DNA of 64,000 bases, from NCBI GenBank assembly GCA_964414145.1, contig CAYPVH010000003.1, forward strand, positions 30,592 to 94,591, read 5' to 3'. Made by a program: the position numbers and the translations under genes. The notes below the pieces were generated by a model. That model worked only from the letters and a program-made list of their open reading frames with translations, did no database searches and had not been told where the DNA came from. Source of the DNA: an uncultured Gammaproteobacteria bacterium (GTDB lineage: Bacteria; Patescibacteriota; Microgenomatia; UBA1406). Of this stretch, positions 1 through 64,000 are shown in pieces (positions within the stretch are counted from its first letter, which is position 1; each line of letters opens with the position of its first letter).

Positions 1-38
1 TAAAGAGAAATAAGCAGGAAAGGTTTATTAAAACCCAC

Positions 39-1835
39 ATGCTGGCAAGCAGTAACAAGGAAAAGGTAGAGGAATGGTTTGAAAGCTACTACAGTGCCTT
101 TCTTTTAAAGAAGGATACGTTTAACTTAACTAATCTTTTTGTTGTTCCCCCCATTGGTCGAGATTGGGCTTATGGCTATACACCGGAATTAGATAAGTAT
201 GCAACCGACTTAACATCGCCGCTTTCATACAAGAATCACTTAATTGGTAGGGGCAGTGAAATAAAAGAGATTGAACAGGGGTTGGTAAAGTCGTATGAAG
301 CTAATGTTATTTTGGTTGGCGAAGAGGGAGTAGGGAAGCACACAATCATAGACGGGCTGGCACAAAATATATATTCGGGCAAAACCAATACGGTTTTACA
401 AAATATGAGAATTTTAGAACTGAATATGGAAAAGGTGCTTTCGGAAGGTAAAAGTTTAGAAGAAAAAACCACAATACTTGAAAACCTTTTTGAAGAGGCA
501 GTGAGTGCAAAAAATATAATTCTGGTAATTTCAGACTTTCATAAATACGTTAGTTCTCAGTTTTTGGGCGACTATACGTCTACATTCGAAAAATATGGCA
601 AAAGACCACGAATAAAGCTTTTGGCAATTACCACGCCATTTTATTATGAGCAAATAATATTCCATAACGACAAACTTCAGCACCTGTTTAATAAAGTGCA
701 AATTAGTGAAATTCAGCCAAAAAGAGCGTTAACGATTTTGCAGGAAAAAGCCTTGTATTTCGAAGGAGTATATAACCTAATAATTCCTTTTGAATCACTT
801 GAAAGGGTGGTGCAAAGAAGCGAATTTTATATAACTCACATTCCTTTTCCGGAGAAGGCTGTTGTGCTTCTTGACGAAACCTGTATTGAAGCTAAAGAAA
901 GGGCTATAAAAATAGTATTACCTGAATTGGTAGATAAGGTATTAAGCCGAAAAATGCATGTTCCGGTAGGCGAAATGTCGGCAGATTTTAAACAGCAACT
1001 TTTGCGCCTTGAGCAGGTATTAAGCCAAAAAATTATTGGTCAGGATTTTGCCATTAAACAAATTGGGTTAGCAGTTAGGCGAGCATTTATAGAAGAAAAC
1101 AAAAAAAAGCCCAGAGTGAGCTTATTGTTTTTAGGGCCAACTGGGGTAGGTAAAACCCAAACTGCCAAAGAATTGGCAAGAATCTTTTTTGGTAAGGCAG
1201 ATAAATTAATTCGGTTTGATATGTCTTTTTATAGGGAGCAAAGTTCTTTGAAAGATTTAGTTGGGTCGTTTGAATCGAAAAACGCCGGTTTAATGGCTAA
1301 CGCAATACGTGAAAACCCTTACAGCGTGTTGTTAATTGACGAAATAGAGAAAGCCAATAAAGACATATTAAATATATTTTTAACGCTTCTGGATGAGGGT
1401 TATTTGGTAGACGGCTTTGGAGAAAAAGTAGATTGTAAAAACTTAATTTTTATTGCCACCAGTAATGCGGCGGCGGTTGAAATACAAGAACTGATAAAAA
1501 ATGGAGTGAGCAGCCAGGTTTTGGAGGAAAAAGTAAGAGAAACGGTTGTTAGCAAAGCTGTTTTTACCCCTGAATTTTTAAATAGATTCGATAAGGTACT
1601 TGTTTTTAACCCGTTAAATTTAGAAGTAGCGAAAGTTATTGCTAACGCCGTTGTGAAAAATGTGGTTCGCGAATATGAAGTGCAGAAAAAGATTGTTTTG
1701 AATGTTGATTCGCAAAAAATATTTGACATGGTTGAAGGGTCTTTTAGCCCAAGTAATGGCGCCAGAGAAATTGAAAGAGTGGTTCGAGAATATGTTAGTG
1801 ACTTGGCGGCAAAAGAAGTTCTTACCCAGGTTTAA
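39..1835 (+). CDS. Clp/Hsp100-family AAA+ ATPase with two nucleotide-binding domains (short ClpC/ClpB-like form, no N-domain)
   Basis: 598-aa ORF. NBD1 P-loop GEEGVGKHT. NBD2 P-loop GPTGVGKTQTAKELA with Walker B LLIDEIEKA. NBD1 Walker B position reads ILVISDFH, with no Glu. Confidence 0.85.
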   Translation: MLASSNKEKVEEWFESYYSAFLLKKDTFNLTNLFVVPPIGRDWAYGYTPELDKYATDLTSPLSYKNHLIGRGSEIKEIEQGLVKSYEANVILVGEEGVGKHTIIDGLAQNIYSGKTNTVLQNMRILELNMEKVLSEGKSLEEKTTILENLFEEAVSAKNIILVISDFHKYVSSQFLGDYTSTFEKYGKRPRIKLLAITTPFYYEQIIFHNDKLQHLFNKVQISEIQPKRALTILQEKALYFEGVYNLIIPFESLERVVQRSEFYITHIPFPEKAVVLLDETCIEAKERAIKIVLPELVDKVLSRKMHVPVGEMSADFKQQLLRLEQVLSQKIIGQDFAIKQIGLAVRRAFIEENKKKPRVSLLFLGPTGVGKTQTAKELARIFFGKADKLIRFDMSFYREQSSLKDLVGSFESKNAGLMANAIRENPYSVLLIDEIEKANKDILNIFLTLLDEGYLVDGFGEKVDCKNLIFIATSNAAAVEIQELIKNGVSSQVLEEKVRETVVSKAVFTPEFLNRFDKVLVFNPLNLEVAKVIANAVVKNVVREYEVQKKIVLNVDSQKIFDMVEGSFSPSNGAREIERVVREYVSDLAAKEVLTQV

Positions 1836-1875
1836 ATCTTGAAATAAATCATACAATCTACTAGAATGAGTTTCT

Positions 1876-2424
1876 ATGATTTTAGGCCCACAAAAATTAC
1901 TCGAACTGGTAAAAAAAGAAAAATTGGTTGAAAATCTGTCACAACGCGAATTAACCAACCCAGAAGGCGCCGGATTTGACTTAAGGCTAGGGGAGGTTCA
2001 CCAAATTGTTAGCGGTAGTGAAGCATTCTTGGGTGAAACTGAGCGGCAAACCCCGGAAATAGAAACATTGGTTAGTTATGAGAAAGGTAGAAAAAATGTT
2101 TTTATTTTTGAACCAAGAAAATATTATTTAGTGTCTACCATTGAATCGGTTAATACCCCTACAGACATAACTATTAACTTTAAGCCTCGTACTACAACTT
2201 TCAGAAGCGGTTTAGTTATGAGAACGGGCAATGTTTCGCCTGGGTATTGTGGTAAGTTAACGTTTGGGCTGATTAATTTGGGGCCGGTGCCGGTGAAAAT
2301 TGAAATGGGGGCTAGAATTGTTCATGCTCAGTTTTACTGGGTGGATGGAGGAGGGAATAAGTATAGAGGTCAGTGGCAAGGAGGAAGAGTAACGACGGGG
2401 AAAAAGAGGGAAGTACAAGTTTAA
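1876..2424 (+). CDS. dcd: dCTP deaminase / dUTPase-superfamily protein
   Basis: 182-aa ORF. The N-terminal ILxPxxLLELV...EGAGFDLRLGEV resembles the dCTP deaminase family opening (..DLRLG..). Lies immediately upstream of thyA. Confidence 0.7.
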   Translation: MILGPQKLLELVKKEKLVENLSQRELTNPEGAGFDLRLGEVHQIVSGSEAFLGETERQTPEIETLVSYEKGRKNVFIFEPRKYYLVSTIESVNTPTDITINFKPRTTTFRSGLVMRTGNVSPGYCGKLTFGLINLGPVPVKIEMGARIVHAQFYWVDGGGNKYRGQWQGGRVTTGKKREVQV

Positions 2425-2483
2425 ATTAGGATTTAGGATTTAAGAGTTAGGAGATAAGATAAACTCAAATTCACAAATAACAA

Positions 2484-3521
2484 ATGACAAACAAAGCTCA
2501 AAATTCAAATAGGGAAACAAAATCACAAGAACATCCAGAGAATCAATATCTGAGTCTTATTAATGAGATATTGCAGAATGGTGACAGAAAGGTTGATAGG
2601 GGAACGGGTGACGCTTCGTATAGCTTGTTTGGCAAGCAGATGCGTTTTGATTTATCTGCCGGGTTCCCGTTATTAACAACGAAAAAAGTATACTGGAAAG
2701 GTGTACTGTACGAATTGTTTTGGTTTCTGCACGGCCACACCAATATTAAGTATTTGGTAGACAATAAGGTGCATATTTGGGACGACTATCCGTATAAAAT
2801 ATACCTGGAAAAATTTCGAAGCTCGAAATCCGAAATCCGAAGTAAATCCAAATATACAAATTCAAATAACACAAACAAACTCAGCAAGGAAGAGTTTATA
2901 GAGAAAATAGCGACTGACACAGAATTTGCCAAAAAGTGGGGAGAGTTACCCAAAATTTATGGGCAAATGTGGCGTGCATGGCCTACCAAAGAATCGGGGC
3001 GAACAGTTGACCAGGTGAAGTGGGTGATTGATGAACTAAAAGCCGACCCTAATGCTCATAACTTAATTGTTAATTCTTGGAACCCGGAGTATTTATATAC
3101 AATGGCTAAGCTGAAAGAAGCCAGTCGGTTCCCAATCTGCCATAATATGTATCAGATTAACTTATTAGATGGCAAGCTTTATTTACAGCTTTACCAGCGA
3201 AGTGCAGACTTGTTTTTGGGGGTACCCTTTAACATAGCCAGTTACGCGCTTTTAACCCATATTTTGGCTCATGTAACAGGGTATGAAGTGGGTGAATTTG
3301 TGCATACTTTTGGTGACGTGCATATCTATGAGATGCATCTTGGTCAGGTAAAGGAACAGCTAAGGCGGAAACCACTTAAATTTCCAAAAATAAAAATTAA
3401 CAGCAAGTCAAAAAATATAGACAAGTTGCAGCCCAAAGACATTGAACTTATTGATTATAAATTTCACCCGCCAATTAAAGCTCCGCTTTCGGTGTCTGGG
3501 GGATACTATAATAAGAGTTAA
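2484..3521 (+). CDS. thyA: thymidylate synthase ThyA (long form with loop insertion and low-complexity N-terminus)
   Basis: Motifs IYGQMWRAWP, catalytic Cys in FPICHNMYQ, and LYQRSADLFLGVPFNIASYALLTHILA. No alternative in-frame ATG/GTG/TTG lies between 2484 and the conserved QYLSLI start region. Confidence 0.95.
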   Translation: MTNKAQNSNRETKSQEHPENQYLSLINEILQNGDRKVDRGTGDASYSLFGKQMRFDLSAGFPLLTTKKVYWKGVLYELFWFLHGHTNIKYLVDNKVHIWDDYPYKIYLEKFRSSKSEIRSKSKYTNSNNTNKLSKEEFIEKIATDTEFAKKWGELPKIYGQMWRAWPTKESGRTVDQVKWVIDELKADPNAHNLIVNSWNPEYLYTMAKLKEASRFPICHNMYQINLLDGKLYLQLYQRSADLFLGVPFNIASYALLTHILAHVTGYEVGEFVHTFGDVHIYEMHLGQVKEQLRRKPLKFPKIKINSKSKNIDKLQPKDIELIDYKFHPPIKAPLSVSGGYYNKS

Positions 3522-3641
3522 GATTTAGGATTAATTATATTGCTAAATTGTTACATTGTTAAATTGTTAATAAATTAAAAGATACAAAAAACGATTTTTA
3601 ATCCCTCCTGGTTGGGGAGCAAGAAAAATTCAAATTCACAA

Positions 3642-4607
3642 ATGATAACGCATAATTTGAAATTAAATAACAAAGTTCAAATAAGAAAAGTGATACAAAC
3701 AGCAGGGGTAATTGTGATAGCTAATAATAAAGTGTTACTTATTAAACACAAAGAGCAGAAAGGGCAAGTGGGGCATAAGGCCGGTACATACGGTATACCT
3801 GCAGGAGGATTAGATAATAGTGAAACACCCAAAGAAGCAGCTGTGCGGGAGTTATTTGAAGAAACAGGTATAGAGCTAAAAGAGATTGACCTTACTTCAT
3901 TTACTAATAACCAATATACTGCAGAAATAGAAAGAAGCGACGGAACAAAAAGAATGTTTTCTGCAATTTATTTTTTGAGCACAGTGTTTAGCATTAAGAT
4001 TAGAGAAACATCGGAAGGAAGGCCTTTTTGGTGTAGCATTGACAAACTTAACGATTACGATTTACTGCCTAACAATAAAGAAGCAATAAGGAATGCAGTT
4101 GAGTTTTTAAATAACCCAAGGATTTCAATAATTGCAGCAATTGGAAAAAACAGAGAACTGGGGTATAAAAACCAACTGTTGTGGCACATACCAGAAGACT
4201 TAAAGCGTTTTCGAAAGTTAACAGAAGGGCATGTAGTGGTGATGGGCAGAAAAACATATGAGTCAATTGGCAAGCCACTACCAAACAGAACCAATATTAT
4301 TATTTCACGGAGTTTGGAAAATATGGGTAGTAAAGATGTTGTTGTGGTTTCTAGTTTAGAAGAAGCGTTAAGTCGGGCAAAAGCATTGGAGAAGCGGGGA
4401 GAGGTGTTTATTATTGGAGGCGGTCAAGTATACAGCCAGGCGCTAAGGTATGCCGACTGGCTTTATTTAACAAAAGTGAATAAAGAAGCAAAGGCCGATA
4501 CCTATTTTCCGGAGTATGAACATATTTTTATTAAGATTGTTAATAAAGAAAGAGGTGAATTTAACGGTAATTTATTTGAATATCTGACTCTTGAAAAGGC
4601 TAGATGA
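3642..4607 (+). CDS. folA: Nudix hydrolase - dihydrofolate reductase fusion protein
   Basis: The N-terminal half has a complete Nudix box GGLDNSETPKEAAVRELFEETGI. The C-terminal half is DHFR-like (ISIIAAIGKNRELGYKNQLLWHIPEDLKRFRKLTEGHVVVMGRKTYESIGKPLPNRTNIIISR). The ORF is open from TTG 3612; ATG 3642 is preferred but unproven. Confidence 0.85.
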   Translation: MITHNLKLNNKVQIRKVIQTAGVIVIANNKVLLIKHKEQKGQVGHKAGTYGIPAGGLDNSETPKEAAVRELFEETGIELKEIDLTSFTNNQYTAEIERSDGTKRMFSAIYFLSTVFSIKIRETSEGRPFWCSIDKLNDYDLLPNNKEAIRNAVEFLNNPRISIIAAIGKNRELGYKNQLLWHIPEDLKRFRKLTEGHVVVMGRKTYESIGKPLPNRTNIIISRSLENMGSKDVVVVSSLEEALSRAKALEKRGEVFIIGGGQVYSQALRYADWLYLTKVNKEAKADTYFPEYEHIFIKIVNKERGEFNGNLFEYLTLEKAR

Positions 4608-5443
4608 ACAAATCTAATAAAAATAATTCTTCTATCGGTATTTTTGACTCAGGTTATGGCGGGTTGGAAATAATGCGGGCGGTTGTAGAAGAGGTGCCGC
4701 AATACGACTATATATATTTTGGTGATAACAAAAGAGCACCTTATGGCGAACGGTCGGAAGATGAAATTCTCAAATTTACCCTAGAAGCAGTTGAAAACTT
4801 ATTCAAACAAAATTGCCCGCTTATTATTATTGCCTGTAATACTGCCTCAAGCAGTGCTCTTAGGAGAATTCAGCAGGTGTATTTGCCCAAAAACTACCCT
4901 GATAGGCGAGTATTAGGGGTTTTGATACCGGCAGCAGAAGAAGCAGTTTATATAACTAAGAACAAAAGAGTTGGAGTTTTAGCTACTAAGGCTACTGTAC
5001 AATCGCAAGCGTTTAAACGAGAGCTATTAAAGCTTGACCAGAGTTTAGAAGTGTTTCAACAGGCCGCTCCAAAATTAGTACCCTTAGTTGAGCAGGGGAG
5101 GCAAGAGACAGGCGAGTTCTACATTGCTCTTCAAGAGTACTTAAAGCCACTACTTAAGGAAGATATAGATACCTTAATTTTAGGCTGTACCCATTATGGG
5201 TTAGTTGAAAAAAAAGTTAGGGAAATAGTTGGTAGTGGCGTGAAGGTTGTTGTTGAGGGAAAAGTAGTTGCAAAAAAACTAAAGAATTATTTAAAAAAGC
5301 ACAAGAACATTGAAAACAATTTAATAAAGACACGTAAAAGAATGTTTTTAACTACCGGAGACAGAAATGTGTTTGAAAAATTTGGAGGTGTTTTTTTTGG
5401 AAGAAAAATTACTTCCTACAATATTAAATTAGGGTGTGCCTGA
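4604..5443 (+). CDS. murI: glutamate racemase
   Basis: IGIFDSGYGGL, ACNTASS and GCTHY motifs. ATGA overlap with the folA stop. The 3' end overlaps tRNA-Arg by 9 nt. Confidence 0.9.
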   Translation: MNKSNKNNSSIGIFDSGYGGLEIMRAVVEEVPQYDYIYFGDNKRAPYGERSEDEILKFTLEAVENLFKQNCPLIIIACNTASSSALRRIQQVYLPKNYPDRRVLGVLIPAAEEAVYITKNKRVGVLATKATVQSQAFKRELLKLDQSLEVFQQAAPKLVPLVEQGRQETGEFYIALQEYLKPLLKEDIDTLILGCTHYGLVEKKVREIVGSGVKVVVEGKVVAKKLKNYLKKHKNIENNLIKTRKRMFLTTGDRNVFEKFGGVFFGRKITSYNIKLGCA

Positions 5444-5508
5444 GTGGATTCGAACCACCAACCTTTGGTTCCGCAAACCAATGCTCTATCCGGTTGAGCT
5501 ACAGGCAC
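5435..5508 (-). tRNA. tRNA-Arg (anticodon GCG)
   Basis: Manual cloverleaf on the minus strand: GTGCCTG TA GCTC AACCGGATA GAGC A TTGGT TTGCGGA ACCAA AGGTT GGTGG TTCGAAT CCACT CAGGCAC A. 74 nt, CCA not encoded. Confidence 0.85.
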
Positions 5509-5520
5509 GCTCCGAGCTAT

Positions 5521-5549
5521 GAGGTCCGTCCTAAAAGAGGACGGACCTC
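5521..5549. repeat. REP-like hairpin, copy 1 (GAGGTCCGTCC-N7-GGACGGACCTC)
   Basis: Perfect 11-bp stem with loop taaaaga. The flank ctATGAGG shows it is inverted relative to copies 3-5. Confidence 0.9.
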
Positions 5550-5600
5550 AAAGTCAATTGTTAAATATTATACTAAAGAATGCTGGTGGGATTTATATTT

Positions 5601-5627
5601 TTACAAAATATAAAAATAGGTTATAAT
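5601..5627 (+). promoter_or_regulatory. putative promoter of frr (-10 TATAAT 5622-5627, TTACAA-like -35)
   Basis: The TATAAT ends 8 nt before ATG 5636. No Shine-Dalgarno is visible. The -35 spacing is suboptimal. Confidence 0.4.
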
Positions 5628-5635
5628 GCTAGCAT

Positions 5636-6193
5636 ATGATAGATATAAACAGTTTTAAACAAACCCTTCAGAAAACCGTTACCAATACCAGTGAGAACTT
5701 GGCAACAATTAGAACTGGGCGAGCTACCTCTGCACTGATAGAAAACATTCAGGTAAAAACCTATGGCGGCCAGGCTACGCTTAAAATCATTGAGTTGGCC
5801 ACCATTAGTAATAGCGGACCTCAAGAATTACTGGTTGCCCCTTTTGACCCATCAACCCTGCAAGACATTGAAGCTGCAGTTCGCGCCTCAAGCATGGGTT
5901 TTATAGTTGCCGTTACCGGTAACCAAATTAGGGTTAAGGCCCCGCCCCTGAGCGAGGAACAAAGGCAAAAATATACCAAGTTGGTTTCTCAATTCAGCGA
6001 AGAAGGTAGGGAAGCTATAAGAAGGCATAGAGACGCGATTCGAAAAGAGTTAAAAGATCAATCAGACAGTAAAGAAATTTCGGATGACCAAAAGTACCGT
6101 TTGGAACAAGAAATAGATAAAGTCAGCAAAGAATACACCGAAAAAATAGACACATTACGAAAAAGCAAAGAAGAAGAGGTGCTAACAATTTAA
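5636..6193 (+). CDS. frr: ribosome recycling factor
   Basis: 185 aa. LATIRTGRATSALIENIQVKTYG... and a C-terminal coiled charged region typical of RRF. Confidence 0.95.
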   Translation: MIDINSFKQTLQKTVTNTSENLATIRTGRATSALIENIQVKTYGGQATLKIIELATISNSGPQELLVAPFDPSTLQDIEAAVRASSMGFIVAVTGNQIRVKAPPLSEEQRQKYTKLVSQFSEEGREAIRRHRDAIRKELKDQSDSKEISDDQKYRLEQEIDKVSKEYTEKIDTLRKSKEEEVLTI

Positions 6194-6207
6194 TTCAAAT
6201 TTAATAA

Positions 6208-7266
6208 ATGCTAACCGGATTAACCATATTTATAGTTCTATCTATCCTTATCGTTATACACGAAGTTGGGCATTTCTATGTTGCCAAAAAATCGGGTATG
6301 AAAGTAGAGGAATTTGGCTTTGGATTGCCACCCAGACTTTTTGGAAAAAAGATTGGTGAAACAATATATTCAATTAATTTACTACCTATTGGTGGCTTTG
6401 TAAAAATACTCGGAGAAAACCCTGAAGACTTGAAGAAGGTTTCGGCAGCAGACCGAAAGCGTTCTTTTTCTAGCCAACCGTGGTACAAAAGAGCAGCAGT
6501 AATAGTTGCCGGACCACTAATGAATTTTATTCTGGCGGTATTGGTTATTGCCTACAGTTTTACCAGGGGAGTTTATGTGCCAACAGAACAGGTAAAGGTG
6601 GTGGAAGTTACCAAACAATCACCGGCGTATAGCGCTGGTGTTAGAAAGGGCGCTGAAATATTAAGTTTTGCCGGAAAAAAAATAGATTCGTCACAGCAAA
6701 TTATAGACTTGGCCAATAAGTATGCCGGTAAAGAAGTAATTATAAAGTTTCAAACAAATAAAGAAGCAGTTACAAAGAAAATCATACCTCGAAAAAACCC
6801 GCCTAAGGGGCAAGGTTCTTTGGGAATTGTTATTTCCGATATTGAATTTAAAAAGTATCCATGGTATCAGGCACCAGTTGTAGGTTTAACCGAATCGGTG
6901 CGAATAAGTACCGAATTCTATAAACAAATTGGTACAGCGTTGGTAAAGCTGGTTCAATTTAAGTCACCAGAACTCGACGTGACCGGACCGGTCGGAATTG
7001 CCAAAGTAACAGACCAAGCGGTTAAAATGGGACTGGATTCGGTGATTAAGCTTTTGGGCCTACTATCGCTAAACTTGGCACTTATTAATATTATTCCTTT
7101 CCCGGCGCTAGACGGTGGGCAATTGGTATTTGTTTTAACTGAAGCAGTTACCCGAAAGAAACTAAATGAAAACATTAAGGCAAAAATTAATGCTGTTGGT
7201 TTTGCTGTATTAATACTATTAATTATTGCCATTACCTTTAAGGATATCTTTAACCCGATTTTTTAA
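6208..7266 (+). CDS. rseP: site-2 (M50) intramembrane metalloprotease RseP with PDZ domain
   Basis: HEVGHFYVAKK (HExxH) in TM1, LLPIGGFV, a central PDZ-like segment, and the C-terminal NIIPFPALDGG motif. Confidence 0.9.
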   Translation: MLTGLTIFIVLSILIVIHEVGHFYVAKKSGMKVEEFGFGLPPRLFGKKIGETIYSINLLPIGGFVKILGENPEDLKKVSAADRKRSFSSQPWYKRAAVIVAGPLMNFILAVLVIAYSFTRGVYVPTEQVKVVEVTKQSPAYSAGVRKGAEILSFAGKKIDSSQQIIDLANKYAGKEVIIKFQTNKEAVTKKIIPRKNPPKGQGSLGIVISDIEFKKYPWYQAPVVGLTESVRISTEFYKQIGTALVKLVQFKSPELDVTGPVGIAKVTDQAVKMGLDSVIKLLGLLSLNLALINIIPFPALDGGQLVFVLTEAVTRKKLNENIKAKINAVGFAVLILLIIAITFKDIFNPIF

Positions 7267-7422
7267 TAAGCCCAATAGTAAATAATATATTGGTATAGTT
7301 GCTGCGCAAACTAATAGAACAAATTGATAATAACGCACTGTATTAATAAAGTAATCATAAATGCATAGCTAGATTAGTAGTCAATAAAGTATGGTTAACT
7401 TAATTATGATATATTAAACCTA

Positions 7423-8052
7423 ATGGTAAATAAGAAACTCTTGGTATTCGATTTGGATGGAACTTTAATAAACAGTTACCCAGCAATATTTAAAGTTATT
7501 AATGTAATGGCAAAAAAACATGGTTACGAGCCACTTACCACTAAAGAATACAAAAGCTCGAAAAATATGACATATAGGCAAATGCTTAAAATTAGAAAAA
7601 TTCCTTTTTATAAAGTGCCATTTATTTTAAATGAAGGCAGAGCATTATTTTCTAACTATACGAATGAAATAAAGTTGTTTAAAGGCATAAAGGAATCTTT
7701 AACCATACTTAAAAATAAAGGCTACACAATTGGTATACTCACGTCTAATTCTAAAGAATCGGCAGAAAACATACTAAGATTAAACAGTATTCTGGATAAG
7801 TTTAAATTTGTTCATTCGGAATTTAACATATTTGGTAAGAAAAGAGCACTTTTAAAAATACTTAAAGAACAGAAGCTAAAAGCCGCTGAAACATTGTATT
7901 TTGGTGACGAAATTAGAGATATTAAAGCCTGTAAGGCTGCCAATATTGATATTGTTGCTGTTACGTGGGGGCACCATAGTGAAGAAATATTAAAAAAAGA
8001 AAGTCCTGAATACATTATTAAAACACCAAAGGAAATTACTGCTCTTTTTTAA
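7423..8052 (+). CDS. HAD-superfamily hydrolase (phosphoglycolate phosphatase-like)
   Basis: VFDLDGTLINS motif I, ILTSNS motif II, GDEIRDI motif IV-like. Confidence 0.75.
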   Translation: MVNKKLLVFDLDGTLINSYPAIFKVINVMAKKHGYEPLTTKEYKSSKNMTYRQMLKIRKIPFYKVPFILNEGRALFSNYTNEIKLFKGIKESLTILKNKGYTIGILTSNSKESAENILRLNSILDKFKFVHSEFNIFGKKRALLKILKEQKLKAAETLYFGDEIRDIKACKAANIDIVAVTWGHHSEEILKKESPEYIIKTPKEITALF

Positions 8053-8572
8053 GAATATAAATTTTATTTTTGCCATTAACTACATTTAGTTTAAATCCGG
8101 GCAATGGATTAGTCGGAAATGGGTACATGTAAGATACAACACGCCTTAATTTCTTTGGAGTATTAGTTTTTAATTGGTTAATTACCCGATTCATAACAAA
8201 GGGACCAATATACAAATAAACTACAGTTGCGTCTTTAATATTGGTTTTAAATATACTTTGCCAGCGAATTTCAATATTGGCGCCTTTGGCAAAAAGCCAT
8301 TTTTTTACATGAGTAACAAATACCAATAGAGGATGGATTTCAATTCCGACAACTTTGGCATTACTCTTTTGGGCGGCTCTTAATAGTATTTTACCGTCAC
8401 CAGAGCCAAGATCATATAAAGTATCTGTTTTTGACAAATCAAGACTTTTAATAATTAAAGCCATATCGTCTTCTTGGGTTGGAAAATAGGGAATCGGAGA
8501 TATTTTTGTACTCAGGGCAATATATAGATTAATTACTACAAATAAAACAGCCAGTAAAATTAGATAGATCAT
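8036..8572 (-). CDS. class I SAM-dependent methyltransferase with N-terminal membrane anchor
   Basis: LYDLGSGDGKILLRAA (GxGxG SAM motif) and an N-terminal hydrophobic helix. Confidence 0.7.
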   Translation of the reverse strand: MIYLILLAVLFVVINLYIALSTKISPIPYFPTQEDDMALIIKSLDLSKTDTLYDLGSGDGKILLRAAQKSNAKVVGIEIHPLLVFVTHVKKWLFAKGANIEIRWQSIFKTNIKDATVVYLYIGPFVMNRVINQLKTNTPKKLRRVVSYMYPFPTNPLPGFKLNVVNGKNKIYILKKEQ

Positions 8573-8603
8573 TTACTAATGATACTATAGCCACAACATA
8601 TTT

Positions 8604-8612
8604 TGTTATAAT
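8604..8612 (+). promoter_or_regulatory. extended -10 box TGTTATAAT upstream of 8623
   Basis: TGnTATAAT match 10 nt before the ATG. Confidence 0.4.
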
Positions 8613-8622
8613 TTTACTCTTA

Positions 8623-9483
8623 ATGAAAAAAACTATCGTAACGCATCAACACCCCGATTTTGATGCCTGTGCCTCTGTTTGGTTAGTCAGTAAGTATATA
8701 CCTGGGTTTAGTACTGCCGACATTGAATTTGTTCCTGCCGGAAAAACCTTACCGGGCGAAATTGCCGATTACAACAACAATGTTATTCATGTTGACACTG
8801 GTTTTGGTAAGTTTGACCACCATCATCTTGAAGAAAAAACCAGTGCCGCAGAAAGAATATACAACTATTTAATTGAAAATAAATTAATCAAGAATAAAGA
8901 TAAAGAAGCCCTAAGTCGTTTAGTTGACCTAGTGACTTTCATAGATAATTTTCAGGAAATTCACCTTGAAAACCCAGACGCCGATTACCATGATATGTGC
9001 TTGTACGAACTAATAGAGGGTTTGAATTTAATAGAACCCAATGATCACAAAGTGCTTGAATTTGCCCTTCTTGGAATCGACGCATTTTTTACAGTGCTAA
9101 AACAAAAAGTTAAAGCGGAGGCAGAAATGAAGTTGGGTAAAGAAATAAAAATTAATGGATACAAAACACTTGTTATAGAAACGTCGGTTGAACAGGCGGT
9201 CCGCATAGCGCAAAAGCAAGGCTTTGAACTGGTGGTAAGAAAAGACAAGAAGAGCGGTAGAATTAGAATTAAAGCAAGGCCAGATTCTAGTATTAATCTT
9301 AAGAAAGCGTATGAGAAGGTAGTTAGTTGTGATCCGGAAGGGTCCAAAAACTGGTTTTTTCACAAAAGCGGTAAAATGCTTTTAAACGGATCCAGTAAAA
9401 ACCCAACTATAAAACCAACAACACTATCTTTGGAAAGTGTGGTTAATTTACTGAAAGAAAGCCTAAAAAAAACATCTAATTGA
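8623..9483 (+). CDS. DHH-family phosphoesterase-like protein
   Basis: THQHPDFDACAS (DHH motif I-like DxD), HVDTG, and FDHHH (DHH motif III). Confidence 0.55.
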   Translation: MKKTIVTHQHPDFDACASVWLVSKYIPGFSTADIEFVPAGKTLPGEIADYNNNVIHVDTGFGKFDHHHLEEKTSAAERIYNYLIENKLIKNKDKEALSRLVDLVTFIDNFQEIHLENPDADYHDMCLYELIEGLNLIEPNDHKVLEFALLGIDAFFTVLKQKVKAEAEMKLGKEIKINGYKTLVIETSVEQAVRIAQKQGFELVVRKDKKSGRIRIKARPDSSINLKKAYEKVVSCDPEGSKNWFFHKSGKMLLNGSSKNPTIKPTTLSLESVVNLLKESLKKTSN

Positions 9484-9595
9484 GCGTTGCCTTCGCAGCT
9501 GATTTGTTTTATACTATGTATGCAAAATCGGTTATGGATATTTAATAATTTGTGTTCTGATAATAATTAGAATTGGAGGTGTAAATTAAACACGT

Positions 9596-9784
9596 ATGGT
9601 TTCAGTAACTAAAACAAAAGACCAAAATAAAGATTCATTGCTTCGCCGTTTCACTCGGCTGGTTTCTGATGAAGGAATAGTTGAAGAAGTTAGGGAACGA
9701 ATGTTTCATAAAACTCCTTCATTAATTAAAAAAGAAAAACGGAAAGAGCTTGAAAAAAGTAAAAAACGTAGATATCGTTCCTAG
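9596..9784 (+). CDS. rpsU: 30S ribosomal protein S21
   Basis: 62 aa. LLRRFTRLVSDEGIVEEVRERMFHKTPSLIKKEKRKE follows the S21 pattern. Confidence 0.85.
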   Translation: MVSVTKTKDQNKDSLLRRFTRLVSDEGIVEEVRERMFHKTPSLIKKEKRKELEKSKKRRYRS

Positions 9785-9786
9785 AT

Positions 9787-10185
9787 ATGCTAAAAATATA
9801 TTTCAGTAGTGATGCCAGGTATGGGGTAGACCGAAAATTTGTAAAAACATATCTGGAAAAAATTTGGCAAGAAAAAGAATTGGGAAGTGGTGTTTTGAGT
9901 GTAGTTTTTGTGGGAAGCCGAAAGGCTAAGAAACTTGCCAAACTATATCTTAAAGATAACCAGGAACACCCGGTAATTACTTTTCCGTTAGTCACAAAAG
10001 AAAGGCAGTTTGAGCATGGCAGTAATAACGACAAGCTTTTGGGTGAAATAATCATTTGCTACCCACAGGTAACTTTATACGCGGCAGACCAAGATAAAGA
10101 GATTAACAGAATTGTTGGTCAATTTTTGGATCACGCGGTTACAATTCTTGGGAACGAACTTAGAAAGATTGAAAAGGCGGTATAA
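9787..10185 (+). CDS. ybeY: YbeY-like protein (rRNA maturation endoribonuclease homologue with degenerate metal-binding motif)
   Basis: LSVVFVGSRKAKKLAKLYLKDNQEHPVITFPL and GEIIICYP match the YbeY layout. The HGxLHLxGxDH site reads DHAVTILGNE. Confidence 0.6.
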   Translation: MLKIYFSSDARYGVDRKFVKTYLEKIWQEKELGSGVLSVVFVGSRKAKKLAKLYLKDNQEHPVITFPLVTKERQFEHGSNNDKLLGEIIICYPQVTLYAADQDKEINRIVGQFLDHAVTILGNELRKIEKAV

Positions 10186-10225
10186 TTTATTGTTAAAAAC
10201 CTGCGCTTTTGGTAACGTATAGGGT

Positions 10226-11257
10226 ATGTACTATTTAAAATATCGACCACAAACATTAACCGATATTGATAACAATACTCGCCAAATATTGCTACAGAAT
10301 GTGTTGAGTAACCCCAAAGAAGTGCCTCGTACTTTTTTACTAACCGGTCCAAAGGGTACCGGTAAAACGTCTACTGCCAGAATCATAGCTAAAATATTAA
10401 ACTGCGAGAAGAATATATTTGCGGGGAAGTCGCAAACAGTTGATCCATGCAACCAGTGTGACAACTGCATTGCTATTAATCGGAATAATTTTTTAGATGT
10501 TAACGAAACCGACGGCGCCAGTAATCGTGGTATAGACGATATTCGCAGTTTACGTGATCAAGTATATTACGCTCCAAATAAGGGCAGGTATAAAGTTTAT
10601 ATTATAGATGAGGTACATATGTTAACCAGAGAAGCTTTTAATGCACTTCTTAAAACACTTGAAGAGCCACCCAGCTTTGTTGTATTTATATTAGCCACAA
10701 CCGAAGCTCATAAATTACCCGAAACCATAAGTTCTAGGTGCTTAAATATTAGCTTTAATAAAGCCACAACCGAAGAAATAGTGCACTCACTGCAACGGAT
10801 TGTATCTGCCGAAAAACTGGTCGTTGAGCCGCAGGTTTTGGAGTATATTGCAGGCAAGGCCGGTGGTTCATTCAGAGATGCGGCTAAATACCTGGAACTT
10901 GTGGTTAAGTCAACAGACTTGTCGCTAACCCAGGTTGAAATGCAATTATCGGTTAATCTCATATTAAACCCAGATGACTTAGTAAGTTTAATTATGGAAG
11001 GCAAACAACAAGAAATTCTAAAATATTTAGAAGAATTTTCCCAAAAAGGTGGTAGCGCTGCCCACTTAATTGAAGAATTGTTACTGCGACTACAAAAAAT
11101 GTTAATAGATGAGAAAATAGGTAATGGTAAGAAAGCAGATATTGCTATTCCTAAAATAAGTCACCTGATAAAAAAATTACTAACAGCCTATCAGCAAACT
11201 CGATTTAGCCCGGTAGACATATTACCGCTACAAATTGCATTCGTAGATAATGACTGA
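10226..11257 (+). CDS. dnaX: DNA polymerase III gamma/tau subunit (short form)
   Basis: KYRPQTL, LLTGPKGTGKTSTARIIAK, zinc module CNQCDNC, IIDEVHML, and the SRC motif (SSRC). Confidence 0.9.
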   Translation: MYYLKYRPQTLTDIDNNTRQILLQNVLSNPKEVPRTFLLTGPKGTGKTSTARIIAKILNCEKNIFAGKSQTVDPCNQCDNCIAINRNNFLDVNETDGASNRGIDDIRSLRDQVYYAPNKGRYKVYIIDEVHMLTREAFNALLKTLEEPPSFVVFILATTEAHKLPETISSRCLNISFNKATTEEIVHSLQRIVSAEKLVVEPQVLEYIAGKAGGSFRDAAKYLELVVKSTDLSLTQVEMQLSVNLILNPDDLVSLIMEGKQQEILKYLEEFSQKGGSAAHLIEELLLRLQKMLIDEKIGNGKKADIAIPKISHLIKKLLTAYQQTRFSPVDILPLQIAFVDND

Positions 11258-13901
11258 TTTTTATAATCTAAAACAATCTCAGGTTTTGGAACTCTTAAAC
11301 TCTACAGAAAATGGAATTAGTAGTGAAGAAGCCAAAAAAAGACTGGAAAAATTTGGCAGCAATACATTGCCGTCAAAAAAGGGGACACCTCTAATAATAA
11401 AACTACTTTCTCAATTTAAAGATTTTTTGATTTTATTACTAATGTTCGCTGCCGGACTGTCTTTATTGCTTGGCGAAGTGGTAGACGCTCTGGCAATAAT
11501 TGTTATTGTTTTACTTAATGCTGTAATTGGGTTTGTGCAAGAGTATAAGGCTGAGCAAGCACTTGAGGCGTTAAAAAGCAAAGAAGAAGATACAGCTAAG
11601 GTTTTTAGAGACAATAATCTAAGAGTGGTTGATATCAAAAACATTGTTCCGGGTGATGTAATACTAGTTGAAGCCGGCGACAGTATTCCCGTTGACTGCA
11701 GAATACTTAAAGCCTATTCCTTAAAGGTTAATGAATCGATTTTAACCGGTGAATCCTTACCTGTTGACAAAACAGACAATTTAGTTGAAGAAAAAGCGGT
11801 TTTGGCCGAGCAGAAGAATATGCTTTTTAGAGGAACAACGGTGCTTCAGGGAAAGGCTAAGGCTGTAGTTTCGGAAACCGGAGAAGAAACCGAAATGGGA
11901 AAAATTGCCTTACTTTTACAAGAATCAGAAAAAGAAGATACACCCCTTCAGAAAGAACTCAATTCAATGGGAAAGCGGTTAACTTTTGTGATTTTGGGAA
12001 TTTCGGTTTTGGTATTTGCCATATTAATCTTTAAGCAACAAGCTTTTGTAGAATCTTTTTTAACGGCTGTGGCCTTGTCTGTTGCCGCCATTCCTGAAGG
12101 TTTACCGGCAATTGTAGCCGTGGTTTTATCTATGGGAGTATTAACATTGGCAAAAAAGAAAACAGTGGTAAGAACTTTGAAGGCGGTTGAAACTTTGGGG
12201 GCGGTAAGATATTTACTGACAGACAAGACCGGTACCTTAACTTGGAACAAGATTAACGTAGTAAAGTTACTAAGTAATAAAAAGCAGGAATACAATGTTA
12301 AAGGAGAAGGATATAAAAAGGTTGGCGAAATTTTAAAGTTGTCGGGAGCAAAAATAAATAAAGAAGAGATAGGGGAACTTGAAATGCTGGTTAATTGTTT
12401 AGTCGTAGCAAATAATTCGGAGCTTGAAACAAATGCCGAGACTCATGTTATTGGAGATACCACTGAAGGGGCACTTTTGGTGCTGGCGGAAAGATTAGGG
12501 CAATCTTATCAGAATATTCGCGCACAATACGAGTTGATAGATGAGGAACCCTTTTCATCTGACACAAAAAGAATGGTTGTTTTGGTTAAAAATAAAAAAA
12601 GTTCAAAATATTACCTGTTTGTAAAAGGGGCCCCAGAGATTGTTTTAAAAATGTCTAGGCATGTTGATGAGGAGTTTTATTTAAAAAAAGTTGCCAGCTT
12701 TGCCAAAAATGGTTTAAGGAACTTGGCGGCTGCTTATCGTGAAATTCCAGACAAAGATATTAATCAATATAAAAATTATTTACATAAATTAACCTTCTTG
12801 GGAATGGTTGGTCAGGAAGACGCGGTTAGAACTGAAGCCATAGAGGCTGTTGCAACAGCCAAAACTGCGGGTATTGATACAATTATGATAACTGGCGATC
12901 ACAAATTGGCAGCTTTTTCTATTGGCCAGCAGATAGGCATAGTTGAAAACGAAGAACAGGTAATTGATGGTAGTTTGCTGGACGATATTGGTGACAAAGC
13001 CCTGCTTCAAAAAATTTTAGGTAAAACCAACCCGGTAAGAGTTTTTTCAAGAGTTTCACCAGAGCAAAAACTACGAATAACGAAGTTAATCAAATCAGGA
13101 ACAAACAGTGTTGTGGCTGTAACCGGTGATGGTGTTAATGATGCGCCGTCGATTAAGGCGGCTAATGTGGGTGTAGCAATGGGAAAAACCGGATCGGATG
13201 TTACCAAAGAAGTAGCCGATGTGGTTTTGGCTGACGACAATTATGCCACTCTGGTTACAGGTATTTTTCAGGGACGCGTGATTTTTGATAACTTAATTAA
13301 GTTTATTAGGTATCTGTTATCATGCAATATTGGCGAAATTGTTGTGGTTTTGGTGGGAACGCTTCTTGGGTTTTTACATATTTTACTGCCAATACAAATT
13401 CTTTTTATTAATTTAGTTACAGATAGTTTACCGGCCTTGGCGCTGGGGTTTGAAAAAGGTACAAAGAACATAATGAAACGTGCGCCAAGGGACCCTAAAG
13501 ACCAAATTTTAAACTGGAAACGATGGAAGGGAATAGCAATTGAAGGCATTATGATTGGCTTTATAACGCTTTTGGCTTTTTATTATTTTCTGCCCCATGG
13601 CTTTAATTATGCCCGCACCGTTGCTTTTATGGTGCTAATTGTAACCCAGCTATTTCAGTCGCTAAACAACAGAAGTGAAGAAGAAACGATATTTCAAATT
13701 GGGTTCTTTAGCAATCAATTGCTTCTATGGGCAATTTTATTATCTTTTTCACTAACAGTTTTGGTAACTCAAGTTGGGTTACTAGAGGTAATATTTAAAA
13801 CAGAGGCAATTGTTTCTACACTTCATTGGTTGATTATATTTGCCATTTCCAGTTTAATTCTTGTGTTTTCGGGAGTTAGGAAAATACTAAAGTTTTGGTA
13901 A
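11250..13901 (+). CDS. P-type cation-transporting ATPase (type IIA, Ca2+-ATPase-like)
   Basis: 883 aa. TGES, PEGLPA, DKTGTLT, TGDHKLAA and GDGVNDAPS motifs, with about 10 predicted TM segments. Confidence 0.9.
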   Translation: MTDFYNLKQSQVLELLNSTENGISSEEAKKRLEKFGSNTLPSKKGTPLIIKLLSQFKDFLILLLMFAAGLSLLLGEVVDALAIIVIVLLNAVIGFVQEYKAEQALEALKSKEEDTAKVFRDNNLRVVDIKNIVPGDVILVEAGDSIPVDCRILKAYSLKVNESILTGESLPVDKTDNLVEEKAVLAEQKNMLFRGTTVLQGKAKAVVSETGEETEMGKIALLLQESEKEDTPLQKELNSMGKRLTFVILGISVLVFAILIFKQQAFVESFLTAVALSVAAIPEGLPAIVAVVLSMGVLTLAKKKTVVRTLKAVETLGAVRYLLTDKTGTLTWNKINVVKLLSNKKQEYNVKGEGYKKVGEILKLSGAKINKEEIGELEMLVNCLVVANNSELETNAETHVIGDTTEGALLVLAERLGQSYQNIRAQYELIDEEPFSSDTKRMVVLVKNKKSSKYYLFVKGAPEIVLKMSRHVDEEFYLKKVASFAKNGLRNLAAAYREIPDKDINQYKNYLHKLTFLGMVGQEDAVRTEAIEAVATAKTAGIDTIMITGDHKLAAFSIGQQIGIVENEEQVIDGSLLDDIGDKALLQKILGKTNPVRVFSRVSPEQKLRITKLIKSGTNSVVAVTGDGVNDAPSIKAANVGVAMGKTGSDVTKEVADVVLADDNYATLVTGIFQGRVIFDNLIKFIRYLLSCNIGEIVVVLVGTLLGFLHILLPIQILFINLVTDSLPALALGFEKGTKNIMKRAPRDPKDQILNWKRWKGIAIEGIMIGFITLLAFYYFLPHGFNYARTVAFMVLIVTQLFQSLNNRSEEETIFQIGFFSNQLLLWAILLSFSLTVLVTQVGLLEVIFKTEAIVSTLHWLIIFAISSLILVFSGVRKILKFW

Positions 13902-13915
13902 TAGAATATTAAGAG

Positions 13916-14698
13916 CTACTTTTTAATTAGTGAATAATAAGCTGCGGCGCTCTTACCCGATGGTGAGTTTTGATTAAAAATTTTTGCTAGCTCTTTGTTA
14001 CTGCCATAATTTTTAACATAAAGAGAACTAAACGTGTTCCAAGAGCCAAATAATATTTTAGAAATCAAATATGGCAGAGATAAAAAGTGATAAAGTTCGA
14101 TTAACTGGGCTTGTTTTTGGTTAATATAACCGGCTTTGTGTGTAATGGTAAACCCGGTTTTATTGAATATATCATTCCAAGTGGTAATTGAATATAGATT
14201 GTTGTGCGATTGCATTTTTTTCCAGAATAGTTTTGGTAGAAAAAGGAAATCTTCCCATTTATTGGTCATTACAGTAACGTATAAGTAACCACCTGGTTTT
14301 AACACCCGATAAATTTCTTCTAGGTTTTTAGAAAGGAAGGGTAAGTGTTCTAGAACACAGTTAGAATAAACAGTATTGAAACTACAATCTTTAAACGGAA
14401 GGTAGGTACCTTTGTAATGAACAAGCTGTTGGTAAATTTTTTGTTTGGCTGCCATTAAATCTGTGGCGCTTTCTAAAGCTTTGGTACTTATATCTACACC
14501 GGTTAGGTTAACTTCTTTGAAAAGTTTTGGGTAATTAATTTTTAAGGCTTGAGTGAAAAAACCGTCGCCGCAACCAAAGTCTAGTGTTTTACCCTTAAAG
14601 GTGGCGTGCTTGCCAAATAACTCAGCTTCTTTAGTACGAAAAAGCGACATAAAAAGTGGCCGTTGTTTTAGGTAATATTTAAAAAAGACTTTATTCAT
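13916..14698 (-). CDS. class I SAM-dependent methyltransferase
   Basis: LDFGCGDGFF SAM-binding motif and LKPGGYLYV motif. Confidence 0.75.
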   Translation of the reverse strand: MNKVFFKYYLKQRPLFMSLFRTKEAELFGKHATFKGKTLDFGCGDGFFTQALKINYPKLFKEVNLTGVDISTKALESATDLMAAKQKIYQQLVHYKGTYLPFKDCSFNTVYSNCVLEHLPFLSKNLEEIYRVLKPGGYLYVTVMTNKWEDFLFLPKLFWKKMQSHNNLYSITTWNDIFNKTGFTITHKAGYINQKQAQLIELYHFLSLPYLISKILFGSWNTFSSLYVKNYGSNKELAKIFNQNSPSGKSAAAYYSLIKK

Positions 14699-15815
14699 TT
14701 AATAATTTACTAAAAGCTTGATAGGTTTTATTTTGATTATGTATATTTTGTTTTAACTTAAACTTTTCTGGACTATTCGCTATTTCCAGTATTTTTTGTG
14801 ACAAACTACTTGCGTTTCCGGGTTCAAACAATAATCCATTGTTGTATTTATTAATTACTTCCGACACACCGGGTAGGTCTGCAGCAATTAATGGCGTGCC
14901 CTGACTTGTTGCTTCCAATTGTATAATACCAAATGATTCGGTACGGTTACTGGATGGCAAAATAAGCATATCGATATATTTATAAAAAGAAAATAGCTGA
15001 GATCTGCTAAGTGTTTTAAGATGTTTAACAGGCAGGGAACGGTTTTTTATAATAGACATTATTTTGGAGTAGTATTTCGATTCGCCAATAGTTAAGTTTT
15101 GTTCTGGGCCGGCAATATATAGTTGAACCCTTTTCTTGCTAGAAACTATTTGTAATGCCTTAAGTAGAATTTCTAAGCCCTTTTCTTGAGAAATCCTACC
15201 TACATAGCCTAATTTTAAGTGCGTGGTTGTATTCTGACGAGACAATTTTTTAGAAAAGTCATGACTAGGCTTTGCTATTTCAAAAGGTGGTGGAGTGGGA
15301 ACAACTTTGTGTAAGAATGGGCGCAAAATACTACTGGTTTTGGAATAAGACAGGCTGTTGGTATAAATCTTATTGCTTAAAGCTAAACAAAGAAAGCTAA
15401 TAGCATTTAATAAAAGTGAAACCAGACGATAAACAATGTTTTGCTTAAAACTTAAATCACAGTGGTATATGCTATATAGTTTTTTGTTAAGTATTTTGGT
15501 AATAATTGCCCCGAAAATCGCTTCGGCAGAGGGCAGGTTAAGTATTACAATATGGGACTGACTAATTTCCTTCCAGGCGTATACCGGGTATAAGAAATTA
15601 ATATAGCCTTTTAAGAATAATAGATGGGGCTTTATTCGTAAAATTTTTACCTTATTTATTATTTCTTTATATGGTAATTTATTGTCGTGATTGAAAGTTA
15701 ATATTTTTACCTTATGATTGGCTTTAGCAAAATATTTGGCAATTAAAAATGGGTAAAGAGATAGGCCGGAAATATAGGGGTAAAAATAAGAAGTGATAAA
15801 TAATATATTTTTCAT
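14691..15815 (-). CDS. glycosyltransferase family 4 (GT-B, GT1/GT4-like)
   Basis: The C-terminal ESFGIIQLEATSQGTPLIAADLPG matches the EX7E region of GT4 enzymes. Confidence 0.8.
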   Translation of the reverse strand: MKNILFITSYFYPYISGLSLYPFLIAKYFAKANHKVKILTFNHDNKLPYKEIINKVKILRIKPHLLFLKGYINFLYPVYAWKEISQSHIVILNLPSAEAIFGAIITKILNKKLYSIYHCDLSFKQNIVYRLVSLLLNAISFLCLALSNKIYTNSLSYSKTSSILRPFLHKVVPTPPPFEIAKPSHDFSKKLSRQNTTTHLKLGYVGRISQEKGLEILLKALQIVSSKKRVQLYIAGPEQNLTIGESKYYSKIMSIIKNRSLPVKHLKTLSRSQLFSFYKYIDMLILPSSNRTESFGIIQLEATSQGTPLIAADLPGVSEVINKYNNGLLFEPGNASSLSQKILEIANSPEKFKLKQNIHNQNKTYQAFSKLLNE

Positions 15816-15885
15816 TGCTGTTGAGGGGAGTAATCTATTATTTATTATATAATATAGAGAGACTTAATTACTAAGTTACCTAATT

Positions 15886-15959
15886 CGGGGATTAGCTCAG
15901 ATGGCTAGAGTGCTACGTTCGGAACGTAGAGGTCGCCAGTTCAAGTCTGGCATCCCCGA
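15886..15959 (+). tRNA. tRNA-Pro (anticodon CGG)
   Basis: CGGGGAT TA GCTC AGATGGCTA GAGT G CTACG TTCGGAA CGTAG AGGTC GCCAG TTCAAGT CTGGC ATCCCCG A. 74 nt. Confidence 0.9.
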
Positions 15960-16360
15960 CATAGATATGTCTTGGCGATCCTGAGAAGTTCGATTAATTC
16001 ATTGTAAACTTATCGAAGGAGAGCTTAGAGATATCAATGCCCGCCAATAAATGAGAGAATGAGCCGTGTACGTATAGTACCAATAAGGCGAATTCACGAA
16101 TATGGTGGGCAGATAACAATAGATAGTATTCAATAGACAAAATCAATTGTAAACCAGAAACCACGGGCTCAAAATCCGAAATAATCTCAAATTATTTAAT
16201 AATCAAATTCAAAAACAAAGTAAACACCAGTTTCCCGATAGATTTTATTCTTGATTTAGACCCAGATATTGAATACTATTTTAATAACATAATTAGATAT
16301 CAAAAAATAGATAAACTACACGCTAAATACAATCATAATATTTAAAAACAACCTATAGTA

Positions 16361-16369
16361 TGATATAAT
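16361..16369 (+). promoter_or_regulatory. extended -10 box TGATATAAT, 6 nt before ATG 16376 (leaderless configuration)
   Basis: Exact TGnTATAAT. No SD lies between the box and the start codon. Confidence 0.5.
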
Positions 16370-16375
16370 CTGTGG

Positions 16376-17917
16376 ATGGGCAAAGAACTACCAAGCGGTG
16401 AAGTCGTTGTTGAAACTACTTTAGCCGATAATCTGTATAGACCTGAACTTGAAATGGAATGGACCGAATTTGTTGCAAGGCTGGAGTATTATAGAACAGG
16501 CGAAATAAAAGAATTGCTTGGAATGAAGGGGAGTTCATTTGCTGAATTTACCAAAAAATATCGTGCTCACTTTGGTGGCGCTGGTACTATTAGAAAAGGT
16601 AAACAAAGGTATTATTCCAGAGAAGCGTTATTTAATTTACTTAAGCTTAAGTTAACCGAACTGGAGACTGCTTTAGTTTCTATTGAAGAAATAGCAGTAG
16701 TTTTTGACATGCAAAAAGAGGAACTAGAGACGTTGCTAAAAGAAATTTTACCTGAGGCTCTGGTATTTGTTGACAGTATGAATTTTACGATAAAGGCTGA
16801 GTATCTAGATTCTGTTAGAAGAGCTCTTGTTGATTCTGGACATATACCTAAAAGCGGAGCTGTTCGTTTAGATACAGTAAAAAAGTACTGTGGCATTGAT
16901 GTTGGTGATGCTTTGGTTGATCTAGAAATACCAGTTGATGATGTTTTTTTAACAAAATACGCAAGTGATGCAAAAAGTGCAATTGGAAGCGTGTTATTAA
17001 GAAGTTTCAGACCGACTGTGGTTAAAATAATAGAAGAAACTGAAGAGCATCCAGATTTAAAATTAGTATATAAAAGTATTCAAAGACGGGAAATTTACTT
17101 AGGGAGGTTGGCCGTATGTTCTGGCGGTTGTCCAGTAGAAGTTACTAAAGGAAACATTGAAGCATATTATAAGATTTATGATCTTGGAAAAAGAGTTTAT
17201 AGATATCTTTACTACTGTTCAGAAGTGGATACTGATGAAGATTTCATAGAAAAATTGGTAAAAATAGCTGAAAATGGTTGTTGGGCCTATAGGCTTATAG
17301 TAGAAAGTGTTTATCCGTTAATAATAAGCGAAGTTACCAAACGAATAGACTCGTTTAATCCTGAATATCAAGACATTGTTCAAGATTTGGCATTAAGAGT
17401 TGACTATTGGCTTAAAAAATATGACCCAACTAAGGGTGCCTTTTCAACTTATGTTGTTGCATCGATTCATAACTACTTAGTTAATAACTGGATACGTAGT
17501 TCAGGAAAAAAACGGATGTGGGAGACGTGTTTTGCAGACTTAAAATTAGAAGATCCTGATGCTGACGCTGAAGACTATCAAGTTTATTCAAGGTCTAAAA
17601 GTGCATTAAGAAATAGCGGAGGGGATGTTCCTAGTGTTGTAGCCACAAGGATGGCAGCAGACACAGTAAGAGACAGACTTGAGGTAGTTTCTGGAAATGG
17701 AGTTTCTGTGACAGATGTAAATTATACAAAGCTTAGATTTGGACTACTAAGAGGAAGAGGTGAATACAGCCCTACAGTTATAGCACGCTTAGTTGGTAGA
17801 ACGGATAAGCACGTTATGCATAGGATTGCAAAAGTAAGAGAAACTCTTGCAAGAGATGAAACTACCCGTCGTCTAGCAAGAGAATTTAGTATAGGTATTG
17901 ATGATGGTAAGCGGTGA
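16376..17917 (+). CDS. sigma-70-family protein with ~330-aa uncharacterised N-terminal extension
   Basis: Region 2-like IVQDLALRVDYWLKKYDPTKGAFSTYVVASIHNYLVNNWIRS. Region 4.2-like HTH YSPTVIARLVGRTDKHVMHRIAKVRETL. The N-terminal two thirds have no motif I recognise. Confidence 0.65.
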   Translation: MGKELPSGEVVVETTLADNLYRPELEMEWTEFVARLEYYRTGEIKELLGMKGSSFAEFTKKYRAHFGGAGTIRKGKQRYYSREALFNLLKLKLTELETALVSIEEIAVVFDMQKEELETLLKEILPEALVFVDSMNFTIKAEYLDSVRRALVDSGHIPKSGAVRLDTVKKYCGIDVGDALVDLEIPVDDVFLTKYASDAKSAIGSVLLRSFRPTVVKIIEETEEHPDLKLVYKSIQRREIYLGRLAVCSGGCPVEVTKGNIEAYYKIYDLGKRVYRYLYYCSEVDTDEDFIEKLVKIAENGCWAYRLIVESVYPLIISEVTKRIDSFNPEYQDIVQDLALRVDYWLKKYDPTKGAFSTYVVASIHNYLVNNWIRSSGKKRMWETCFADLKLEDPDADAEDYQVYSRSKSALRNSGGDVPSVVATRMAADTVRDRLEVVSGNGVSVTDVNYTKLRFGLLRGRGEYSPTVIARLVGRTDKHVMHRIAKVRETLARDETTRRLAREFSIGIDDGKR

Positions 17918-17956
17918 ACTTACAATAAACTGACATAGTTGATTTATTATATTAAC

Positions 17957-18190
17957 ATGAGCAGTTGGAAAGATAGAAATAATAAACTTCAAAAAGAGTA
18001 TGAATTTACCGGTTTTAAACAGGCAATCGAATTTGTTAATAAAGTAGCAGAGGTGGCGGAAGCGCAGAATCATCACCCCGAAATTTGCATTAACTACAAC
18101 AAGGTGCTAATCAAGCTACAAACACACGAAACAGGAGGGGTTACAGATAAGGATTTTAAATTAGCTCGTGCTATAGATAAGCTTGAATAA
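17957..18190 (+). CDS. pterin-4-alpha-carbinolamine dehydratase (PCD/DCoH family)
   Basis: FTGFKQAIEFVNKVAEVAEAQNHHPEICINYNKVLIKLQTHE is the PCD signature (..HHP.....Y..V.......H). ATG 17957 is preferred over TTG 17939. Confidence 0.85.
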   Translation: MSSWKDRNNKLQKEYEFTGFKQAIEFVNKVAEVAEAQNHHPEICINYNKVLIKLQTHETGGVTDKDFKLARAIDKLE

Positions 18191-18277
18191 GAAAAAGTAA
18201 ATTTTGGAAAAACTCTAAACGTCCCGCATATTTATTATATGCAAAAAAAATAATGTTTGTCTAATGGAAAATTAAGC

Positions 18278-18540
18278 TAGGAGTTAGGATATAGGAGTTA
18301 TGAGATACGATGGGATAAATTCGAAACTCGAAATCCGAATAAAAACAGGAATATACGAATTTAAGAATTTGGGAATTTAGGAATAAGGGAATAAATTCCA
18401 ATAACCAAATTCCAAGCGTCCAAACAAATCACAAACACCAAAAAACAAACATACATAAACAATAAAATCCAATTTTAAAATTTTGAATTATGTCTGCCAA
18501 ATCGGCGGATTGAATAAATTTAGAAGCTTGAAATAAGAAA
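18278..18540 (+). repeat. mosaic intergenic repeat, copy A of a ~270-bp inverted pair (partner 45320-45597)
   Basis: By manual alignment, 18339-18445 matches the reverse complement of 45384-45488 at roughly 9 of 10 positions. The flanking modules also match, with indels. Confidence 0.85.
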
Positions 18541-18630
18541 TAAAAATAGAAATCAATTTCCTAATTTCCAGAAACAAATTTCTATTTATGAACTATAAAC
18601 TCTAAACTCTAAACTACAGTCATGGGATTT

Positions 18631-19020
18631 TTAGCCGTTATTAGATTCGGAGGACTCTATTTTTTTAACTATCTTTTCTACCTCGCTGTTATTTATTTTA
18701 TGATACCGCCCCTTGTGCGAAAGCAAGGCGCCCGAAAAAGTTTTGGGTATATGCATCAGTTCATGAATTAAGGTTTTTAATTGTTCTCTTTTGGGTAATT
18801 TGTCAAAGTATTTGCTATTTACTTCTATAATGTAATGTGGCTCTATGTTAGCCACTTCTTTGAATAATTTAGACATACCCCAAATTCGGGCAATTGCCCT
18901 AGTTTTAGCTGTATAACTGCGAATACAGTGCACCCGGCTGGTATTGATATGACTAAAACCGCATAGCTTAACCAAAGCTTCTATTTCTGCTTTAATTTGT
19001 GGGGCCTTGTCGTATTTCAT
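18631..19020 (-). CDS. putative HExxH metallopeptidase (small, archaeal-type predicted metallopeptidase-like)
   Basis: LIHELMHIPKTFSG motif. ATG 19020 is preferred because TGTTATTAT (19027-19035, minus strand) lies 6 nt upstream. Confidence 0.6.
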   Translation of the reverse strand: MKYDKAPQIKAEIEALVKLCGFSHINTSRVHCIRSYTAKTRAIARIWGMSKLFKEVANIEPHYIIEVNSKYFDKLPKREQLKTLIHELMHIPKTFSGALLSHKGRYHKINNSEVEKIVKKIESSESNNG

Positions 19021-19099
19021 TTGTAAATAATAACATCTTTTTACCAAGAATTTATTAATGAATTAAAGTATAAGATCAGATCTAGATAAGGTATTAATT

Positions 19100-19108
19100 T
19101 GGTAGAAT
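19100..19108 (+). promoter_or_regulatory. extended -10 box TGGTAGAAT, 8 nt before ATG 19117
   Basis: TGnTAGAAT with no SD before the start. Confidence 0.4.
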
Positions 19109-19116
19109 TAATCATC

Positions 19117-20787
19117 ATGAGAAACCTACTAGCGGTGCTGTTTATAGCCTTAATGATTATTATTTTGCCAGGTATTGTTGTTGCCAATAATGAATTAAAT
19201 AATAATATTTTTGGAATTCATCTGGCTGTGCCAACAGATGAAGATTTAGAAGCTGCAGCCGATATGGTTAATTCATCAGGTGGCGACTGGGGTTATATAA
19301 CTTTGGTAATTCAGGAAAACGATAGAGATGTAAACAAATGGCAGGGAATTTTCAATAAAATGCGCAGAGAGCATTTAATTCCCATTGTACGGCTTGCTAC
19401 GGTACCAGACGGAAATAGTTGGAAGCGGGCAAGTGAAGAAAATATTAATGACTGGCTAAACTTTTTAAATTCGCTTAACTGGGTAGTTAAAAGACGTTAT
19501 GTAATTCTTTTTAATGAACCGAATCATGCATTGGAGTGGGGTGGGGCAGTTGATCCGATTGATTACGGTAAGGTTGCCTATAAGCTGGCGAGTGGTTTAA
19601 AAAGCAGTAATAGTGATTATTTTATAATGTTGGCAGGTCTTGACCAATCGGCACCGCAACAGCCACCCAACTACATGGATGAAGCGGTTTTTCTAAGTTC
19701 TGTACTACGGGAATCTGGGCAAACCGTAGAAGAATGGGAAATGGTTGTTGATGGCTTAAGTTCACATTCATACCCAAACCCGGCTTTTTCCGGAAACCCA
19801 TATTCTACCGGTCGCGGCACCATTTTAGGATATGAGTGGGAACTAAACTATTTAAAAAGTTTAGGATTTGAAAAGGAATTACCTGTTTTTATTACTGAAA
19901 CCGGCTGGAAACGGGGGGGGTTGTCTGAATCGGCTGTTTCTGATTATATAGCTAGTGCTTTCAATGACATCTGGAAAAATGACAGTAGAGTTAAAGCCGT
20001 TACCCCTTTTATTCTTAATTACCAGTCAGCGCCATTTTTGGAATTCTCGTACCGCAAAGAAAATAGCAGTGAGTATTACAGCCAATTTTATACAACAAGG
20101 GACATTAATAAAGTTAATGGAGATCCGGAAATTATTTCTAAATTTAATTTATTAAATGGGCTACCGAAAGAGTTGGTTCAAAGTTCTAAATTTAATTTTA
20201 TTATTGATGTAATAAATAAAGGTCAGAGTATTTGGGATTCGCTTGATGGTTACGACTTTTCAGTAGTTAGTGATGCCAACTTTAAATACAGGTTTTCGCC
20301 TCTTAATGGTATTATTCCCGGAGCTTTTGAAAAAGTATCGTTATACATACAAACACCTGAGAAGGTAGGAAAACACCTACTTCAGATTGGCTTGTTTAAA
20401 AATGGAAAGCTTGTATCTAATTTGAAAGAATGGCATATAAAAGTGATTCCTTATGTTGATGTAAATTTAGAATATAGTTTGTTATTTAGCCTTAAAGATA
20501 ACGTTAATGGTTTTCAGGCCGAAGTGTATGACTCAGTAGAGAGGTTGGTTTATAAAAGAAGCAATCTTGAAGGCATAAGTGGACAGATTCAATTAAAAAG
20601 GGTAAAGAACGTTGCTATTGGTGAAACTTATAGGGTAGTTTTATTGAAGAAGGGTTATTTACCTAGGCAACAATATTTAACAGTTAGTAAAACAGGTAAT
20701 TTGGTTAAGTTTGAGCGCCATTTACCGGTAGACTGGAATGGCGATGGTAAGTTAAGTTTAGCGGATTTAGTTTGGTTTTTAAAGTAA
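19117..20787 (+). CDS. secreted clan GH-A-like glycoside hydrolase with C-terminal dockerin/EF-hand-like repeat
   Basis: N-terminal signal/TM (LLAVLFIALMIIILPGIVVA). LFNEPNH (acid/base NEP) and FITETGW (nucleophile) arrangement. C-terminal DWNGDGKLSLADL loop. Confidence 0.65.
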   Translation: MRNLLAVLFIALMIIILPGIVVANNELNNNIFGIHLAVPTDEDLEAAADMVNSSGGDWGYITLVIQENDRDVNKWQGIFNKMRREHLIPIVRLATVPDGNSWKRASEENINDWLNFLNSLNWVVKRRYVILFNEPNHALEWGGAVDPIDYGKVAYKLASGLKSSNSDYFIMLAGLDQSAPQQPPNYMDEAVFLSSVLRESGQTVEEWEMVVDGLSSHSYPNPAFSGNPYSTGRGTILGYEWELNYLKSLGFEKELPVFITETGWKRGGLSESAVSDYIASAFNDIWKNDSRVKAVTPFILNYQSAPFLEFSYRKENSSEYYSQFYTTRDINKVNGDPEIISKFNLLNGLPKELVQSSKFNFIIDVINKGQSIWDSLDGYDFSVVSDANFKYRFSPLNGIIPGAFEKVSLYIQTPEKVGKHLLQIGLFKNGKLVSNLKEWHIKVIPYVDVNLEYSLLFSLKDNVNGFQAEVYDSVERLVYKRSNLEGISGQIQLKRVKNVAIGETYRVVLLKKGYLPRQQYLTVSKTGNLVKFERHLPVDWNGDGKLSLADLVWFLK

Positions 20788-20790
20788 ATA

Positions 20791-21486
20791 CTATTTTCTA
20801 GCCGAAATAATATAGCGATAGGCAAAAAGTTTAAGGATAGGTAAGTTACCGGCAAGTAGGTTTATGGCAGACAGAGTTCTTGACCAGTTGAATAGAGGTA
20901 AGGGGAATAACCCAAGACCAGTAATTTGTATCTGACTAAAACCAGCTGATCTTAGTTTGTTTTTGATATTAAAATATGAGCATTGGAATATTCCAGCTTC
21001 TATTTTCCAATTTGAAAATAAGCTAATAACAAAAACCCAGGCAGGGTTAAGGCAGTTAGGTTCGGAAAAAATAATTGACCCATTTTGTGTAAGGTTGGCA
21101 AAAAAAAACCGAAAATAATCTTCAAGATTAATATGATGCAAGATATCGGTTCCACAAATAATAGAATGTTTGTTTTTACCTAAGCTATAATATGTTTTAA
21201 TAAATTTACTTTTACCAATAATTTTTGCATTGACTTTCAGCTGATCAAGCGAACTTTTACTAATATCTATAGCTAAAACATTATAGTTGGCTTTTAGAAG
21301 TGATATAGATAACCTTCCAGTTCCTGCCCCAAAGTCTACGATTAATTCATTACGATGATTTTTATTAATATAATCAAGAATATATTGTAACTCAAGATTA
21401 TTATGTAGCGGGGGGTTAGTTACAAGTCTTGTTGAATACTGATGATCCTTATTTCTGAAGTAAATTTCTTGTTTATTTATTTGCAT
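20791..21486 (-). CDS. class I SAM-dependent methyltransferase
   Basis: VDFGAGTGRLS SAM motif. Confidence 0.75.
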   Translation of the reverse strand: MQINKQEIYFRNKDHQYSTRLVTNPPLHNNLELQYILDYINKNHRNELIVDFGAGTGRLSISLLKANYNVLAIDISKSSLDQLKVNAKIIGKSKFIKTYYSLGKNKHSIICGTDILHHINLEDYFRFFFANLTQNGSIIFSEPNCLNPAWVFVISLFSNWKIEAGIFQCSYFNIKNKLRSAGFSQIQITGLGLFPLPLFNWSRTLSAINLLAGNLPILKLFAYRYIISARK

Positions 21487-23236
21487 ATAATAAATCTAAA
21501 AATTTGTTTTTGCTAAAATTTGAATCCTTTTTTAAAATAATTACTTCGGGGTGGTCGTAAACTGTGAAGGCTTCTTCAGCGGCAGTATCTGGTATTCTGA
21601 TGCTGAAATTACCAAAGCGAATTCCCGGAAACGAAGTGTATCTTGCCATAATATTAAACCCAAGTTTTTCGTTTAGCAAAAGTGAATAATAACGACTGGT
21701 AATAGGGAACAATTGCGGGAACTGGGGTATTACTGCCCATAAACGGTTGCTGGATAAGACAATATAATCGGTTTTTAATAGTGTATTAGCTATTTTAGTC
21801 CATTTTTCTTTATTATCTTTTTGGTAAAAATCTACTGTAATCAGTTCAAATTGTTTTTGATTGTTAATTGTTAGGGGTAAAGGGTCATCCCAATATTCAA
21901 CGATAAATTTTGAATGATTAGTGGCGTTATTGTATAACCACCTTGATGCTTGGACTCTGGTGTGGGGTTTTAGATAAATATTCATAAACATTAAAGTCCA
22001 AAAAATGCCCAGAAAATAGAGTGAAACTTTTAGCCATTTAAACTTAATGGTACTTAGTGCAAAACCGGCAAATAAGGCAAAGAGTGGGTAGAGCATATAA
22101 AAATAGCGCATTGTTTTTGCTATCTGCGAGCTTTGATATATTGAAAAAAATAATAACCAGCCAATAGTTACAATAATTAACATATGGCGTTTTTGTTTAA
22201 AAACCTTTTTAAGATTAACTATCGAGACTAAATAAATGGCACCATATAAAGCTAGAAGGAAAAAGGCTGGTCCAAGACCAAAGAAAAAGATATTCTTTAA
22301 CGGAAAAAAGAAACCCTTATTTAACCACTGTAGGTTAGGGGGGAAAAAGGTAGAGCTGTTACTTAAAGTTTGTAGCGTTTTTAAACTAGTAATAAATTTT
22401 GTACTGAGTGTTAGGTTAAAAAAGTTGGCATATTCAAAAATATAAGGGTCAAATAGCCTTAAGAAGCTGTAAGACAGCAGTGTTAATATAGCTAGTCTAA
22501 GAAATATAACATTGATTTTTTTGTTCTTGGCGTTTAACACAAAGAGCAATATTATTAGTGGAAGAGCAAAAATAATACTTATTTTTGTAGCCAGTGCCAG
22601 AGAAAGAAAAAGAGCGGTAAAAAAAACGTTGTTTTTAAGAGCAAAATATAATGACCAGGTAAACATAGCCACTAAAAATGTATCTGTAGTAAAAAAGTGA
22701 GATTGTTGAATTGGTAGAACAAATAAGCTATATAAAAGGGCAGCATAAAAGGCTATAGAATTATTTTGTTTGTGATGATTCAGTAAGGTTTTTGCTAAAA
22801 AGTAAACTGCAATAATGGTACTGGTGTCGAAAAGGGCAGATAAGGTTCTGCCAAGAATATACAGTTTTTCATAGTTGTTAAAATCAAAAATAACAGCAAG
22901 TATTTTTGTTAATGTTAGAGGAAAGTGACCATAAACAAAAAAATCAAAGCCATTATTGTATGGGTTAAGAGTAGAGGTTGCTGGATTAAAATAGTTAAGT
23001 AAATTAGAGGGTAGTTTTAATGCAATGGTTACCATTGCCAGAAAGCGTTCGTCTGGATGCAGATAGAAACCCGAATCCCAATTTAGCCCAGTTAATCTGA
23101 GTGTTAGTCCAATAAAAACTAAAAATGTTAGTAATATAATATTTTTTAACAAAGGATTAATTTTTGTTATACTAAACGCAGGTTTAGTTTTCATTGTGTT
23201 TAATAGTTTATCAGTTTTATAAATATTTATGATCAA
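21473..23236 (-). CDS. GT-C-fold polytopic membrane glycosyltransferase (ArnT/PMT-like)
   Basis: 587 aa, more than 10 hydrophobic segments, and LHPDERF in the first extracytoplasmic loop. Start uncertain (alternative Met at 23194). Confidence 0.65.
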   Translation of the reverse strand: MIINIYKTDKLLNTMKTKPAFSITKINPLLKNIILLTFLVFIGLTLRLTGLNWDSGFYLHPDERFLAMVTIALKLPSNLLNYFNPATSTLNPYNNGFDFFVYGHFPLTLTKILAVIFDFNNYEKLYILGRTLSALFDTSTIIAVYFLAKTLLNHHKQNNSIAFYAALLYSLFVLPIQQSHFFTTDTFLVAMFTWSLYFALKNNVFFTALFLSLALATKISIIFALPLIILLFVLNAKNKKINVIFLRLAILTLLSYSFLRLFDPYIFEYANFFNLTLSTKFITSLKTLQTLSNSSTFFPPNLQWLNKGFFFPLKNIFFFGLGPAFFLLALYGAIYLVSIVNLKKVFKQKRHMLIIVTIGWLLFFSIYQSSQIAKTMRYFYMLYPLFALFAGFALSTIKFKWLKVSLYFLGIFWTLMFMNIYLKPHTRVQASRWLYNNATNHSKFIVEYWDDPLPLTINNQKQFELITVDFYQKDNKEKWTKIANTLLKTDYIVLSSNRLWAVIPQFPQLFPITSRYYSLLLNEKLGFNIMARYTSFPGIRFGNFSIRIPDTAAEEAFTVYDHPEVIILKKDSNFSKNKFLDLLYANK

Positions 23237-23483
23237 TCCATTTAAAGCAATTGGAGATATGCGAAACTTTCAGAAGAAAGCTCAGGCAATGCAGCAAGCT
23301 TTGGCTCAGGAGGAGGTAGTAGTTGAAAAGAATGGTGTAAAAATAGTGATGAGTGGTGACCAAAAAGTAAAGGTAATTGAAGTAGATGGTGTTTTAGAAA
23401 ACCGAATTGGTGACGCCTTTGCCGAAGCTGTAAAAAAAACCCAAGAAATTGCCGCTCGAAAACTATTGGAAATGCAAGAGTAA
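23229..23483 (+). CDS. ybaB: YbaB/EbfC nucleoid-associated protein
   Basis: 84 aa. MRNFQKKAQAMQQALAQEEVVVEKNGVKIVMSGDQKV pattern. Confidence 0.85.
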   Translation: MINPFKAIGDMRNFQKKAQAMQQALAQEEVVVEKNGVKIVMSGDQKVKVIEVDGVLENRIGDAFAEAVKKTQEIAARKLLEMQE

Positions 23484-23497
23484 GAATTGGTTGTTTG

Positions 23498-24082
23498 TTA
23501 TTTGGGTAGCTTATTTTTAATTTGTTTTATTGCGTGAGATAGGTTGTTGGCTCTGGGTTTGTATTTAATGAATAGTCTGTCTAGAATATTACTCATCCAG
23601 ATTACTTTGGTGTTGGTTTTCTTAATAAGGTGGTCAACAATATCCCAGTTATCTTCTATATAATAATCTAATTTCAGTTCTTTAAGTATGGTTTCTTTAT
23701 ATATATGGGGTTGAATGTCTTTAGTATTTTGAATTATTTTTTTGACATTTTTTAAGTTATATTTACTTAATAAAGTTTCTATATTTCCTTTCATAAAGCT
23801 TAGTCTGGCGGTAATGATGTAAACCTCGTATTGTGGGTTGTTTACAAGATCTAGAAAACTGTTAAAGCCAAAGTTTGGCATAATACTGCTTTTGTGTAGA
23901 AAGGTAATAACACACTTTAATTTACCGTTTTTAGGAATATAGAATTTTGTTTGTTCTATTTTAAATATGTACCTTTTCACGAAATAAATAAGTGGGCGTA
24001 AGACTTTAACGGGATTGTAGTACAAAACGCCGTCGAAATCGAAACCGACTCTAATTTTTCGATGAACATTTTTAATTGCCAT
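23498..24082 (-). CDS. HAD-like hydrolase family protein
   Basis: FDFDGVLY motif I. The remainder is weakly diagnostic. Confidence 0.45.
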   Translation of the reverse strand: MAIKNVHRKIRVGFDFDGVLYYNPVKVLRPLIYFVKRYIFKIEQTKFYIPKNGKLKCVITFLHKSSIMPNFGFNSFLDLVNNPQYEVYIITARLSFMKGNIETLLSKYNLKNVKKIIQNTKDIQPHIYKETILKELKLDYYIEDNWDIVDHLIKKTNTKVIWMSNILDRLFIKYKPRANNLSHAIKQIKNKLPK

Positions 24083-24111
24083 TATTTGCCAATTTTACTA
24101 AAATTCTATTC

Positions 24112-25041
24112 ATGAAACCAATTCTGTTTAAAGGGACTGCGAGCGAAGTAATTGCTAAAAAAATTGCATCATTAAATAATTTAGATATGGGGGCTTTGGA
24201 AGTGGTTCAGTTTAAAAATTCTGAACTTAAGGTTACATTAAAAAGTAAGGTGGCGGGAAGGGAAGTAGTATTGGTACAGTCTACTTCTAACCCGACCAAT
24301 GAAAATCTAATTGAATTATTGTTTACTCTAGACGCACTGAAACGGGAAGGAGCTTACGGTGCAACTGTAATTATTCCATATTTTGGTTATGCCAGACAAG
24401 ATATGCAGCACAGGAAGGGTGAGTGCGTTTCTGCCCACGTTGTTGTAAGGATAATTGAAAGTCTTGGGGCCGGCAAAGTAATAACTGTTGATATTCATGA
24501 CGAATCAATTGGGGGTATATTTTCTATACCTTTTAGAAATGTTTCGGTACTACGTTTAATGGCTAAGGCAATTTACAAAGATTTAAAGATAACTAAAGAA
24601 CAAGAAGCGGGTTATTTAGTTGGATCACCCGACCAGGGAGGAATAGAAAGAGCAAGAAAATTTGCTGAAAGTTTTTATATTGAGGGAGGCGTTAGAGAAA
24701 CTGTGGTTGTTGAAAAGAAACGAAACCTAGACGAGCTTCACCAGTCAAAATCTGTTGAACTGTATGGTGATGTAGCTAATAAGACTGTAATATTGGTTGA
24801 TGACATAGCAACATCGGCCAAGACGATTATTAATGCCGCCAATATGTGTTTAGATAACGGGGCAGTGGGGGTTTATGCAGCTGTGGTGCACCCCGATTTT
24901 GCACAAGGAGTGATGGCAAACATTGAGCGGTCTTCTATAAAAAAGTTTTACACCACAAACACAATAGAAAAAACGGTTGATAAAATATCTGACTATTCTA
25001 AATTTGTTATAGTAGACGTGACCGAAATATTTGAACTATAA
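24112..25041 (+). CDS. prs: ribose-phosphate pyrophosphokinase
   Basis: IPYFGYARQD, VDIHD, and the PRPP loop VILVDDIATSAKT. ATG 24112 is preferred over the longer ORF starting at 24076. Confidence 0.9.
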   Translation: MKPILFKGTASEVIAKKIASLNNLDMGALEVVQFKNSELKVTLKSKVAGREVVLVQSTSNPTNENLIELLFTLDALKREGAYGATVIIPYFGYARQDMQHRKGECVSAHVVVRIIESLGAGKVITVDIHDESIGGIFSIPFRNVSVLRLMAKAIYKDLKITKEQEAGYLVGSPDQGGIERARKFAESFYIEGGVRETVVVEKKRNLDELHQSKSVELYGDVANKTVILVDDIATSAKTIINAANMCLDNGAVGVYAAVVHPDFAQGVMANIERSSIKKFYTTNTIEKTVDKISDYSKFVIVDVTEIFEL

Positions 25042-25054
25042 CAATTATATTTAT

Positions 25055-25675
25055 ATGAAATTACCACAACCCTTACAAGAGCTGATTGATCAGTTTCAAG
25101 CTTTACCGGGAATAGGCAAAAAAACGGCCGGTAAGTTGGCATTTTATTTGCTTAATGTACCACAGGAACAGTTACTTCGTTTTTCCGGAGCCTTAAAAGA
25201 CCTAAAATTAAAAACAAAAAAGTGCCAAACCTGTTTTAATTTAACTGAAGAAGAGGAGTGCCAAATTTGCGCTGACCTTCGCCGGGATAAACGAAAAATT
25301 TGTGTTGTTGAAGAGGTGCTGGATTTATTGGTGGTTGAGCAAACACAGAAGTTTGATGGTGTTTATCATGTTTTATATGGAAGAATAGACCCTTTGAATA
25401 ACTTGGGTCCGGATGACATTTACATACCCCAATTACTTAAGAGAATAAAAAGCAGTGAGCAGGGTATTGAAGAAGTGATTTTAGCCACTAACCCAAACAT
25501 GGAAGGCGAAACTACCGCTATGTATTTAAGAAATAAACTAAAAGAACTAATGAACGAAAAGGGTATTACCTTTAAGGTTACCCGTCTTGCATACGGTTTA
25601 CCGATGGGTGCAAGCATAGAATATGCTGATTACGGTACTTTAGGCACTGCCTTTGAAAATCGAAGCAATTTTTAA
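25055..25675 (+). CDS. recR: recombination protein RecR
   Basis: LPGIGKKTAGKLAFYLL HhH, CxxC...CxxC zinc finger, Toprim region (ICVVEE..., ILATNPNMEGETTA). Confidence 0.9.
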   Translation: MKLPQPLQELIDQFQALPGIGKKTAGKLAFYLLNVPQEQLLRFSGALKDLKLKTKKCQTCFNLTEEEECQICADLRRDKRKICVVEEVLDLLVVEQTQKFDGVYHVLYGRIDPLNNLGPDDIYIPQLLKRIKSSEQGIEEVILATNPNMEGETTAMYLRNKLKELMNEKGITFKVTRLAYGLPMGASIEYADYGTLGTAFENRSNF

Positions 25676-25679
25676 GAAA

Positions 25680-25708
25680 GAGGTCCGTCCTTTTTAAGGA
25701 CGGACCTC
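25680..25708. repeat. REP-like hairpin, copy 2
   Basis: GAGGTCCGTCC tttttaa GGACGGACCTC, perfect 11-bp stem. Confidence 0.9.
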
Positions 25709-25718
25709 AAATACTAGA

Positions 25719-26423
25719 CTACTCTAGTAGGTAATTCTTTATATTGTTTATATTTTTGTCTTTTTTATCTTTCTGATTATACTTAATAAAATTACTTCTT
25801 CCTTTTGCTAATTTTAAAACAAACTTTGTTGTTAACCATACAGGAGGCGTTGATCCACTTACATAATGGTGGTAACTGGAGTATGGATAATCTTGCCAAC
25901 AAGTCCATGCTTTATAATTTGGAAAATTAATCGATTTTAGTTTTGATGGGTTATGATTAATATACTTGATAAGTTGAAGAAGATATTGATCATTGGCTAT
26001 AAGCGTTCCTTTGTAGCGACTTTGGAACAAGGGGCCAATTCTTGTATATCGTTTATTAAAATATTTTGTATATTTAGTAAAAATAGTTCGCATAAAGGAA
26101 GGGAGATCTCTGGAGTCTTCTTGTTTTAATATAAAATGAAAATGATTGGGCATAAGTAAATAATAATGCAACTGAATCTTCTCATAGAAACTGTTTGACT
26201 GGGCATAGTTTATTATTTGCAGCCTTATATAATCCATCTCTTTTACTTTCTCAAGTGAATATTGTTTCAGAAAAGATGGTGGTGAAAGATATATTTTGAA
26301 GCAATACAACAATACCCTAAAATCTAAATCATCTATGAATATACTACGTTTTTCAACACCACGGTTGTATACATGGTAGAAAGATTTGTCTTTATATTGT
26401 TTTAGTATGTTTCTGCTTGGCAT
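25719..26423 (-). CDS. REP-associated tyrosine transposase (RAYT; IS200-like Y1/HUH family)
   Basis: FYHVYNRGVEKRSIF, LLMPNHFHFIL (HUH), GPLFQSRYKGTLI, and YINHNP (catalytic Tyr region). Confidence 0.85.
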   Translation of the reverse strand: MPSRNILKQYKDKSFYHVYNRGVEKRSIFIDDLDFRVLLYCFKIYLSPPSFLKQYSLEKVKEMDYIRLQIINYAQSNSFYEKIQLHYYLLMPNHFHFILKQEDSRDLPSFMRTIFTKYTKYFNKRYTRIGPLFQSRYKGTLIANDQYLLQLIKYINHNPSKLKSINFPNYKAWTCWQDYPYSSYHHYVSGSTPPVWLTTKFVLKLAKGRSNFIKYNQKDKKDKNINNIKNYLLE

Positions 26424-26438
26424 AGTAGGCTAGTTCTT

Positions 26439-26467
26439 GAGGTCCGTCCTCTTTAAGGACGGACCTC
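26439..26467. repeat. REP-like hairpin, copy 3
   Basis: GAGGTCCGTCC tctttaa GGACGGACCTC. The left flank ctagttcttGAGG is shared with copies 4 and 5. Confidence 0.9.
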
Positions 26468-26612
26468 ATGCAAATAAGTAAAAATGTAGCATATAAATTA
26501 AGGGTTGTCTGCAGACTAAAGTCTACATTTTGATTATTGGGGAAAGTTGGGGAAATAAAAATGAAGTTTTAAGCAAACTAAGTAAACAAAAGGGTGCAGA
26601 AAAATTGAGGGC

Positions 26613-26621
26613 TGATATAAT
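26613..26621 (+). promoter_or_regulatory. extended -10 box TGATATAAT, 8 nt before trpS ATG
   Basis: Exact TGnTATAAT with no SD. Confidence 0.5.
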
Positions 26622-26629
26622 AAATAAAT

Positions 26630-27619
26630 ATGAAAAAAACTTTTTTTTCGGGTATTCAACCAACAGCTCAGGCGCCACACATTGGAAATTATATTGGAAT
26701 TTTTAAACAGTGGGTAGAAATGCAGAACGAATATAACCCGTATTATTGTATTGTAGATTTGCATGCCTTAACCGTTTTGCAAGACCCAGTAAAGTTAAAA
26801 GAGGCAATATATGCCTCATACGCCATGCTGCTAGCGGTGGGAATAGACCCGAAGTTGACAACATTGTTTGTACAATCCGGGAACCCGCATCACGCCGAAC
26901 TGGCTTGGATTTTAAACTGCCTAACTACGCAAGGCGAGCTTTCACGAATGACTCAGTATAAGGAAAAGTCAGCAAAACAAAAAGACTTTGTAAGTGTTGG
27001 CTTGTATGATTACCCGGTATTGATGGCGGCTGACATATTACTTTACGACAGCGAGGTAGTACCGGTTGGGGAAGACCAGGTTCAGCACATTGAATTAACA
27101 AGGACTATTGCCAAACGCTTTAACAATAAATATGGTTTTACTTTTGTTTTACCAAAACCAAAACTGGTTAAGGAGGGGGCAAGAATTATGAGTCTGCAAG
27201 ACCCGGACAGCAAAATGAGCAAATCGGATGAAAACACTAAAGCGACTCTATTTTTACTGGACCAGCCAGATGTTATAAGCAACAAAGTTAAAAGTGCGGT
27301 TACCGACTCGGAAAGTACTATTGAATTTAACCCAAACAGGAAAGGTTTATTTAACCTGTTAAGTATTTACAAAGCCCTAAGTGGCAAAAGTATGGAAGTG
27401 ATTGAAGACGAATTTAGTGGTAAGGGTTACAGGGAATTTAAAGAAGCGTTAACTGAATTAGTTATAAACGAATTTACGCCGATTCAGAAAAAATATAGCC
27501 AATATATAAATGACAAGGCAGAATTGGAAGCCCTAATGAAAGCAGGGGCTCAAAGAGCGATTGACACAACAACAGCAAAGATAAGAGAAGTTAAGGAAAA
27601 GATAGGGTTGTTGGTGTAA
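26630..27619 (+). CDS. trpS: tryptophan--tRNA ligase
   Basis: FSGIQPT..PHIGNYIG (HIGH-type), KMSKS, 329 aa. Confidence 0.95.
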   Translation: MKKTFFSGIQPTAQAPHIGNYIGIFKQWVEMQNEYNPYYCIVDLHALTVLQDPVKLKEAIYASYAMLLAVGIDPKLTTLFVQSGNPHHAELAWILNCLTTQGELSRMTQYKEKSAKQKDFVSVGLYDYPVLMAADILLYDSEVVPVGEDQVQHIELTRTIAKRFNNKYGFTFVLPKPKLVKEGARIMSLQDPDSKMSKSDENTKATLFLLDQPDVISNKVKSAVTDSESTIEFNPNRKGLFNLLSIYKALSGKSMEVIEDEFSGKGYREFKEALTELVINEFTPIQKKYSQYINDKAELEALMKAGAQRAIDTTTAKIREVKEKIGLLV

Positions 27620-27622
27620 GAC

Positions 27623-27678
27623 GCGGGATTAGTTTCCGACAAAAGCTAAAGCAATTAGTCGGATCAGCCAAAATGCAT
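27623..27678 (+). repeat. direct repeat L flanking the GIY-YIG gene; begins with a copy of the tRNA-Gly 5' end (GCGGGATTAGTT)
   Basis: Aligns with 27958-28013 at roughly 3 of 4 positions by eye. Its first 12 nt are identical to 28076-28087. Confidence 0.7.
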
Positions 27679-27704
27679 AGCTTTTGGCTGACAGTTGTAG
27701 AATT

Positions 27705-27977
27705 ATGTACTATACATATGTTTTATTATGTAGAGGTGATAAGAATTTTTTTTACATAGGATATTGCCGTAATATAGATAAAAGAGTAAAACAACATATA
27801 GAGAAAGCAGTAAAATATACCAAAAGGTTTAGAGAAGTAAAACTAGTTTATTGTGAGATGTGTTTAAATAAGACAGATGCAAGAAAAAGAGAATTGCAGT
27901 TGAAAACAGGGTTTGGAAGAGGTTATTTAAAAAGGCGATTAGAAAACTATATTAACAGTAGGATTAGTTTCAGCTAG
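27705..27977 (+). CDS. GIY-YIG nuclease-superfamily small protein
   Basis: YYTYVLLCRGDKNFFYIGYCRNIDKRVKQH (GIY...YIG with downstream R and E). About 90 aa. Confidence 0.8.
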   Translation: MYYTYVLLCRGDKNFFYIGYCRNIDKRVKQHIEKAVKYTKRFREVKLVYCEMCLNKTDARKRELQLKTGFGRGYLKRRLENYINSRISFS

Positions 27978-28013
27978 AAGCTTTGTAATTTAGCAGATCT
28001 GCCAATATGTTTT
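27958..28013 (+). repeat. direct repeat R flanking the GIY-YIG gene (degenerate tRNA-Gly 5' mimic GTAGGATTAGTT...)
   Basis: See the partner at 27623-27678. Overlaps the last codons of the GIY-YIG ORF. Confidence 0.7.
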
Positions 28014-28075
28014 AACTTATAGCGGAGAACAGTTAAAAATGTTCATTTAAAGGTTGTAGAAAAAAACCAAAAACC

Positions 28076-28146
28076 GCGGGATTAGTTGAGCGGTTCAACA
28101 CTTCCTTCCCAAGGAAGAGAGACGGGTTCAACTCCCGTATCCCGCT
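28076..28146 (+). tRNA. tRNA-Gly (anticodon CCC)
   Basis: GCGGGAT TA GTTG AGCGGTT CAAC A CTTCC TTCCCAA GGAAG AGAG ACGGG TTCAACT CCCGT ATCCCGC T. 71 nt. Confidence 0.9.
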
Positions 28147-28173
28147 CAGAAAAATTAACTAATTTGCAGAAGA

Positions 28174-28737
28174 ATGTACAAACAACAAATCTTTAAATCA
28201 GATAGCGAATTTCCTGAGTCACTGAAGTGGCAAGTACTATCGTTTTTACGTATCAATTCACCAGAAGGATTTAAAGGATCAAATGAGAGTCGGGATTGGA
28301 TTAATAATCCAGATGATAACTCAATTCATATTGCATTTATAACAGAAAATGATGTCTTAATTAGCTACTGCTCTGTTGTTAGAAAACAACTTGAGCATGT
28401 AGGAGAGCTATATAATTGTTGGGGTCTAACTGGGGTTATGACATATCCACCTTTTCGTGATAGAGGCTTTGGAAAACAAGTTGTAGATATAGCAACAAGG
28501 ATTATAAAAGAAAGTGATGCTGATATTGGTATGTTTCATTGTGTACATAAATTAAAGGGTTTTTATACAAAAAGTGGATGGGAACCGATGAAAAAAACTA
28601 CCACGCTAGTTGGTAATAAAAAGAATCCAAATACTAGTAGCGAACTCATGATGATGCTTTTTTTAAGTAGGAAAGCACAGTTACACAGGGGTGATTTTGA
28701 AATAAAACCTGTTTATTTTGGCGAAGACACTTGGTAA
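28174..28737 (+). CDS. GNAT-family N-acetyltransferase
   Basis: GVMTYPPFRDRGFGKQVVDIAT (acetyl-CoA binding motif A, R/Q-x-x-G-x-G/A). Confidence 0.7.
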   Translation: MYKQQIFKSDSEFPESLKWQVLSFLRINSPEGFKGSNESRDWINNPDDNSIHIAFITENDVLISYCSVVRKQLEHVGELYNCWGLTGVMTYPPFRDRGFGKQVVDIATRIIKESDADIGMFHCVHKLKGFYTKSGWEPMKKTTTLVGNKKNPNTSSELMMMLFLSRKAQLHRGDFEIKPVYFGEDTW

Positions 28738-28839
28738 GTAAATTAGTCCTAAGTAAAAATTTAAATATAATTAGTTTGATAGTAATAGGACGGTGTGTTT
28801 TGGAGCCAGTTATTGTTTATAGCCTTAGAATTGACATCA

Positions 28840-29196
28840 ATGAAAAAAATAATTTTCACCACTTCAAAAATCTTTCTTGAACTGAATTTATACATTCTTT
28901 CTATAAATATATTATCTATATTGCTTTGGTGGGCTTTAATGTATCTTGGAAGAGAAATAGCCGATTGTTCATTTTATGATAATGGTTTATTTAAGTCGAC
29001 TAGTATTAGTTGCCCGAGTTTGGATAGCACAAGACATGTGTTAATTATATTCGAACGTTTCAGCGGATTGTTATTATTTACATTTTTCATATATTTGGGC
29101 TCGCTATATATAATAAAGAATAAGGCAGAGTATTCAAAATGTGGGTTTTTTATAGCAACAAAAACATTAATGAGTATTATCAGATTTAAAAGATAA
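28840..29196 (+). CDS. hypothetical membrane protein
   Basis: ORF with 3 hydrophobic segments and no recognisable motif. A GTG start at 28795 is also possible. Confidence 0.35.
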   Translation: MKKIIFTTSKIFLELNLYILSINILSILLWWALMYLGREIADCSFYDNGLFKSTSISCPSLDSTRHVLIIFERFSGLLLFTFFIYLGSLYIIKNKAEYSKCGFFIATKTLMSIIRFKR

Positions 29197-29203
29197 ACTA
29201 GTT

Positions 29204-29746
29204 ATGAAAAAAAACGGACCCTGGACAATAAAGAAAAGCAAAGTAGTTTACAAAACCCCGTGGTTGAAAGTGGTTGAAGACACGGTAATTAGGCCAGACG
29301 GTAAGAACGGTATTTATTCAACGGTTAGTATTTTGCCAGGAGTGTCGGTATTGCCAATTACTAAAAACAGGGAAGTTATTCTTTTAAAAAACTTTCAGTA
29401 TGCAGTGGGAAAGTCACTGATAACGGCAATTGGTGGTTCTATAGACAAAAACGAAACACCAGAAGCTGCTGCAATACGTGAACTGAAAGAAGAGGCGGGC
29501 ATAAATGCAAAAAAACTAACACCACTGGGCTTAACACACGCAATAACAAGTGGTATTATTTCGTCACCTAACTATATGTTTTTGGTAGAAGGCATTACTG
29601 AAGGTATGGCTAAGCCGGATGGAACAGAAAGTATAAAAAAAATTAAAATGACCTTGAAAGAAGCCATAGAAAAGGTTATGAATGGCGAAATCACGCATTC
29701 AGTAACAGCTTTATTAGTACTGAAAGCGAGGTTATTATATAAATAA
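29204..29746 (+). CDS. Nudix hydrolase (ADP-ribose pyrophosphatase-like)
   Basis: Nudix box GGSIDKNETPEAAAIRELKEEAGI. Confidence 0.85.
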   Translation: MKKNGPWTIKKSKVVYKTPWLKVVEDTVIRPDGKNGIYSTVSILPGVSVLPITKNREVILLKNFQYAVGKSLITAIGGSIDKNETPEAAAIRELKEEAGINAKKLTPLGLTHAITSGIISSPNYMFLVEGITEGMAKPDGTESIKKIKMTLKEAIEKVMNGEITHSVTALLVLKARLLYK

Positions 29747-29748
29747 AA

Positions 29749-30162
29749 ATGAATAGCAAAAAAGTAATAACAAAACTAAAGCAGCAATACCCAGAGAAAA
29801 CTATTATTAATAATCTAGATAACAAGGGCAAAATTAGCGAAGTAATATGTGAAATTGAGCCAACTGAAGACCATCCAGAATATAGTTTGACAGTTGCCGT
29901 TATTGATAACTCAATCATGCATTTCCACAAAAAAACAGAAGAAACATATAAAGTGTTAACGGGGCAACTAACTATAGTAACAGATACTAAAATAATAAAA
30001 CTTAAAGCCGGGGAAGAAGTTACTATAAAACCTGGAACAGTTCACGCTAACATTGGTAAAGAAACTTGGGTAGAAGTTACCTCCAAACCTGGTTGGACAC
30101 TTGGCGACCATATTCCACTAACAAATCTAGTAAAGGAAGTGGTTGCAAACCTGAATAAATAA
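29749..30162 (+). CDS. cupin-domain protein
   Basis: Two-motif cupin pattern (HFHKKTEETYKVLTG ... IKPGTVHAN). Confidence 0.6.
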   Translation: MNSKKVITKLKQQYPEKTIINNLDNKGKISEVICEIEPTEDHPEYSLTVAVIDNSIMHFHKKTEETYKVLTGQLTIVTDTKIIKLKAGEEVTIKPGTVHANIGKETWVEVTSKPGWTLGDHIPLTNLVKEVVANLNK

Positions 30163-30210
30163 TGACTACTAATTCTACTCAAAACGTTGGATTGTTGTTA
30201 AAATGTATTA

Positions 30211-31167
30211 ATGCAAATTAAGGAAGTTAAGAAGATATTAGATAACAATTACTCATTTTCGTATTCAAGCATAATTATTGGCCCCAGACAGTTTGCCGGA
30301 ATAACCTACATTGTTAAAGCAGGCAATAACAACAAGTATTTTGTAAAAATCATAAATAAAAAAGGAATACCAAATAGTATTGCAACAAACTTACCGGTTT
30401 TAGAAGAACTTAATAATTTAGGTTTAGAAAATATTCCACAGGTGATTAGAACAAACTTGGGTGGTTTATTTATAGAAACAGAAGACTCTGTGTTTGTTGT
30501 GTTCAATTATTTGGAAGGCAAACAAACCTATGAATTTAATAAGAAAAAGTTAGGGCTTTTTATAAGCAAATTTCATACATTAACTAAAGAAATAAGGCAA
30601 GAAGTAGAAAAGGAAAGTTTTGATTCTTATGCAAATAGAAATTTTTTAGATATGTTTAACCAGGTTTTTAAGCTTGGTAACCAAGATTTAATTAATAAAA
30701 GGTTAAAAGAGATGTTATTGCCATACAGGCAAGAAATATTAGACGACTTTAATAAATTTTTGGAAGTAATAGAACAATGTAAAAAGAAGCCGCAGACAAG
30801 CTATGTACTTACTCATGGAGATATCCCTATTAATGTAATGGAAAACAAAAAAGGGGAGCAGTATGTAATAGACTGGGACGATATTTTGCTGGCACCCCCA
30901 GAGCGGGATTTGTGGTTTTTTAAAGATACACCAAGCTTACTAAACCAGTACAGAAAGACTTTTACTAACTACAAAATTAATAATGTATTTTATAAATATT
31001 ACTTATATTGGCGGCTGTTTAGCGATATGTATGCTTTTATAAAGGAAATACGAAGCAATAAAAGTGAAGAACACAGAAGAAAGAACTTAAAAGAGCTGAA
31101 AGAAGATTATCTGGATTGGCTAAGGCCAATAATAAAAGAAGAGAGTAAGTTATGCCCGGCCAAGTAA
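30211..31167 (+). CDS. APH-fold phosphotransferase (aminoglycoside/choline kinase family)
   Basis: LTHGDIPINVM (Brenner HxDxxxxN) and VIDWDDILLAPPERDLWF. Confidence 0.75.
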   Translation: MQIKEVKKILDNNYSFSYSSIIIGPRQFAGITYIVKAGNNNKYFVKIINKKGIPNSIATNLPVLEELNNLGLENIPQVIRTNLGGLFIETEDSVFVVFNYLEGKQTYEFNKKKLGLFISKFHTLTKEIRQEVEKESFDSYANRNFLDMFNQVFKLGNQDLINKRLKEMLLPYRQEILDDFNKFLEVIEQCKKKPQTSYVLTHGDIPINVMENKKGEQYVIDWDDILLAPPERDLWFFKDTPSLLNQYRKTFTNYKINNVFYKYYLYWRLFSDMYAFIKEIRSNKSEEHRRKNLKELKEDYLDWLRPIIKEESKLCPAK

Positions 31168-31175
31168 TAAGTTGC

Positions 31176-31931
31176 TTATATATTAATTAGCTCAATATTT
31201 AAATAATCCGGTTGAGTAAAAAAGCCAAACTTAAATACCCAGAAAAGAGTTGCAATTATCATAACTACAGAAGACAAAAAAAAGTAGTAGGTAAAGGGGT
31301 AATTAGCAACTTTAATATTATGTTTTTTTACAAAACGGGTTAAATACAAGCAAGCACCAATAGTTATTGGCACAGCGGCAACATACATACTCCCGCCCTC
31401 GACCCCAGCAATTGCCCATAGAAAGCCGTTAATAATGCTTAAAGTATAAATAACAACTTTCTCTTGTTTTTTTAACTTTGATTTTCTACGGTTTAATTCT
31501 AAAAAGCAAAAAATAAGTAGGAATACAGGAAATAAGATAAGAAAAATATGGCCAACAGCTTCATCCATAAATAAAACAATTGAGTAAAGCATGGTGTTGG
31601 GGGAGTTGATTAAGTAATCTTCTACAATAGAAGAGGCGGCATGAATACCAATACTTAGGGCAGAAACATAGATAAGCATAACTGCGGGAATCAGAAGCTT
31701 GTTTTCATTAATTGATCTATTTTTAATTTTTTGCCTGGCTGTAATTGCTTTAAACAAGTAAAGGTAAGCCAGGGCTGCAGGTATCCAAAGGGTAAATTGT
31801 TCAACGACTGACTGCCATTTTAATGGATAACCTTTAAAAACAGGAATTTGTAAAAATGTACTATAGCTAAAAACGCCGACAAAAAGAAGAGCTAAAAAAA
31901 CAACAATAAGTGCTAAAATTGTTTTGTGCAT
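31176..31931 (-). CDS. hypothetical polytopic membrane protein
   Basis: 251 aa with about 7 hydrophobic segments and no diagnostic motif. Confidence 0.5.
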   Translation of the reverse strand: MHKTILALIVVFLALLFVGVFSYSTFLQIPVFKGYPLKWQSVVEQFTLWIPAALAYLYLFKAITARQKIKNRSINENKLLIPAVMLIYVSALSIGIHAASSIVEDYLINSPNTMLYSIVLFMDEAVGHIFLILFPVFLLIFCFLELNRRKSKLKKQEKVVIYTLSIINGFLWAIAGVEGGSMYVAAVPITIGACLYLTRFVKKHNIKVANYPFTYYFFLSSVVMIIATLFWVFKFGFFTQPDYLNIELINI

Positions 31932-31970
31932 AATAGTATTTTAACAGTAGGGGACAGTTTTTAAAATATC

Positions 31971-32363
31971 ATGCAGATTATTTATATTGCTCACTCAAAG
32001 GAACTAGATTATAAAAACAAGCTTTATTTACCACTGAGAAACTCAAGCTTAAATAAACAATTTAATATTATTTTGCCTCACGAAACTGAAAAGTTTATTA
32101 ATTCGAAAGAAATTATTAAAAACAGTAGCTTTGTTATTGCCGAAGTTAGTTATTCGGCGACAGGTTTAGGAATAGAGCTTGGTTGGGCTGATGTTTTTAA
32201 TGTACTGATTCTGGCAATTTATATGGAAGGAAGTATGGTATCTGGATCTATTAGTGCGGTGGCCGACAGTACAAAATCGTATAAAAATAGTAACGAAATG
32301 TTAGAAAACATTATGGTGTTTATTAATAATTATGAAAAACTACATGCGGCCAAAAATAACTAA
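31971..32363 (+). CDS. nucleoside 2-deoxyribosyltransferase / DNPH1 (Rcl)-like protein
   Basis: IYIAHS... and VIAEVSYSATGLGIELGWA resemble the (V)VAEVTxPSLGVGYELG catalytic-Glu segment of this family. Confidence 0.55.
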   Translation: MQIIYIAHSKELDYKNKLYLPLRNSSLNKQFNIILPHETEKFINSKEIIKNSSFVIAEVSYSATGLGIELGWADVFNVLILAIYMEGSMVSGSISAVADSTKSYKNSNEMLENIMVFINNYEKLHAAKNN

Positions 32364-32730
32364 ACTTAACTACACTTATAAAAAAGAAACGGGAGATGTG
32401 TTTGTGCTGAACACCGACGACATACCGGTTAACAAAGAATTAATTAAAGATACCCAGATTGTAAATATAGGGCCTGGGGTTATTGCAGGGAACCATAAAC
32501 ATTCAAGAATAGAGTGGTTTGTGGCGCTTGGCGACTTGGTTTTGATTTGGATAGACGAGGAGGGTAAACAGCAGGAAACACATATGAATCCAGAAGGGGG
32601 ATTGCGGCTCATAGAAGTACCGCCATATTTACCTCACGCGGTAGTAAACAGATCAAAAACAGAAAAGGGGATAATCTTTGAAATGGCGAGTGCTAAGATG
32701 ATTGATAAAGAAGATGTTAAGGTAATTTAA
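32332..32730 (+). CDS. cupin-fold protein (sugar epimerase/isomerase-like)
   Basis: GNHKHSRIEWFVALGD...EVPPYLPHAV cupin motifs. An alternative start at 32344 is possible. Confidence 0.55.
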   Translation: MKNYMRPKITKLNYTYKKETGDVFVLNTDDIPVNKELIKDTQIVNIGPGVIAGNHKHSRIEWFVALGDLVLIWIDEEGKQQETHMNPEGGLRLIEVPPYLPHAVVNRSKTEKGIIFEMASAKMIDKEDVKVI

Positions 32731-32735
32731 TTACT

Positions 32736-33098
32736 ATGAATAATAAAAAATATTTTAAGGGGAATGTATTGAAGGAACAGTCAAGAAATGGCTGGTTACT
32801 AGGTCATTTTATGCCAACGGGGTTAACTAAGAGTTCGGATCTTGAAATTAAAATAATAACATTAAGCAAAGGGTTTAGATCTGAACCGCATTATAATAAG
32901 ACCTCGACTAAAATTGATTTAATATGGAAAGGCAAAGCCATCTGGTTGGTTGATGGCAGGGAAATAATAATGAATAGTGGTGATTATTTAGTTATATCAC
33001 CTAAAATAGTTGTTTGTGTTAAAAAGGTATTATCTGACGAAATAGTTGTACAAACAATTAAATATCCCTCAGTTGCTAATGATAAGGTACTTGTCTGA
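32736..33098 (+). CDS. cupin-like protein
   Basis: GWLLGHF...SEPHYNK...GDYLVISP pattern. Confidence 0.45.
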   Translation: MNNKKYFKGNVLKEQSRNGWLLGHFMPTGLTKSSDLEIKIITLSKGFRSEPHYNKTSTKIDLIWKGKAIWLVDGREIIMNSGDYLVISPKIVVCVKKVLSDEIVVQTIKYPSVANDKVLV

Positions 33099-33226
33099 AT
33101 ATTCTAGTCCTACATAAATAATATAACTATATATTTAAGATCCTTCGGTCGTCCGCCGTAGGCGGTCTCTCTCAAGGATGACAAAATTGAATTACCAATA
33201 ACTTATTCTTAGGCAAATAACTACGA

Positions 33227-33232
33227 TATAAT
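33227..33232 (+). promoter_or_regulatory. -10 hexamer TATAAT, 7 nt before ATG 33240
   Basis: gaTATAAT followed by tcaataa then ATG. Confidence 0.4.
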
Positions 33233-33239
33233 TCAATAA

Positions 33240-33848
33240 ATGGGTCATGAAATAAAAAGTATTAGAGATATTTTGCAGCCTGGGTTTGAAAATCAGCCAA
33301 TGACAAGGGCTGAATTTATTAGGCTTTGTATTGGAGGATTATTTTTATTATCCCCTTTAGTAGTGGCTTGGCTTATGAATGGAGAACGTACAGTGGTAGA
33401 AAAAATGACTGTATCTATGTTACGTCAGCTAAATTTAGCAACTAATTATGACTATAAAAATAAAAAAACAGTTATAAGCGTTGTACCGGAGCCTAGTCGA
33501 TTTATATTGCAAAACGGTGTTAAGCTTTATGGAGTTTTAAATCCTTATGCAATTTCAAACACGGGTAGTACTTTGGTTGCCCCGGCTAATTTAAGAATTA
33601 TGAATTTTTATAGTCCTCATCAAACATATTTTGAAGAAAATCAAATTCTTGACATTAGCGATGTGGCTACTTATGACGCTTTAAATGCACACTACCGAGC
33701 AAGTTTTCCTAAAAGAGATATAAGCGATAGAGATAGACATAGGTATGATGAGCTAATAGGGCTTAAGCGTGAATTTTATGGAATTTTACCAGATGGTTAC
33801 TGGTCTCAGTATAATGATGTATATTCTTGCCCTATAAAAAAGGTTTAG
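33240..33848 (+). CDS. hypothetical protein with one TM segment
   Basis: 202-aa ORF with TM LCIGGLFLLSPLVVAWL and no recognised domain. Confidence 0.5.
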   Translation: MGHEIKSIRDILQPGFENQPMTRAEFIRLCIGGLFLLSPLVVAWLMNGERTVVEKMTVSMLRQLNLATNYDYKNKKTVISVVPEPSRFILQNGVKLYGVLNPYAISNTGSTLVAPANLRIMNFYSPHQTYFEENQILDISDVATYDALNAHYRASFPKRDISDRDRHRYDELIGLKREFYGILPDGYWSQYNDVYSCPIKKV

Positions 33849-33872
33849 GAAAGTTGGTTTTCTATTTATGAA

Positions 33873-34838
33873 TTATCTACTTAGTACATTGAGCAACTTC
33901 TGGTTAAGAACTTTAATACTCTCGTCGTCGATTACAGAAACAAATAGGGGATTGGGGGTAACTTTCTTGGCTTTGGTTTTGAAGGCTTTTAATTCTTTTT
34001 CGCTCAAAACATCATATTTGGTAAAAATAATCAGTTCGGGGCGTTTTAATATTTCCGGGTTATGGCTTTCTAATTCTTGTTTGATTATTTTGTAGTCTTT
34101 TTGTGGATTGGTGGATTCGCAGCTAATGCAATGGACCAGTAGACGAGTTCGTTCAACATGGCGTAAAAAGCGAGAGCCTAAACCCTTACCGGTTGAGGCG
34201 CCTTCAATAAGGCCGGGTATGTCGGCAATAATATATGGGCCAAACGTGCCTAGATTTGGCTCAAGAGTAGTGAAGGGGTAGTTAGCTACTTGAGCGTGGG
34301 CATGGGTAAGAGTATTTAGAAGCGTAGATTTGCCGGCGTTTGGCAAACCAATTAAGCCAACGTCTGCAATCATTTGTAATTCGAATAAATATTCAAATAC
34401 TTCACCTTTAACGCCTTTTTCAAATTCCCTGGGGGTTTGATTGGTGGATGAGCGGAATTCCCAGTTACCCCTACCTCCTTTACCGCCTTTGGCTAAACGT
34501 TTAATTTCATCCAAACTTAATATTTCAAAAACCCCACCGGCAGTTAGATTAGTAATTTTGGTGCCTAAAGGAACGCTAATTACCGTGTCGGCAGAATTTT
34601 TGCCCGAACGCTTGTTTTTGCCCCCAGGCTCCCCGGGTGTGCCTTCAATTATGGGGCTTTCTCTAAACTTCCGTAATACTCGAATATTGTTTACTCCTTT
34701 AACATACACGTCGCCACCTTTGCCACCATTGCCGCCATCGGGGCCACCCTTTGGCACAAATTTTTCTCGCCTGAAAGAAACCAAGCCATCGCCACCCTTG
34801 CCGGCAATAACCTTTACTTTTACTTCATCGATTAACAT
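33873..34838 (-). CDS. obg: GTPase Obg/CgtA
   Basis: The Gly-rich Obg fold KGGDGLVSFRREKFVPKGGPDGGNGGKGGDV. G1 GLPNAGKST, G3 DIPGLIEGA, G4 TKYD. Confidence 0.95.
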   Translation of the reverse strand: MLIDEVKVKVIAGKGGDGLVSFRREKFVPKGGPDGGNGGKGGDVYVKGVNNIRVLRKFRESPIIEGTPGEPGGKNKRSGKNSADTVISVPLGTKITNLTAGGVFEILSLDEIKRLAKGGKGGRGNWEFRSSTNQTPREFEKGVKGEVFEYLFELQMIADVGLIGLPNAGKSTLLNTLTHAHAQVANYPFTTLEPNLGTFGPYIIADIPGLIEGASTGKGLGSRFLRHVERTRLLVHCISCESTNPQKDYKIIKQELESHNPEILKRPELIIFTKYDVLSEKELKAFKTKAKKVTPNPLFVSVIDDESIKVLNQKLLNVLSR

Positions 34839-34926
34839 AACAGGTATATTATAGTAAAAATTAGCTTACAATGATAAGGTAAATTAGGGTAGCACCTATG
34901 GGGTGAATTAGGTAAAATGAAAATTA

Positions 34927-35229
34927 ATGAATAAAATTGAAACCCTGGTTTGGCAAACCTTAAAGCAAATACCAGACCCGGAATTGAATGTGTCACTGGT
35001 TGACTTGGGGCTTATTTATAAGGTTTCTGAAAAAAACGGCAACGTAAAAATTACAATGACATTAACAACTGTTGGTTGCCCGCTTTATGGTATTATGCAA
35101 AAAGACATTCAGAATAAAGTAAAAGAAATTGAAGGGGTAAAACAAGTTAATATAAGCTTAACTTTTGACCCACCCTGGACTATGGAACGAATCAGCAGTG
35201 AAGCTAAAGAACAGCTGGGAATTGAATAA
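34927..35229 (+). CDS. DUF59/SufT-like Fe-S cluster assembly protein
   Basis: IPDPELNVSLVDLGLIY ... TLTTVGCPL pattern. Confidence 0.8.
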   Translation: MNKIETLVWQTLKQIPDPELNVSLVDLGLIYKVSEKNGNVKITMTLTTVGCPLYGIMQKDIQNKVKEIEGVKQVNISLTFDPPWTMERISSEAKEQLGIE

Positions 35230-35261
35230 TTAGGGTATTTTAAAAGGCAATAAGAAAAAAT

Positions 35262-35918
35262 ATGGCATTCTTCAAAAGGAACACAAATTCACAAAAAGTA
35301 AAAAAACAGTTGGGTTCACTATTTCGTGAAATTGGAATGGAAACAATGAGAGAGGTAGGCGAGGTTGGCAAAGAAATAGCAAGAAACGTAACTATGTTAC
35401 CTGTCGAGTTAGTGGCTGCAGCGGTTGGTAGTAATAGTGTTTCCGAAAGTAACGGTGGTGGAAGTGGCCAGAAAGACCAAAAAAGCTGGGCAGACGAGTG
35501 GTTAAAAGACCAAAATTCAGATAAAAATAAACCGCCAATTAGCCAAACCACCGGGGCCCATACAGGACTAAACACGGCAGAAATGTTTGGTAAAAGTGAC
35601 GAGGAACAAAAAAAAGCAGTTCTTCGCCGCATTGAAAACGCACAGCATTCTAAGTTTGAAAAAGCTTCGGCAACATCTGAATATGGTCAGCAATTAGCTA
35701 AAGAGCAGCAGGAAAAAGATAAGCAAGAAAAAATATACGACACGCTTTGGCAAGAAAGAGAAGAAGAAAAACAGAAGAACGAACAACAACTGCCACAGCT
35801 TGGTTTGCCAACAATTTCTTCAAAACGTGCAAGAGGTGACTGGCGTGGTGGTAAGAAGAAAAAAGCCACCATGCCAATGAAAACCATGGAAAACAAAGCC
35901 GGGATGGGAAAGAAGTAA
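35262..35918 (+). CDS. hypothetical K/E/Q-rich protein
   Basis: 218-aa ORF with low-complexity charged composition and no motif. Confidence 0.45.
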   Translation: MAFFKRNTNSQKVKKQLGSLFREIGMETMREVGEVGKEIARNVTMLPVELVAAAVGSNSVSESNGGGSGQKDQKSWADEWLKDQNSDKNKPPISQTTGAHTGLNTAEMFGKSDEEQKKAVLRRIENAQHSKFEKASATSEYGQQLAKEQQEKDKQEKIYDTLWQEREEEKQKNEQQLPQLGLPTISSKRARGDWRGGKKKKATMPMKTMENKAGMGKK

Positions 35919-35947
35919 AACTAGGTTTTATTAAATATCAATTTAGA

Positions 35948-35953
35948 TATAAT
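35948..35953 (+). promoter_or_regulatory. -10 hexamer TATAAT, 8 nt before cysS ATG
   Basis: agaTATAAT followed by ttagccat then ATG. No SD. Confidence 0.4.
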
Positions 35954-35961
35954 TTAGCCAT

Positions 35962-37398
35962 ATGAAACTTTACAACACCTACTCAAGAAAAAAAGAAAAC
36001 TTAATAACTAAAAAGAAGAACGAAGTTTTATTTTATCACTGTGGCCCAACAGTTTATTGGACTCAGCACATAGGTAACCTGCGGGGAATGGCAATGGGTG
36101 ACTTAGTGGTAAGAACACTGGAATACTTGGGTTTTAGTGTAAAACACGTACGAAATTATACCGATGTTGGCCACCTGAGTGGAGATAATATAGGGAACGC
36201 CGATATTGGTGAAGACAGAATGATTAAAGGGGCGAAACGAGAAAATTTAACTCCGCACCAAATTGCCAACAAGTACATAACTATTTTTGAGAAAGATACC
36301 CAAGCCCTTAACTTAAAAGAACCAACCCACAAACCCAGGGCAACCGAGTACATCAAGGAAATGCAAGCTATGATAGCTGAATTACTTAAAAAAGGTATGG
36401 CATATACTACCGACCTGGCAGTTTACTATGATGTTTCGAAATTTGTCGATTACGGTAAACTTTCCGGGAAAAAAATAGACGAGGAAATTGAAGGGGCAGG
36501 GGTGGGCCAAGTTACAGATAGCCAAAAAAAGAACCCGGCAGACTTTGTACTATGGTTTTTTAAAGCCGGAGTACATAAAAATGCTTTACAAACCTGGAAC
36601 TCACCATTTAAGTCTATGTTGGTTAAAAAAGGCGAGGGCTTTCCCGGCTGGCACATTGAGTGTTCGGCAATGACTAAAAAATTACTGGGGAAAACCTTAG
36701 ATATTCACATGGGTGGGGTAGAACACATTAGCATTCATCACCCTAATGAAATAGCGCAATCTGTTGCTGTAAACCAAGCCCCGCTTGCCAACTATTGGTT
36801 GCACAACGAACACTTGCTGGTTGATGGCAAAAAAATGGCCAAGTCGGAAGGCACCAGTTATTCATTAGCTGAAATAGTAGACCGGGGTTTTGACCCGCTT
36901 GACCTGCGTTACTTATTTTTGCAAGCCCATTACCGCTCTATTCAAAATTTTACTTTCAACTCCCTAAGTGCAGCAAGAACTGCTAGGCTTAATATTGTTC
37001 AAAAACTACAGAAACTAAAATCCTTCACAAATACTAATCAAGGAATTATTGTAAATGATAATGAAAAATTGTTTAAAGAAGCGCTTTGCGACGATTTTAA
37101 CACACCCAAAGCCTTGGCAGTAATGCACAACTTACTAGACACAGATATAAATGCTGCAGACATTATTAAAACAGTGCTTTTATTTGATTCGGTTTTTGCT
37201 CTAAATTTATCGGAAATGCTTAATTTTGAAGTACCACCCGGTGTGATTAAACTTGCCAAAAAAAGGCAAGACATGCGAAAAGGCAACAACTTTAAAGAAG
37301 CAGACTTAATAAGGGAAGAAATTGAAAGCATGGGTTTTATAGTTGAAGACAATAAAGATGAGTTCTACATTTATCCCCAAATACCAAAAACAAAGTAA
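35962..37398 (+). CDS. cysS: cysteine--tRNA ligase
   Basis: CGPTVYWTQHIGNLRG (HIGH-type), GWHIECSAM, and KMAKSEG (KMSKS). Confidence 0.95.
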   Translation: MKLYNTYSRKKENLITKKKNEVLFYHCGPTVYWTQHIGNLRGMAMGDLVVRTLEYLGFSVKHVRNYTDVGHLSGDNIGNADIGEDRMIKGAKRENLTPHQIANKYITIFEKDTQALNLKEPTHKPRATEYIKEMQAMIAELLKKGMAYTTDLAVYYDVSKFVDYGKLSGKKIDEEIEGAGVGQVTDSQKKNPADFVLWFFKAGVHKNALQTWNSPFKSMLVKKGEGFPGWHIECSAMTKKLLGKTLDIHMGGVEHISIHHPNEIAQSVAVNQAPLANYWLHNEHLLVDGKKMAKSEGTSYSLAEIVDRGFDPLDLRYLFLQAHYRSIQNFTFNSLSAARTARLNIVQKLQKLKSFTNTNQGIIVNDNEKLFKEALCDDFNTPKALAVMHNLLDTDINAADIIKTVLLFDSVFALNLSEMLNFEVPPGVIKLAKKRQDMRKGNNFKEADLIREEIESMGFIVEDNKDEFYIYPQIPKTK

Positions 37399-38257
37399 GG
37401 CAGGAATTAATACGGAAATTAAACAAACACTTAAATACTTTAAGAATTTTTTTTATGCACCAACCTTAGAAGAAGTCTGGCAATTCTTACCTGTTCAAAT
37501 TGAATTTAGGAAATTTAAGATAATCATTGAGAAACTAGTCGAAAAAAAGGAAGCGTATACGAAAAACAATCGATTGGTTTTACCGGTAAACAAAGAACTA
37601 ATAAAAAAATCGATTGAAAAACAAAAAATCAGCGCTGGAAAATGGCAGTTGTTAAAAGGTTACAAACCTCTTTTAAACAGAATCCCGTTTATACAATTTA
37701 TTGGCGTTTCGGGGAGTTTGGCTATGGGTAATGCAGAAAAGTGGCACGACATTGATCTATTTGTAATATCTTTTAAAAACAGGTTATTTTTGGCAAGGTT
37801 ATTTATAACCCTGCTCACAAAGATTTTTGGAATTAGAAGAAGTAGGGGAGTAGCGCAGGCACCCGATAAGCTTTGCCTTAACTTGTTTTTTGATGAATCA
37901 AGTTTAACTGTACCCAAGAAGAAACAAAGTTATTTTACGGCACATGAGGTGTTACAACTCTACCCGTTAATAAACCGAAAAAATACTTGGGAAAGGTTTA
38001 TTCAAGAAAACAGTTGGGTTAAAAAATATTTTCCAAATTGTAAAACCGAATTTAGGATTGGGAATGATCTTTCGGCGAAAGTTAAGAAGGAAACAAATAA
38101 TAATATTCCGATATTTATATTTGATGTTCTTGAAGTGCTTGCCAAAAGAATACAACTGATATTGATAAATAAACACAGAACAAATGAAACAATAACCAAT
38201 AAACAGCTTTGGTTTTTTCCGACCGACGTTGAGAGAAAAATAAAAAATATATTTTGA
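37343..38257 (+). CDS. nucleotidyltransferase (Pol-beta superfamily)-domain protein
   Basis: IGVSGSLAMGNAEKWHDIDLFVI (GS...D-x-D). Overlaps the cysS 3' end. Start uncertain (37343 or 37358). Confidence 0.55.
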   Translation: MKTIKMSSTFIPKYQKQSKAGINTEIKQTLKYFKNFFYAPTLEEVWQFLPVQIEFRKFKIIIEKLVEKKEAYTKNNRLVLPVNKELIKKSIEKQKISAGKWQLLKGYKPLLNRIPFIQFIGVSGSLAMGNAEKWHDIDLFVISFKNRLFLARLFITLLTKIFGIRRSRGVAQAPDKLCLNLFFDESSLTVPKKKQSYFTAHEVLQLYPLINRKNTWERFIQENSWVKKYFPNCKTEFRIGNDLSAKVKKETNNNIPIFIFDVLEVLAKRIQLILINKHRTNETITNKQLWFFPTDVERKIKNIF

Positions 38258-38305
38258 TTGTTTATTTGCCTTGCAAAAAATTTCTGAAACTTCTAGGATT
38301 AAGGT

Positions 38306-39280
38306 ATGCTGTTGATTTTTAACTTATTTCTTATATTGGGCTTATGTTTTTTAATGTATAGGGCTTCTAATTGGTTGATTAATGCTATTAAAGCAATATC
38401 TGCCGATGGGCTTATAAGTAAATTTTTTTTAGCCAGTATTTTTACCGGCATTGCAACATCGATACCGGAACTTTTTGTATCTATAACAGCCTCTTTGGAA
38501 GATAGCCCCAATATTGCTTTTGGAAATGCTATCGGTTCAAACATTGCTAATATTGGGTTAGTCTTCGCTTTGGCGGTAATCTTGTCACCTTATATTTTTA
38601 ATGTTAAAAAAGAAAACTTTTCTATTAAAACCACCTTGTTGTTACTTACTTCGTCTCTTTTTCCTTTTTTATTGGCAATTGACGGCAGCTTATCTCGAAT
38701 AGACGGTTTATTTTTAATTGCTCTTTTTTTGGTCTATTTGGTTTATATTTTAAATAAAAGCCCAAGCAAGAAACACCAAGGTTTAGAAGTATTCTTACAC
38801 AAACTGGAAAAGTCACTTCACAGAAAAAAAATAAGAAACGCAGTTTTAATGGCTTTAGGGTCTGTTTTTGTTCTTTTAGTATCGTCGCACATACTGATTA
38901 AGTCGGCAACATATATTTCTACTACTCTTTCGGTCAGACCATTTTTGGTTGCTGTTTTTATTATTGCCCCCGGAACCAGTTTGCCCGAACTGTTTGTAGC
39001 CCTGGCTTCGTTAAAGAAAAAAGAAGTCGACGTGCTTTACGGGGATATATTCGGTTCTTTGGTAGCTAATGCTAATTTGGTGATAGGTTTAGGAAGCGTT
39101 ATTCTTCCCTACAGGTTTTCTATATTTCCGGAATATTTGGTTTCGTTACTTGGACTTCTGGGAATATTTACATTGTTTATCGTATTTTCGCTTAGTAAAA
39201 GAAAATTTGAAAAGTGGGAAGCTTTTTTACTACTTGGTTTTTACCTACTTTTCTTTTTTGTGGAAAGTTCGTTCAGGTAG
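38306..39280 (+). CDS. Ca2+/cation antiporter (CaCA family, YrbG-like)
   Basis: Two alpha-repeats, GNAIGSNIANIGLV and GDIFGSLVANANLVIG, with about 10 TM segments. Confidence 0.85.
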   Translation: MLLIFNLFLILGLCFLMYRASNWLINAIKAISADGLISKFFLASIFTGIATSIPELFVSITASLEDSPNIAFGNAIGSNIANIGLVFALAVILSPYIFNVKKENFSIKTTLLLLTSSLFPFLLAIDGSLSRIDGLFLIALFLVYLVYILNKSPSKKHQGLEVFLHKLEKSLHRKKIRNAVLMALGSVFVLLVSSHILIKSATYISTTLSVRPFLVAVFIIAPGTSLPELFVALASLKKKEVDVLYGDIFGSLVANANLVIGLGSVILPYRFSIFPEYLVSLLGLLGIFTLFIVFSLSKRKFEKWEAFLLLGFYLLFFFVESSFR

Positions 39281-39328
39281 AATAATGAAATTGAAAATTA
39301 AAATTGCTTATGTTAAACTTCATTGAAT

Positions 39329-39625
39329 ATGAGTAAATATGAACTAGTTGTGGTTTTACCGGGTAATCTTCAAAAAGAAAACAATCAAAAACTAACAGCT
39401 AAAGTTAAAAAAGTTGTTTCTGATTTGAAAGCCGTAATTGAATCTGAAGTTGATTGGGGAGTAAGAAAACTCAGCTACCCTATAAAACAAAACACCTTGG
39501 GTCACTATTTGATTTGGAAATTAGATATACCCGTGAGCAGCATTAAAGAAATGAAAAGATTGCTTAATTTTGAAACAGATTTATTAAGATATATGTTATT
39601 AAAAGTTGATACAAAAAAAGAGTAA
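39329..39625 (+). CDS. rpsF: 30S ribosomal protein S6
   Basis: MSKYELVVVL... Conserved rpsF-ssb-rpsR order. TGTTAAACT lies 9 nt upstream of ATG 39329. Confidence 0.85.
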   Translation: MSKYELVVVLPGNLQKENNQKLTAKVKKVVSDLKAVIESEVDWGVRKLSYPIKQNTLGHYLIWKLDIPVSSIKEMKRLLNFETDLLRYMLLKVDTKKE

Positions 39626-39626
39626 A

Positions 39627-40127
39627 ATGGCTTCAAGATCATTAAATCAAGTGTTATTAATCGGGAATTTAACTAGGGATCCGGAATTAAGATATACCCC
39701 GCAAGGAACAGCAGTTTGCCAATTTGGTTTGGCTACAAACAGGGATTGGGTAACTGCAAACGGAGAGAAAAAAGAAGATGTTCAATATCATCGCCTTGTT
39801 GCTTGGAGTAAATTAGCCGAACTATGTGGTCAATTACTTAAAAAGGGTACTAAAGTATTTGTTGAAGGTCGAATTGTTTACAGAAGCTTTGAGGGAAAAG
39901 ACGGTCAGCAAAAAAATATTACTGAGGTTGTAATGAATAATATGATTATTTTGTCTCCCAAGGGTTTTACGGCTAAAGATGATAGTTATGCAGAAGAAGC
40001 CGATTCAGCAGAAGCCAAACCAGAAGCTAAAAAAAGTAAAAGTGTAACCAAAGAGAAAGTTGAAGACACACAATTAGACAATGATGAAGTATCTGAAGAA
40101 ATTTCGGACGATGAAATTCCATTCTAA
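39627..40127 (+). CDS. ssb: single-stranded DNA-binding protein
   Basis: LNQVLLIGNLTRDPELRYTPQGTAVCQFGLATNR OB-fold and the acidic tail DDEIPF. Confidence 0.95.
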   Translation: MASRSLNQVLLIGNLTRDPELRYTPQGTAVCQFGLATNRDWVTANGEKKEDVQYHRLVAWSKLAELCGQLLKKGTKVFVEGRIVYRSFEGKDGQQKNITEVVMNNMIILSPKGFTAKDDSYAEEADSAEAKPEAKKSKSVTKEKVEDTQLDNDEVSEEISDDEIPF

Positions 40128-40134
40128 ACCAAAT

Positions 40135-40341
40135 ATGAAAAAAAAATGTATATATTGCCAAGAAAACAGATTGCCAAGTTATTTAGAAGCAGAACAGTTA
40201 AAGAAATTTCTTACTCAACGAGGCAAGATTGTTTCCAGAGAACGGAGTAATCTTTGTGCTCAGCACCAAAGAAAGCTGGCCCGTGAAATAAAGAAAGCCA
40301 GGGTTTTAGCTCTCTTACCATTTGTGATTTATGAATCATAA
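40135..40341 (+). CDS. rpsR: 30S ribosomal protein S18
   Basis: CIYCQ...LKKFLTQRGKIVSRERSNLCAQHQRKLAREIKKARVLALLPF. Confidence 0.9.
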   Translation: MKKKCIYCQENRLPSYLEAEQLKKFLTQRGKIVSRERSNLCAQHQRKLAREIKKARVLALLPFVIYES

Positions 40342-41155
40342 TAACAAGTATAAAGCAAGAGACATTCTTAAAAATACAGGTATTTCGGTTTTAAATTCTA
40401 ATAATTCGATTGCAGAAACAGTATCAAAATTTAAAAGCAGTCACGATTCTGTGTCTGTTATTGATAATAATAAGCTTTTAGGTATAGTTAGCCCATATTA
40501 CACGCTTATTAAAAGAACCTACCCTTCGCAAACCAAGCTAAAAAATTGTTTATATTCACCGCCAAAAATAAGAATCGAAACATCTTTAACTAAGGTAGCG
40601 CAGCTAATGCTGGAAACAAAAATTCACTACTTACCGGTTGTTGATGAAAAGAATACCATGTTGGGTTTGGTTACTGCGAGAAGATTATTACGCAAAGCCT
40701 TGAATGAGGGAGTTTTTAATAACGTACAAGCAGCAGAATTTATAGAACAAAAGAACTATTTACAAACAATTAATATAAGCAGTAGTTTTAGTGAAGCAAT
40801 CCGTTTTTTTTATAATACCAAGCTTTCAAAACTGATTGTGGTTGACAATAACAATAAATTGCGCGGTATTATAACTTTTTTTGATCTTTTACCTTTGCTG
40901 CAGGTGTCTAAAAAAAGGAAAGGGTTTTGGGACAGGGGAGGTGAGGATTATACAAAATATGAAAATTATCGGCTTGATTCATATGTTAAAAGGTTAACAA
41001 CACAGGTTAGCTTAAACACAACTTTAAACCAGGTAATAGAATTAATATTAGAAAAAGAGATCGGTAGTGTGGTAGTGATGAAAGACAAGTTCAGACCAGA
41101 AAACATTATAACTACGAGCGACTTACTTAAGGCCTTTGTTTATTCGGTGAATTAA
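40331..41155 (+). CDS. CBS-domain protein (two CBS pairs)
   Basis: Repeated hhPVVD/hIVVD..G.hGIIT patterns (IHYLPVVDEKNTMLGLVT; KLIVVDNNNKLRGIIT). Confidence 0.7.
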   Translation: MNHNNKYKARDILKNTGISVLNSNNSIAETVSKFKSSHDSVSVIDNNKLLGIVSPYYTLIKRTYPSQTKLKNCLYSPPKIRIETSLTKVAQLMLETKIHYLPVVDEKNTMLGLVTARRLLRKALNEGVFNNVQAAEFIEQKNYLQTINISSSFSEAIRFFYNTKLSKLIVVDNNNKLRGIITFFDLLPLLQVSKKRKGFWDRGGEDYTKYENYRLDSYVKRLTTQVSLNTTLNQVIELILEKEIGSVVVMKDKFRPENIITTSDLLKAFVYSVN

Positions 41156-41180
41156 ATAAATTTGTTAGTATACTACTATA

Positions 41181-42512
41181 ATGGTGAAGGTAAAGGTTTC
41201 TTATGTTTGCGCTAATTGTGGTTCGGCTTTTTCCAGTTGGTTTGGTAGGTGCCCCGATTGTAATGAATGGGATACTTTAGCTGTGTTTAAAGAAAAAAAG
41301 CAAACATCAACAACCGGAGAAAGTATATATAAAGTAGAGGCAGGTTTTGCAAAGCTGTCTAGTTTATCGAGTAAAGACTATTTAAATACCAAGATAGAAT
41401 CTGGGTTTTATGAAGTTGATCGAGTGCTTGGTGGCGGCTTTGTAAACGATGAAGTGGTGCTACTATCTGGTGAACCCGGAGTGGGTAAGTCAACACTACT
41501 ATTATCACTACTGGGCAGCAGTACACTTAAAACTATAAAAGCTGCCTATATATCTACTGAAGAAGAACCAAGGCAAATAAAAAAAAGAGCAGAAAGACTT
41601 AATGTAGATTCTGACTCAATTTATTTTTCTAGCGAAAGGAATATTGAATCGTTGCTTAATGGTTTGAAAGCCGTAATTAAATCAGGACAGGTAAAAATAT
41701 TAATATTTGATTCGCTTCAGGGGTTATATTCAGAAACGAGTGACGGGATTGCCGGTTCTGTTTCTCAGGCTAAGGAGGTATTGGTTAAGATTATGGAATT
41801 TTCAAAACAAAACAGAGTAGTTTCTGTTGTTGTTGGTCACATTACAAAGGGGGGTGAAATAGCCGGACCAAAGTTTTTAGAGCATATGGTAGACTGTGTG
41901 CTTTTTTTAGAGGGTGAAAAAAACAGTAACTTACGAATGTTAAGGTCTTTCAAAAATAGATATGGTTCGGTTGAGGAAGTTGGTTTTTTTGAAATGGAAA
42001 ACATGGGTTTGAAGGAAGTAAAAAACCCAAGTCACTTTTTTCTTGATTGGAATGAAGCTAATTTGGGTAAAACAGCGGTTGGGGTAAAGAAAGGGATGCG
42101 TATAGTATTTGCAACAATTGAATCGTTAGCTGTATCTTCAAGTTTGGCGTTTCCCAAAAGAGTGGCAAAGGGAATAGACGCCAAAAGACTAGAGCTGATT
42201 TTGGCTATACTTAAAAAATACCTAAAATTGCAAACAGATAAATACGATATCTATGTAAATGTAACCGGGGGTTTGAAGATAAATGATCCGCTTGCCGACT
42301 TGGCTGTTGCTGCTTCTGTTTATTCCAGTTTAGTTGGTAAGGAGTTTAATAAGAAATCTTTATTCATTGGTGAAGTAGGGCTTCTGGGCAACGTAAGACC
42401 TACACAGGCACATAAGCAGATTGCTAAGGAAGCAAAGCGCTTAGGCTTTGAAACAATCTATAGTGCCGAAAATATTGACCAGATTACCAAACTAAAAACA
42501 CTGGTAAGGTAA
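41181..42512 (+). CDS. radA: DNA repair protein RadA/Sms
   Basis: Zn finger YVCANCGSAFSSWFGRCPDCNEWDT, P-loop GEPGVGKST, KNRYG (KNRFG-type), Lon-like C-terminal domain. Confidence 0.95.
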   Translation: MVKVKVSYVCANCGSAFSSWFGRCPDCNEWDTLAVFKEKKQTSTTGESIYKVEAGFAKLSSLSSKDYLNTKIESGFYEVDRVLGGGFVNDEVVLLSGEPGVGKSTLLLSLLGSSTLKTIKAAYISTEEEPRQIKKRAERLNVDSDSIYFSSERNIESLLNGLKAVIKSGQVKILIFDSLQGLYSETSDGIAGSVSQAKEVLVKIMEFSKQNRVVSVVVGHITKGGEIAGPKFLEHMVDCVLFLEGEKNSNLRMLRSFKNRYGSVEEVGFFEMENMGLKEVKNPSHFFLDWNEANLGKTAVGVKKGMRIVFATIESLAVSSSLAFPKRVAKGIDAKRLELILAILKKYLKLQTDKYDIYVNVTGGLKINDPLADLAVAASVYSSLVGKEFNKKSLFIGEVGLLGNVRPTQAHKQIAKEAKRLGFETIYSAENIDQITKLKTLVR

Positions 42513-42524
42513 AGAAATTTTATG

Positions 42525-42533
42525 TGATATAAT
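42525..42533 (+). promoter_or_regulatory. extended -10 box TGATATAAT, 7 nt before ATG 42541
   Basis: Exact TGnTATAAT with no SD. Confidence 0.45.
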
Positions 42534-42540
42534 TAATGAA

Positions 42541-43554
42541 ATGAATAAAGAAGTTGTAGTAGCGGTGTTTATTGGTGTTCTGTTTGGTGTTTTGGGTGCT
42601 ATATATTTAAGTAATTCTAAACCAAAAAATAACTCAACGGCATTAACAGTTGGGTCGGTACAAATAACTCCGCAAATAACAACTAAGGGTTCACAATTAG
42701 CTACTTACAGTTCGCTGCCTGAAAGTGGTTCTGTTGTAAATTCAGATACTTTAAATATATCCGGGAAAGCCGGTAAAGATAGTTTAATATTTGCTGCTAG
42801 TTTGAATAATATTTCTAACATTTCAATTAAAAATAATAAATTTTTAGAAAAACTAAAACTTAAACCGGGTTTGAATGAAATAGCCCTTCTTGAGTATAGT
42901 AATGATAACGAAAGACTGAAGCTGTTGAAAATCTATTTTTACAAGAAAAATTCCGATACTAAAAGTTTTACAACTGAAAGTGAAAAGGAATCTTCAAGTG
43001 AAGCAGATCTTTTAAAAGACAAGTTGGAAAGTAAGGTTATTGAATTAAGGGAAAGCCCTGAAACAGCAATAAATGGTTCGGTAAAATCTATTAACGATAA
43101 AGAATTGCTTATTGAAGAAGGGAAAACTGTTCATAAAATAGTTTTGGAATCTGAAATAACAGATATTTATGAAGTTAGCAGAAATGGTGAACTAACCAAA
43201 GTAGAAATTGATGACGTAACTAAAGGTCTACAGGTAACTGCATTTATCAGTAAAATAGGGAGCGAAGAAAAAAGCTACACAGTATACCTTGAACCAACCG
43301 AGAGCCTTGTTGTTGGAAAAGTTTCGAATTTAGATGAAGAAAACTATCAGGTTTCGGTTATGAATTTTGACAAAACAGTTACATCTATTGAAATACAAAC
43401 CGCTTCGATACAAAACTACTTTGATACCAAGACCGGCGAAACCACTAAATATGGCTTCTCAAAGTTACAGATAGGACAAAGAATAATAGCGATTATTAGA
43501 ACACTGGGTAATAATTCTTCGGTTGTTGAATATTTATGCTTGGATCCGCAATAA
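42541..43554 (+). CDS. hypothetical membrane-anchored exported protein
   Basis: N-terminal TM VVVAVFIGVLFGVLGAIYL followed by an S/N/E/K-rich ectodomain. Confidence 0.55.
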   Translation: MNKEVVVAVFIGVLFGVLGAIYLSNSKPKNNSTALTVGSVQITPQITTKGSQLATYSSLPESGSVVNSDTLNISGKAGKDSLIFAASLNNISNISIKNNKFLEKLKLKPGLNEIALLEYSNDNERLKLLKIYFYKKNSDTKSFTTESEKESSSEADLLKDKLESKVIELRESPETAINGSVKSINDKELLIEEGKTVHKIVLESEITDIYEVSRNGELTKVEIDDVTKGLQVTAFISKIGSEEKSYTVYLEPTESLVVGKVSNLDEENYQVSVMNFDKTVTSIEIQTASIQNYFDTKTGETTKYGFSKLQIGQRIIAIIRTLGNNSSVVEYLCLDPQ

Positions 43555-43556
43555 AA

Positions 43557-44762
43557 ATGAAGGGTGAATTCAGTAGTGTAGAAATCTTAAAAAACTATTC
43601 CAGTGTACTTGTTAATTTCGCCCTAAATTCGGGCAAGGGTGTACGGTCGGGTGAAGTTGTATACTTACAGTTTGATTTACCGGCCATACCTTTGGCAAGG
43701 GAAGTTTATAAAGAAATATTAAAAAATGGAGCTAACCCGATATTGAAGATAGCGGAGCAAAGCTTTTCAAAAATATTTTTTGAACAAGCTAGTCCTGAGC
43801 AGTTAAGATTTTTCCCCAAGAAATACACAAAAAGCTTAGTAGACACCATTGACCACAGAATTTACTTACTGGCACCCGAGGACCCTTTCTATCTAAAAAA
43901 TGTTAATCCAGAAAAGCTAATGATTGCAAATGAAAACAATAAGCTGTACAGGAAATGGCTTCAGCAAAAAGAAGATAAGGGCAAGTTAACCTGGACTTTG
44001 GCTTTGTACCCAACTAGGGGAATGGCAAAAGAGGCATTGCTTACTGTTAAGGAGTTTGCCGCTCAAATTGAAAAAGCATGTTTTTTAAAAGAGGCAGAGC
44101 CATTATTAAAATGGCAACAAGTGTTTGAAGAAATAGAGAAAATCAGAACTACGCTTAATAAACTACCAATAAAAAATTTGAACATAAAAGCAAAAAATAC
44201 AAATTTGAATATAGGATTAGGAGAAAAAAGAAATTGGGTTGGTGGATCGGGAAGAAACATACCCAGTTTTGAAATATTTACCAGCCCGGACTGGCGAAAT
44301 GTAAACGGCTACATTTATTTTGATTTTCCGCTTTACCGTTATGGAAATATTATTAAAGACATTTATTTAAGCTTTAAAAATGGCAGAGTACAAGAAATTA
44401 AAGCGGCGAAAAATCAGAAGCTTTTAGAGGAGCTGGTAAAACAAAAAAATGCCAACAAGCTGGGCGAATTTTCGCTAACCGATACCCGCTTTTCTAAAAT
44501 AGATAAATTTATGGCGAACACTTTATATGACGAGAATTTTGGTGGTAAGTATGGCAATACCCATGTGGCTTTGGGTTCGTCGTATCACGACGCCTATGAT
44601 GGCGACGCAAGTGACGTTAGTAAAGCAGTATGGAAAGAATTGGGCTTTAATGATTCGGTGGAGCACACCGATATTATTGCAATAACAGACAGAGTAGTTG
44701 AGGCAGAGTTAAAAGACGGCAGTAAAAAAGTGATATATAAAAAGGGTAGATTTGTATTCTAG
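43557..44762 (+). CDS. M29-family aminopeptidase (AmpS/PepS-like)
   Basis: FEIFTSPDW, NTLYDENFGGKYGNTHVALGSSY, and HTDIIA motif series. Confidence 0.8.
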   Translation: MKGEFSSVEILKNYSSVLVNFALNSGKGVRSGEVVYLQFDLPAIPLAREVYKEILKNGANPILKIAEQSFSKIFFEQASPEQLRFFPKKYTKSLVDTIDHRIYLLAPEDPFYLKNVNPEKLMIANENNKLYRKWLQQKEDKGKLTWTLALYPTRGMAKEALLTVKEFAAQIEKACFLKEAEPLLKWQQVFEEIEKIRTTLNKLPIKNLNIKAKNTNLNIGLGEKRNWVGGSGRNIPSFEIFTSPDWRNVNGYIYFDFPLYRYGNIIKDIYLSFKNGRVQEIKAAKNQKLLEELVKQKNANKLGEFSLTDTRFSKIDKFMANTLYDENFGGKYGNTHVALGSSYHDAYDGDASDVSKAVWKELGFNDSVEHTDIIAITDRVVEAELKDGSKKVIYKKGRFVF

Positions 44763-44764
44763 GT

Positions 44765-44935
44765 TTATAGCCATTAGTCATTATTCAGAAGACAATATCC
44801 AATAGACAAAATTCAATAGTCAATATAAACTCGAATATCGAAATCCGAATTTCGAAACCCCACTTCGCCAAGGCTTCGAGGGGCAAGCAATATCAAATAT
44901 TCAATGTTCAAAATCTAAAACAAACACCAAAAATT
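44765..44935 (+). repeat. mosaic word-like intergenic repeat block
   Basis: 44765-44846 matches the reverse complement of the 51906-51965 word series. 44831-44857 is a (t)cgaa(t/a)atcgaaatccgaat module also seen at 18316-18345, 51652-51682, 45497-45515 (reverse complement) and 2814-2846. Confidence 0.8.
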
Positions 44936-45319
44936 AATATTAATACGATTCTTTCACTACTTCATTGATGAATAAATAAATTTATAGCTAATATTAATTT
45001 GGAACTCAAAGTTAATACACATTTATTGTTGGTAAAAATTTAGGGTTTAATATAGTCTTAATAAAAATAATTTATTATAGTCTGACTACATAAAAACATT
45101 GGCAAATACGTTGAAAACGAAATATATTTAAGCGCCAAAAAATTTTATTATCATAGATTTAATACTGTTTTAATTGTCAGTTCATGCAAGAAAAACCAAA
45201 ATAAATGTATATTAACTCTGAATACATTGTCAAGAGATCCTTCAGTCGTCTTTCGGACTTGTTTGATAATAAGTTATTGGTAATTGAAAATTAAGCTTAT
45301 TCCTGCATTCCTAGCTTTG

Positions 45320-45597
45320 TTTCTTATTTCAAGCTTCTAAATTTATTCAAAATTAGAAATTTGAAATTCAAAATTTGGATTTTGTAATTTGTGATTTGTT
45401 TGGAGTGCTTGGAATTTGGTTATTGGAATTTATTCCCTTATTTCTATGTTCCCAAATTCATAAATTCATATATTCCTGTTTTTATTAGAATTTAGATATT
45501 CGGATTTCGGATTTATTTCTCTTGTTATTACCTCATAACCCGTAACCAGTAACTAGCAACCTGTAAATCTTATCTCCTAACTCCTAAATCCTAACTC
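45320..45597 (-). repeat. mosaic intergenic repeat, copy C of the ~270-bp inverted pair (partner 18278-18540)
   Basis: See 18278-18540. In addition, 45567-45640 is the reverse complement of modules found at 2425-2460 and 3522-3582. Confidence 0.85.
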
Positions 45598-45673
45598 TTT
45601 CTTTTAGCAATTTAATCATTTAACAATTTAGCAATATACTTATTTTTGCTTTTTAACCCCCAATTTATATATA

Positions 45674-46405
45674 ATGAAATTTATGGCTTTTAAAATAAAA
45701 ATACCAGTAGATTTATTACCCATTGCCAGTAAATTAAAAAGCGGCCAAAAAATTGACTGGGGTAAGAAAAGTTTAAAAGAGAAGAGCTTTGAAGAAAAAA
45801 CTATAGATTTAGCAGAAGAGCTAAGTATACAAGCACATGAGGTATTCAAATACGTGTCTGTGTCTTTAGGCGAAATTGTAGAAAAGGGTAAAGTATTGGC
45901 TAAAAAGAAGGGCTTAATAAACAGCAAAACTGTTAAAGCACCAAGTAAATGCGAAGTAAGAAGCATAGATCATACAGACGGAACTTTAAAAATTGCAATT
46001 GAGGAAGAAGTGGATGTTCCTTTTAATTTAGAGGCGAAGTTTATTGATAAGAGTGACGGAAATTATATATTTGAAGTTAATAAAGGATTGCAAACAATTC
46101 TAGAATTTTCAATGGAAAAAACATTCGGAGGCGAGTGTAGCTATATTGAAAAAGAATCAGAAATTTTACCGGAGAACGTTGAAAACAAAGTTGTTGTTAC
46201 ATCACTTAAAAAAGGGATGGATTTGGCTAAAATATGGGCTTTAGGACCAATCGCAATCGTTTCCAGCGAAAGTAGTTACTATCACAGTGAACTGAGTTTG
46301 GCATTATTAAAGGAAAAGCCAGATTTTAAGCAAATAGTTAAAGACAAATGGAAAAAAGCTATTTACTTTCTGAATAGTAAAACTATATACTTTTATAATC
46401 CATAA
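45674..46405 (+). CDS. hypothetical protein
   Basis: 243-aa ORF directly abutting ctpA. A possible barrel-sandwich (biotin/lipoyl-like) segment GEIVEKGKVLAKKKG...VKAP is weak evidence. Start may be 45683. Confidence 0.5.
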   Translation: MKFMAFKIKIPVDLLPIASKLKSGQKIDWGKKSLKEKSFEEKTIDLAEELSIQAHEVFKYVSVSLGEIVEKGKVLAKKKGLINSKTVKAPSKCEVRSIDHTDGTLKIAIEEEVDVPFNLEAKFIDKSDGNYIFEVNKGLQTILEFSMEKTFGGECSYIEKESEILPENVENKVVVTSLKKGMDLAKIWALGPIAIVSSESSYYHSELSLALLKEKPDFKQIVKDKWKKAIYFLNSKTIYFYNP

Positions 46406-47755
46406 ATGACAACAATAGTTGATACTGAAAAAGCAGAAAAAGTTGTAAACTCGGCTGAGGAAGTTAATGATAAAGAAAGAGACAGAAGACTAAACCGTTT
46501 CTCAAACGGTGTTTTAGCTTTGGCAGTAGTATTTTTTATATTTGTTTCCGGTTATCGGCTTGGTGAATACCAATCCGAAACCAAGAAAAGTAGAGAAACA
46601 AACACAACCAATAAAGTGTTTCAGCCAAAAACGTCACCCTTGGAAGTTGAAAAAACTACAGACTTGTCACTGTTTTGGGAAGTATGGGCAACTTTGCAAT
46701 CTAAATATGCCGAACAAGACAAGTTGGAAAACGAAAAGATGGTTTATGGAGCCATTAAGGGAATGGTTGCTTCACTTGAAGATCCATATACTTTTTTCTT
46801 AACTCCAAAAGAAAACCAGGAATCTAAGGATGACCTGGGGGGTAAATATGAAGGAATTGGCGCTCAATTAGGAATGAAAGACAACAGTATTATAGTTGTG
46901 GCGCCGTTGAAGAATTCACCGGCTGAAGAGGCGGGATTAAGAAATGGAGACATTATAATTATGGTAGACAATAAATCTACCAAGGGTTGGACTCTTACCG
47001 AAGCGGTCAACAATATACGGGGTAAGGAAAATACTAAAGTTACATTGGGGATTGCCAGAAAATCGGAAAAAGAACCAATACAAATTGAAATTGTCAGGCA
47101 AAAAATAAAAATGGAATCAGTAGAGCTTTCATATAAAAAACAGAATGGTTGCAGCAAGGATTGTAAAACAGTTGCCTTTATTAAAGTTTCGCAATTTGGT
47201 GACACAACAAACGAAGAATGGGATAAGGCAGTCTACGATGTAAGCCAGAAGTGGAATAAGAAAACGATTAGTGGTTTGGTTGTTGATATGCGCAATAACC
47301 CGGGAGGCTACTTGGATGGTTCGGTATATTTAGCTTCAGAATTTTTAGATGTGGGAAAGTTGGTGGTTAAACAGCAATATGCCGGTGGTAACGGGAAAGA
47401 TTATTTGGTTGAAAGAGAAGGGTACTTAAAAGATATACCCTTAGTTGTGTTAATCAATGAAGGTTCGGCTTCGGCATCGGAAATTTTTGCCGGAGCCATG
47501 AATGATCATGATAGGGCAAAATTGGTTGGTAAAAAAACATTTGGCAAGGGTTCGGTTCAGGAAGCACTCAATTTGGAAAATGGTACCGGATTGCATGTAA
47601 CAGTAGCAAAATGGATATTACCGGGTGGTGATTGGATTAATTCTAAGGGTATTAAACCTACATTTGAAGTAGATAATGAAGTGAAAGAAGGTAATACCCT
47701 AACAGATGAAACCGACAAACAAATGCAGAAGGCTATTTCGGAAATATTAAAATAA
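46406..47755 (+). CDS. ctpA: carboxy-terminal processing peptidase (S41) with PDZ domain
   Basis: PDZ GIGAQLG...VVAPLKNSPAEEAGLRNGDIIIMVD. DMRNNPGGYL. Catalytic region LINEGSASASEIFAGA...GKKTFGKG. Confidence 0.9.
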   Translation: MTTIVDTEKAEKVVNSAEEVNDKERDRRLNRFSNGVLALAVVFFIFVSGYRLGEYQSETKKSRETNTTNKVFQPKTSPLEVEKTTDLSLFWEVWATLQSKYAEQDKLENEKMVYGAIKGMVASLEDPYTFFLTPKENQESKDDLGGKYEGIGAQLGMKDNSIIVVAPLKNSPAEEAGLRNGDIIIMVDNKSTKGWTLTEAVNNIRGKENTKVTLGIARKSEKEPIQIEIVRQKIKMESVELSYKKQNGCSKDCKTVAFIKVSQFGDTTNEEWDKAVYDVSQKWNKKTISGLVVDMRNNPGGYLDGSVYLASEFLDVGKLVVKQQYAGGNGKDYLVEREGYLKDIPLVVLINEGSASASEIFAGAMNDHDRAKLVGKKTFGKGSVQEALNLENGTGLHVTVAKWILPGGDWINSKGIKPTFEVDNEVKEGNTLTDETDKQMQKAISEILK

Positions 47756-47759
47756 AACT

Positions 47760-48902
47760 ATGAAAAAAACAGTAACGTTACTTGTTGTTATTGTTCTAAT
47801 ATTAATACTGGGTGTTTCGTCTGGATTATTTAAGGTAGATCCGTTAAACGAATATTTACAACCCCCAGGTAGTCAAGATAGCCCTAGAAACAATATAGAA
47901 TTTGACAGTGAAGAGTCGGTAGTTGTTAGTGTAGTTGAAAATTCGCTTTCATCTGTTGTAACAATTAATATTCAAAAAACAACAGCAAGCGAAGACATAG
48001 TTCAGTTTGATCCATTTAATCCATTTGCACCTTTTAATGTTCAACCCGGTGAAGAAGAAACGATAGAACAAAATATTGGTAGCGGACTTCTGGTTGAATC
48101 AGATGAAATTGTGGTAACGAACCGCCATGTGGTTGCAGATACTGACGCGGAATACAGTATCATTACAAATGATGGTAAGGAGTATTTAGCAAAGAAAATA
48201 TTAAGGGACCCATTAAACGATTTGGCGATAATTGAAGTGGAAAAAACCGGAATTAAACCGCTAGAATTAGGGGATTCGGATAGTTTAAAGTTAGGGCAAC
48301 TTGCAATTGCAATTGGAACTCCGTTAGGAGAGTTTAGAAATACGGTTACAACAGGAGTTATTTCGGGACTAGGACGTGGAATTACTGCCGGTTCGCCATT
48401 TGAAAACTATGTTGAGCGATTAGATAACGTTATTCAGACCGATGCGGCTATTAATCCGGGTAACTCGGGTGGGCCGCTTTTAAATTCAGCTGGCGAAGTG
48501 ATAGGAATTAATACAGCGGTTTCGCAAAGTGGTGAAAATATTGGTTTTGCAATTCCTTCAAATGTTGTTAAAAATTTAATTAATAACTATAAAAGTTCGG
48601 GTGGGAAAATTAGCAGACCATACTTGGGAATTAGGTACAACGTAATTAACAAAGAAGCGGCTGTTGCAAACGAGATAGTTGAAGGGGCACATATAATTGA
48701 AGTTATAAGCGGGACTGGGGCCGACACGGCAGGCTTACAAAAAGGAGACATTATTCAAAGTATAGATGGTGAGCAAATAAACGAAGATAATGATTTAAGC
48801 GGAATAATAAGGGAAAAAAGCGTTGGTGAGCGCCTTGAATTGAGTGTATGGCGAAATGGTAAGAGTTTTGATGTTGAAGTGAAGCTGGGTGAGTTTGAGT
48901 AA
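47760..48902 (+). CDS. htrA: HtrA/DegP-family serine protease (S1C) with PDZ domain
   Basis: VTNRHVV (His), DLAIIEV (Asp), GNSGGPLLN (Ser), and a C-terminal PDZ with GLQKGDIIQSIDG. Confidence 0.9.
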   Translation: MKKTVTLLVVIVLILILGVSSGLFKVDPLNEYLQPPGSQDSPRNNIEFDSEESVVVSVVENSLSSVVTINIQKTTASEDIVQFDPFNPFAPFNVQPGEEETIEQNIGSGLLVESDEIVVTNRHVVADTDAEYSIITNDGKEYLAKKILRDPLNDLAIIEVEKTGIKPLELGDSDSLKLGQLAIAIGTPLGEFRNTVTTGVISGLGRGITAGSPFENYVERLDNVIQTDAAINPGNSGGPLLNSAGEVIGINTAVSQSGENIGFAIPSNVVKNLINNYKSSGGKISRPYLGIRYNVINKEAAVANEIVEGAHIIEVISGTGADTAGLQKGDIIQSIDGEQINEDNDLSGIIREKSVGERLELSVWRNGKSFDVEVKLGEFE

Positions 48903-48953
48903 ATTCTGTTTCAGACTTTATTTATCCGGAATAGTTTTGTATAATGATAACTT

Positions 48954-49250
48954 ATGAAAAAAAGTATACACCCAAAATATTATGACCAAGCTACTGTTAG
49001 CTGTGCTTGTGGTAATATTTTTAAAGTTGGTTCGGTAAAACCCCAGATTACTGTTGAAATTTGTTATAAGTGCCATCCATTGTTTACAGGAGAAGAGAGA
49101 TTTGTTGATACCCAAGGTCAGGTAGAAAAATTTTTGGAAAAACGAAAAATTGCGAAAAAATATTCTTCGCAAAGAGCGATGAGTAAAGAAAAAAGAGCAA
49201 AAAACCAGGCGCCTCAGAAAACTCTGAAAGATCTTTTGGCTTCTGCCTAA
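48954..49250 (+). CDS. rpmE: 50S ribosomal protein L31
   Basis: [10 protein letters not shown]...CxC...[10 protein letters not shown]. Confidence 0.9.
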
Positions 49251-49278
49251 GTTTTGTAAACGTGGTAAAATTTAACTT

Positions 49279-49983
49279 ATGAATAGTAATATTTGTTTAA
49301 TTGAAGTTGTACAAGGTGTTGGTGGCGACGAGGCAAAGATTTGGGCTTCGGACTTAATTAAAATGTATACACGTTACGCAGAAAAAATAGGTTGGAAAGT
49401 GAAAACCATATCTGACTACTTAATTAGAGTAAAAGGAGAAGGTTGTTATGAAAAGCTAAGGTATGAGGTAGGGGTGCATCGGGTTCAAAGGATTCCGGAA
49501 ACGGAAAGATATGGCAGAATTCATACATCAGCTTCAACCGTACTTGTCACACCGGAAGTAGGCGAGACTAACGTTAATGTTAATCCTTCAGACTTGGAAT
49601 GGCAGTTTTACAGAAGTGGCGGTCATGGTGGGCAGAATGTGAATAAAGTTTCAACTGCCGTTCGGTTAACTCATAGGCCTTCTGGAATCGTAGTTACTTG
49701 TTCTCAGGAGCGGACTCAGATACAAAACAAAGAAATTGCTTTATCTTTATTAACCGGTAAGCTGGAAAGGCTAGCAGAAGACAGTAGGAAAGGGCTAATT
49801 TCTTCATTTTCAGAAAACGCAGGTCATGGTGAACGTTCCGAAAAAATTAGGACATATAATTACCCACAAAATAGGGTAACAGATCACCGGATTAAAAAGA
49901 GTTTCCATAATTTAGATAGAATAGTTACTGGTGACTTGGATAAGATGCTACGCAAAGTACACAAATTAATGCCCAAAAAATAA
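49279..49983 (+). CDS. prfA: class-I peptide chain release factor, RF1-type, lacking N-terminal domain 1
   Basis: Starts at the domain-2 equivalent (IEVVQGVGGDEA). Has a PxT-type tripeptide PET in VHRVQRIPETERYGRIHTS and the GGQ motif in SGGHGGQNVNKV. Only 234 aa. Confidence 0.8.
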   Translation: MNSNICLIEVVQGVGGDEAKIWASDLIKMYTRYAEKIGWKVKTISDYLIRVKGEGCYEKLRYEVGVHRVQRIPETERYGRIHTSASTVLVTPEVGETNVNVNPSDLEWQFYRSGGHGGQNVNKVSTAVRLTHRPSGIVVTCSQERTQIQNKEIALSLLTGKLERLAEDSRKGLISSFSENAGHGERSEKIRTYNYPQNRVTDHRIKKSFHNLDRIVTGDLDKMLRKVHKLMPKK

Positions 49984-49998
49984 AAACAGATATTAGTT

Positions 49999-50004
49999 TA
50001 TAAT
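49999..50004 (+). promoter_or_regulatory. -10 hexamer TATAAT, 6 nt before rnj ATG
   Basis: gttTATAAT followed by gaaata then ATG. Confidence 0.4.
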
Positions 50005-50010
50005 GAAATA

Positions 50011-51645
50011 ATGAAATTAAGAATTATACCATTAGGAGGCCAGTCTAACGTTACTAAAAATCTTTATGTTTACGAATATTGGGAAAATGACGAAATAAAA
50101 GATATTGTTCTTATAGACTGTGGCGTGGGGTTTTTGTCTCATTTGCAAAATCTTGGGGTTGACTTTGTTATTCCCGACGTTAGTTACTTGAACGATAAGC
50201 TTCACTTGATTAGAGCATTATTGATAAGCCATGGGCATGACGACCATATTGGTGCCGTACCCTATATTTTACCTCTTTTAAACTTTCCCCCGGTTTATGC
50301 CCCCAAATTGGCGGCGTTACTGATTAAGGAAAAACTAAAAGAGCTGGAAATAGCTAAGGCAAGGGTAGATATCATTAAATTTCATCATGATTACCAATTT
50401 GGGAATATTAAAGCCAGGTATATTCACATGACTCATTCAATACCAGACACGACACACATATTTTTAAAAACACCTGTTGGAAATATTTATCACGGATCGG
50501 ACTACAAATTCGACCTAACTCCGGTTTACGGTAACCCGCCGGACTTTTCAGAAATTGTTGCCGCCGGAGACACTGGTGTTAAAGTTATGCTTTCGGACGC
50601 GCTTGGGTCTGAAAAAGAAGGATTTACTCTTTCGGAGCGGATTGTTGGTAACACTTTTGAAGAAGAAATGAGGAAAACTAAGGGTAGATTTTTTGTAACA
50701 ACATTTGCTTCGAATATTTCCAGAATCAAACAAGCCATTGAGGCGGCAATGAAATTTAATCGAAAGGTTATTTTTGCCGGGCGAAGCATGAAAAGAAACA
50801 TGGAAATAGCATTGAGCGAAGGCTATGTAAAGCTTAACCGAGAGCATGTGGTTGATGACAAAGCTATAAACAGATTAAACCCAAAGAATACTTGTATTAT
50901 TTTAACCGGATCGCAGGGTGAGTACAATTCGGCACTTGACCGAATTGCGAGCGGTAAGCATAGAACTATTAAAGTACAGAAGAACGATAGAATCTTGTTT
51001 TCTTCGGACCCGATTCCCGGCAATGAAGAGCATGTGCAAGAAGTGATTGAAAATTTGATTGAACGGGGTGCTGAAGTTATTTATACGGCAATTCGTGACC
51101 AGCTTCATGCTTCTGGCCATGGCTCGCAGGGCGACCATAAGTTACTTGCCAGACTAGTGCGACCAAGCTATTTGGTACCAATCGGAACTACGGTAAAGCA
51201 CGCCAGAGCTTATGCGGATGTGATGGGTGAACTAGGGTATAGGGAAGATCAGGTTTTTAGGTTTCATGATGGCGAACCGCTGGTGGTTGAAAAAGGAAAT
51301 ATTTATATGGATGAACCGATTCCATTAAAAGAAATGTTGGTTGACGGCCGTTCGATTGGTGACGTTGGCCAAACTATTTTGAATGAAAGAGAAAGCTTGG
51401 GGAAGGAAGGGGTATTGGTTGTGGTAGTAAAGAAGGGTAAGGTTGAACTTATATCTCGTGGTTTTGTGTTTTACGAAAAAGAATTGTTTACTGAAATTGA
51501 AAAGTTGGCAAGAAGTATAATCAAGAAAAATAGGAACAGAAAGGCATTGGAGGAGCAGTTAGCAAGCCAATTAGCCGGATTTGTTAGTGCTCGTCTTGAA
51601 AGAAGCCCTGAAATTGTACCGGTTGTGGTTGATGAGGTAAAGTAG
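50011..51645 (+). CDS. rnj: ribonuclease J (metallo-beta-lactamase / beta-CASP)
   Basis: LISHGHDDHIGAVPY (HxHxDH), beta-CASP segment, HASGHGSQGD. Confidence 0.9.
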   Translation: MKLRIIPLGGQSNVTKNLYVYEYWENDEIKDIVLIDCGVGFLSHLQNLGVDFVIPDVSYLNDKLHLIRALLISHGHDDHIGAVPYILPLLNFPPVYAPKLAALLIKEKLKELEIAKARVDIIKFHHDYQFGNIKARYIHMTHSIPDTTHIFLKTPVGNIYHGSDYKFDLTPVYGNPPDFSEIVAAGDTGVKVMLSDALGSEKEGFTLSERIVGNTFEEEMRKTKGRFFVTTFASNISRIKQAIEAAMKFNRKVIFAGRSMKRNMEIALSEGYVKLNREHVVDDKAINRLNPKNTCIILTGSQGEYNSALDRIASGKHRTIKVQKNDRILFSSDPIPGNEEHVQEVIENLIERGAEVIYTAIRDQLHASGHGSQGDHKLLARLVRPSYLVPIGTTVKHARAYADVMGELGYREDQVFRFHDGEPLVVEKGNIYMDEPIPLKEMLVDGRSIGDVGQTILNERESLGKEGVLVVVVKKGKVELISRGFVFYEKELFTEIEKLARSIIKKNRNRKALEEQLASQLAGFVSARLERSPEIVPVVVDEVK

Positions 51646-51720
51646 AAGATAAATTCGAAATCCGAATATCGAAATTCGAAACAATCTCAAATAATTAATA
51701 TTAAATAATAAAACTATACT
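51646..51720 (+). repeat. mosaic word-like repeat module (aaattcgaaatccgaatatcgaaattcgaaac + caaat/aata words)
   Basis: Same module series as 18316-18345 and 44831-44857. Confidence 0.75.
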
Positions 51721-51726
51721 AATAAT

Positions 51727-51754
51727 TCATAATCCATAATCCATAATCCATAAT
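51727..51754 (+). repeat. tandem heptamer (t/c)CATAAT x4
   Basis: tcataat ccataat ccataat ccataat. Confidence 0.9.
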
Positions 51755-51761
51755 ATTTTAA

Positions 51762-51902
51762 CCCCGTACCGTGCTTTTCTCTGGTACAGGGGCATAATCC
51801 GTAGTTGATAGATTATTAATATGTCATGTTGAACGCGAGTGCCTGTCCTCCAAATCGGAGGGAAACATTTCATGAAATTCTTCACATGCGTTCAGAATGA
51901 CA
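51762..51902. ncRNA. candidate structured RNA element (two-hairpin, locally GC-richer); strand and function unknown
   Basis: H1 is CCCCGTACC/GGTAC(A)GGGG at 51762-51792. H2 is a 15-bp outer stem, 51822-51836 paired with 51888-51902, with one mismatch. H2 encloses CCTCC-aaatc-GGAGG and the ATTTCATGAAAT palindrome. Confidence 0.3.
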
Positions 51903-51904
51903 GT

Positions 51905-52165
51905 AGAAGAGTTTAAATACGATATTCGAGTTTATATTGACTATTGAATTTTGTCTTTTATCTTCTGATTTATGAATTTCGTCTTTTGTATACTGAATAT
52001 TTTCTATTGGATAATAAATTTTGGATACTGGATAGTGACTATTGATTAATGTATTTTGTCTACTGCATATTGAATACTGTCTAATGACTTCTGGATATTG
52101 GATATTGTCTTCTGGCTTCTGACTAATGGATATTGAATAATGACTATTGACTAATGATATGCAAT
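51905..52165. repeat. low-complexity block of reiterated words (tgactattga, attgaata, ctaatga, tGGATAnt)
   Basis: 51906-51965 is the reverse complement of the 44765-44846 word series. Six TGGATA words lie at 52008, 52022, 52029, 52092, 52099 and 52127. Confidence 0.75.
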
Positions 52166-52171
52166 AAAAAT

Positions 52172-52288
52172 GCCCTGGCTATGACCTATTGTCCCTAGAA
52201 CAAGTCTAAGTATCGTCGGCGCTGAGTAGTTTCACGACTCTGTTCGGAATGGGAAGAGGTGGGCCCTACTCGCACTAATAACCAGAGC
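52172..52288 (-). rRNA. rrf: 5S ribosomal RNA (not linked to 16S/23S in this window)
   Basis: The minus strand reads GCTCTGGTTATTAGTGCGAGTAGGGCCCACCTCTTCCCATTCCGAACAGAGTCGTGAAACTACTCAGCGCCGACGATACTTAG...CATAGCCAGGGC. It has the conserved CCGAAC...GTGAAAC...AGCGCCGA core, and the terminal helix GCUCUGG/CCAGGGC pairs. Confidence 0.9.
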
Positions 52289-52371
52289 AAAATGTATTAT
52301 AGATTATTCAGCTTATGAGTGCAAGTAAAAAGTAATTATTCAATTGCTATAATAATTCTAATTATAAAAAT

Positions 52372-53019
52372 ATGAAGTATACGGATAGGTTTGAGGCAGG
52401 AAAATACCTGGCAGGCAATTTGAAGAAATATAAATCTACTAATTCTTTAGTTTTGGCACTACCAAGGGGTGGAGTACCGGTTGCGTATATAGTTGCAAAA
52501 AGCTTGAATTTACCCCTTGAAGTATTGGTTTCCAGAAAAATAGGCGCTCCCAATAACCCTGAATTTGGAATTGGGGCAATTTCAGAAAACAGCACAGTGG
52601 TACTTGATAAAGAATTAATAAAACAGTTAAAAATTTTGGAAAACAGTTTATCTAGGTTAAAAATGGAAGAAGAGAGAGAACTTAAGCGAAGAATAAATAA
52701 GTACAGAAAAGGTAAAAAGTTGCCAAATTTAAAAGGAAAGACGGCAATAATTATAGATGACGGTTTGGCAACAGGGGTAACAGCATTTGCTGCAGTTGAG
52801 GCAGTTAATAAACTAAAGCCCGAAAGGCTTGTATTAGCGGTACCGGTATGCGCCAAGGAAACGGCAAAAAAAATTAAAGAAAAAGTAGATGAATTTTACT
52901 GTAATTTTGCAGCCTCAGTTTTAAAAGCAATTGGACTGTATTACGAAGACTTTGGGCAAATTAGTGATCGAGAAGTTATTAAGTTGCTGAAAAGGGCAGA
53001 GGACAGGTTTGCTAAGTAA
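52372..53019 (+). CDS. phosphoribosyltransferase-family protein
   Basis: LALPRGGVPVA and the PRPP-binding loop TAIIIDDGLATGVT. Confidence 0.75.
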   Translation: MKYTDRFEAGKYLAGNLKKYKSTNSLVLALPRGGVPVAYIVAKSLNLPLEVLVSRKIGAPNNPEFGIGAISENSTVVLDKELIKQLKILENSLSRLKMEEERELKRRINKYRKGKKLPNLKGKTAIIIDDGLATGVTAFAAVEAVNKLKPERLVLAVPVCAKETAKKIKEKVDEFYCNFAASVLKAIGLYYEDFGQISDREVIKLLKRAEDRFAK

Positions 53020-53058
53020 AGTAACAAATATAAAAATTTGTTTATAAGAGGGATTTAT

Positions 53059-53067
53059 TGATATAAT
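53059..53067 (+). promoter_or_regulatory. extended -10 box TGATATAAT driving the cysK leader
   Basis: Exact TGnTATAAT, 9 nt before sORF ATG 53077. Confidence 0.5.
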
Positions 53068-53076
53068 AACAACATA

Positions 53077-53154
53077 ATGAAACATACAGGCTTTTATAAC
53101 AGTGGTTTTTTTTGTACTCCCCAAATAACGGGGAGGTGTAACTGTTGTAGATAG
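53077..53154 (+). CDS. candidate Cys-rich leader peptide (25 aa: MKHTGFYNSGFFCTPQITGRCNCCR)
   Basis: Hand-translated ATG...TAG ORF with 4 TGT codons (53113, 53137, 53143, 53146). Lies between a promoter and a terminator upstream of cysK. Confidence 0.45.
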   Translation: MKHTGFYNSGFFCTPQITGRCNCCR

Positions 53155-53175
53155 CGCAATATAACAAAATTTACC

Positions 53176-53201
53176 GCCCCGTAATTTACGGGGCTTTTTT
53201 T
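53176..53201 (+). terminator. intrinsic terminator / attenuator hairpin upstream of cysK
   Basis: GCCCCGTA-att-TACGGGGC (8-bp stem) followed by TTTTTTT, 27 nt before cysK ATG. Confidence 0.75.
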
Positions 53202-53227
53202 ATGTATTAAAAATTAATTAACTAAAA

Positions 53228-54127
53228 ATGAAAAATCAAATTAGAAAAATATCGAATTTAATAAGGAACACCCCTATAGTTAGGCTTGATATTAAAAACC
53301 AGATGGTAATAGCCAAACTGGAAAGCTACAACTTAACAGGAAGTATTAAAGACAGAATGGCTATGTATATGGTGCAACAAGCAATAAAAGGGGGAGTACT
53401 GAAGAAGGGTTCTGTAATAATTGAAGCAACAACGGGGAATACAGGTATTGCTTTAGCAGCTCTTTCAGCGGTGCTGGATTACAAATTTATTGCCGTTATG
53501 CCAGAAGACATGAGTATAGAAAGAATGAAAATGTTAAAGCTATATGGCGCCAGAGTAGTTTTAACCAAGAAAAACGACGGGCCCCAAGGCGCAATTAGAA
53601 GAAGAGATTTACTAGCTAGAAAGATAAAAAATTCATGGGTACCGGACCAGTTTGTTAACGCAGATAATGTTACAGCTCACATTCAGGGGATTGCTAGAGA
53701 ACTATTAAGGCAGATAGATGGCAGAGTAGATTACTTGGTACACGGAATTGGTACCGGGGGCACGTTGCTTGGAATAGCGAAGGTATTGAAAAGAAAGTTC
53801 CCAAGTATAAAGGTGGTTGCTGTTGAACCCCGTGAATCGGCGGTGATTGCTGGTGGTAGGGCTGGTCATCACGGTATTCAAGGCATTGGTGAAGGTTTTA
53901 TTCCGAGCTTGGTTGATATGAGGTATATAGACCAGGTGGTTTCTGTTTCAACCAGTGAGGCAGTTAATGAAACAAGAAAAATAGCTAAAAAATACGGCTT
54001 GTTGGTGGGAATTAGTAGTGGGGCAAATATTGCCGCGATAAAAAAAGTATCTGGGGCTGTTGAGGGTAGAAAGAAATTTTTAACCATATTTGCCGACAGA
54101 GGAGAGAGGTATTTGAGTGTGTTGTAA
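53228..54127 (+). CDS. cysK: cysteine synthase (O-acetylserine sulfhydrylase, PLP-dependent)
   Basis: NTPIVRL, PLP-lysine motif GSIKDRMA, TTGNTGIALA, GIGTGGT, SSGAN. Confidence 0.9.
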   Translation: MKNQIRKISNLIRNTPIVRLDIKNQMVIAKLESYNLTGSIKDRMAMYMVQQAIKGGVLKKGSVIIEATTGNTGIALAALSAVLDYKFIAVMPEDMSIERMKMLKLYGARVVLTKKNDGPQGAIRRRDLLARKIKNSWVPDQFVNADNVTAHIQGIARELLRQIDGRVDYLVHGIGTGGTLLGIAKVLKRKFPSIKVVAVEPRESAVIAGGRAGHHGIQGIGEGFIPSLVDMRYIDQVVSVSTSEAVNETRKIAKKYGLLVGISSGANIAAIKKVSGAVEGRKKFLTIFADRGERYLSVL

Positions 54128-54141
54128 TGTAGAATTATTTT

Positions 54142-55089
54142 ATGGCAACAAAAACAAAGTTTACTAAGAAGGATTTTATTAGTATTTTATCTAACCATAG
54201 TCTTGGTGAATATAAAGGTTATGCTGCAATAGCTGAAGGAACAGTGCAAACTAATTACATTTTAATTACAAGTAGTGGTAAATATGTTTTTAAATACTAT
54301 GAAAACAGACCAAGAGAATCTGTATTGTTTGAATCTAGTTTAATTGCATTTCTAAAATCTAAAAAATATCCTTGTCCTGGTATATATAAAGACAAGGACG
54401 CAAATTATGTTGGTAATTATGAAAACAAACCATATGTTATTTTAGAATTTATTGACGGGAGTTATTTAGATACTTCAAACAATAGGCAAATAAAACAACT
54501 TATAAGGGAAGTGGCAAAGCTTCATAATTTAACACATGAGTATAAACCAACAAACGTAGAACTTCGCTGGAATTATAGTGATGAGTTATGTTTAAAGTTA
54601 GCTAAAAAGGAGGCTAGTAAAATAAATACGAAGGAGTCAAGAGATAAGTTAAAATGGCTTGAGGAAGAAGTACACAGGCTTAAACTTCCAAAAACTCTGC
54701 CTAAAGGAATTTGCCACTGTGATTTGTATTATTCAAATATTTTATTTAAAAATAATAAACTAGTTGGATTGATAGACTTTGATGACGCCAACTATACTTA
54801 TTTATTGTTTGATTTGGTTGGATTGATTGAAAATGAAGCCTGGAAAAGAAAAGTGGATGAGGTACTGAACTTTAGCAAAGCCAAAAAGGTTATTAAGGAG
54901 TATGAGAAATATAGAAGGCTAAGCAAAGCTGAAAAACTTTACTTATTTGATGTTTATAAGCTAAGTATATTATTTGACTGTGTGTGGTATTTTAGTAGGG
55001 GAAGTGGAAATAACTTTTTTGAGAAGAATAAGATAGATTGTTTAAATAAAATTGGAAGGGTGAGTTTTTACAAAAGAATGTTTTTTTAG
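54142..55089 (+). CDS. APH-fold kinase (homoserine kinase type II / aminoglycoside phosphotransferase family)
   Basis: ICHCDLYYSNILF...LVGLIDFDDA (HxDxxxxN ... DFD). Confidence 0.75.
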   Translation: MATKTKFTKKDFISILSNHSLGEYKGYAAIAEGTVQTNYILITSSGKYVFKYYENRPRESVLFESSLIAFLKSKKYPCPGIYKDKDANYVGNYENKPYVILEFIDGSYLDTSNNRQIKQLIREVAKLHNLTHEYKPTNVELRWNYSDELCLKLAKKEASKINTKESRDKLKWLEEEVHRLKLPKTLPKGICHCDLYYSNILFKNNKLVGLIDFDDANYTYLLFDLVGLIENEAWKRKVDEVLNFSKAKKVIKEYEKYRRLSKAEKLYLFDVYKLSILFDCVWYFSRGSGNNFFEKNKIDCLNKIGRVSFYKRMFF

Positions 55090-55155
55090 GTGGTTTAATT
55101 ATTTGATAAGAACTTTTTGTTTTTAGTTTTTTCAGTGCTATTAATTTACTCGCCA

Positions 55156-56379
55156 CTATAAACTACTCATAGCTTGCAATTGTTTGGTTTTTATCTTATC
55201 AACCCGGAGCACTACAGTAAAAAATAGTACAAGAATACCAGCTAAGATGAATGGGTAAGCTACATGCTGATCAGCAAGCCAGCCCATTGTTAGGCCAACT
55301 ATTGCACCATAAAGACTAACAAATAAATTTATCAGCGATAGTACTGTAGCTCTTATTTTTTCAGGAATAACTCCGTTTTGATAACTAGAGATGAGTGGAT
55401 TCTTGATCTCTGAAGTTCCGTAGGTAAATAAAAAAGCAAAAAAAGCTATTATAGCACTTGGTGCTACTGCCATAACTAAATAACCAATACCTGGTAGGAT
55501 TGTGCTTACGATCAAAGCTGTTTTTTTACCTAACCATTGTTCAATCGTGAAAATGTTTTTTTGTAAGACTACAGCTAGCAATGCACCAGTCGCAGAGGCG
55601 ATACCCATATTCATTGCTGTTAAGTTAAAGTGGGCAAAATATGGCTGAAATAAAGAACCTAGGGTTCCTGAAAAAGTTGCTGTAAGAATTGATATACCCA
55701 TCAACCACAATAAAAAACTGTTTCCTCTAATACACTGGATACCATTTTTGAGAATAGTGATAGGTGATTCTTCTTCATGTACGTATTCTTTTTTTGGTTC
55801 TTTTAAAGTAAATGCCAATAATAAAGCAATAAATACACTACAGGCAGTGAGGAAAACAGTAAAAAGAAATCTTTCAAGTGTAAAAACAGGAATAAGTAAG
55901 CTACCGAGCATTGGGGCTGCAAAAAAGGCTAAGTAGTAAGCTGCTCCCTTAAAGCCCATGGACTTCTTCATCTCATTTTCTTTGTTTTCGTTTGGTAAGG
56001 TATCGTAGATAAGTGCCTCAATACATCCAGAGGCAAAAGAAAATCCAATACCTGCAATTATGGCTATAACAATAAACTCAAAATAACTATTAGCAAAAAT
56101 ATACCAAACTTCTCCAATTAACTGGAGAAATAGTGCAACTATTACTGACTTTTTCCGACCAATTTTATCTGCGATTACACCTGTGGGAACTTCTGCTAAA
56201 AAAATTGTAGCTACAATAATTGACCAGATTGAACTTGCCTGGAATAAAGTAAGACTTCTTGCCTGAAGGTATAGCGTGCCTACATGACCATATAAGTATA
56301 AACTTGAAAAGAATGTAATTAAGGCAATTTTGTGAGTGTTAGTCAATTTTTTGATATTGTGAAGCTTTATAATTTTCAT
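55156..56379 (-). CDS. MFS transporter
   Basis: 407 aa, about 12 TM segments, and the loop 2-3 motif GVIADKIGRKKS. Confidence 0.85.
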   Translation of the reverse strand: MKIIKLHNIKKLTNTHKIALITFFSSLYLYGHVGTLYLQARSLTLFQASSIWSIIVATIFLAEVPTGVIADKIGRKKSVIVALFLQLIGEVWYIFANSYFEFIVIAIIAGIGFSFASGCIEALIYDTLPNENKENEMKKSMGFKGAAYYLAFFAAPMLGSLLIPVFTLERFLFTVFLTACSVFIALLLAFTLKEPKKEYVHEEESPITILKNGIQCIRGNSFLLWLMGISILTATFSGTLGSLFQPYFAHFNLTAMNMGIASATGALLAVVLQKNIFTIEQWLGKKTALIVSTILPGIGYLVMAVAPSAIIAFFAFLFTYGTSEIKNPLISSYQNGVIPEKIRATVLSLINLFVSLYGAIVGLTMGWLADQHVAYPFILAGILVLFFTVVLRVDKIKTKQLQAMSSL

Positions 56380-56760
56380 ACGTGTTAATTAATTCTATAG
56401 TAATGGATCTGTTTATTCTATCTTCTTGAATTATATGTCTATACCATCTATACGCAAACGCTAGCTTTAGCAAAGTATGGGAGCGGGTAACGATACGGTG
56501 CTCGAACCTACAGCGCGCCAGCAACGCCAAGCTTTGCTTATTTAGCCAGGATGTCTATATCAAACCTGATCTAGTTTTACAGTTGAACTTTCTTAAAAAG
56601 CATTTAGCATAAAAACCTTTGCAGACACTATGTAAGTGCTTTATACCCTAGGTGACGTTTCAATCTCCATTCTTATTATCTAAACTGATTAAGATTTGAG
56701 GGGTTAGTTAACGTTAACGTACCGACTTACGCCAGAGCAAATGAGCCTTCAAGTATTTTT

Positions 56761-57270
56761 TTATATTATTTTTACTGTTTTCTTACTAGTATGATTAGAA
56801 CTATCAACAGCATACTTCTCCCATTTTCCCAGATCAGAAAACTGATGCCACATTTTTCGTACTACTTCAGGCTTTACCAAGGCGTCCGGGTTTTGGCGTT
56901 CAACAGCACGCTTTATCGTTGTTTCTTCATTTGGGCGTAAAACGATAAATCGTACGTCAATTTTCTTTTGGGCTAGTTTTAACCAAGGATTCAAAAACCA
57001 TGGACCAACAACACCATCAACATATGTTTCAAATCCTCCCTCTGCGTATCTCTTAGCACATGCTGTAATTGCTTCCATCACAACAATATTTTGTTGTTGC
57101 GCTTCTGTTTTCCATGGAAGAACATATCCTTTTTTAATTGCATCATAAAAATCATCGGTATGTAAATGAATTGCGCGACTATGACATGACTGTTCAGCTA
57201 GCTGCTTAGCAATAGTTGTTTTACCAGAGCCAGGCGATCCTGAAATAATGACAATTGTAGCTGATGACAT
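56761..57270 (-). CDS. P-loop kinase-like protein (AAA/zeta-toxin/chloramphenicol-phosphotransferase-like fold)
   Basis: IIISGSPGSGKTTIAKQLAE Walker A. About 170 aa. Substrate unknown. Confidence 0.6.
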   Translation of the reverse strand: MSSATIVIISGSPGSGKTTIAKQLAEQSCHSRAIHLHTDDFYDAIKKGYVLPWKTEAQQQNIVVMEAITACAKRYAEGGFETYVDGVVGPWFLNPWLKLAQKKIDVRFIVLRPNEETTIKRAVERQNPDALVKPEVVRKMWHQFSDLGKWEKYAVDSSNHTSKKTVKII

Positions 57271-57458
57271 ATACTTATTGTATACTTTTTCGTCTAAACT
57301 TATGCGAACAAAGCTTGAAAGTTACCTACTGAATATTTTACTCTGATTAAAAAGGATATTAGAACGACTATGGCACTGATTATAAATACTTTTCCACGAT
57401 TTATCGATCTAGTTAGTGTTAGTTAATGTAAATTAGTATTTATTTCTGTCACTTTATG

Positions 57459-57529
57459 AGCGGGATACGGGAGTCGAACCCGTCTCTGCTCCTTGGAAGG
57501 GAGCTGTTGAACCGCTCAACTAATCCCGC
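57459..57529 (-). tRNA. tRNA-Gly (anticodon UCC)
   Basis: Minus strand: GCGGGAT TA GTTG AGCGGTT CAAC A GCTCC CTTCCAA GGAGC AGAG ACGGG TTCGACT CCCGT ATCCCGC T. 71 nt. Confidence 0.9.
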
Positions 57530-57580
57530 GGTTACAAGGAAAACAATAATTCATATTTTAGCAAAATCGACAGTGATTTT

Positions 57581-57778
57581 GTACAGGGTCGGACCCTGCA
57601 GGGTCCGACCCTGTAAAACGGGTATAAGTAAGGCGCTGAATACTTAATATAACAACTGATTAAAATAAGCGGTTATAATAGCCTAGTTCTGGAGGTCCGT
57701 CCTCTTTAAGGACGGACCTCATAAAGTGGGGCAAAGTAAAGCTCTGAAATGTTAATTGCCTAAACAGGTCTGACCTGT
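57581..57778 (+). repeat. ~198-bp composite hairpin repeat, left copy (direct repeat of 62569-62766)
   Basis: Contains tandem palindromes CAGGGTCGGACCCTG and CAGGGTCCGACCCTG, REP hairpin copy 4, and the palindrome ACAGGTCTGACCTGT. Near-identical to the right copy apart from a few substitutions and the hairpin loop. Confidence 0.9.
57692..57720. repeat. REP-like hairpin, copy 4
   Basis: GAGGTCCGTCC tctttaa GGACGGACCTC. Confidence 0.9.
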
Positions 57779-57822
57779 TTGGAAAAGTTGATTTTAGGAA
57801 AAATATAGATAGAATATTGTGT

Positions 57823-58035
57823 ATGCGACGAACTGGAAAGCTATCTATATTATTATTTATGATTATGCTTACATTAGCTTTGTTGGTTCCGATTAATGCG
57901 TCGTGTGCATGTATTTCGTATATTGGAGATATAAAGACAGGAAAAGTAATTATGGGTGAAAGACAACCATTTTGGGAAATTATAGTTTTTAGGATATTGT
58001 ATGGTGAAATAAAAAAACCTCTACACAATAATTAA
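57823..58035 (+). CDS. possible small exported protein (70 aa)
   Basis: MRRTGKLSILLFMIMLTLALLVPINASCAC has a signal-peptide shape with a Cys shortly after the hydrophobic core. No homology evidence is available. Confidence 0.3.
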   Translation: MRRTGKLSILLFMIMLTLALLVPINASCACISYIGDIKTGKVIMGERQPFWEIIVFRILYGEIKKPLHNN

Positions 58036-58040
58036 ATACT

Positions 58041-59234
58041 TCATGAAATAACCTTAGAATAAATAGAAGGTAGAAAGAGCATGAAGATTAATACCCAAAG
58101 TATAAGTAAAAAACCCAGAATATATAGAATAATGATAATTCCGAAATTGTTTGCAATTAAACCAAAGAGAAGCACAAATCCTATGTATAAAATTTCAAAA
58201 GTAAAACTTTTTAAAGAAGAAATAGTGGCTCTTTGAGTAGAAATTATGGTGTGCTGAAATTTAGCTTCTAGTTTTAAGTGCGCTATTTTCAATAAATAAA
58301 GTCCCAAAAATATTAGTAAAACAGAAATATATGATTGTAATATTCCAGCGGTAAAAAACAAACAAGCACTAAATAGAAGTAGAGCACTTTCTTTTAGTAT
58401 TGTGCCTTTCCTGTTAAATAAGGGAAGTGTAAAACCGGCAAGAACAAAGCAACCATAACCAATGGCAACAAGTATGCCAACAATTGCAGGGGAATATTTC
58501 AGAAACTTATATATAAGGGCCCAGTATTCCTCAGCTGCTCCGTATGTAGCAAATATCAGGCAAAAGAAAGCTAAAATACCGAGTAATTTAGTATTGTTCT
58601 TAATTTCGTATACAGCTTCTTTAAGTAATTTAAGATAATTTACCTCATCGGTTGACTTAACTGGTTTTATAGATTCTATTGTAAGAAGGACAATAATACC
58701 CAAAATACTAGTATAAATACTAGCTAGCAGAACTAAGTTAAAATTTATTGTTGCTAACAACCCACCTAGAATTGCCGAAGTTGTAATTCCCAACCAAAAT
58801 GCGCTTTCCAGCCTTCCGTTAATTTCTTCATAGGATTTTTCTAGTCTATGAGTTTTAAGGGTATCATATACAAGAGCTTCTTGTGTGCCACTGACTAATG
58901 CGTTTTTAATACCCCACATAACAAAACCAAGTGCATAAAGTAAAAAAGTACCTTTTAACCACAGAACAAAACCTAATATATGAATAAATGAAGCAATAAT
59001 TAATAAATTACGACGTGAATATTTATCAGCGACAGTTCCTAGGGGTACTTCAAGAATAAATTGAGTACCTGCCCAAATAGCTATAAGTAGGGATATTTGG
59101 AATGGATTAATACCGTTACTTGTAAACAGTAATACAAAAATTACGCCAATGGGTTTAACAGCGTCTAGAAACTTATATAAGGCAAACTTATTAGTAAATC
59201 GGTTCATAAAGTTATTATATTTGAACAAAGACAA
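58041..59234 (-). CDS. MFS transporter
   Basis: 397 aa, about 12 TM segments, loop motif GTVADKYSRRN. Confidence 0.85.
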   Translation of the reverse strand: MSLFKYNNFMNRFTNKFALYKFLDAVKPIGVIFVLLFTSNGINPFQISLLIAIWAGTQFILEVPLGTVADKYSRRNLLIIASFIHILGFVLWLKGTFLLYALGFVMWGIKNALVSGTQEALVYDTLKTHRLEKSYEEINGRLESAFWLGITTSAILGGLLATINFNLVLLASIYTSILGIIVLLTIESIKPVKSTDEVNYLKLLKEAVYEIKNNTKLLGILAFFCLIFATYGAAEEYWALIYKFLKYSPAIVGILVAIGYGCFVLAGFTLPLFNRKGTILKESALLLFSACLFFTAGILQSYISVLLIFLGLYLLKIAHLKLEAKFQHTIISTQRATISSLKSFTFEILYIGFVLLFGLIANNFGIIIILYILGFLLILWVLIFMLFLPSIYSKVIS

Positions 59235-59322
59235 TTTTGTAGTAGCGTTATTTTTAGATTTGTAAGGACGGTTATAGTAAAATGGTACACAATAAAGCTC
59301 TGAAGCATTAATTGTTTTAACA

Positions 59323-59362
59323 GTTTTAACAGTCAGACCTGTACAGGTCTGACTGTTAAAAC
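59323..59362. repeat. perfect 40-bp palindrome (GTTTTAACAGTCAGACCTGT/ACAGGTCTGACTGTTAAAAC) within a degenerate third copy of the composite repeat
   Basis: The reverse complement of the first 20 nt equals the second 20 nt exactly. 59262-59322 resembles 57706-57765 (taaggacgg...aaagctctgaa..ttaattg). Confidence 0.9.
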
Positions 59363-59431
59363 AGCAGGATATAGCATTAGTACAGTCTTTTTGAGAATTG
59401 TTTAAGACTGCTTATGAAAATATAGCGCTTT

Positions 59432-59440
59432 TGGTAAACT
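59432..59440 (+). promoter_or_regulatory. extended -10 box TGGTAAACT, 8 nt before ATG 59449
   Basis: TGnTAAACT with no SD. Confidence 0.4.
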
Positions 59441-59448
59441 TTAACATT

Positions 59449-60024
59449 ATGCAAGGTGTAGTAAATGAAACAACTCTTGTTAAACTTTTTAAGCCATTTA
59501 TTATTGAGTGTAGAAGCGGGGATTGGGAACACGCATTAAGAGTAGTGGCGTGGGTTAAAATATTGGGAAAAGATAGAAATGATTTACTTATATTAATAAT
59601 TGCCGGTTACTTGCATGATATTGGATGGTATAAGCTGGTTGAAAAGGGAGCCAAGCTTTCCAGAGCCAAATTGCTTAAATTACAGCCAAAGGCAGACAAA
59701 CAAACAGATGTGTTATTAACAAAAGTACTGAAATATATCAATTTAAAAGGTGAGGATATTCAAAAAATAAAAAGACTTATTCAAGCAACCGAAACATATA
59801 TTGCATTTGAAGAAGACGAAAAAATACTGGTAGATTCTGATAATTTAAGTAAAACCGACCCTAAGCATATTAAAGAAAAATATAAGAAAACTGATTGGTT
59901 GGAAATTATAGATTTGTTTGAGAAAAAACTTCCACATAGAATTAAAACCGAACAAGGTAAAAAATTGTTTAGTATTAAGCTGGCAGAGCTAAAGGAAACT
60001 ATCGAAGATGAACTAAATAAATAA
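59449..60024 (+). CDS. HD-domain phosphohydrolase-like protein
   Basis: WEHALRV ... AGYLHDIGW (H...HD). ATG 59449 is preferred over TTG 59398. Confidence 0.7.
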   Translation: MQGVVNETTLVKLFKPFIIECRSGDWEHALRVVAWVKILGKDRNDLLILIIAGYLHDIGWYKLVEKGAKLSRAKLLKLQPKADKQTDVLLTKVLKYINLKGEDIQKIKRLIQATETYIAFEEDEKILVDSDNLSKTDPKHIKEKYKKTDWLEIIDLFEKKLPHRIKTEQGKKLFSIKLAELKETIEDELNK

Positions 60025-60033
60025 ACCGTATTT

Positions 60034-60894
60034 ATGATTAAAAATGTAAAAATAGATTATTCCATTGTAGAAAAGGTAATCGCATTTTTTGACTTACATA
60101 ACCCTATTAATATTAAATATATTAAAGAAGGAATATCTAATAGTAATTATGAAGTTAAAACAAGCGAAGGAGTGTATATAGTTCAATTATTAAGTATTAA
60201 CAAGGAAAGGACTATAGAGAATGTTTTGAGTATACATTCACAGATGAGAAAAACGAGAATATTAATTCCAAAATATATAAGCAATAAGGACGGGCTATGT
60301 ATGTATAAAGATAATGAATTGGTAGCCGTTGTATACAAAAAAATATTAGGAATAACTCCAAAAACGGTAAACAAAACTCTTGCATATGAATTTGGTAAAT
60401 GTTTAGCAATCTTTCATAAGTGCGTTATAAAACTGCCATATAATAATAGAAATGCATTAGTAGACCAAGTTAATTCAGGTATTAAAACAAACCTGTATGC
60501 TAAAAACTTGCCGAAGGGTATTATTCATGGTGATTTGCATTTAGGTAATGTTATGGTTGAAAGTGATAAGAACTTAAAAATAACTGCTTTACTTGATTTT
60601 GAAGAAGCACATATAAATTTATTAATAATAGATATTGCAGTTACTGTAATGGCTACATGTTCTAAGAATAATGGTACACGAGTTGATATTGATTTAATTA
60701 GAAATACAATTAGTGGCTACCAAAGTATTAGAAAATTAGAAAAATTTGAAAAGCAAAACTTTAAAGAGGCAGTTAACTATGTAGCACTTTGTTGGATTGA
60801 ATGGTTTAAAAATAACGATTATGTTAAGTATGCAAAAAGACACTTAAAGCGTTTAAATAATTTTAATAAATTAAACCAGGGTGACTATTTTTAA
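60034..60894 (+). CDS. APH-fold kinase (homoserine kinase type II / aminoglycoside phosphotransferase family)
   Basis: IIHGDLHLGNVMV...ALLDFEEA. Confidence 0.75.
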   Translation: MIKNVKIDYSIVEKVIAFFDLHNPINIKYIKEGISNSNYEVKTSEGVYIVQLLSINKERTIENVLSIHSQMRKTRILIPKYISNKDGLCMYKDNELVAVVYKKILGITPKTVNKTLAYEFGKCLAIFHKCVIKLPYNNRNALVDQVNSGIKTNLYAKNLPKGIIHGDLHLGNVMVESDKNLKITALLDFEEAHINLLIIDIAVTVMATCSKNNGTRVDIDLIRNTISGYQSIRKLEKFEKQNFKEAVNYVALCWIEWFKNNDYVKYAKRHLKRLNNFNKLNQGDYF

Positions 60895-60928
60895 CATATA
60901 AAACGTTAATTAAATATATAATTGAAGC

Positions 60929-61489
60929 ATGATTGAAAGAGAACGATTTCCTAATAAATTTAAACAAGTAGTCAATTTTTTAAAAGGTCACAGAGAAATA
61001 AAAAAAGACAAAGATACGTACGAAGCAGGATTTGTACAAAAAGGAATACTTTACGGTTTGAATACATTAATTCCAAAAACAGTAAGAAGATCAGGTATAT
61101 TAAATGATTCGGCAAGAAGGGAAATGGTAGACAAGCTTTTAATATATCAAGTTAGATTAAATGATAGACTAGATTTTGAACGATCTAGAAGAACAGATAT
61201 GTCAGATATCGTTACTGAGGCTACAGAAAAAGAAGCAGAAGCTAAGGAGCAGCTTGAAGAGTCATTGATAGGATTTGATGAAGGCCTAAAACAAATTATA
61301 TTTAACATGCTAGAGGAAGTTGAAATTGTTGAAAATCATGCTGCAAGAAGGGCTGGTATGATGACATTTGACGAGGTTGAGCAATATAGAAATATTGTGA
61401 ATGCTATTTCAAATTGTTTATTAACCGTTACTATTTTAGGAACAAATTCATTAAATGGAAGACTAACTACTTTATCAGAAGAAGATTAA
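60929..61489 (+). CDS. hypothetical protein (upstream part of an ORF interrupted by one in-frame TAA)
   Basis: 186-aa ORF in the same frame as 61571-61933, with no other stop in between. Confidence 0.45.
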   Translation: MIERERFPNKFKQVVNFLKGHREIKKDKDTYEAGFVQKGILYGLNTLIPKTVRRSGILNDSARREMVDKLLIYQVRLNDRLDFERSRRTDMSDIVTEATEKEAEAKEQLEESLIGFDEGLKQIIFNMLEEVEIVENHAARRAGMMTFDEVEQYRNIVNAISNCLLTVTILGTNSLNGRLTTLSEED

Positions 61490-61570
61490 AATTGGAAAGG
61501 TATTAGTCAAAAATATAGCTGGGTTTTAACAACAGATTACCTAACTGATGAGGAAAGAGTAATTCAAATT

Positions 61571-61933
61571 ATGCATAATATTGGCATGGCCGGACAGATA
61601 GATGATGATTGGTATGGAAGGTATTTAGACCCAAGACTAGCAGTTGATTCTTTCGCCTTGGCTGCAATACGTGAAAAGGGGAGTGTTGAAGAGGCGTATA
61701 AGTTTTTAATGGATATAAAAAAGAGCTATTCTGAAAGAGCAGTAATGCTAGGTTTAAGTAAAGTTGGAGCTACTTCTTTGCTTTCTACTCATAAATTGGG
61801 GCAAAAGATTATGAGAGGAATAACTCTAGCGGCCAGAACAACAGGGTATAAAAAATTAAAAGATATGCTTCAAGAGAAGGTTGTGCCAAAATTGGGAGTT
61901 AGAGAACAGTTGTATGCAAAAGGTATTATCTGA
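61571..61933 (+). CDS. hypothetical protein (downstream part of the interrupted ORF)
   Basis: The frame is open from 61490 onward. The first ATG is at 61571. Confidence 0.4.
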   Translation: MHNIGMAGQIDDDWYGRYLDPRLAVDSFALAAIREKGSVEEAYKFLMDIKKSYSERAVMLGLSKVGATSLLSTHKLGQKIMRGITLAARTTGYKKLKDMLQEKVVPKLGVREQLYAKGII

Positions 61934-61936
61934 TAC

Positions 61937-62536
61937 TTATATCTTTTTAAGGAAACGAATTAATGGTTTTGAAAAAAATGTTAGTGCAAATGCAATACTT
62001 AACACATGTTCAAAAGTGGGGATAGTAATGTTATGCGCGTCGCTTATGGTAATGGTAGAGGCGGGTACTAACTCGTCGCCAAAGGCAGCTCTTACAGTCA
62101 TAATATTATGTTTATCAGCTTTTGCTAATTTTAGTATATTTTGTTCACAGTTAATAACTGATTTAGCAAAAGCAGGGCTATTTCGGGTTTTCTCATTAAA
62201 GGAACGATAACCCGTTTTTGGCTCTACTCTTAGTCGGCCACAAATGTTGATTACTTTATATATTTTGCTTTTTCTTAAGCAGTAAGCATTTATTGCTGCA
62301 CTTCCTCCAGCGCTGGTGCCAATTAGGGAAAGTTTAAAAGGTTTAGCATATGTTTTGTCTATTAATTGGAGTAATCTAGCCATTTTTTGCTTATAGTTAC
62401 TTGAGTTATCTAGCCAACTAAACGAATATACAATTGGTTTAATATCTTTCTGAATAAAGTGTTTCGTGAGAATGTTTAAACCAAAAGTATTATCGCTTAA
62501 ACCAGAAACAATTATAACTATGTGATTAATTGGCAT
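61937..62536 (-). CDS. alpha/beta-hydrolase-fold protein
   Basis: Nucleophile elbow LIGTSAGGS (GxSxG). 199 aa. Confidence 0.65.
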   Translation of the reverse strand: MPINHIVIIVSGLSDNTFGLNILTKHFIQKDIKPIVYSFSWLDNSSNYKQKMARLLQLIDKTYAKPFKLSLIGTSAGGSAAINAYCLRKSKIYKVINICGRLRVEPKTGYRSFNEKTRNSPAFAKSVINCEQNILKLAKADKHNIMTVRAAFGDELVPASTITISDAHNITIPTFEHVLSIAFALTFFSKPLIRFLKKI

Positions 62537-62568
62537 AAGAAAATTATAGCGTAATAAGATAATAGAAT

Positions 62569-62766
62569 GTACAGGGTCGGACCCTGCAGGGTCCGACCCT
62601 GTAAAACGGGCGTAAGTAAGGCGCTGAATACTTAATATAACAACTGATTAAAATAAGCGGTTATAATAGCCTAGTTCTGGAGGTCCGTCCTTAAAAAGGA
62701 CGGACCTCATAAAGTGGGGGACAATAAAGCTCCGAAATGTTAATTGCCTAAACAGGTCTGACCTGT
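62569..62766 (+). repeat. ~198-bp composite hairpin repeat, right copy
   Basis: Direct repeat of 57581-57778. Confidence 0.9.
62680..62708. repeat. REP-like hairpin, copy 5
   Basis: GAGGTCCGTCC ttaaaaa GGACGGACCTC. Confidence 0.9.
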
Positions 62767-62864
62767 AAAACTATAAAACATAAATTTATAGCCGGGATAG
62801 TTCTTTGAGAATTGAGGGTACTATTGACGCTATAGTGCTATAATACAAATTATTACTAATAGGT

Positions 62865-63509
62865 ATGAGAAACTTTGTTGAAAAATTATTAAGGTTTGAA
62901 ATACTAATAGTTCCATTATTTGTTATCTTCATCTTTATTACCGCTTATTTGATTAACTTGTTTTCCGGATCATTAATACCTTACCCGGAAAAGAATAACA
63001 AAGATACATTTGTAACAGCTACTCCTAAGCCTCCAAAAATAGAAAAGAAAAGTCAACTGAGAATAGAGGTAGAGAAGGGTGATTTTGTGGTTAATAAAAA
63101 TGGAAAAGAAATAACTAGAGTAATGTATAGGAACCCAGCAATATCGGATGGAATTATGATTGTATACGATCCTGATATTATTTTATTTGAACCGAACATA
63201 TTAATTTTTGCCACAAACGTTTTCCCAATGGGTTGTGAGAGCGGTGAAGACATTGAGTGCTTAGAATTTGCCGGTGAGGTAATTAATGAATACGAAAAAC
63301 ATGGTGGAGTTTGGCGTTTAAACTTAGAAACAAATGAACTTACCTTAATTAAGAATAAACCAAACTTAGATAGTGGTGAATATGTGTCGTATGAATTTGA
63401 TAAAAACAAAGACTTACTTAATGTGGTAGAAATTGTTAACGGTAATGAAGGAAAAGTTAGTACTAGAAAATATGTCATCGACGTTGAAAAGGGAAGGGTG
63501 TTAGACTAA
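62865..63509 (+). CDS. hypothetical membrane-anchored protein
   Basis: N-terminal TM ILIVPLFVIFIFITAYLINLF. TGCTATAAT lies at 62836-62844 upstream. Confidence 0.5.
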   Translation: MRNFVEKLLRFEILIVPLFVIFIFITAYLINLFSGSLIPYPEKNNKDTFVTATPKPPKIEKKSQLRIEVEKGDFVVNKNGKEITRVMYRNPAISDGIMIVYDPDIILFEPNILIFATNVFPMGCESGEDIECLEFAGEVINEYEKHGGVWRLNLETNELTLIKNKPNLDSGEYVSYEFDKNKDLLNVVEIVNGNEGKVSTRKYVIDVEKGRVLD

Positions 63510-63610
63510 TAAACCATATAAACATAGATAAAGATAATAGACCAATAAACTACATATGAACAAATTAATTGAACTAAAAAATTACCGAATATTCTAATTA
63601 TATAGGTCTA

Positions 63611-64000
63611 TCAAAGGTTAGTATTATCGACCCGACTAAGGGCAGAATCAATAATAGTTTTAAGAAGTTCTTCGTATTCAATTCCTGCTGCCCTAGCTGA
63701 CAGGGGAAAGTAAGAAGTAAGTGTAACGTCTGGGGGTATCATACCAGCTGGTGAATTTACATCTAAAACAAATAATTCACCTGTTCTTTTGCTTTGTCTT
63801 ATATCGATTCTGCAGTAGTCTTTTATATCTAGCGTTTTCCATACTTTAACTGCAACTGTCTCAATATCTCTCTGTAGCTTTGAATCAATATTAGCCGGAC
63901 AAGCTAGGTGATTTGTTTCTGCTTCTTCTTCAAAAACCCATTTAACTTCGAGTGAATCAAAAGGCAAGTAACCTTCGGGCAACTTATGAAACTCCGGTTC
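63611..64000 (-). CDS. ATP-grasp enzyme, D-alanine--D-alanine ligase family (C-terminal part; ORF runs off the window)
   Basis: YCRIDIRQSKRTGELFVLDVNSPAGMIP...AAGIEYEELLKTII resembles the Ddl C-terminal ATP-grasp region. The frame is open to position 64000. Confidence 0.65.
   Translation of the reverse strand, partial: EPEFHKLPEGYLPFDSLEVKWVFEEEAETNHLACPANIDSKLQRDIETVAVKVWKTLDIKDYCRIDIRQSKRTGELFVLDVNSPAGMIPPDVTLTSYFPLSARAAGIEYEELLKTIIDSALSRVDNTNL

Follow-up and report, generated by a model that had tools for sequence, protein, structure and literature searches.

Leader-peptide attenuation is a textbook mechanism, and to our knowledge nearly all documented cases come from Proteobacteria and Actinobacteria. 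In the classical attenuators (trpL, pheL, hisL, leuL, thrL), a short leader ORF rich in codons for the end product precedes the mutually exclusive pairings 1:2 / 2:3 / 3:4, a Rho-independent terminator stands before the first structural gene, and a stalled ribosome masks segment 1. The same layout was found upstream of a cysteine synthase gene (cysK) in the 64-kb stretch of DNA analysed here (the window), where a stalled ribosome is likewise predicted to mask segment 1. The cysK leader differs from the classical ones in the amino acid sensed, which would be cysteine, in its putative target, cysK, in its host, which belongs to Patescibacteria and not to Proteobacteria, and in its near-leaderless start without a Shine-Dalgarno (SD) sequence; in addition, the window copy carries just a single codon where the sensor would lie, and a further Cys cluster follows segment 2. 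The Rfam models Phe_leader (RF01859) and Trp_leader (RF00513) could be aligned along the leader, covering its start codon, hairpin and terminator, with 30.7 bits (threshold 55) and 22.0 bits (threshold 41), respectively; since these scores were below the gathering thresholds, the leader is not a member of either family.

Leaders with Cys codons have been described as well. In mycobacteria, polycysteine leaderless sORFs lie before cysteine-metabolism genes, and stalling at their Cys codons relieves an inhibitory RNA structure; in Ms5788A the structure sequesters the downstream ribosome-binding site, the attenuation is translational, and no intrinsic terminator is present (Canestrari et al. 2020, Mol Microbiol 114:93; bioRxiv 10.1101/834739). 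The cysK leader resembles these sORFs in being leaderless, as judged from the spacing of its -10 box, in its consecutive Cys codons and in its first position on a cysteine-metabolism transcript. Runs of at least two Cys codons, as in the mycobacterial sORFs, were present in the window only at codons 23-24 (CC) and in the relatives at codons 10-14 (CC or CCC). Unlike the mycobacterial structure, that of the window is a U-tailed terminator 26 nt before an SD-less AUG, which does not agree with the mycobacterial type of translational control; dual control of termination and translation is possible only in some relatives. The mycobacterial and cysK leaders are most simply regarded as independent inventions because the phyla are unrelated and no sequence similarity was seen.

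In Rhodobacterales, the predicted uORFC-8-2 before cysS has a pair of adjacent Cys codons at about positions 14-15, together with two stems and, at the 3' end, a U-run that would suit an intrinsic terminator, and was read as ribosome-mediated attenuation (Brewer et al. 2021, RNA Biol 18:2417, PMC8632094). It shares the Cys-codon uORF, the stems and the terminator-type U-run with the cysK leader, and both are only predicted, but its target is the Cys-tRNA synthetase gene instead of cysteine synthase, its hosts are Alphaproteobacteria, and it was not reported as leaderless. Candidate short ORFs with runs of Cys codons were also found before cys or cbs operons of Actinobacteria (Seliverstov et al. 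2005, BMC Microbiol 5:54, PMC1262725). For these no terminator or alternative hairpins were found and the mode was left open, whereas the cysK leader has the full covarying attenuator architecture. The initial annotation of the window had called a Cys-sensing leader an unusual device; since Cys leader ORFs have been established in mycobacteria, and others have been predicted for further Actinobacteria and for Rhodobacterales, it is less unusual than was claimed. Literature searches for an attenuator in Patescibacteria or a Cys leader of cysK returned nothing beyond these precedents. As judged from sequence comparison, the cysK leaders form a real, apparently undescribed family of what would be a known kind of regulator, with no new mechanism.

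Elements of the cysK leader

The gap before cysK measured 208 nt, since the last base of the phosphoribosyltransferase ORF is 53019 and the first of cysK is 53228 (Table 1). The cysK product scored 340.2 bits against TIGR01136 cysKM (cut-off 344.15) and 338.4 bits against TIGR01139 cysK (cut-off 350.95), and its homologues in Patescibacteria carry the name cysteine synthase. Inspection of the sequence found no SD before the cysK start. The kinase-like gene behind it is probably co-transcribed with cysK. Its membership in a conserved module was considered and rejected, as tblastn matched only the window's own lineage and no homologue adjoins cysK at any other locus.

Table 1. Features of the cysK leader and its flanking genes in the window.
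Feature	Position	Strand	Basis or remark
Phosphoribosyltransferase ORF, upstream neighbour of cysK	52372-53019		ORF list
Extended -10 promoter element, TGATATAAT	53059-53067	+	Sequence
Leader sORF, MKHTGFYNSGFFCTPQITGRCNCCR, 25 codons + TAG (53152-54), near-leaderless	53077-53154	+	ORF list
Window-specific outer stem enclosing the 1:2 hairpin (53090-53103 with 53141-53155)	53090-53155	+	Untranslated fold
Cys cluster 1, conserved sensor position (single TGT, codon 13)	53113-53115	+	Comparison with relatives
Segment 1, CUCCCC, 5' arm of the 1:2 hairpin	53117-53122	+	Folds; ~0-1 nt after Cys codon 13
Segment 2, AACGGGGAGGUG	53127-53138	+	Duplex energies, masked folds, covariation
Cys cluster 2, TGT AAC TGT TGT (codons 21-24)	53137-53148	+	ORF list, relatives
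Intrinsic terminator: segment 3 GCCCCGUA (53176-83), loop AUU, segment 4 UACGGGGC (53187-94), U7 (53195-201)	53176-53201	+	Terminator scan
cysK, CysK/CysM-family cysteine synthase, 299 aa, putative regulated gene	53228-54127	+	PF00291, 231 bits
APH-fold, homoserine-kinase-type-II-like kinase gene	54142-55089	+	14 nt 3' of cysK

The exact extended -10 box described in the initial annotation was found, with 9 nt between TGATATAAT and the ATG at 53077; a weak -35-like match (TTGTTT, 53038-43) lies 18 nt 5' of it. From the -10 box we infer that transcription would begin a few nt downstream, which would place the sORF AUG at or ~0-5 nt from the 5' end, to be read as a leaderless message like apparently about half of the genes in the genome. 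In the window, a -10-like box ended 6-12 nt before the start codon in 28 of 62 long ORFs (0.41 expected per offset), and an SD-like 4-mer preceded the start in only 7 of 64. The start context of the leader sORF is the same as that of these 28 ORFs, and its 9-nt spacing from the -10 box provides a credible translation start for an sORF in a 5' leader. The sORF is probably translated because about half of the window genes have the same near-leaderless start context.

The 25-codon sORF with its TAG stop agreed with both the sequence and the ORF list, and all four of the TGT codons ascribed to it (53113, 53137, 53143 and 53146) are present. The leader is therefore enriched in codons for the amino acid of the downstream gene (4 Cys in 25 codons, one of them in the window at the conserved position). 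Cys is indeed rare, as had been stated, making up 0.67% of the residues in the 64 long ORFs of the window. The probability of at least four Cys in 24 codons was 2e-5 at the protein frequency and 0.005 for random sequence of window composition. At least four Cys occurred in 3 of the 489 ATG sORFs of 12-45 codons in the window, and by our reading of the coordinates the other two fall inside long ORFs.

The hairpin postulated inside the sORF, CUCCCC (53117-22) with GGGGAG (53130-35), belongs to the minimum-free-energy fold of the leader (-42.3 kcal/mol, z = -3.84 against shuffles). The untranslated fold also contained the outer stem listed in Table 1, which had escaped mention in the initial annotation and was not conserved in the folds of the relatives L048 or L055. 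A terminator scan recovered the proposed strong terminator (GCCCCGTA-att-TACGGGGC, 53176-94, plus T7, 53195-201), whose 8-bp stem contains 6 G-C pairs and whose hairpin has an energy of -13.3 kcal/mol. It was the only strong, and the strongest, canonical terminator in 44001-64000 (20 kb scanned), and it is placed in a 5' leader, between the leader ORF and the structural gene, in the window as in the family. The complementarity of ACGGGG (53128-33) to CCCCGU (53177-82) is also real, and the 2:3 pairing is extended by G53135-C53175, G53136-C53174 and U53137-A53173. Segment 2 can pair either with segment 1 (via 53130-35) or with the 5' arm of the terminator (via 53128-33 and 53135-37), the latter forming the antiterminator. 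Inside the loop of the 2:3 pairing, UGUUGUA (53143-49) can pair with UAUAACA (53160-66).

Recurrence and covariation in relatives

Comparison of related cysK upstream regions, which the initial annotation had suggested, bore out the prediction: the Cys-rich sORF and the terminator recur in ~26 diverged lineages, with covariation of the 2:3 pairing. The same design, with its elements in the same order, precedes cysK in ~26 distinct Patescibacteria-type contigs from uncultured bacteria. The cysK homologues that carry it are 45-67% identical and have unrelated flanking genes, including divergent upstream genes. An identical copy of the window locus is present in the JGI samples 3300076260 and 3300076594. 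The design consists of a -10 box, an sORF of 15-32 codons with a Cys cluster near codons 10-14, the 1:2 hairpin right behind this cluster, and a strong intrinsic terminator (3:4) just 5' of cysK. A TATAAT-like box lies 4-13 nt before the sORF start (ATG or GTG) in nearly all members examined. Cluster 1 in the relatives ranges from CC and CCC up to C9. Among 110 distinct upstream regions of cysK homologues, the terminator and a CC-containing sORF occurred together in 26, singly in 3 and 6, and neither in 75.

Only the helices and the Cys codons were conserved across the leaders; loop and linker sequences were not, and in the leader peptide conservation was confined to Cys and to residues that the RNA helices dictate. 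The leaders L054 and L055 differ in four codons, three of them synonymously, and L083 differs from L085 by an in-frame indel of two Cys codons. In every case the Cys cluster shared its frame with a start codon whose context resembled that of genes. Segment 2 nearly duplicates the 3' arm of the terminator, and its variants (ACGGGG, GGGAGG, GGGGAGC, AAGAGG, UGGGGCA) follow the terminator arms. Covariation was scored on an in-register segment pseudo-alignment (A4), which replaced the MAFFT alignment A2, the covariance model R1 and the realignment A3. In A4, 95% of the cells of the 2:3 pairing were paired, a value biased towards pairing because the best-pairing windows were chosen to build this alignment; the unbiased MAFFT/CM alignment gave 75%, because helix registers were shifted. 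All 7 of the 2:3 pairs change on both sides, in 36 cells, and 0 of 500 shuffles reached the observed value. For the 3:4 pairing in the family, 99.4% of the cells were paired and 7/7 pairs change on both sides.

The distribution of the leader has limits. It was absent in at least 10 lineages with a cysK at least 50% identical, and from the Chloroflexota and other distant cysK loci examined. The relatives of 31-47% identity found by a genome-contig search with the window CysK, mostly Chloroflexota, served as a negative control only, because none carries the leader. R1 at E <= 0.01 missed the short-class leaders. Its search of the 64-kb window found no second copy (next best match 18 bits), so that no Cys regulon with several loci was seen in the 64 kb.

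Predicted stalling, pairing energies and other explanations

Most probably the leader acts as a ribosome-mediated transcription attenuator, sensing charged tRNA-Cys, with cysK and probably also the kinase-like gene under its control. This reading rests on what was observed of the elements, their conservation, covariation, geometry and energetics; the 1:2 / 2:3 / 3:4 architecture predicted in the initial annotation is supported by the recurrence, the covariation, the geometry and the competitive energy of the 2:3 pairing. When Cys-tRNA is plentiful or the leader is untranslated, segment 1 would pair with segment 2, or a ribosome would occupy segment 2; segments 3 and 4 would then make the terminator, and RNA polymerase would halt at U7 before cysK. 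When Cys-tRNA is scarce, we infer that the ribosome would stall when Cys codon 13 (53113) occupies the A site, masking segment 1 with its leading edge just short of segment 2. The free segment 2 would take segment 3 once this is transcribed, the terminator would be blocked, and cysK would be transcribed.

The positions of the regulatory codons agree with this mechanism. The ribosome was assumed to cover -15 to +12 from the first nt of the A site, which is the established toeprint geometry. In the 28 leaders, the first nt of segment 1 lies -5 to +3 nt relative to where Cys cluster 1 ends, and segment 2 starts 11-21 nt past that end in 27 (11 nt past Cys codon 13 in the window; the exception is L132, with 6 nt), so that a stalled ribosome would cover segment 1 and spare segment 2. 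The distance from the cluster to segment 2 thus favours the proposed stall at the first Cys codon. In most leaders, 21-30 nt separate the stop codon from the start of segment 3. In the short class (L072, L076, L086, L089, L102, L091), the sORF stops after segment 1 and before segment 2; a terminating ribosome would then cover segment 2, which is the classical trp-type layout.

The antiterminator excludes the terminator and is itself excluded by the 1:2 hairpin, as indicated by the energies, the masked folds and the covariation. The duplex energies in the window were -13.4 kcal/mol for 1:2, -16.7 kcal/mol for 2:3 and -14.6 kcal/mol for 3:4, and the comparison of the latter two, on which the initial annotation had placed weight, showed that 2:3 is competitive. 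The 2:3 duplex of the window had z = -3.4 against shuffles, and in 28/28 leaders it was better than shuffled controls (mean z = -3.7). With the ribosome mask, the antiterminator fold of the window (-21.4 kcal/mol) was within 1 kcal/mol of the terminator fold (-22.4 kcal/mol). When full-length leaders were folded at equilibrium under the mask, the terminator was still the minimum-free-energy structure for the window copy and for about half of the family, and for this reason the attenuator model rests on co-transcriptional kinetics. Because equilibrium thermodynamics alone leaves the outcome undecided, the co-transcriptional state before segment 4 was used instead: once cluster 1 was masked by the ribosome and segment 4 was left untranscribed, segment 3 paired with segment 2 in 27/28 leaders, including the window.

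The same elements could act on translation, with the hairpins hiding the ribosome-binding region of cysK, a stalled ribosome exposing it, and termination being secondary. Such control has an experimental precedent in M. smegmatis, and in L102, L091, L065, L081 and L083 the 3' arm of the terminator (GGGAGG) stops 4-11 nt short of the cysK AUG and might serve as its SD as well. We consider this improbable, since in the window the hairpin ends 33 nt and U7 26-27 nt 5' of the AUG, segment 4 is not SD-like, cysK is without an SD and the genome hardly uses them, and every member has a G+C-rich stem followed by a U-run, which masking of a ribosome-binding site would not need.

The good folding of the leader relative to shuffles (z = -3.84), together with the S-box or T-box control of sulfur-metabolism genes in other phyla, would also suit a riboswitch or a protein- or tRNA-binding element governing the terminator, with the sORF being incidental. 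This is very unlikely. Neither the whole window nor any of 20 relatives gave a match to an Rfam 15 family at its gathering threshold, riboswitch or T-box models did not match 52900-53400 even at E <= 10, and a T-box motif and specifier loop were absent; moreover, the unconserved loops and linkers and the constant frame of the Cys cluster with a gene-like start speak against it. A riboswitch or T-box identity was rejected on the Rfam results and the missing loop conservation.

The distribution of the Cys codons within the window raises the question of which cluster is the sensor. The predicted family-wide sensor is the first cluster; three of the four Cys codons of the window lie in a second one, which some leaders lack and which is placed just 3' of segment 2, where a stall would cover segment 2 and favour termination. 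Nearly all other leaders have at least two Cys codons at the sensor position; with its single one, the window copy may be a weak or decaying sensor. Cluster 2 is confined to the long class of leaders, to which the window copy belongs and where the two clusters always lie 7-11 codons apart. Cluster 2 could then be the main stall site of the window, so that Cys shortage would raise termination, or the two clusters, one ribosome length apart, could act via ribosome collision. The three Cys codons in cluster 2 against one in cluster 1, the constant spacing in the long class, and the footprint arithmetic, which puts segment 2 under a ribosome with its A site at 53143 or 53146, fit such a logic. We give it little credence, because shutting off cysteine synthase when cysteine is short would be physiologically senseless, cluster 2 is missing in short-class leaders and in many of those with a long spacer while cluster 1 is universal, and cluster 1 is met first by the ribosome.

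Least likely of all is an absence of regulation, in which the terminator would end the phosphoribosyltransferase transcript, whose gene has no terminator of its own before that of the cysK leader, and the sORF would be a chance ORF, of the sort common in AT-rich DNA (489 in the window), or encode a functional Cys-rich micropeptide, since the 26 nt between U7 and the ATG are too few for a cysK promoter, the leader is found next to various upstream genes, divergent ones included, the peptide is unconserved beyond Cys and helix-forced residues, and the terminator and the CC-containing sORF are tightly associated.

Significance of the family

A ribosome-mediated attenuator before cysK would leave the understanding of how attenuation works unchanged, but would extend the mechanism to a very large uncultured radiation. 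It would also provide a regulatory argument that the CysK homologues of Patescibacteria really serve cysteine synthesis under cysteine limitation. Both RNA-family databases and the annotation of sORFs in metagenome-assembled genomes gain a candidate family with these leaders, which at ~125 nt would offer a compact test bed for leaderless translation coupled to intrinsic termination.

A bolder proposal, which we regard as speculative and rather doubtful, is that the family is specific to Patescibacteria (Microgenomatia-type) and is the first case of ribosome-mediated attenuation to be recognised within the Candidate Phyla Radiation, and that the second Cys cluster of the long class is a functional second checkpoint, either a brake, with the ribosome parked on segment 2, or a collision sensor. 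If true, the second cluster, one ribosome length downstream, would make a two-site attenuator without a described counterpart, and reduced cells that are presumed to be auxotrophic would make their own cysteine, tuned to the charging of tRNA-Cys via leaderless translation.

Elements of the cysK leader

All leader elements described by the initial annotation upstream of cysK were recovered from the sequence, the ORF list and the terminator scan (table). The leader folded at -42.3 kcal/mol (z = -3.84 against shuffled sequence), and its minimum-free-energy fold contained an extra outer stem between 53090-53103 and 53141-53155, which had gone unmentioned. Cys was rare in the window proteins, as had been stated, with 0.67% of 18,440 residues; the chance of four Cys in 24 codons was P = 2e-5 at the protein frequency and 0.005 in random sequence. 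At least four Cys were present in 3 of 489 comparable sORFs of the window, and by coordinates the other two lay inside long ORFs.

Features of the cysK leader in the window and its counterparts in relatives (L-numbers, cysK-homologue loci)
Feature	Position	Strand	Basis or remark
Gap upstream of cysK, 208 nt	phosphoribosyltransferase ORF end 53019 to cysK ATG 53228	+	sequence, ORF list
Extended -10 box TGATATAAT	53059-67	+	sORF ATG (53077) nine nt further on
25-codon sORF, peptide MKHTGFYNSGFFCTPQITGRCNCCR	ATG 53077, stop 53152-54	+	ORF list
TGT (Cys) codons of the sORF	53113, 53137, 53143, 53146	+	sequence
1:2 hairpin	CUCCCC 53117-22 with GGGGAG 53130-35	+	sequence, fold
Terminator GCCCCGUA-auu-UACGGGGC	53176-94, then U7	+	terminator scan
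Near-leaderless ORF starts, examples	5636, 16376, 26630, 33240, 35962, 42541, 50011
Family: TATAAT-like box, often TG-extended	end 4-12 nt before ATG or GTG
Family: sORF	15-32 codons
Family: Cys cluster CC, CCC, up to C9	about codons 10-14
Family: segment 1, C/U-rich	directly after Cys cluster
Family: segment 2, G-rich	after segment 1		followed in order by the stop codon
Family: G+C-rich hairpin and U-run	21-30 nt past stop in most leaders; 4-37 nt before cysK
Leader peptide, L048	MDKTRTYQLNNCCCLSLNGRCCCSG
Leader peptide, L055	MNKRNVYLVNYCCSSLFLGRSCCS		NCBI MAG GCA_018816485.1, 'Patescibacteria group bacterium'
Leader peptide, L060	MSFKDRTLLNLCCTSFLTGRFCC
Leader peptide, L086	MKKESQIKVSCCCSLS
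Leader peptide, L083	MNCCQKNLNFCCCCCCCCCNSAKKEVISAKKK

An SD-like 4-mer preceded just 7 of the 64 long ORFs of the window, and a TATAAT-like -10 hexamer ended 6-12 nt before the start in 28 of 62 (0.41 expected per offset), with the spacing peaking at 6 nt. Near-leaderless starts therefore appear normal for first genes, and the genome seems for the most part to lack SD signals and to use near-leaderless starts; no description of such starts for Patescibacteria was found in our literature search. The sORF had the same start context as the near-leaderless long ORFs. Between two pairs of close relatives the sORFs showed coding-like differences: four codon changes, three of them synonymous, between L054 and L055, and a frame-preserving indel of two Cys codons between L083 and L085.

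Terminator-like sites were not enriched within 44001-64000 (14 versus 11.6 in shuffles), and the cysK leader terminator was the only strong canonical one, so ordinary gene ends seem independent of classical intrinsic terminators. Elsewhere in the window, degenerate tandem repeats at 51651-52160 (periods of 7, 14, 28 and 35 nt, with TGACTAA and ATAATCC among the units) lay between an RNase J-like gene and a solitary 5S rRNA gene at 52173-52286 (-); 16S and 23S rRNA genes were not found in the window. At 62570-62603, a G+C-rich hairpin (34 nt, 15 bp), TACAGGGTCGGACCC-TGCA-GGGTCCGACCCTGTA, conspicuous in this AT-rich genome, was located directly upstream of the minus-strand ORF 61937-62536.

Conservation and covariation in relatives

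Comparison of cysK loci from the assemblies with the closest homologues and from a metagenome scan showed that the Cys-rich sORF and terminator were conserved, the same ordered device being present in about 26 distinct cysK upstream regions. In a count of 110 distinct loci made independently of the model, terminator and CC-sORF occurred together in 26, one alone in 3 and 6, and neither in 75. The leader was found in lineages named Beckwithbacteria and Shapirobacteria, among others; it was absent before one Woesebacteria and one Staskawiczbacteria cysK examined and from every Chloroflexota or other distant cysK homologue examined. The flanking genes varied among loci, and it is therefore cysK, rather than the upstream gene, that the device accompanies. 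In the closest relative (L048, 1-2302), cysK and its leader adjoined Replic_Relax (weak match), DUF87 and TrwB-like (faint match) genes; such Pfam matches are typical of mobile elements, and the cassette may be moving horizontally.

Segment 2 was a near copy of the terminator 3′ arm in every leader and was therefore able to pair with the 5′ arm (segment 3). The 2:3 duplex beat shuffled controls in 28/28 leaders (mean z -3.7; window z = -3.4). The arms differed by sub-lineage (ACGGGG, GGGAGG, GGGGAGC, GGGGAGU, AAGAGG, UGGGGCA), and segment 2 varied in step. The antiterminator proposed from the window copy was supported by covariation: on an in-register four-segment alignment, which leans towards pairing as it was assembled from best-pairing windows, 95% of the 2:3 pairs were standard and 7/7 pairs were changed on both sides (36 such cells), with 99.4% pairing for the 3:4 terminator. 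The relevant control, a shuffle that tests for matching of partners inside each sequence as opposed to across sequences, reached the observed value in 0 of 500 trials, and slid registers were at most 69.6% paired. In the conventional MAFFT/CM alignment the registers remained out of step, and pairing was only 75%.

Two further loci carried sORFs. L140 (371-600), which shares its sequence type with L077 and L078 and has a Dojkabacteria-named CysK homologue (P0096), contained the sORF MLPKSRKYNSCCCRI, no canonical terminator, and three copies of AAAUCGAGA / UCUCGAUUU potentially forming alternative pairings; this leader may represent a Cys attenuator with a different wiring. In L103, the sORF MKGKSLVGCCCC was located at about 1109-1148, about 220-260 nt upstream of the cysK homologue, and a terminator was not detected.

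Modelled ribosome position and the choice between folds

The ribosome was modelled with a -15 to +12 nt footprint and with its A site at the final codon of cluster 1, the Cys codons just before segment 1. The start of segment 1 fell within -5 to +3 nt of the cluster end, under the footprint, and segment 2 started 11-21 nt past it in 27/28 leaders (11 nt in the window), so that the footprint stopped just short of segment 2. With segment 4 not yet transcribed, segment 3 paired with segment 2 in 27/28 masked folds. The window duplex energies were -13.4 (1:2), -16.7 (2:3) and -14.6 kcal/mol (3:4), and the masked antiterminator and full-length terminator folds were nearly isoenergetic (-21.4 and -22.4 kcal/mol), which makes the 2:3 pairing competitive with 3:4. 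The choice would be kinetic, as in classical attenuators.

Transcription would be constitutive from the extended -10 promoter, and the sORF, as a leaderless mRNA, would be translated immediately. When Cys-tRNA is ample, the ribosome would pass over segment 2 to the stop, 1:2 and 3:4 would form, and transcription would terminate at U7; with scarce Cys-tRNA it would stall at codon 13, 2:3 would form, and cysK would be transcribed. Transcripts entering from the gene upstream would carry the sORF in a form that is not leaderless and should terminate.

The window copy had one Cys codon in cluster 1 (TTT TTT TGT), where nearly all other leaders had at least two, and may be a weak sensor. Its cluster 2 (53137-48) contained three Cys codons just 3′ of segment 2; a second cluster, 7-11 codons after the first, was common to the long class of leaders (L048, L055, L057, L059, L060, L062, L063, L081 and L121). 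A ribosome halted at this site would sit on segment 2, and termination would be favoured. Three roles are conceivable for the cluster: it may be a brake detaining ribosomes over segment 2 when cells are replete, it may act as RNA through pairing of UGUUGUA (53143-49) with UAUAACA (53160-66) inside the 2:3 loop, similar pairings being seen in folds of L048 and L055, or it may be a collision sensor. In leaders of the short class (L072, L076, L086, L089, L102, L091), the stop codon lay between segments 1 and 2, so that a terminating ribosome would cover segment 2, the textbook trp layout.

In L059, L060, L062, L065, L069 and L102, a U-rich stretch followed the 1:2 hairpin, which the terminator screen picked up as terminator-like and which could act as an early terminator sensitive to translation. 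In L102 (352-380), L091 (1446-1473), L065 (1449-1479), L081 (1451-1482) and L083 (969-1001), the terminator 3′ arm, GGGAGG / GGGGAG, ended 4-11 nt before the cysK AUG and could double as a Shine-Dalgarno sequence, combining transcriptional and translational control.

The downstream gene and known attenuators

The downstream protein was a CysK/CysM-family PLP enzyme (PF00291, 231 bits), slightly under both NCBIfam cut-offs (TIGR01136, 340.2 bits against 344.15; TIGR01139, 338.4 against 350.95). Its nearest homologues were at most 67% identical and came from metagenomes; those with names were Patescibacteria (Woese-, Beckwith-, Shapiro- and Dojkabacteria, Microgenomates), and the lineage assignment is based on these names, not on marker phylogeny. 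An APH-fold kinase gene resembling type II homoserine kinase (54142-55089, +; NF003558, 157 bits against a cut-off of 271; thrB_alt, 125 bits) lay 14 nt 3′ of cysK, a pairing confined to the window's own lineage. The read-through transcript would probably include this gene, which is probably co-regulated with cysK; speculatively, the kinase might supply an O-phospho substrate to the CysK homologue.

Neither the window nor 20 relatives yielded a hit at or above the threshold of any Rfam 15 family. The best sub-threshold models, Phe_leader (30.7 bits, threshold 55) and Trp_leader (22 bits, threshold 41), aligned with the start codon, hairpin and terminator of the window leader, indicating functional resemblance and not membership. 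Mycobacterial polycysteine leaderless sORFs were shown experimentally to unmask a ribosome-binding site (10.1101/834739), for Actinobacteria, Cys leader peptides lacking terminators have been predicted (PMC1262725), and the predicted uORFC-8-2 motif of Rhodobacterales combines a Cys-Cys uORF and a terminator upstream of cysS (PMC8632094). The device is less unusual than first described, Cys-sensing leader ORFs having precedents. Our literature search found neither a Patescibacteria attenuator nor a Cys attenuator of cysK that uses an intrinsic terminator.

Our results confirmed the initial observation, and comparative evidence, covariation, geometry and energetics supported its reading as a ribosome-mediated Cys attenuator. 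The mechanism is probably Cys-specific, near-leaderless transcription attenuation by a leader peptide in Patescibacteria, and the cysK leaders are a genuine and conserved family, apparently not described before, within a well-known type of regulation.

Follow-up and report, generated by a model that had tools for sequence, protein, structure and literature searches.

An accessory gene block bracketed by a duplicated 199-nt spacer unit beside tRNA-Gly(UCC) in a CPR bacterium

In the 64,000-nt stretch of DNA analysed here (the window), a 4.8-kb block of accessory genes lies between two copies of a 199-nt unit, and a related contig (L004) carries one shorter copy of the unit at the same site and none of the cargo. 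The organism appears to be a CPR bacterium of the Woesebacteria/Microgenomates type. Since the window corresponds to the L004 arrangement plus the cargo and one extra unit copy, it shows the pattern left by recombination through this unit. We consider, with a probability of about 0.55, that the block was gained (or reciprocally lost) by recombination through this duplicated unit, with the REP element inside it as a passenger.

Results

The initial annotation had described near-identical direct repeats at the ends of an island, each made of three palindromic modules. Both repeats were recovered, with coordinates shifted by 1-2 nt at most. They are 199 nt long, identical at 189 of 199 positions and gapless, and are organised as follows:

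57580..57778, + strand: U_L, left copy of the unit (palindrome A, spacer, REP element, spacer, palindrome C)
57582..57615: palindrome A of the left copy, perfect, 34 nt, with 17-nt arms and no loop
57675..57722, + strand: REP element in U_L (17-nt 5' flank TAGCCTAGTTCTG, hairpin at 57692-57720, then AT)
57764..57778: palindrome C of the left copy, 15 nt, right edge of the repeat
62568..62766, + strand: U_R, right copy of the unit (A at 62570-62603, REP hairpin at 62680-62708, C at 62752-62766)

The outer feet of palindromes A and C mark where the repeat starts and ends, respectively. When folded as a single strand, U_L reaches -48.5 kcal/mol (z = -10.3). The three modules stand far above chance: the window holds 4 matches to the module A sequence CAGGGTCSGACCCTG against 0.03 expected and 5 to the REP hairpin GAGGTCCGTCC-N7-GGACGGACCTC against 0 expected, while the palindrome C sequence ACAGGTCTGACCTGT is confined in the window to the two unit copies. 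Module A is palindromic as had been claimed, but one perfect 34-nt palindrome describes it better than a tandem of two 15-mers. Modules A and C have no copies outside this locus within the 64 kb, thus the repeats are not abundant everywhere, and a scan of genome and viral collections for module A and the REP found neither. Two negative scans of a metagenome collection are given no weight, as even the module A of the window is not recovered from it.

Between the two copies, the genes are of the accessory types initially proposed, and the small ORF suspected there is present:

57817..58035, + strand: ORF of 72 aa, hydrophobic at its N-terminus, also predicted as a gene in JGI contigs L011 and L012
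58041..59234, - strand: MFS transporter (Pfam MFS_1, 2e-18; gene callers' start at 59207)
59398..60024, + strand: HD-domain protein (Pfam HD, 22.2 bits, just at the cut-off)
60034..60894, + strand: APH-fold kinase, homoserine-kinase-like, below family cut-offs
60929..61933, + strand: interrupted gene of an uncharacterised ~337-aa family (334-codon frame, one in-frame TAA at 61487-61489)
61937..62536, - strand: putative alpha/beta hydrolase (Pfam Hydrolase_4, 21 bits, weak, below the cut-off)

Family searches gave no match for the 72-aa ORF, and the exact 388-aa product of the MFS transporter is found in two JGI contigs. The nearest non-self homologue of the APH-fold kinase is 45% identical, a single homologue being found at 45% or more. 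Each half of the interrupted gene matches intact ~337-aa homologues, and the gene is either a recent nonsense pseudogene or a split gene. Domain searches detected no integrase, transposase or defence domain in the island, in agreement with the lack of integrase and transposase reported at first. The GC content of the island interior (30.9% against 35.1 +/- 1.5%) is the lowest of any 4.8-kb stretch in the window.

We then compared this locus with L004, which is ~80-85% identical to the window at the nucleotide level. The genes that flank the block are:

57458..57529, - strand: tRNA-Gly(UCC) (ARAGORN and Rfam), its 5' end facing the island
62865..63509, + strand: 214-aa hypothetical gene, right flank common to L004 (74% aa identity)
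63611..64000, - strand: 3' part of ddl (D-Ala-D-Ala ligase), conserved right anchor

In L004 the order is tRNA-Gly(UCC), one shorter unit with A and C but no REP, the 214-aa gene (of which L004 holds the sole homologue found) and ddl. Positions 1122-1330 of L004 align to 57458-57664 of the window and positions 1327-2601 to 62749-64000, the missing ~98-nt stretch (57665-57762) being the one in which the U_L REP element sits. The single-repeat empty site that had been set as a test was thus found in a relative, and the absence of the cargo at this site confirms that the accessory block is variable. Palindrome A is still perfect in L004, where two compensatory substitution pairs distinguish it from that of the window, and at 57623-24 the L004 state is kept in U_L, the U_R state being derived. 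U_L and U_R differ by 5% with no indel, whereas between the window and L004 orthologous non-coding DNA has diverged by 12-19% and carries many indels, so that from these sequence comparisons the duplication looks younger than the split of the two lineages, unless gene conversion homogenised the copies. Gene conversion could indeed keep U_L and U_R alike whatever their age.

A degenerate third copy inside the island, also noticed initially, was confirmed:

59263..59362, + strand: U_i, inner partial copy of the unit (REP right arm, spacer, expanded C-type palindrome)

U_i begins in the REP loop or right arm, shares 72% identity over 59263-59330 with the right half of the unit, ends in a perfect 40-nt palindrome (59323-59362) and is also present in the independent contigs L011 and L012. 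It is older than U_L and U_R and looks about as old as the split between the window and L004. As an old copy with REP remnants, it fits an old REP-bearing unit that was later trimmed in L004. All duplication breakpoints fall at palindromes, a feature that plain homologous recombination does not predict.

Two other explanations draw on these data. The block and both units may be ancestral, L004 having lost the block through the repeats and then, separately, the ~98-nt REP segment; we hold this to be possible but not probable. The REP remnants of U_i, whose identity of 72% puts its divergence close to that between the two lineages, speak for such a loss, and so does the position of the REP-bearing 98 nt between imperfect ~16-nt direct repeats (GCGCTGAATACTTAAT and GCTCTGAAATGTTAAT), which could mediate a slippage deletion. 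CPR genomes are moreover prone to gene loss, which is generally common among them. However, two independent deletions would be required, gene conversion would be needed to maintain U_L and U_R at 95% identity without indels when orthologous spacers are at 81-88% with many indels, and the cargo is deviant in composition and has no homologues in relatives. In the other explanation, the 199-nt repeat would be a giant target-site duplication, the hairpin feet of A and C being nicked in a structure-specific manner on opposite strands, with a 199-nt stagger, before capture of foreign DNA and fill-in, or else an unknown trans-acting recombinase would use A and C as sites and capture cassettes successively at them. 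This is unlikely, even though the repeat ends exactly at the outer feet of the two palindromes, U_i also runs from the REP loop or right arm to a palindrome, and the perfection of palindrome A across lineages through compensatory pairs suggests that its symmetry matters or is actively restored. Template-switch mutation can keep palindromes symmetric without any function, and palindromic breakpoints are equally expected if the unit is a discrete homologous module. Moreover, the window contains no candidate enzyme, further examples were not found, and A and C are not copied elsewhere in the 64 kb.

A REP-associated transposase locus had been reported at 25.7 kb, and we found it to be a Y1/RAYT-like transposase gene between inverted REPs:

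25680..26467, - strand: RAYT-like Y1 transposase gene and flanking REPs (ORF 25719-26423; inverted REPs at 25680-25708 and 26439-26467)

The five REP copies of the 64 kb are all intergenic, and the REP of the unit has the same 17-nt 5' flank as the RAYT-proximal copies. This REP probably derives from the RAYT locus. As the L004 unit lacks it, the REP behaves as a passenger. The initial annotation had further suggested that this RAYT could mobilise the segment in trans; the direct REP hairpins would then act as IS200/IS605-like ends. A transposase with its cognate REPs in the window and the same orientation of the REP in U_L and U_R would agree with this, but we judge it very unlikely: Y1 (HUH) transposition produces no long duplications, whereas the identity of the repeats extends 112 nt to the left and 58 nt to the right of the REP hairpin. 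In addition, the unit of the relative has no REP and its non-REP parts are kept at the empty site, and an element bounded by REPs would need internal C and A sequences homologous to the target by chance. Mobilisation by the RAYT is already disfavoured, and the RAYT is not implicated in moving the block. The comparison with BIME-like mosaics does not hold either, since BIMEs consist of copies of one REP that alternate in orientation (PMC2817692) and each unit here has one REP plus two unrelated, locus-specific palindromes.

The proximity of the left repeat to tRNA-Gly(UCC) stands, with a spacer of 50 nt in place of the 52 nt first given. This tRNA is identical in L004 and 98.6% identical in a Woesebacteria MAG. 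The repeat lies on its 5' (upstream) side, which had not been mentioned before, and no tRNA fragment was found within the repeats or duplicated at the island. The tRNA-targeted integration that had been implied is supported by neither point. A decayed classical tRNA-targeting genomic island that lost its integrase gene would adjoin a tRNA, have direct-repeat flanks and deviant GC, and be variably present, as is the case here. This reading is nonetheless highly improbable, as the block is on the 5' side, the repeats contain no tRNA sequence and, at 199 nt, are much longer than typical att cores, and there is neither an integrase remnant nor, given the coding density, space for one. The classical tRNA-integration reading is largely refuted.

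Finally, the arrangement could be an assembly artefact, with a repeated spacer at which the contig was wrongly joined. A metagenome assembly is the probable source of the window, and the junction between U_L and the cargo (57778/57779) is seen in the window alone, independent contigs not covering it. We regard this as the least probable of the explanations. The unit copies differ at 10 positions, by which reads can tell them apart. An independent JGI contig runs at 100% identity from the hydrolase, which starts 32 nt from U_R, through U_R and the 214-aa gene to ddl, a linkage that contig L003 confirms. On the tRNA side, a Logan contig breaks off after 29 nt of the unit, which is what a true repeat branch would produce, and pieces of the occupied state, cargo included, recur in independent contigs from at least 5 samples.

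The 4.8-kb block sits within a larger variable region of ~12 kb that extends from RNase J and the 5S rRNA to ddl, a nesting that had been missed initially:

50011..51645, + strand: RNase J gene, conserved left anchor, collinear with contig L006 (62-75% aa identity)
52173..52286, - strand: 5S rRNA (Rfam RF00001, 66.2 bits)
52287..57457: variable block 1, between the 5S rRNA and the 3' end of tRNA-Gly

Variable block 1 encodes a phosphoribosyltransferase, a PLP enzyme (CysK-like), an APH kinase, an MFS transporter and a P-loop kinase. L006 lacks this block, and L004 has a SpoIIE-type gene in its place. L006, which is syntenic and more distant, is collinear with 43.2-51.6 kb of the window and with ddl. 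Between RNase J and ddl it contains the 5S rRNA and tRNA-Gly(UCC) alone, 46 nt apart, where the window has ~12 kb, which makes the island the youngest layer of a larger hotspot. As L006 has neither the unit nor the 214-aa gene, it cannot tell gain from loss of the block.

Discussion

Recombination through the duplicated unit would have proceeded as follows. A REP of the resident RAYT family would have entered the unit, as a passenger, before the unit was duplicated. The 4.8-kb cargo would then have been inserted in the non-coding spacer that separates the 214-aa gene from the 5' end of tRNA-Gly, by single-crossover (Campbell-type) integration of a circular DNA carrying a unit copy; in the reverse route, a RecA-type deletion between the two copies would have occurred in the sister lineage. 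We infer this route and this order of events, and favour gain over loss as the direction. A 199-nt repeat at 95% identity suffices for host homologous recombination, so that no dedicated recombinase is needed, and homologous recombination through the repeats, as initially proposed, is the simplest mechanism for the insertion or deletion. U_i would represent an earlier event, in which case a repeat-generating insertion took place at this spot at least twice. The repeats would also predispose the block to being lost or excised as a circle.

Duplication and deletion mediated by direct repeats, for instance REP or rrn sequences, and Campbell-type integration are known processes. As in them, the occupied and single-copy sites differ by a segment and one repeat, whose length is sufficient for RecA; unlike in them, a circular intermediate or reciprocal product was not observed here, and no circular junction, same-species empty site or donor locus was found. 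The likeness to other systems is partial. Integrase-mediated tRNA-associated genomic islands are also tRNA-adjacent, variably present, flanked by direct repeats and lower in GC, but here the block lies 5' of the tRNA, no integrase is present and the 199-nt repeats exclude the tRNA. With REP, BIME and REPIN systems associated with RAYTs (PMC2817692, PMC3116915, PMC3479197), the locus shares a bona fide RAYT-family REP (module B) and a Y1 transposase gene between inverted REP copies. Contrarily to these, the unit is neither an alternating REP array nor an inverted REP doublet, palindromes A and C are different, locus-specific sequences, and the unit is not dispersed. IS200/IS605 single-strand transposition likewise involves direct hairpins near both ends and a Y1 (HUH) enzyme, which this genome has, but peel-and-paste can account neither for the long flanking duplications nor for the unit kept at the empty site.

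The locus also resembles hotspots without recognisable mobile elements (Oliveira, Touchon, Cury & Rocha 2017, PMC5635113), in which cargo differing in each relative lies between conserved anchors, mobility genes are absent and homologous recombination is the presumed route. Here, however, the newest layer lies between copies of a long duplicated spacer, which double crossover through the flanks does not create, and "hotspot" has a statistical sense in that work whereas three lineages are compared here. In this comparison, the interval from RNase J through the 5S rRNA and tRNA-Gly(UCC) to ddl is a hotspot of gene turnover. The cargo of the 4.8-kb block is dispensable, has almost no close homologues and is decaying, and the block is an ordinary variable-region indel in a CPR bacterium, not a new kind of mobile element.

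Two near-identical repeat units bound a gene block beside tRNA-Gly(UCC)

A repeat search of the window returned two 199-nt direct repeats (57580-57778 and 62568-62766, here called the left and right units), and a global alignment showed them to be identical at 189 of 199 bases with zero gaps. Two of the ten differences are adjacent (57623-24), four fall in the loop of a REP hairpin (TCTTTAA vs TTAAAAA) and four lie directly to the right of this hairpin. Each unit consists of palindrome A, the REP hairpin (module B) and palindrome C. The initial annotation described the first of these as a tandem CAGGGTCSGACCCTG pair. This half-motif is present, with 4 matches in the window against 0.03 expected, but it really belongs to a single perfect, loopless palindrome of 34 nt with 17-nt arms (57582-57615 and 62570-62603). 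The REP hairpin, GAGGTCCGTCC-N7-GGACGGACCTC, occurs in five copies in the window with 0 expected, and palindrome C, ACAGGTCTGACCTGT, is confined within the window to the two units. Both A and C are restricted to this locus within 64 kb and are unrelated in sequence to the REP. They resemble each other (ACAGGGTCGGACC vs ACAGGTCAGACC) in the manner of TIR-like ends, and no target-site duplication is visible at either unit copy. For the unit as single-stranded DNA, folding prediction gave -48.5 kcal/mol (z = -10.3) and three strong hairpins. An Rfam search with the unit gave no match. Promoter and terminator scans of the unit stayed at background, a terminator-like score being obtained only for palindrome A of the right unit on the minus strand. 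Visual inspection showed a conserved TGnTAAAAT ahead of the tRNA and a TATAAT ahead of the hydrolase gene, both about 17 nt away from where palindrome A has its foot; their -35-like hexamers are poor and we give them little weight as promoter-like signals.

The RNA genes next to the island are the following:

57458-57529, minus strand, tRNA-Gly(UCC)
52173-52286, minus strand, 5S rRNA, orphan gene

The 5' end of tRNA-Gly(UCC) (57529) faces the island and, since the gene is on the minus strand, the left unit lies 50 nt upstream of it. The 25-nt 3' end of this tRNA has no extra copy in the window except in the paralogous tRNA-Gly(CCC). The latter (28076-28147, plus strand, about 91% identical to tRNA-Gly(UCC)) is directly preceded by a 97-aa ORF with a GIY-YIG nuclease domain (27684-27977). 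The 5S rRNA gene is preceded by an AT-rich spacer of about 520 nt (region 51650-52286) rich in short degenerate tandem motifs (ATAATCC three times, TGGATATTG and TGACTATTGA).

The 4.8-kb block between the units (interior 57779-62567) is wholly filled with genes, the ORF map leaving no unassigned space. It encodes:

72-aa ORF, also predicted by gene callers in JGI contigs
MFS transporter
HD-domain protein, borderline match
APH-fold kinase, homoserine-kinase-like
putative alpha/beta hydrolase, weak match
interrupted gene from an uncharacterised family, whose 334-codon frame is broken by a single in-frame TAA (61487-61489)

The N-terminal half of the interrupted gene aligns with residues 1-187 in some 40 proteins, each 330-345 aa long, and the segment directly after the TAA matches residues 190-337 of the best homologue at 41% identity. 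We interpret this TAA as a recent nonsense mutation. No integrase, recombinase, transposase or defence domain was found among the cargo ORFs in Pfam, NCBIfam and PADLOC scans. At 30.9% GC, the interior falls below all other stretches of 4.8 kb in the window (35.1 +/- 1.5%), and by tetranucleotide deviation it ranks among the top 4%. Among 5.8 billion proteins, the island kinase has a single non-self homologue at 45% identity or more, and no relative of it was found in IMG/VR. An APH-fold kinase and an MFS transporter are encoded on both sides of tRNA-Gly(UCC) (54142-56379 and 58041-60894). The block is not a recent copy of the pair to the left of the tRNA: the paralogues are only 26-33% identical, which argues against a local duplication and suggests repeated acquisition of one functional theme.

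A third, partial unit copy was detected inside the block (59263-59362). It runs from the right arm of the REP through palindrome C, shares 72% identity with the unit's right half, and ends in a palindrome enlarged to a perfect 40 nt. We also considered that this inner copy might continue as the left half of a degenerate unit, forming a C/A cassette junction; since 71 of 500 shuffles scored equally, this similarity is not significant. Altogether, the structural description in the initial annotation (repeats, palindromes and enclosed genes) is borne out by the repeat search, the alignment and the domain scans.

Most of the occupied state is reproduced by independent contigs at 99.9-100% identity, which cover:

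56386-57608, stopping 29 nt into the left unit, as expected at a repeat branch
57844-59752, taking in the inner copy
59700-61393
61540-64000, through the right unit into the D-Ala-D-Ala ligase gene (ddl)

The sole junction outside this independent support is 57778/57779.

A relative carries the single-repeat empty site

Database searches gave only two relatives of the 214-aa protein encoded to the right of the block; one of them (74% identity) is on the JGI contig L004. On this contig, a SpoIIE-type gene and ddl enclose, in this order, an identical tRNA-Gly(UCC), 50 nt of spacer, a single unit and the gene for the 214-aa protein. The single-repeat empty site that had been predicted in a related genome was thus found. 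By blastn, L004 1122-1330 corresponds to window 57458-57664 and L004 1327-2601 to window 62749-64000. In L004, the unit comprises palindrome A, then a spacer and palindrome C, and has no REP. The window therefore exceeds L004 by the cargo and one extra unit, plus a REP-bearing stretch of about 98 nt (57665-57762) inside each unit. This stretch is bracketed in each unit by an imperfect direct repeat of about 16 nt (GCGCTGAATACTTAAT at 57640-57655, GCTCTGAAATGTTAAT at 57739-57754), a smaller-scale pattern of an insert flanked by a duplicated target.

L004 differs from the window also on the 3' side of the tRNA. Between the SpoIIE-type gene and tRNA-Gly (L004 987-1119) it contains GGTTCGATTCCCGTCACCG, which is like a tRNA T-arm and 3' end and is called by neither ARAGORN nor Rfam. 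This stretch could be what remains of an earlier integration at the tRNA 3' side.

The next closest ddl (64% identical) is on a long contig, L006. Collinearity with the window extends over 43.2-51.6 kb, from the M29 peptidase up to RNase J, and is found again at ddl. The RNase J-ddl interval of L006 is 280 nt long and holds only 5S rRNA and tRNA-Gly(UCC), separated by 46 nt, while the same interval of the window measures 12 kb. Since the window has the same 5S rRNA gene, it holds two inserted regions. The first (5.2 kb, 5S rRNA to tRNA 3' end) encodes a phosphoribosyltransferase, a CysK-like enzyme, a kinase, an MFS transporter and a P-loop kinase; the second (6.1 kb, tRNA 5' end to ddl) comprises unit, cargo, unit and the 214-aa gene. 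From these alignments, we interpret the island as the newest layer of a variable interval of about 12 kb. Hotspots of horizontal gene transfer are defined by conserved flanking core genes and accessory content that differs among related genomes (PMC5635113). This is what was found between RNase J and ddl, in a qualitative comparison of three lineages.

More distant ddl relatives (L009 and L010) show no synteny and have no tRNA-Gly(UCC) nearby, so they cannot polarise the event. A tRNA-anchored 42-mer gave one match in GTDB genomes, a Woesebacteria MAG (L008) whose tRNA is 98.6% identical, with neither synteny nor unit; this match is informative for taxonomy only. The names of the relatives place the organism among Microgenomates-type Patescibacteria. 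In the metagenome_contigs database, 0 matches were obtained for the empty site (left and right flanks separated by 190-210 nt) and for the module A 30-mer. These nulls are uninformative because the window's own module A was not returned, although the JGI contig Ga0565070_020689, which matches the right side of the window, carries it.

The unit REP belongs to the family of the resident RAYT

The window encodes a probable transposase for the REP:

25719-26423, minus strand, RAYT-like (REP-associated) Y1 transposase ORF, 234 aa

This ORF scores 26.5 bits with Y1_Tnp (cut-off 23) and 46 bits with NCBIfam REP_Tyr_transpos. The latter is below the cut-off of 80, which makes it a divergent CPR member. 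It lies between inverted REPs at 25680 and 26439 (span 25680-26467), and three more REP copies are present in the window; module B is thus a dispersed palindrome with a Y1 gene between inverted copies, as for a REP and its cognate RAYT. The unit REP and the RAYT-proximal copies have in common a 17-nt 5' flank (TAGSCTAGTTCTK) and a 3' AT, and the unit REP is therefore assigned to the RAYT's family. Homology among the copies ends at this flank and the 3' AT, the other 150 nt or so of the unit not being REP-family sequence. A search of IMG/VR with the REP hairpin gave 0 matches.

The RAYT ORF has as neighbours two ORFs that by eye are recR-like (25031-25675) and trpS-like (26630-27619). A solitary REP hairpin (5521-5549), without the 17-nt 5' flank, is separated by 12 nt from the tRNA-Arg(GCG) gene (5433-5508, minus strand), on its 5' side. 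Of the five window REPs, three are upstream of tRNA genes.

Comparison with known element classes

Integrase-type tRNA islands have a recombinase gene at one end, insert in the tRNA 3' end and are bounded by repeats that contain a tRNA 3' segment. The block is like them in its presence/absence polymorphism with a single-repeat empty site in L004. It differs in having no tyrosine or serine recombinase gene and in repeats that begin 50 nt from the tRNA. It lies on the wrong (5') side of the tRNA, its repeats contain no tRNA sequence, and neither a duplicated tRNA fragment nor an integrase was found, so that it is not a classical tRNA island.

Mobilisation of the IS200/IS605-like or RAYT type leaves subterminal-hairpin ends, no flanking duplication and an empty site free of element sequence. 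Here, identity between the units reaches 112 nt and 58 nt past the hairpins, and the empty site keeps A, spacer and C. The proposal that the RAYT had mobilised the block was abandoned on account of this long duplication and these remaining modules. MITE pairs and composite transposons have terminal inverted repeats, short target-site duplications and multiple copies. The unit may fit them in part: A and C give it TIR-like ends, no target-site duplication is visible at either copy, and the 64 kb contain no further copy of A or C. Integron cassette arrays and CALINs have attC sites with R''/R' boxes, co-oriented cassettes and usually an intI gene. The block does not fit these, since gene layout and domain scans show genes on both strands, several genes between the repeats and no integrase.

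A BIME consists of several REPs of one family at regular spacing and in alternating orientation (PMC2817692). The unit is not such an array: it has one REP hairpin, and A and C are unrelated to it in sequence. Nor are A and C dispersed within the 64 kb; the module A 30-mer had 0 matches in GTDB genomes (species representatives) and a relaxed 24-mer had 0 in IMG/VR. The BIME framing of the initial annotation was dropped for these reasons. In a REPIN, two inverted REPs form one long hairpin (PMC3116915), whereas each unit has one REP and the two unit REPs are in direct orientation, 4.96 kb apart.

Direction of the event

The window exceeds the one-copy site by the cargo and one repeat copy, which is the trace that recombination through the repeat leaves. 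Such recombination could have been the integration of a circle bearing a homologous unit or a deletion between the two unit copies; host homologous recombination would suffice with 199 nt at 95% identity. We favour a gain in the window lineage. The two units differ by 5% without indels, while the orthologous spacers differ by 12-19% with many indels. Both units carry the REP at the same position and L004 has none, so the REP would have entered first and the duplication would have followed, the L004 state being the older. The cargo is also compositionally deviant and nearly without homologues. Three points speak against a gain: the inner copy already has REP remnants and shows roughly the divergence seen between the lineages, the repeats could have been kept alike by gene conversion, and the sole outgroup has no unit at all. 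For these three reasons we still grant loss in L004 an appreciable minority share, although we consider it less likely.

Palindrome A is conserved by compensated changes

The 32-nt core of palindrome A differs between the window and L004 (57582-57615 vs L004 1246-1277) at four positions, which form two complementary pairs (G7/C32 to A/T and G12/C27 to C/G). Palindrome A therefore is still perfect across about 15% divergence, while both 15-nt half-hairpins gain a mismatch. This compensation points either to selection on a long hairpin or a dimeric binding site, or to template-switch correction, which acts within quasi-palindromes. Every breakpoint of a duplicated segment falls at a palindrome: the unit begins at the foot of A and ends at that of C, and the inner copy extends from the REP loop to its palindrome. 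Together, these two observations make a hairpin-directed break-and-capture process conceivable. The unit would then be a hairpin-defined insertion site, with breaks or strand exchange at the feet of A, C and the REP, and blocks would be captured successively upstream of tRNA-Gly, each event duplicating the inter-hairpin stretch. We rate this as very improbable, because it concerns one locus and no enzyme. If true, it would mean cassette accretion in CPR bacteria, either recombinase-free or via an unknown recombinase; hairpin-directed breakpoints, if general, would be of wider interest than the single locus from which this evidence comes.

Significance for gene turnover in CPR bacteria

The locus is a worked example that calls for caution: direct repeats beside a tRNA are not on their own a sign of an integrative element, nor is a REP within a repeat on its own a sign of RAYT mobilisation. 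Gene gain and loss in CPR bacteria are poorly documented because their genomes are small, uncultured and mostly fragmentary. The block is a real accessory islet with clear limits, flanked by repeats and located in a CPR genome within a hotspot linked to tRNA and 5S rRNA genes; it is a fresh example of an already known kind of genome plasticity. Across three lineages, the locus measures 280 nt (RNase J-ddl in L006), about 1.3 kb and 6.1 kb (ddl to tRNA-Gly). In this series, accessory genes accumulate step by step at a single spot linked to rRNA and tRNA genes, with no mobility gene, leaving a long duplicated spacer within which a REP element hitch-hikes.
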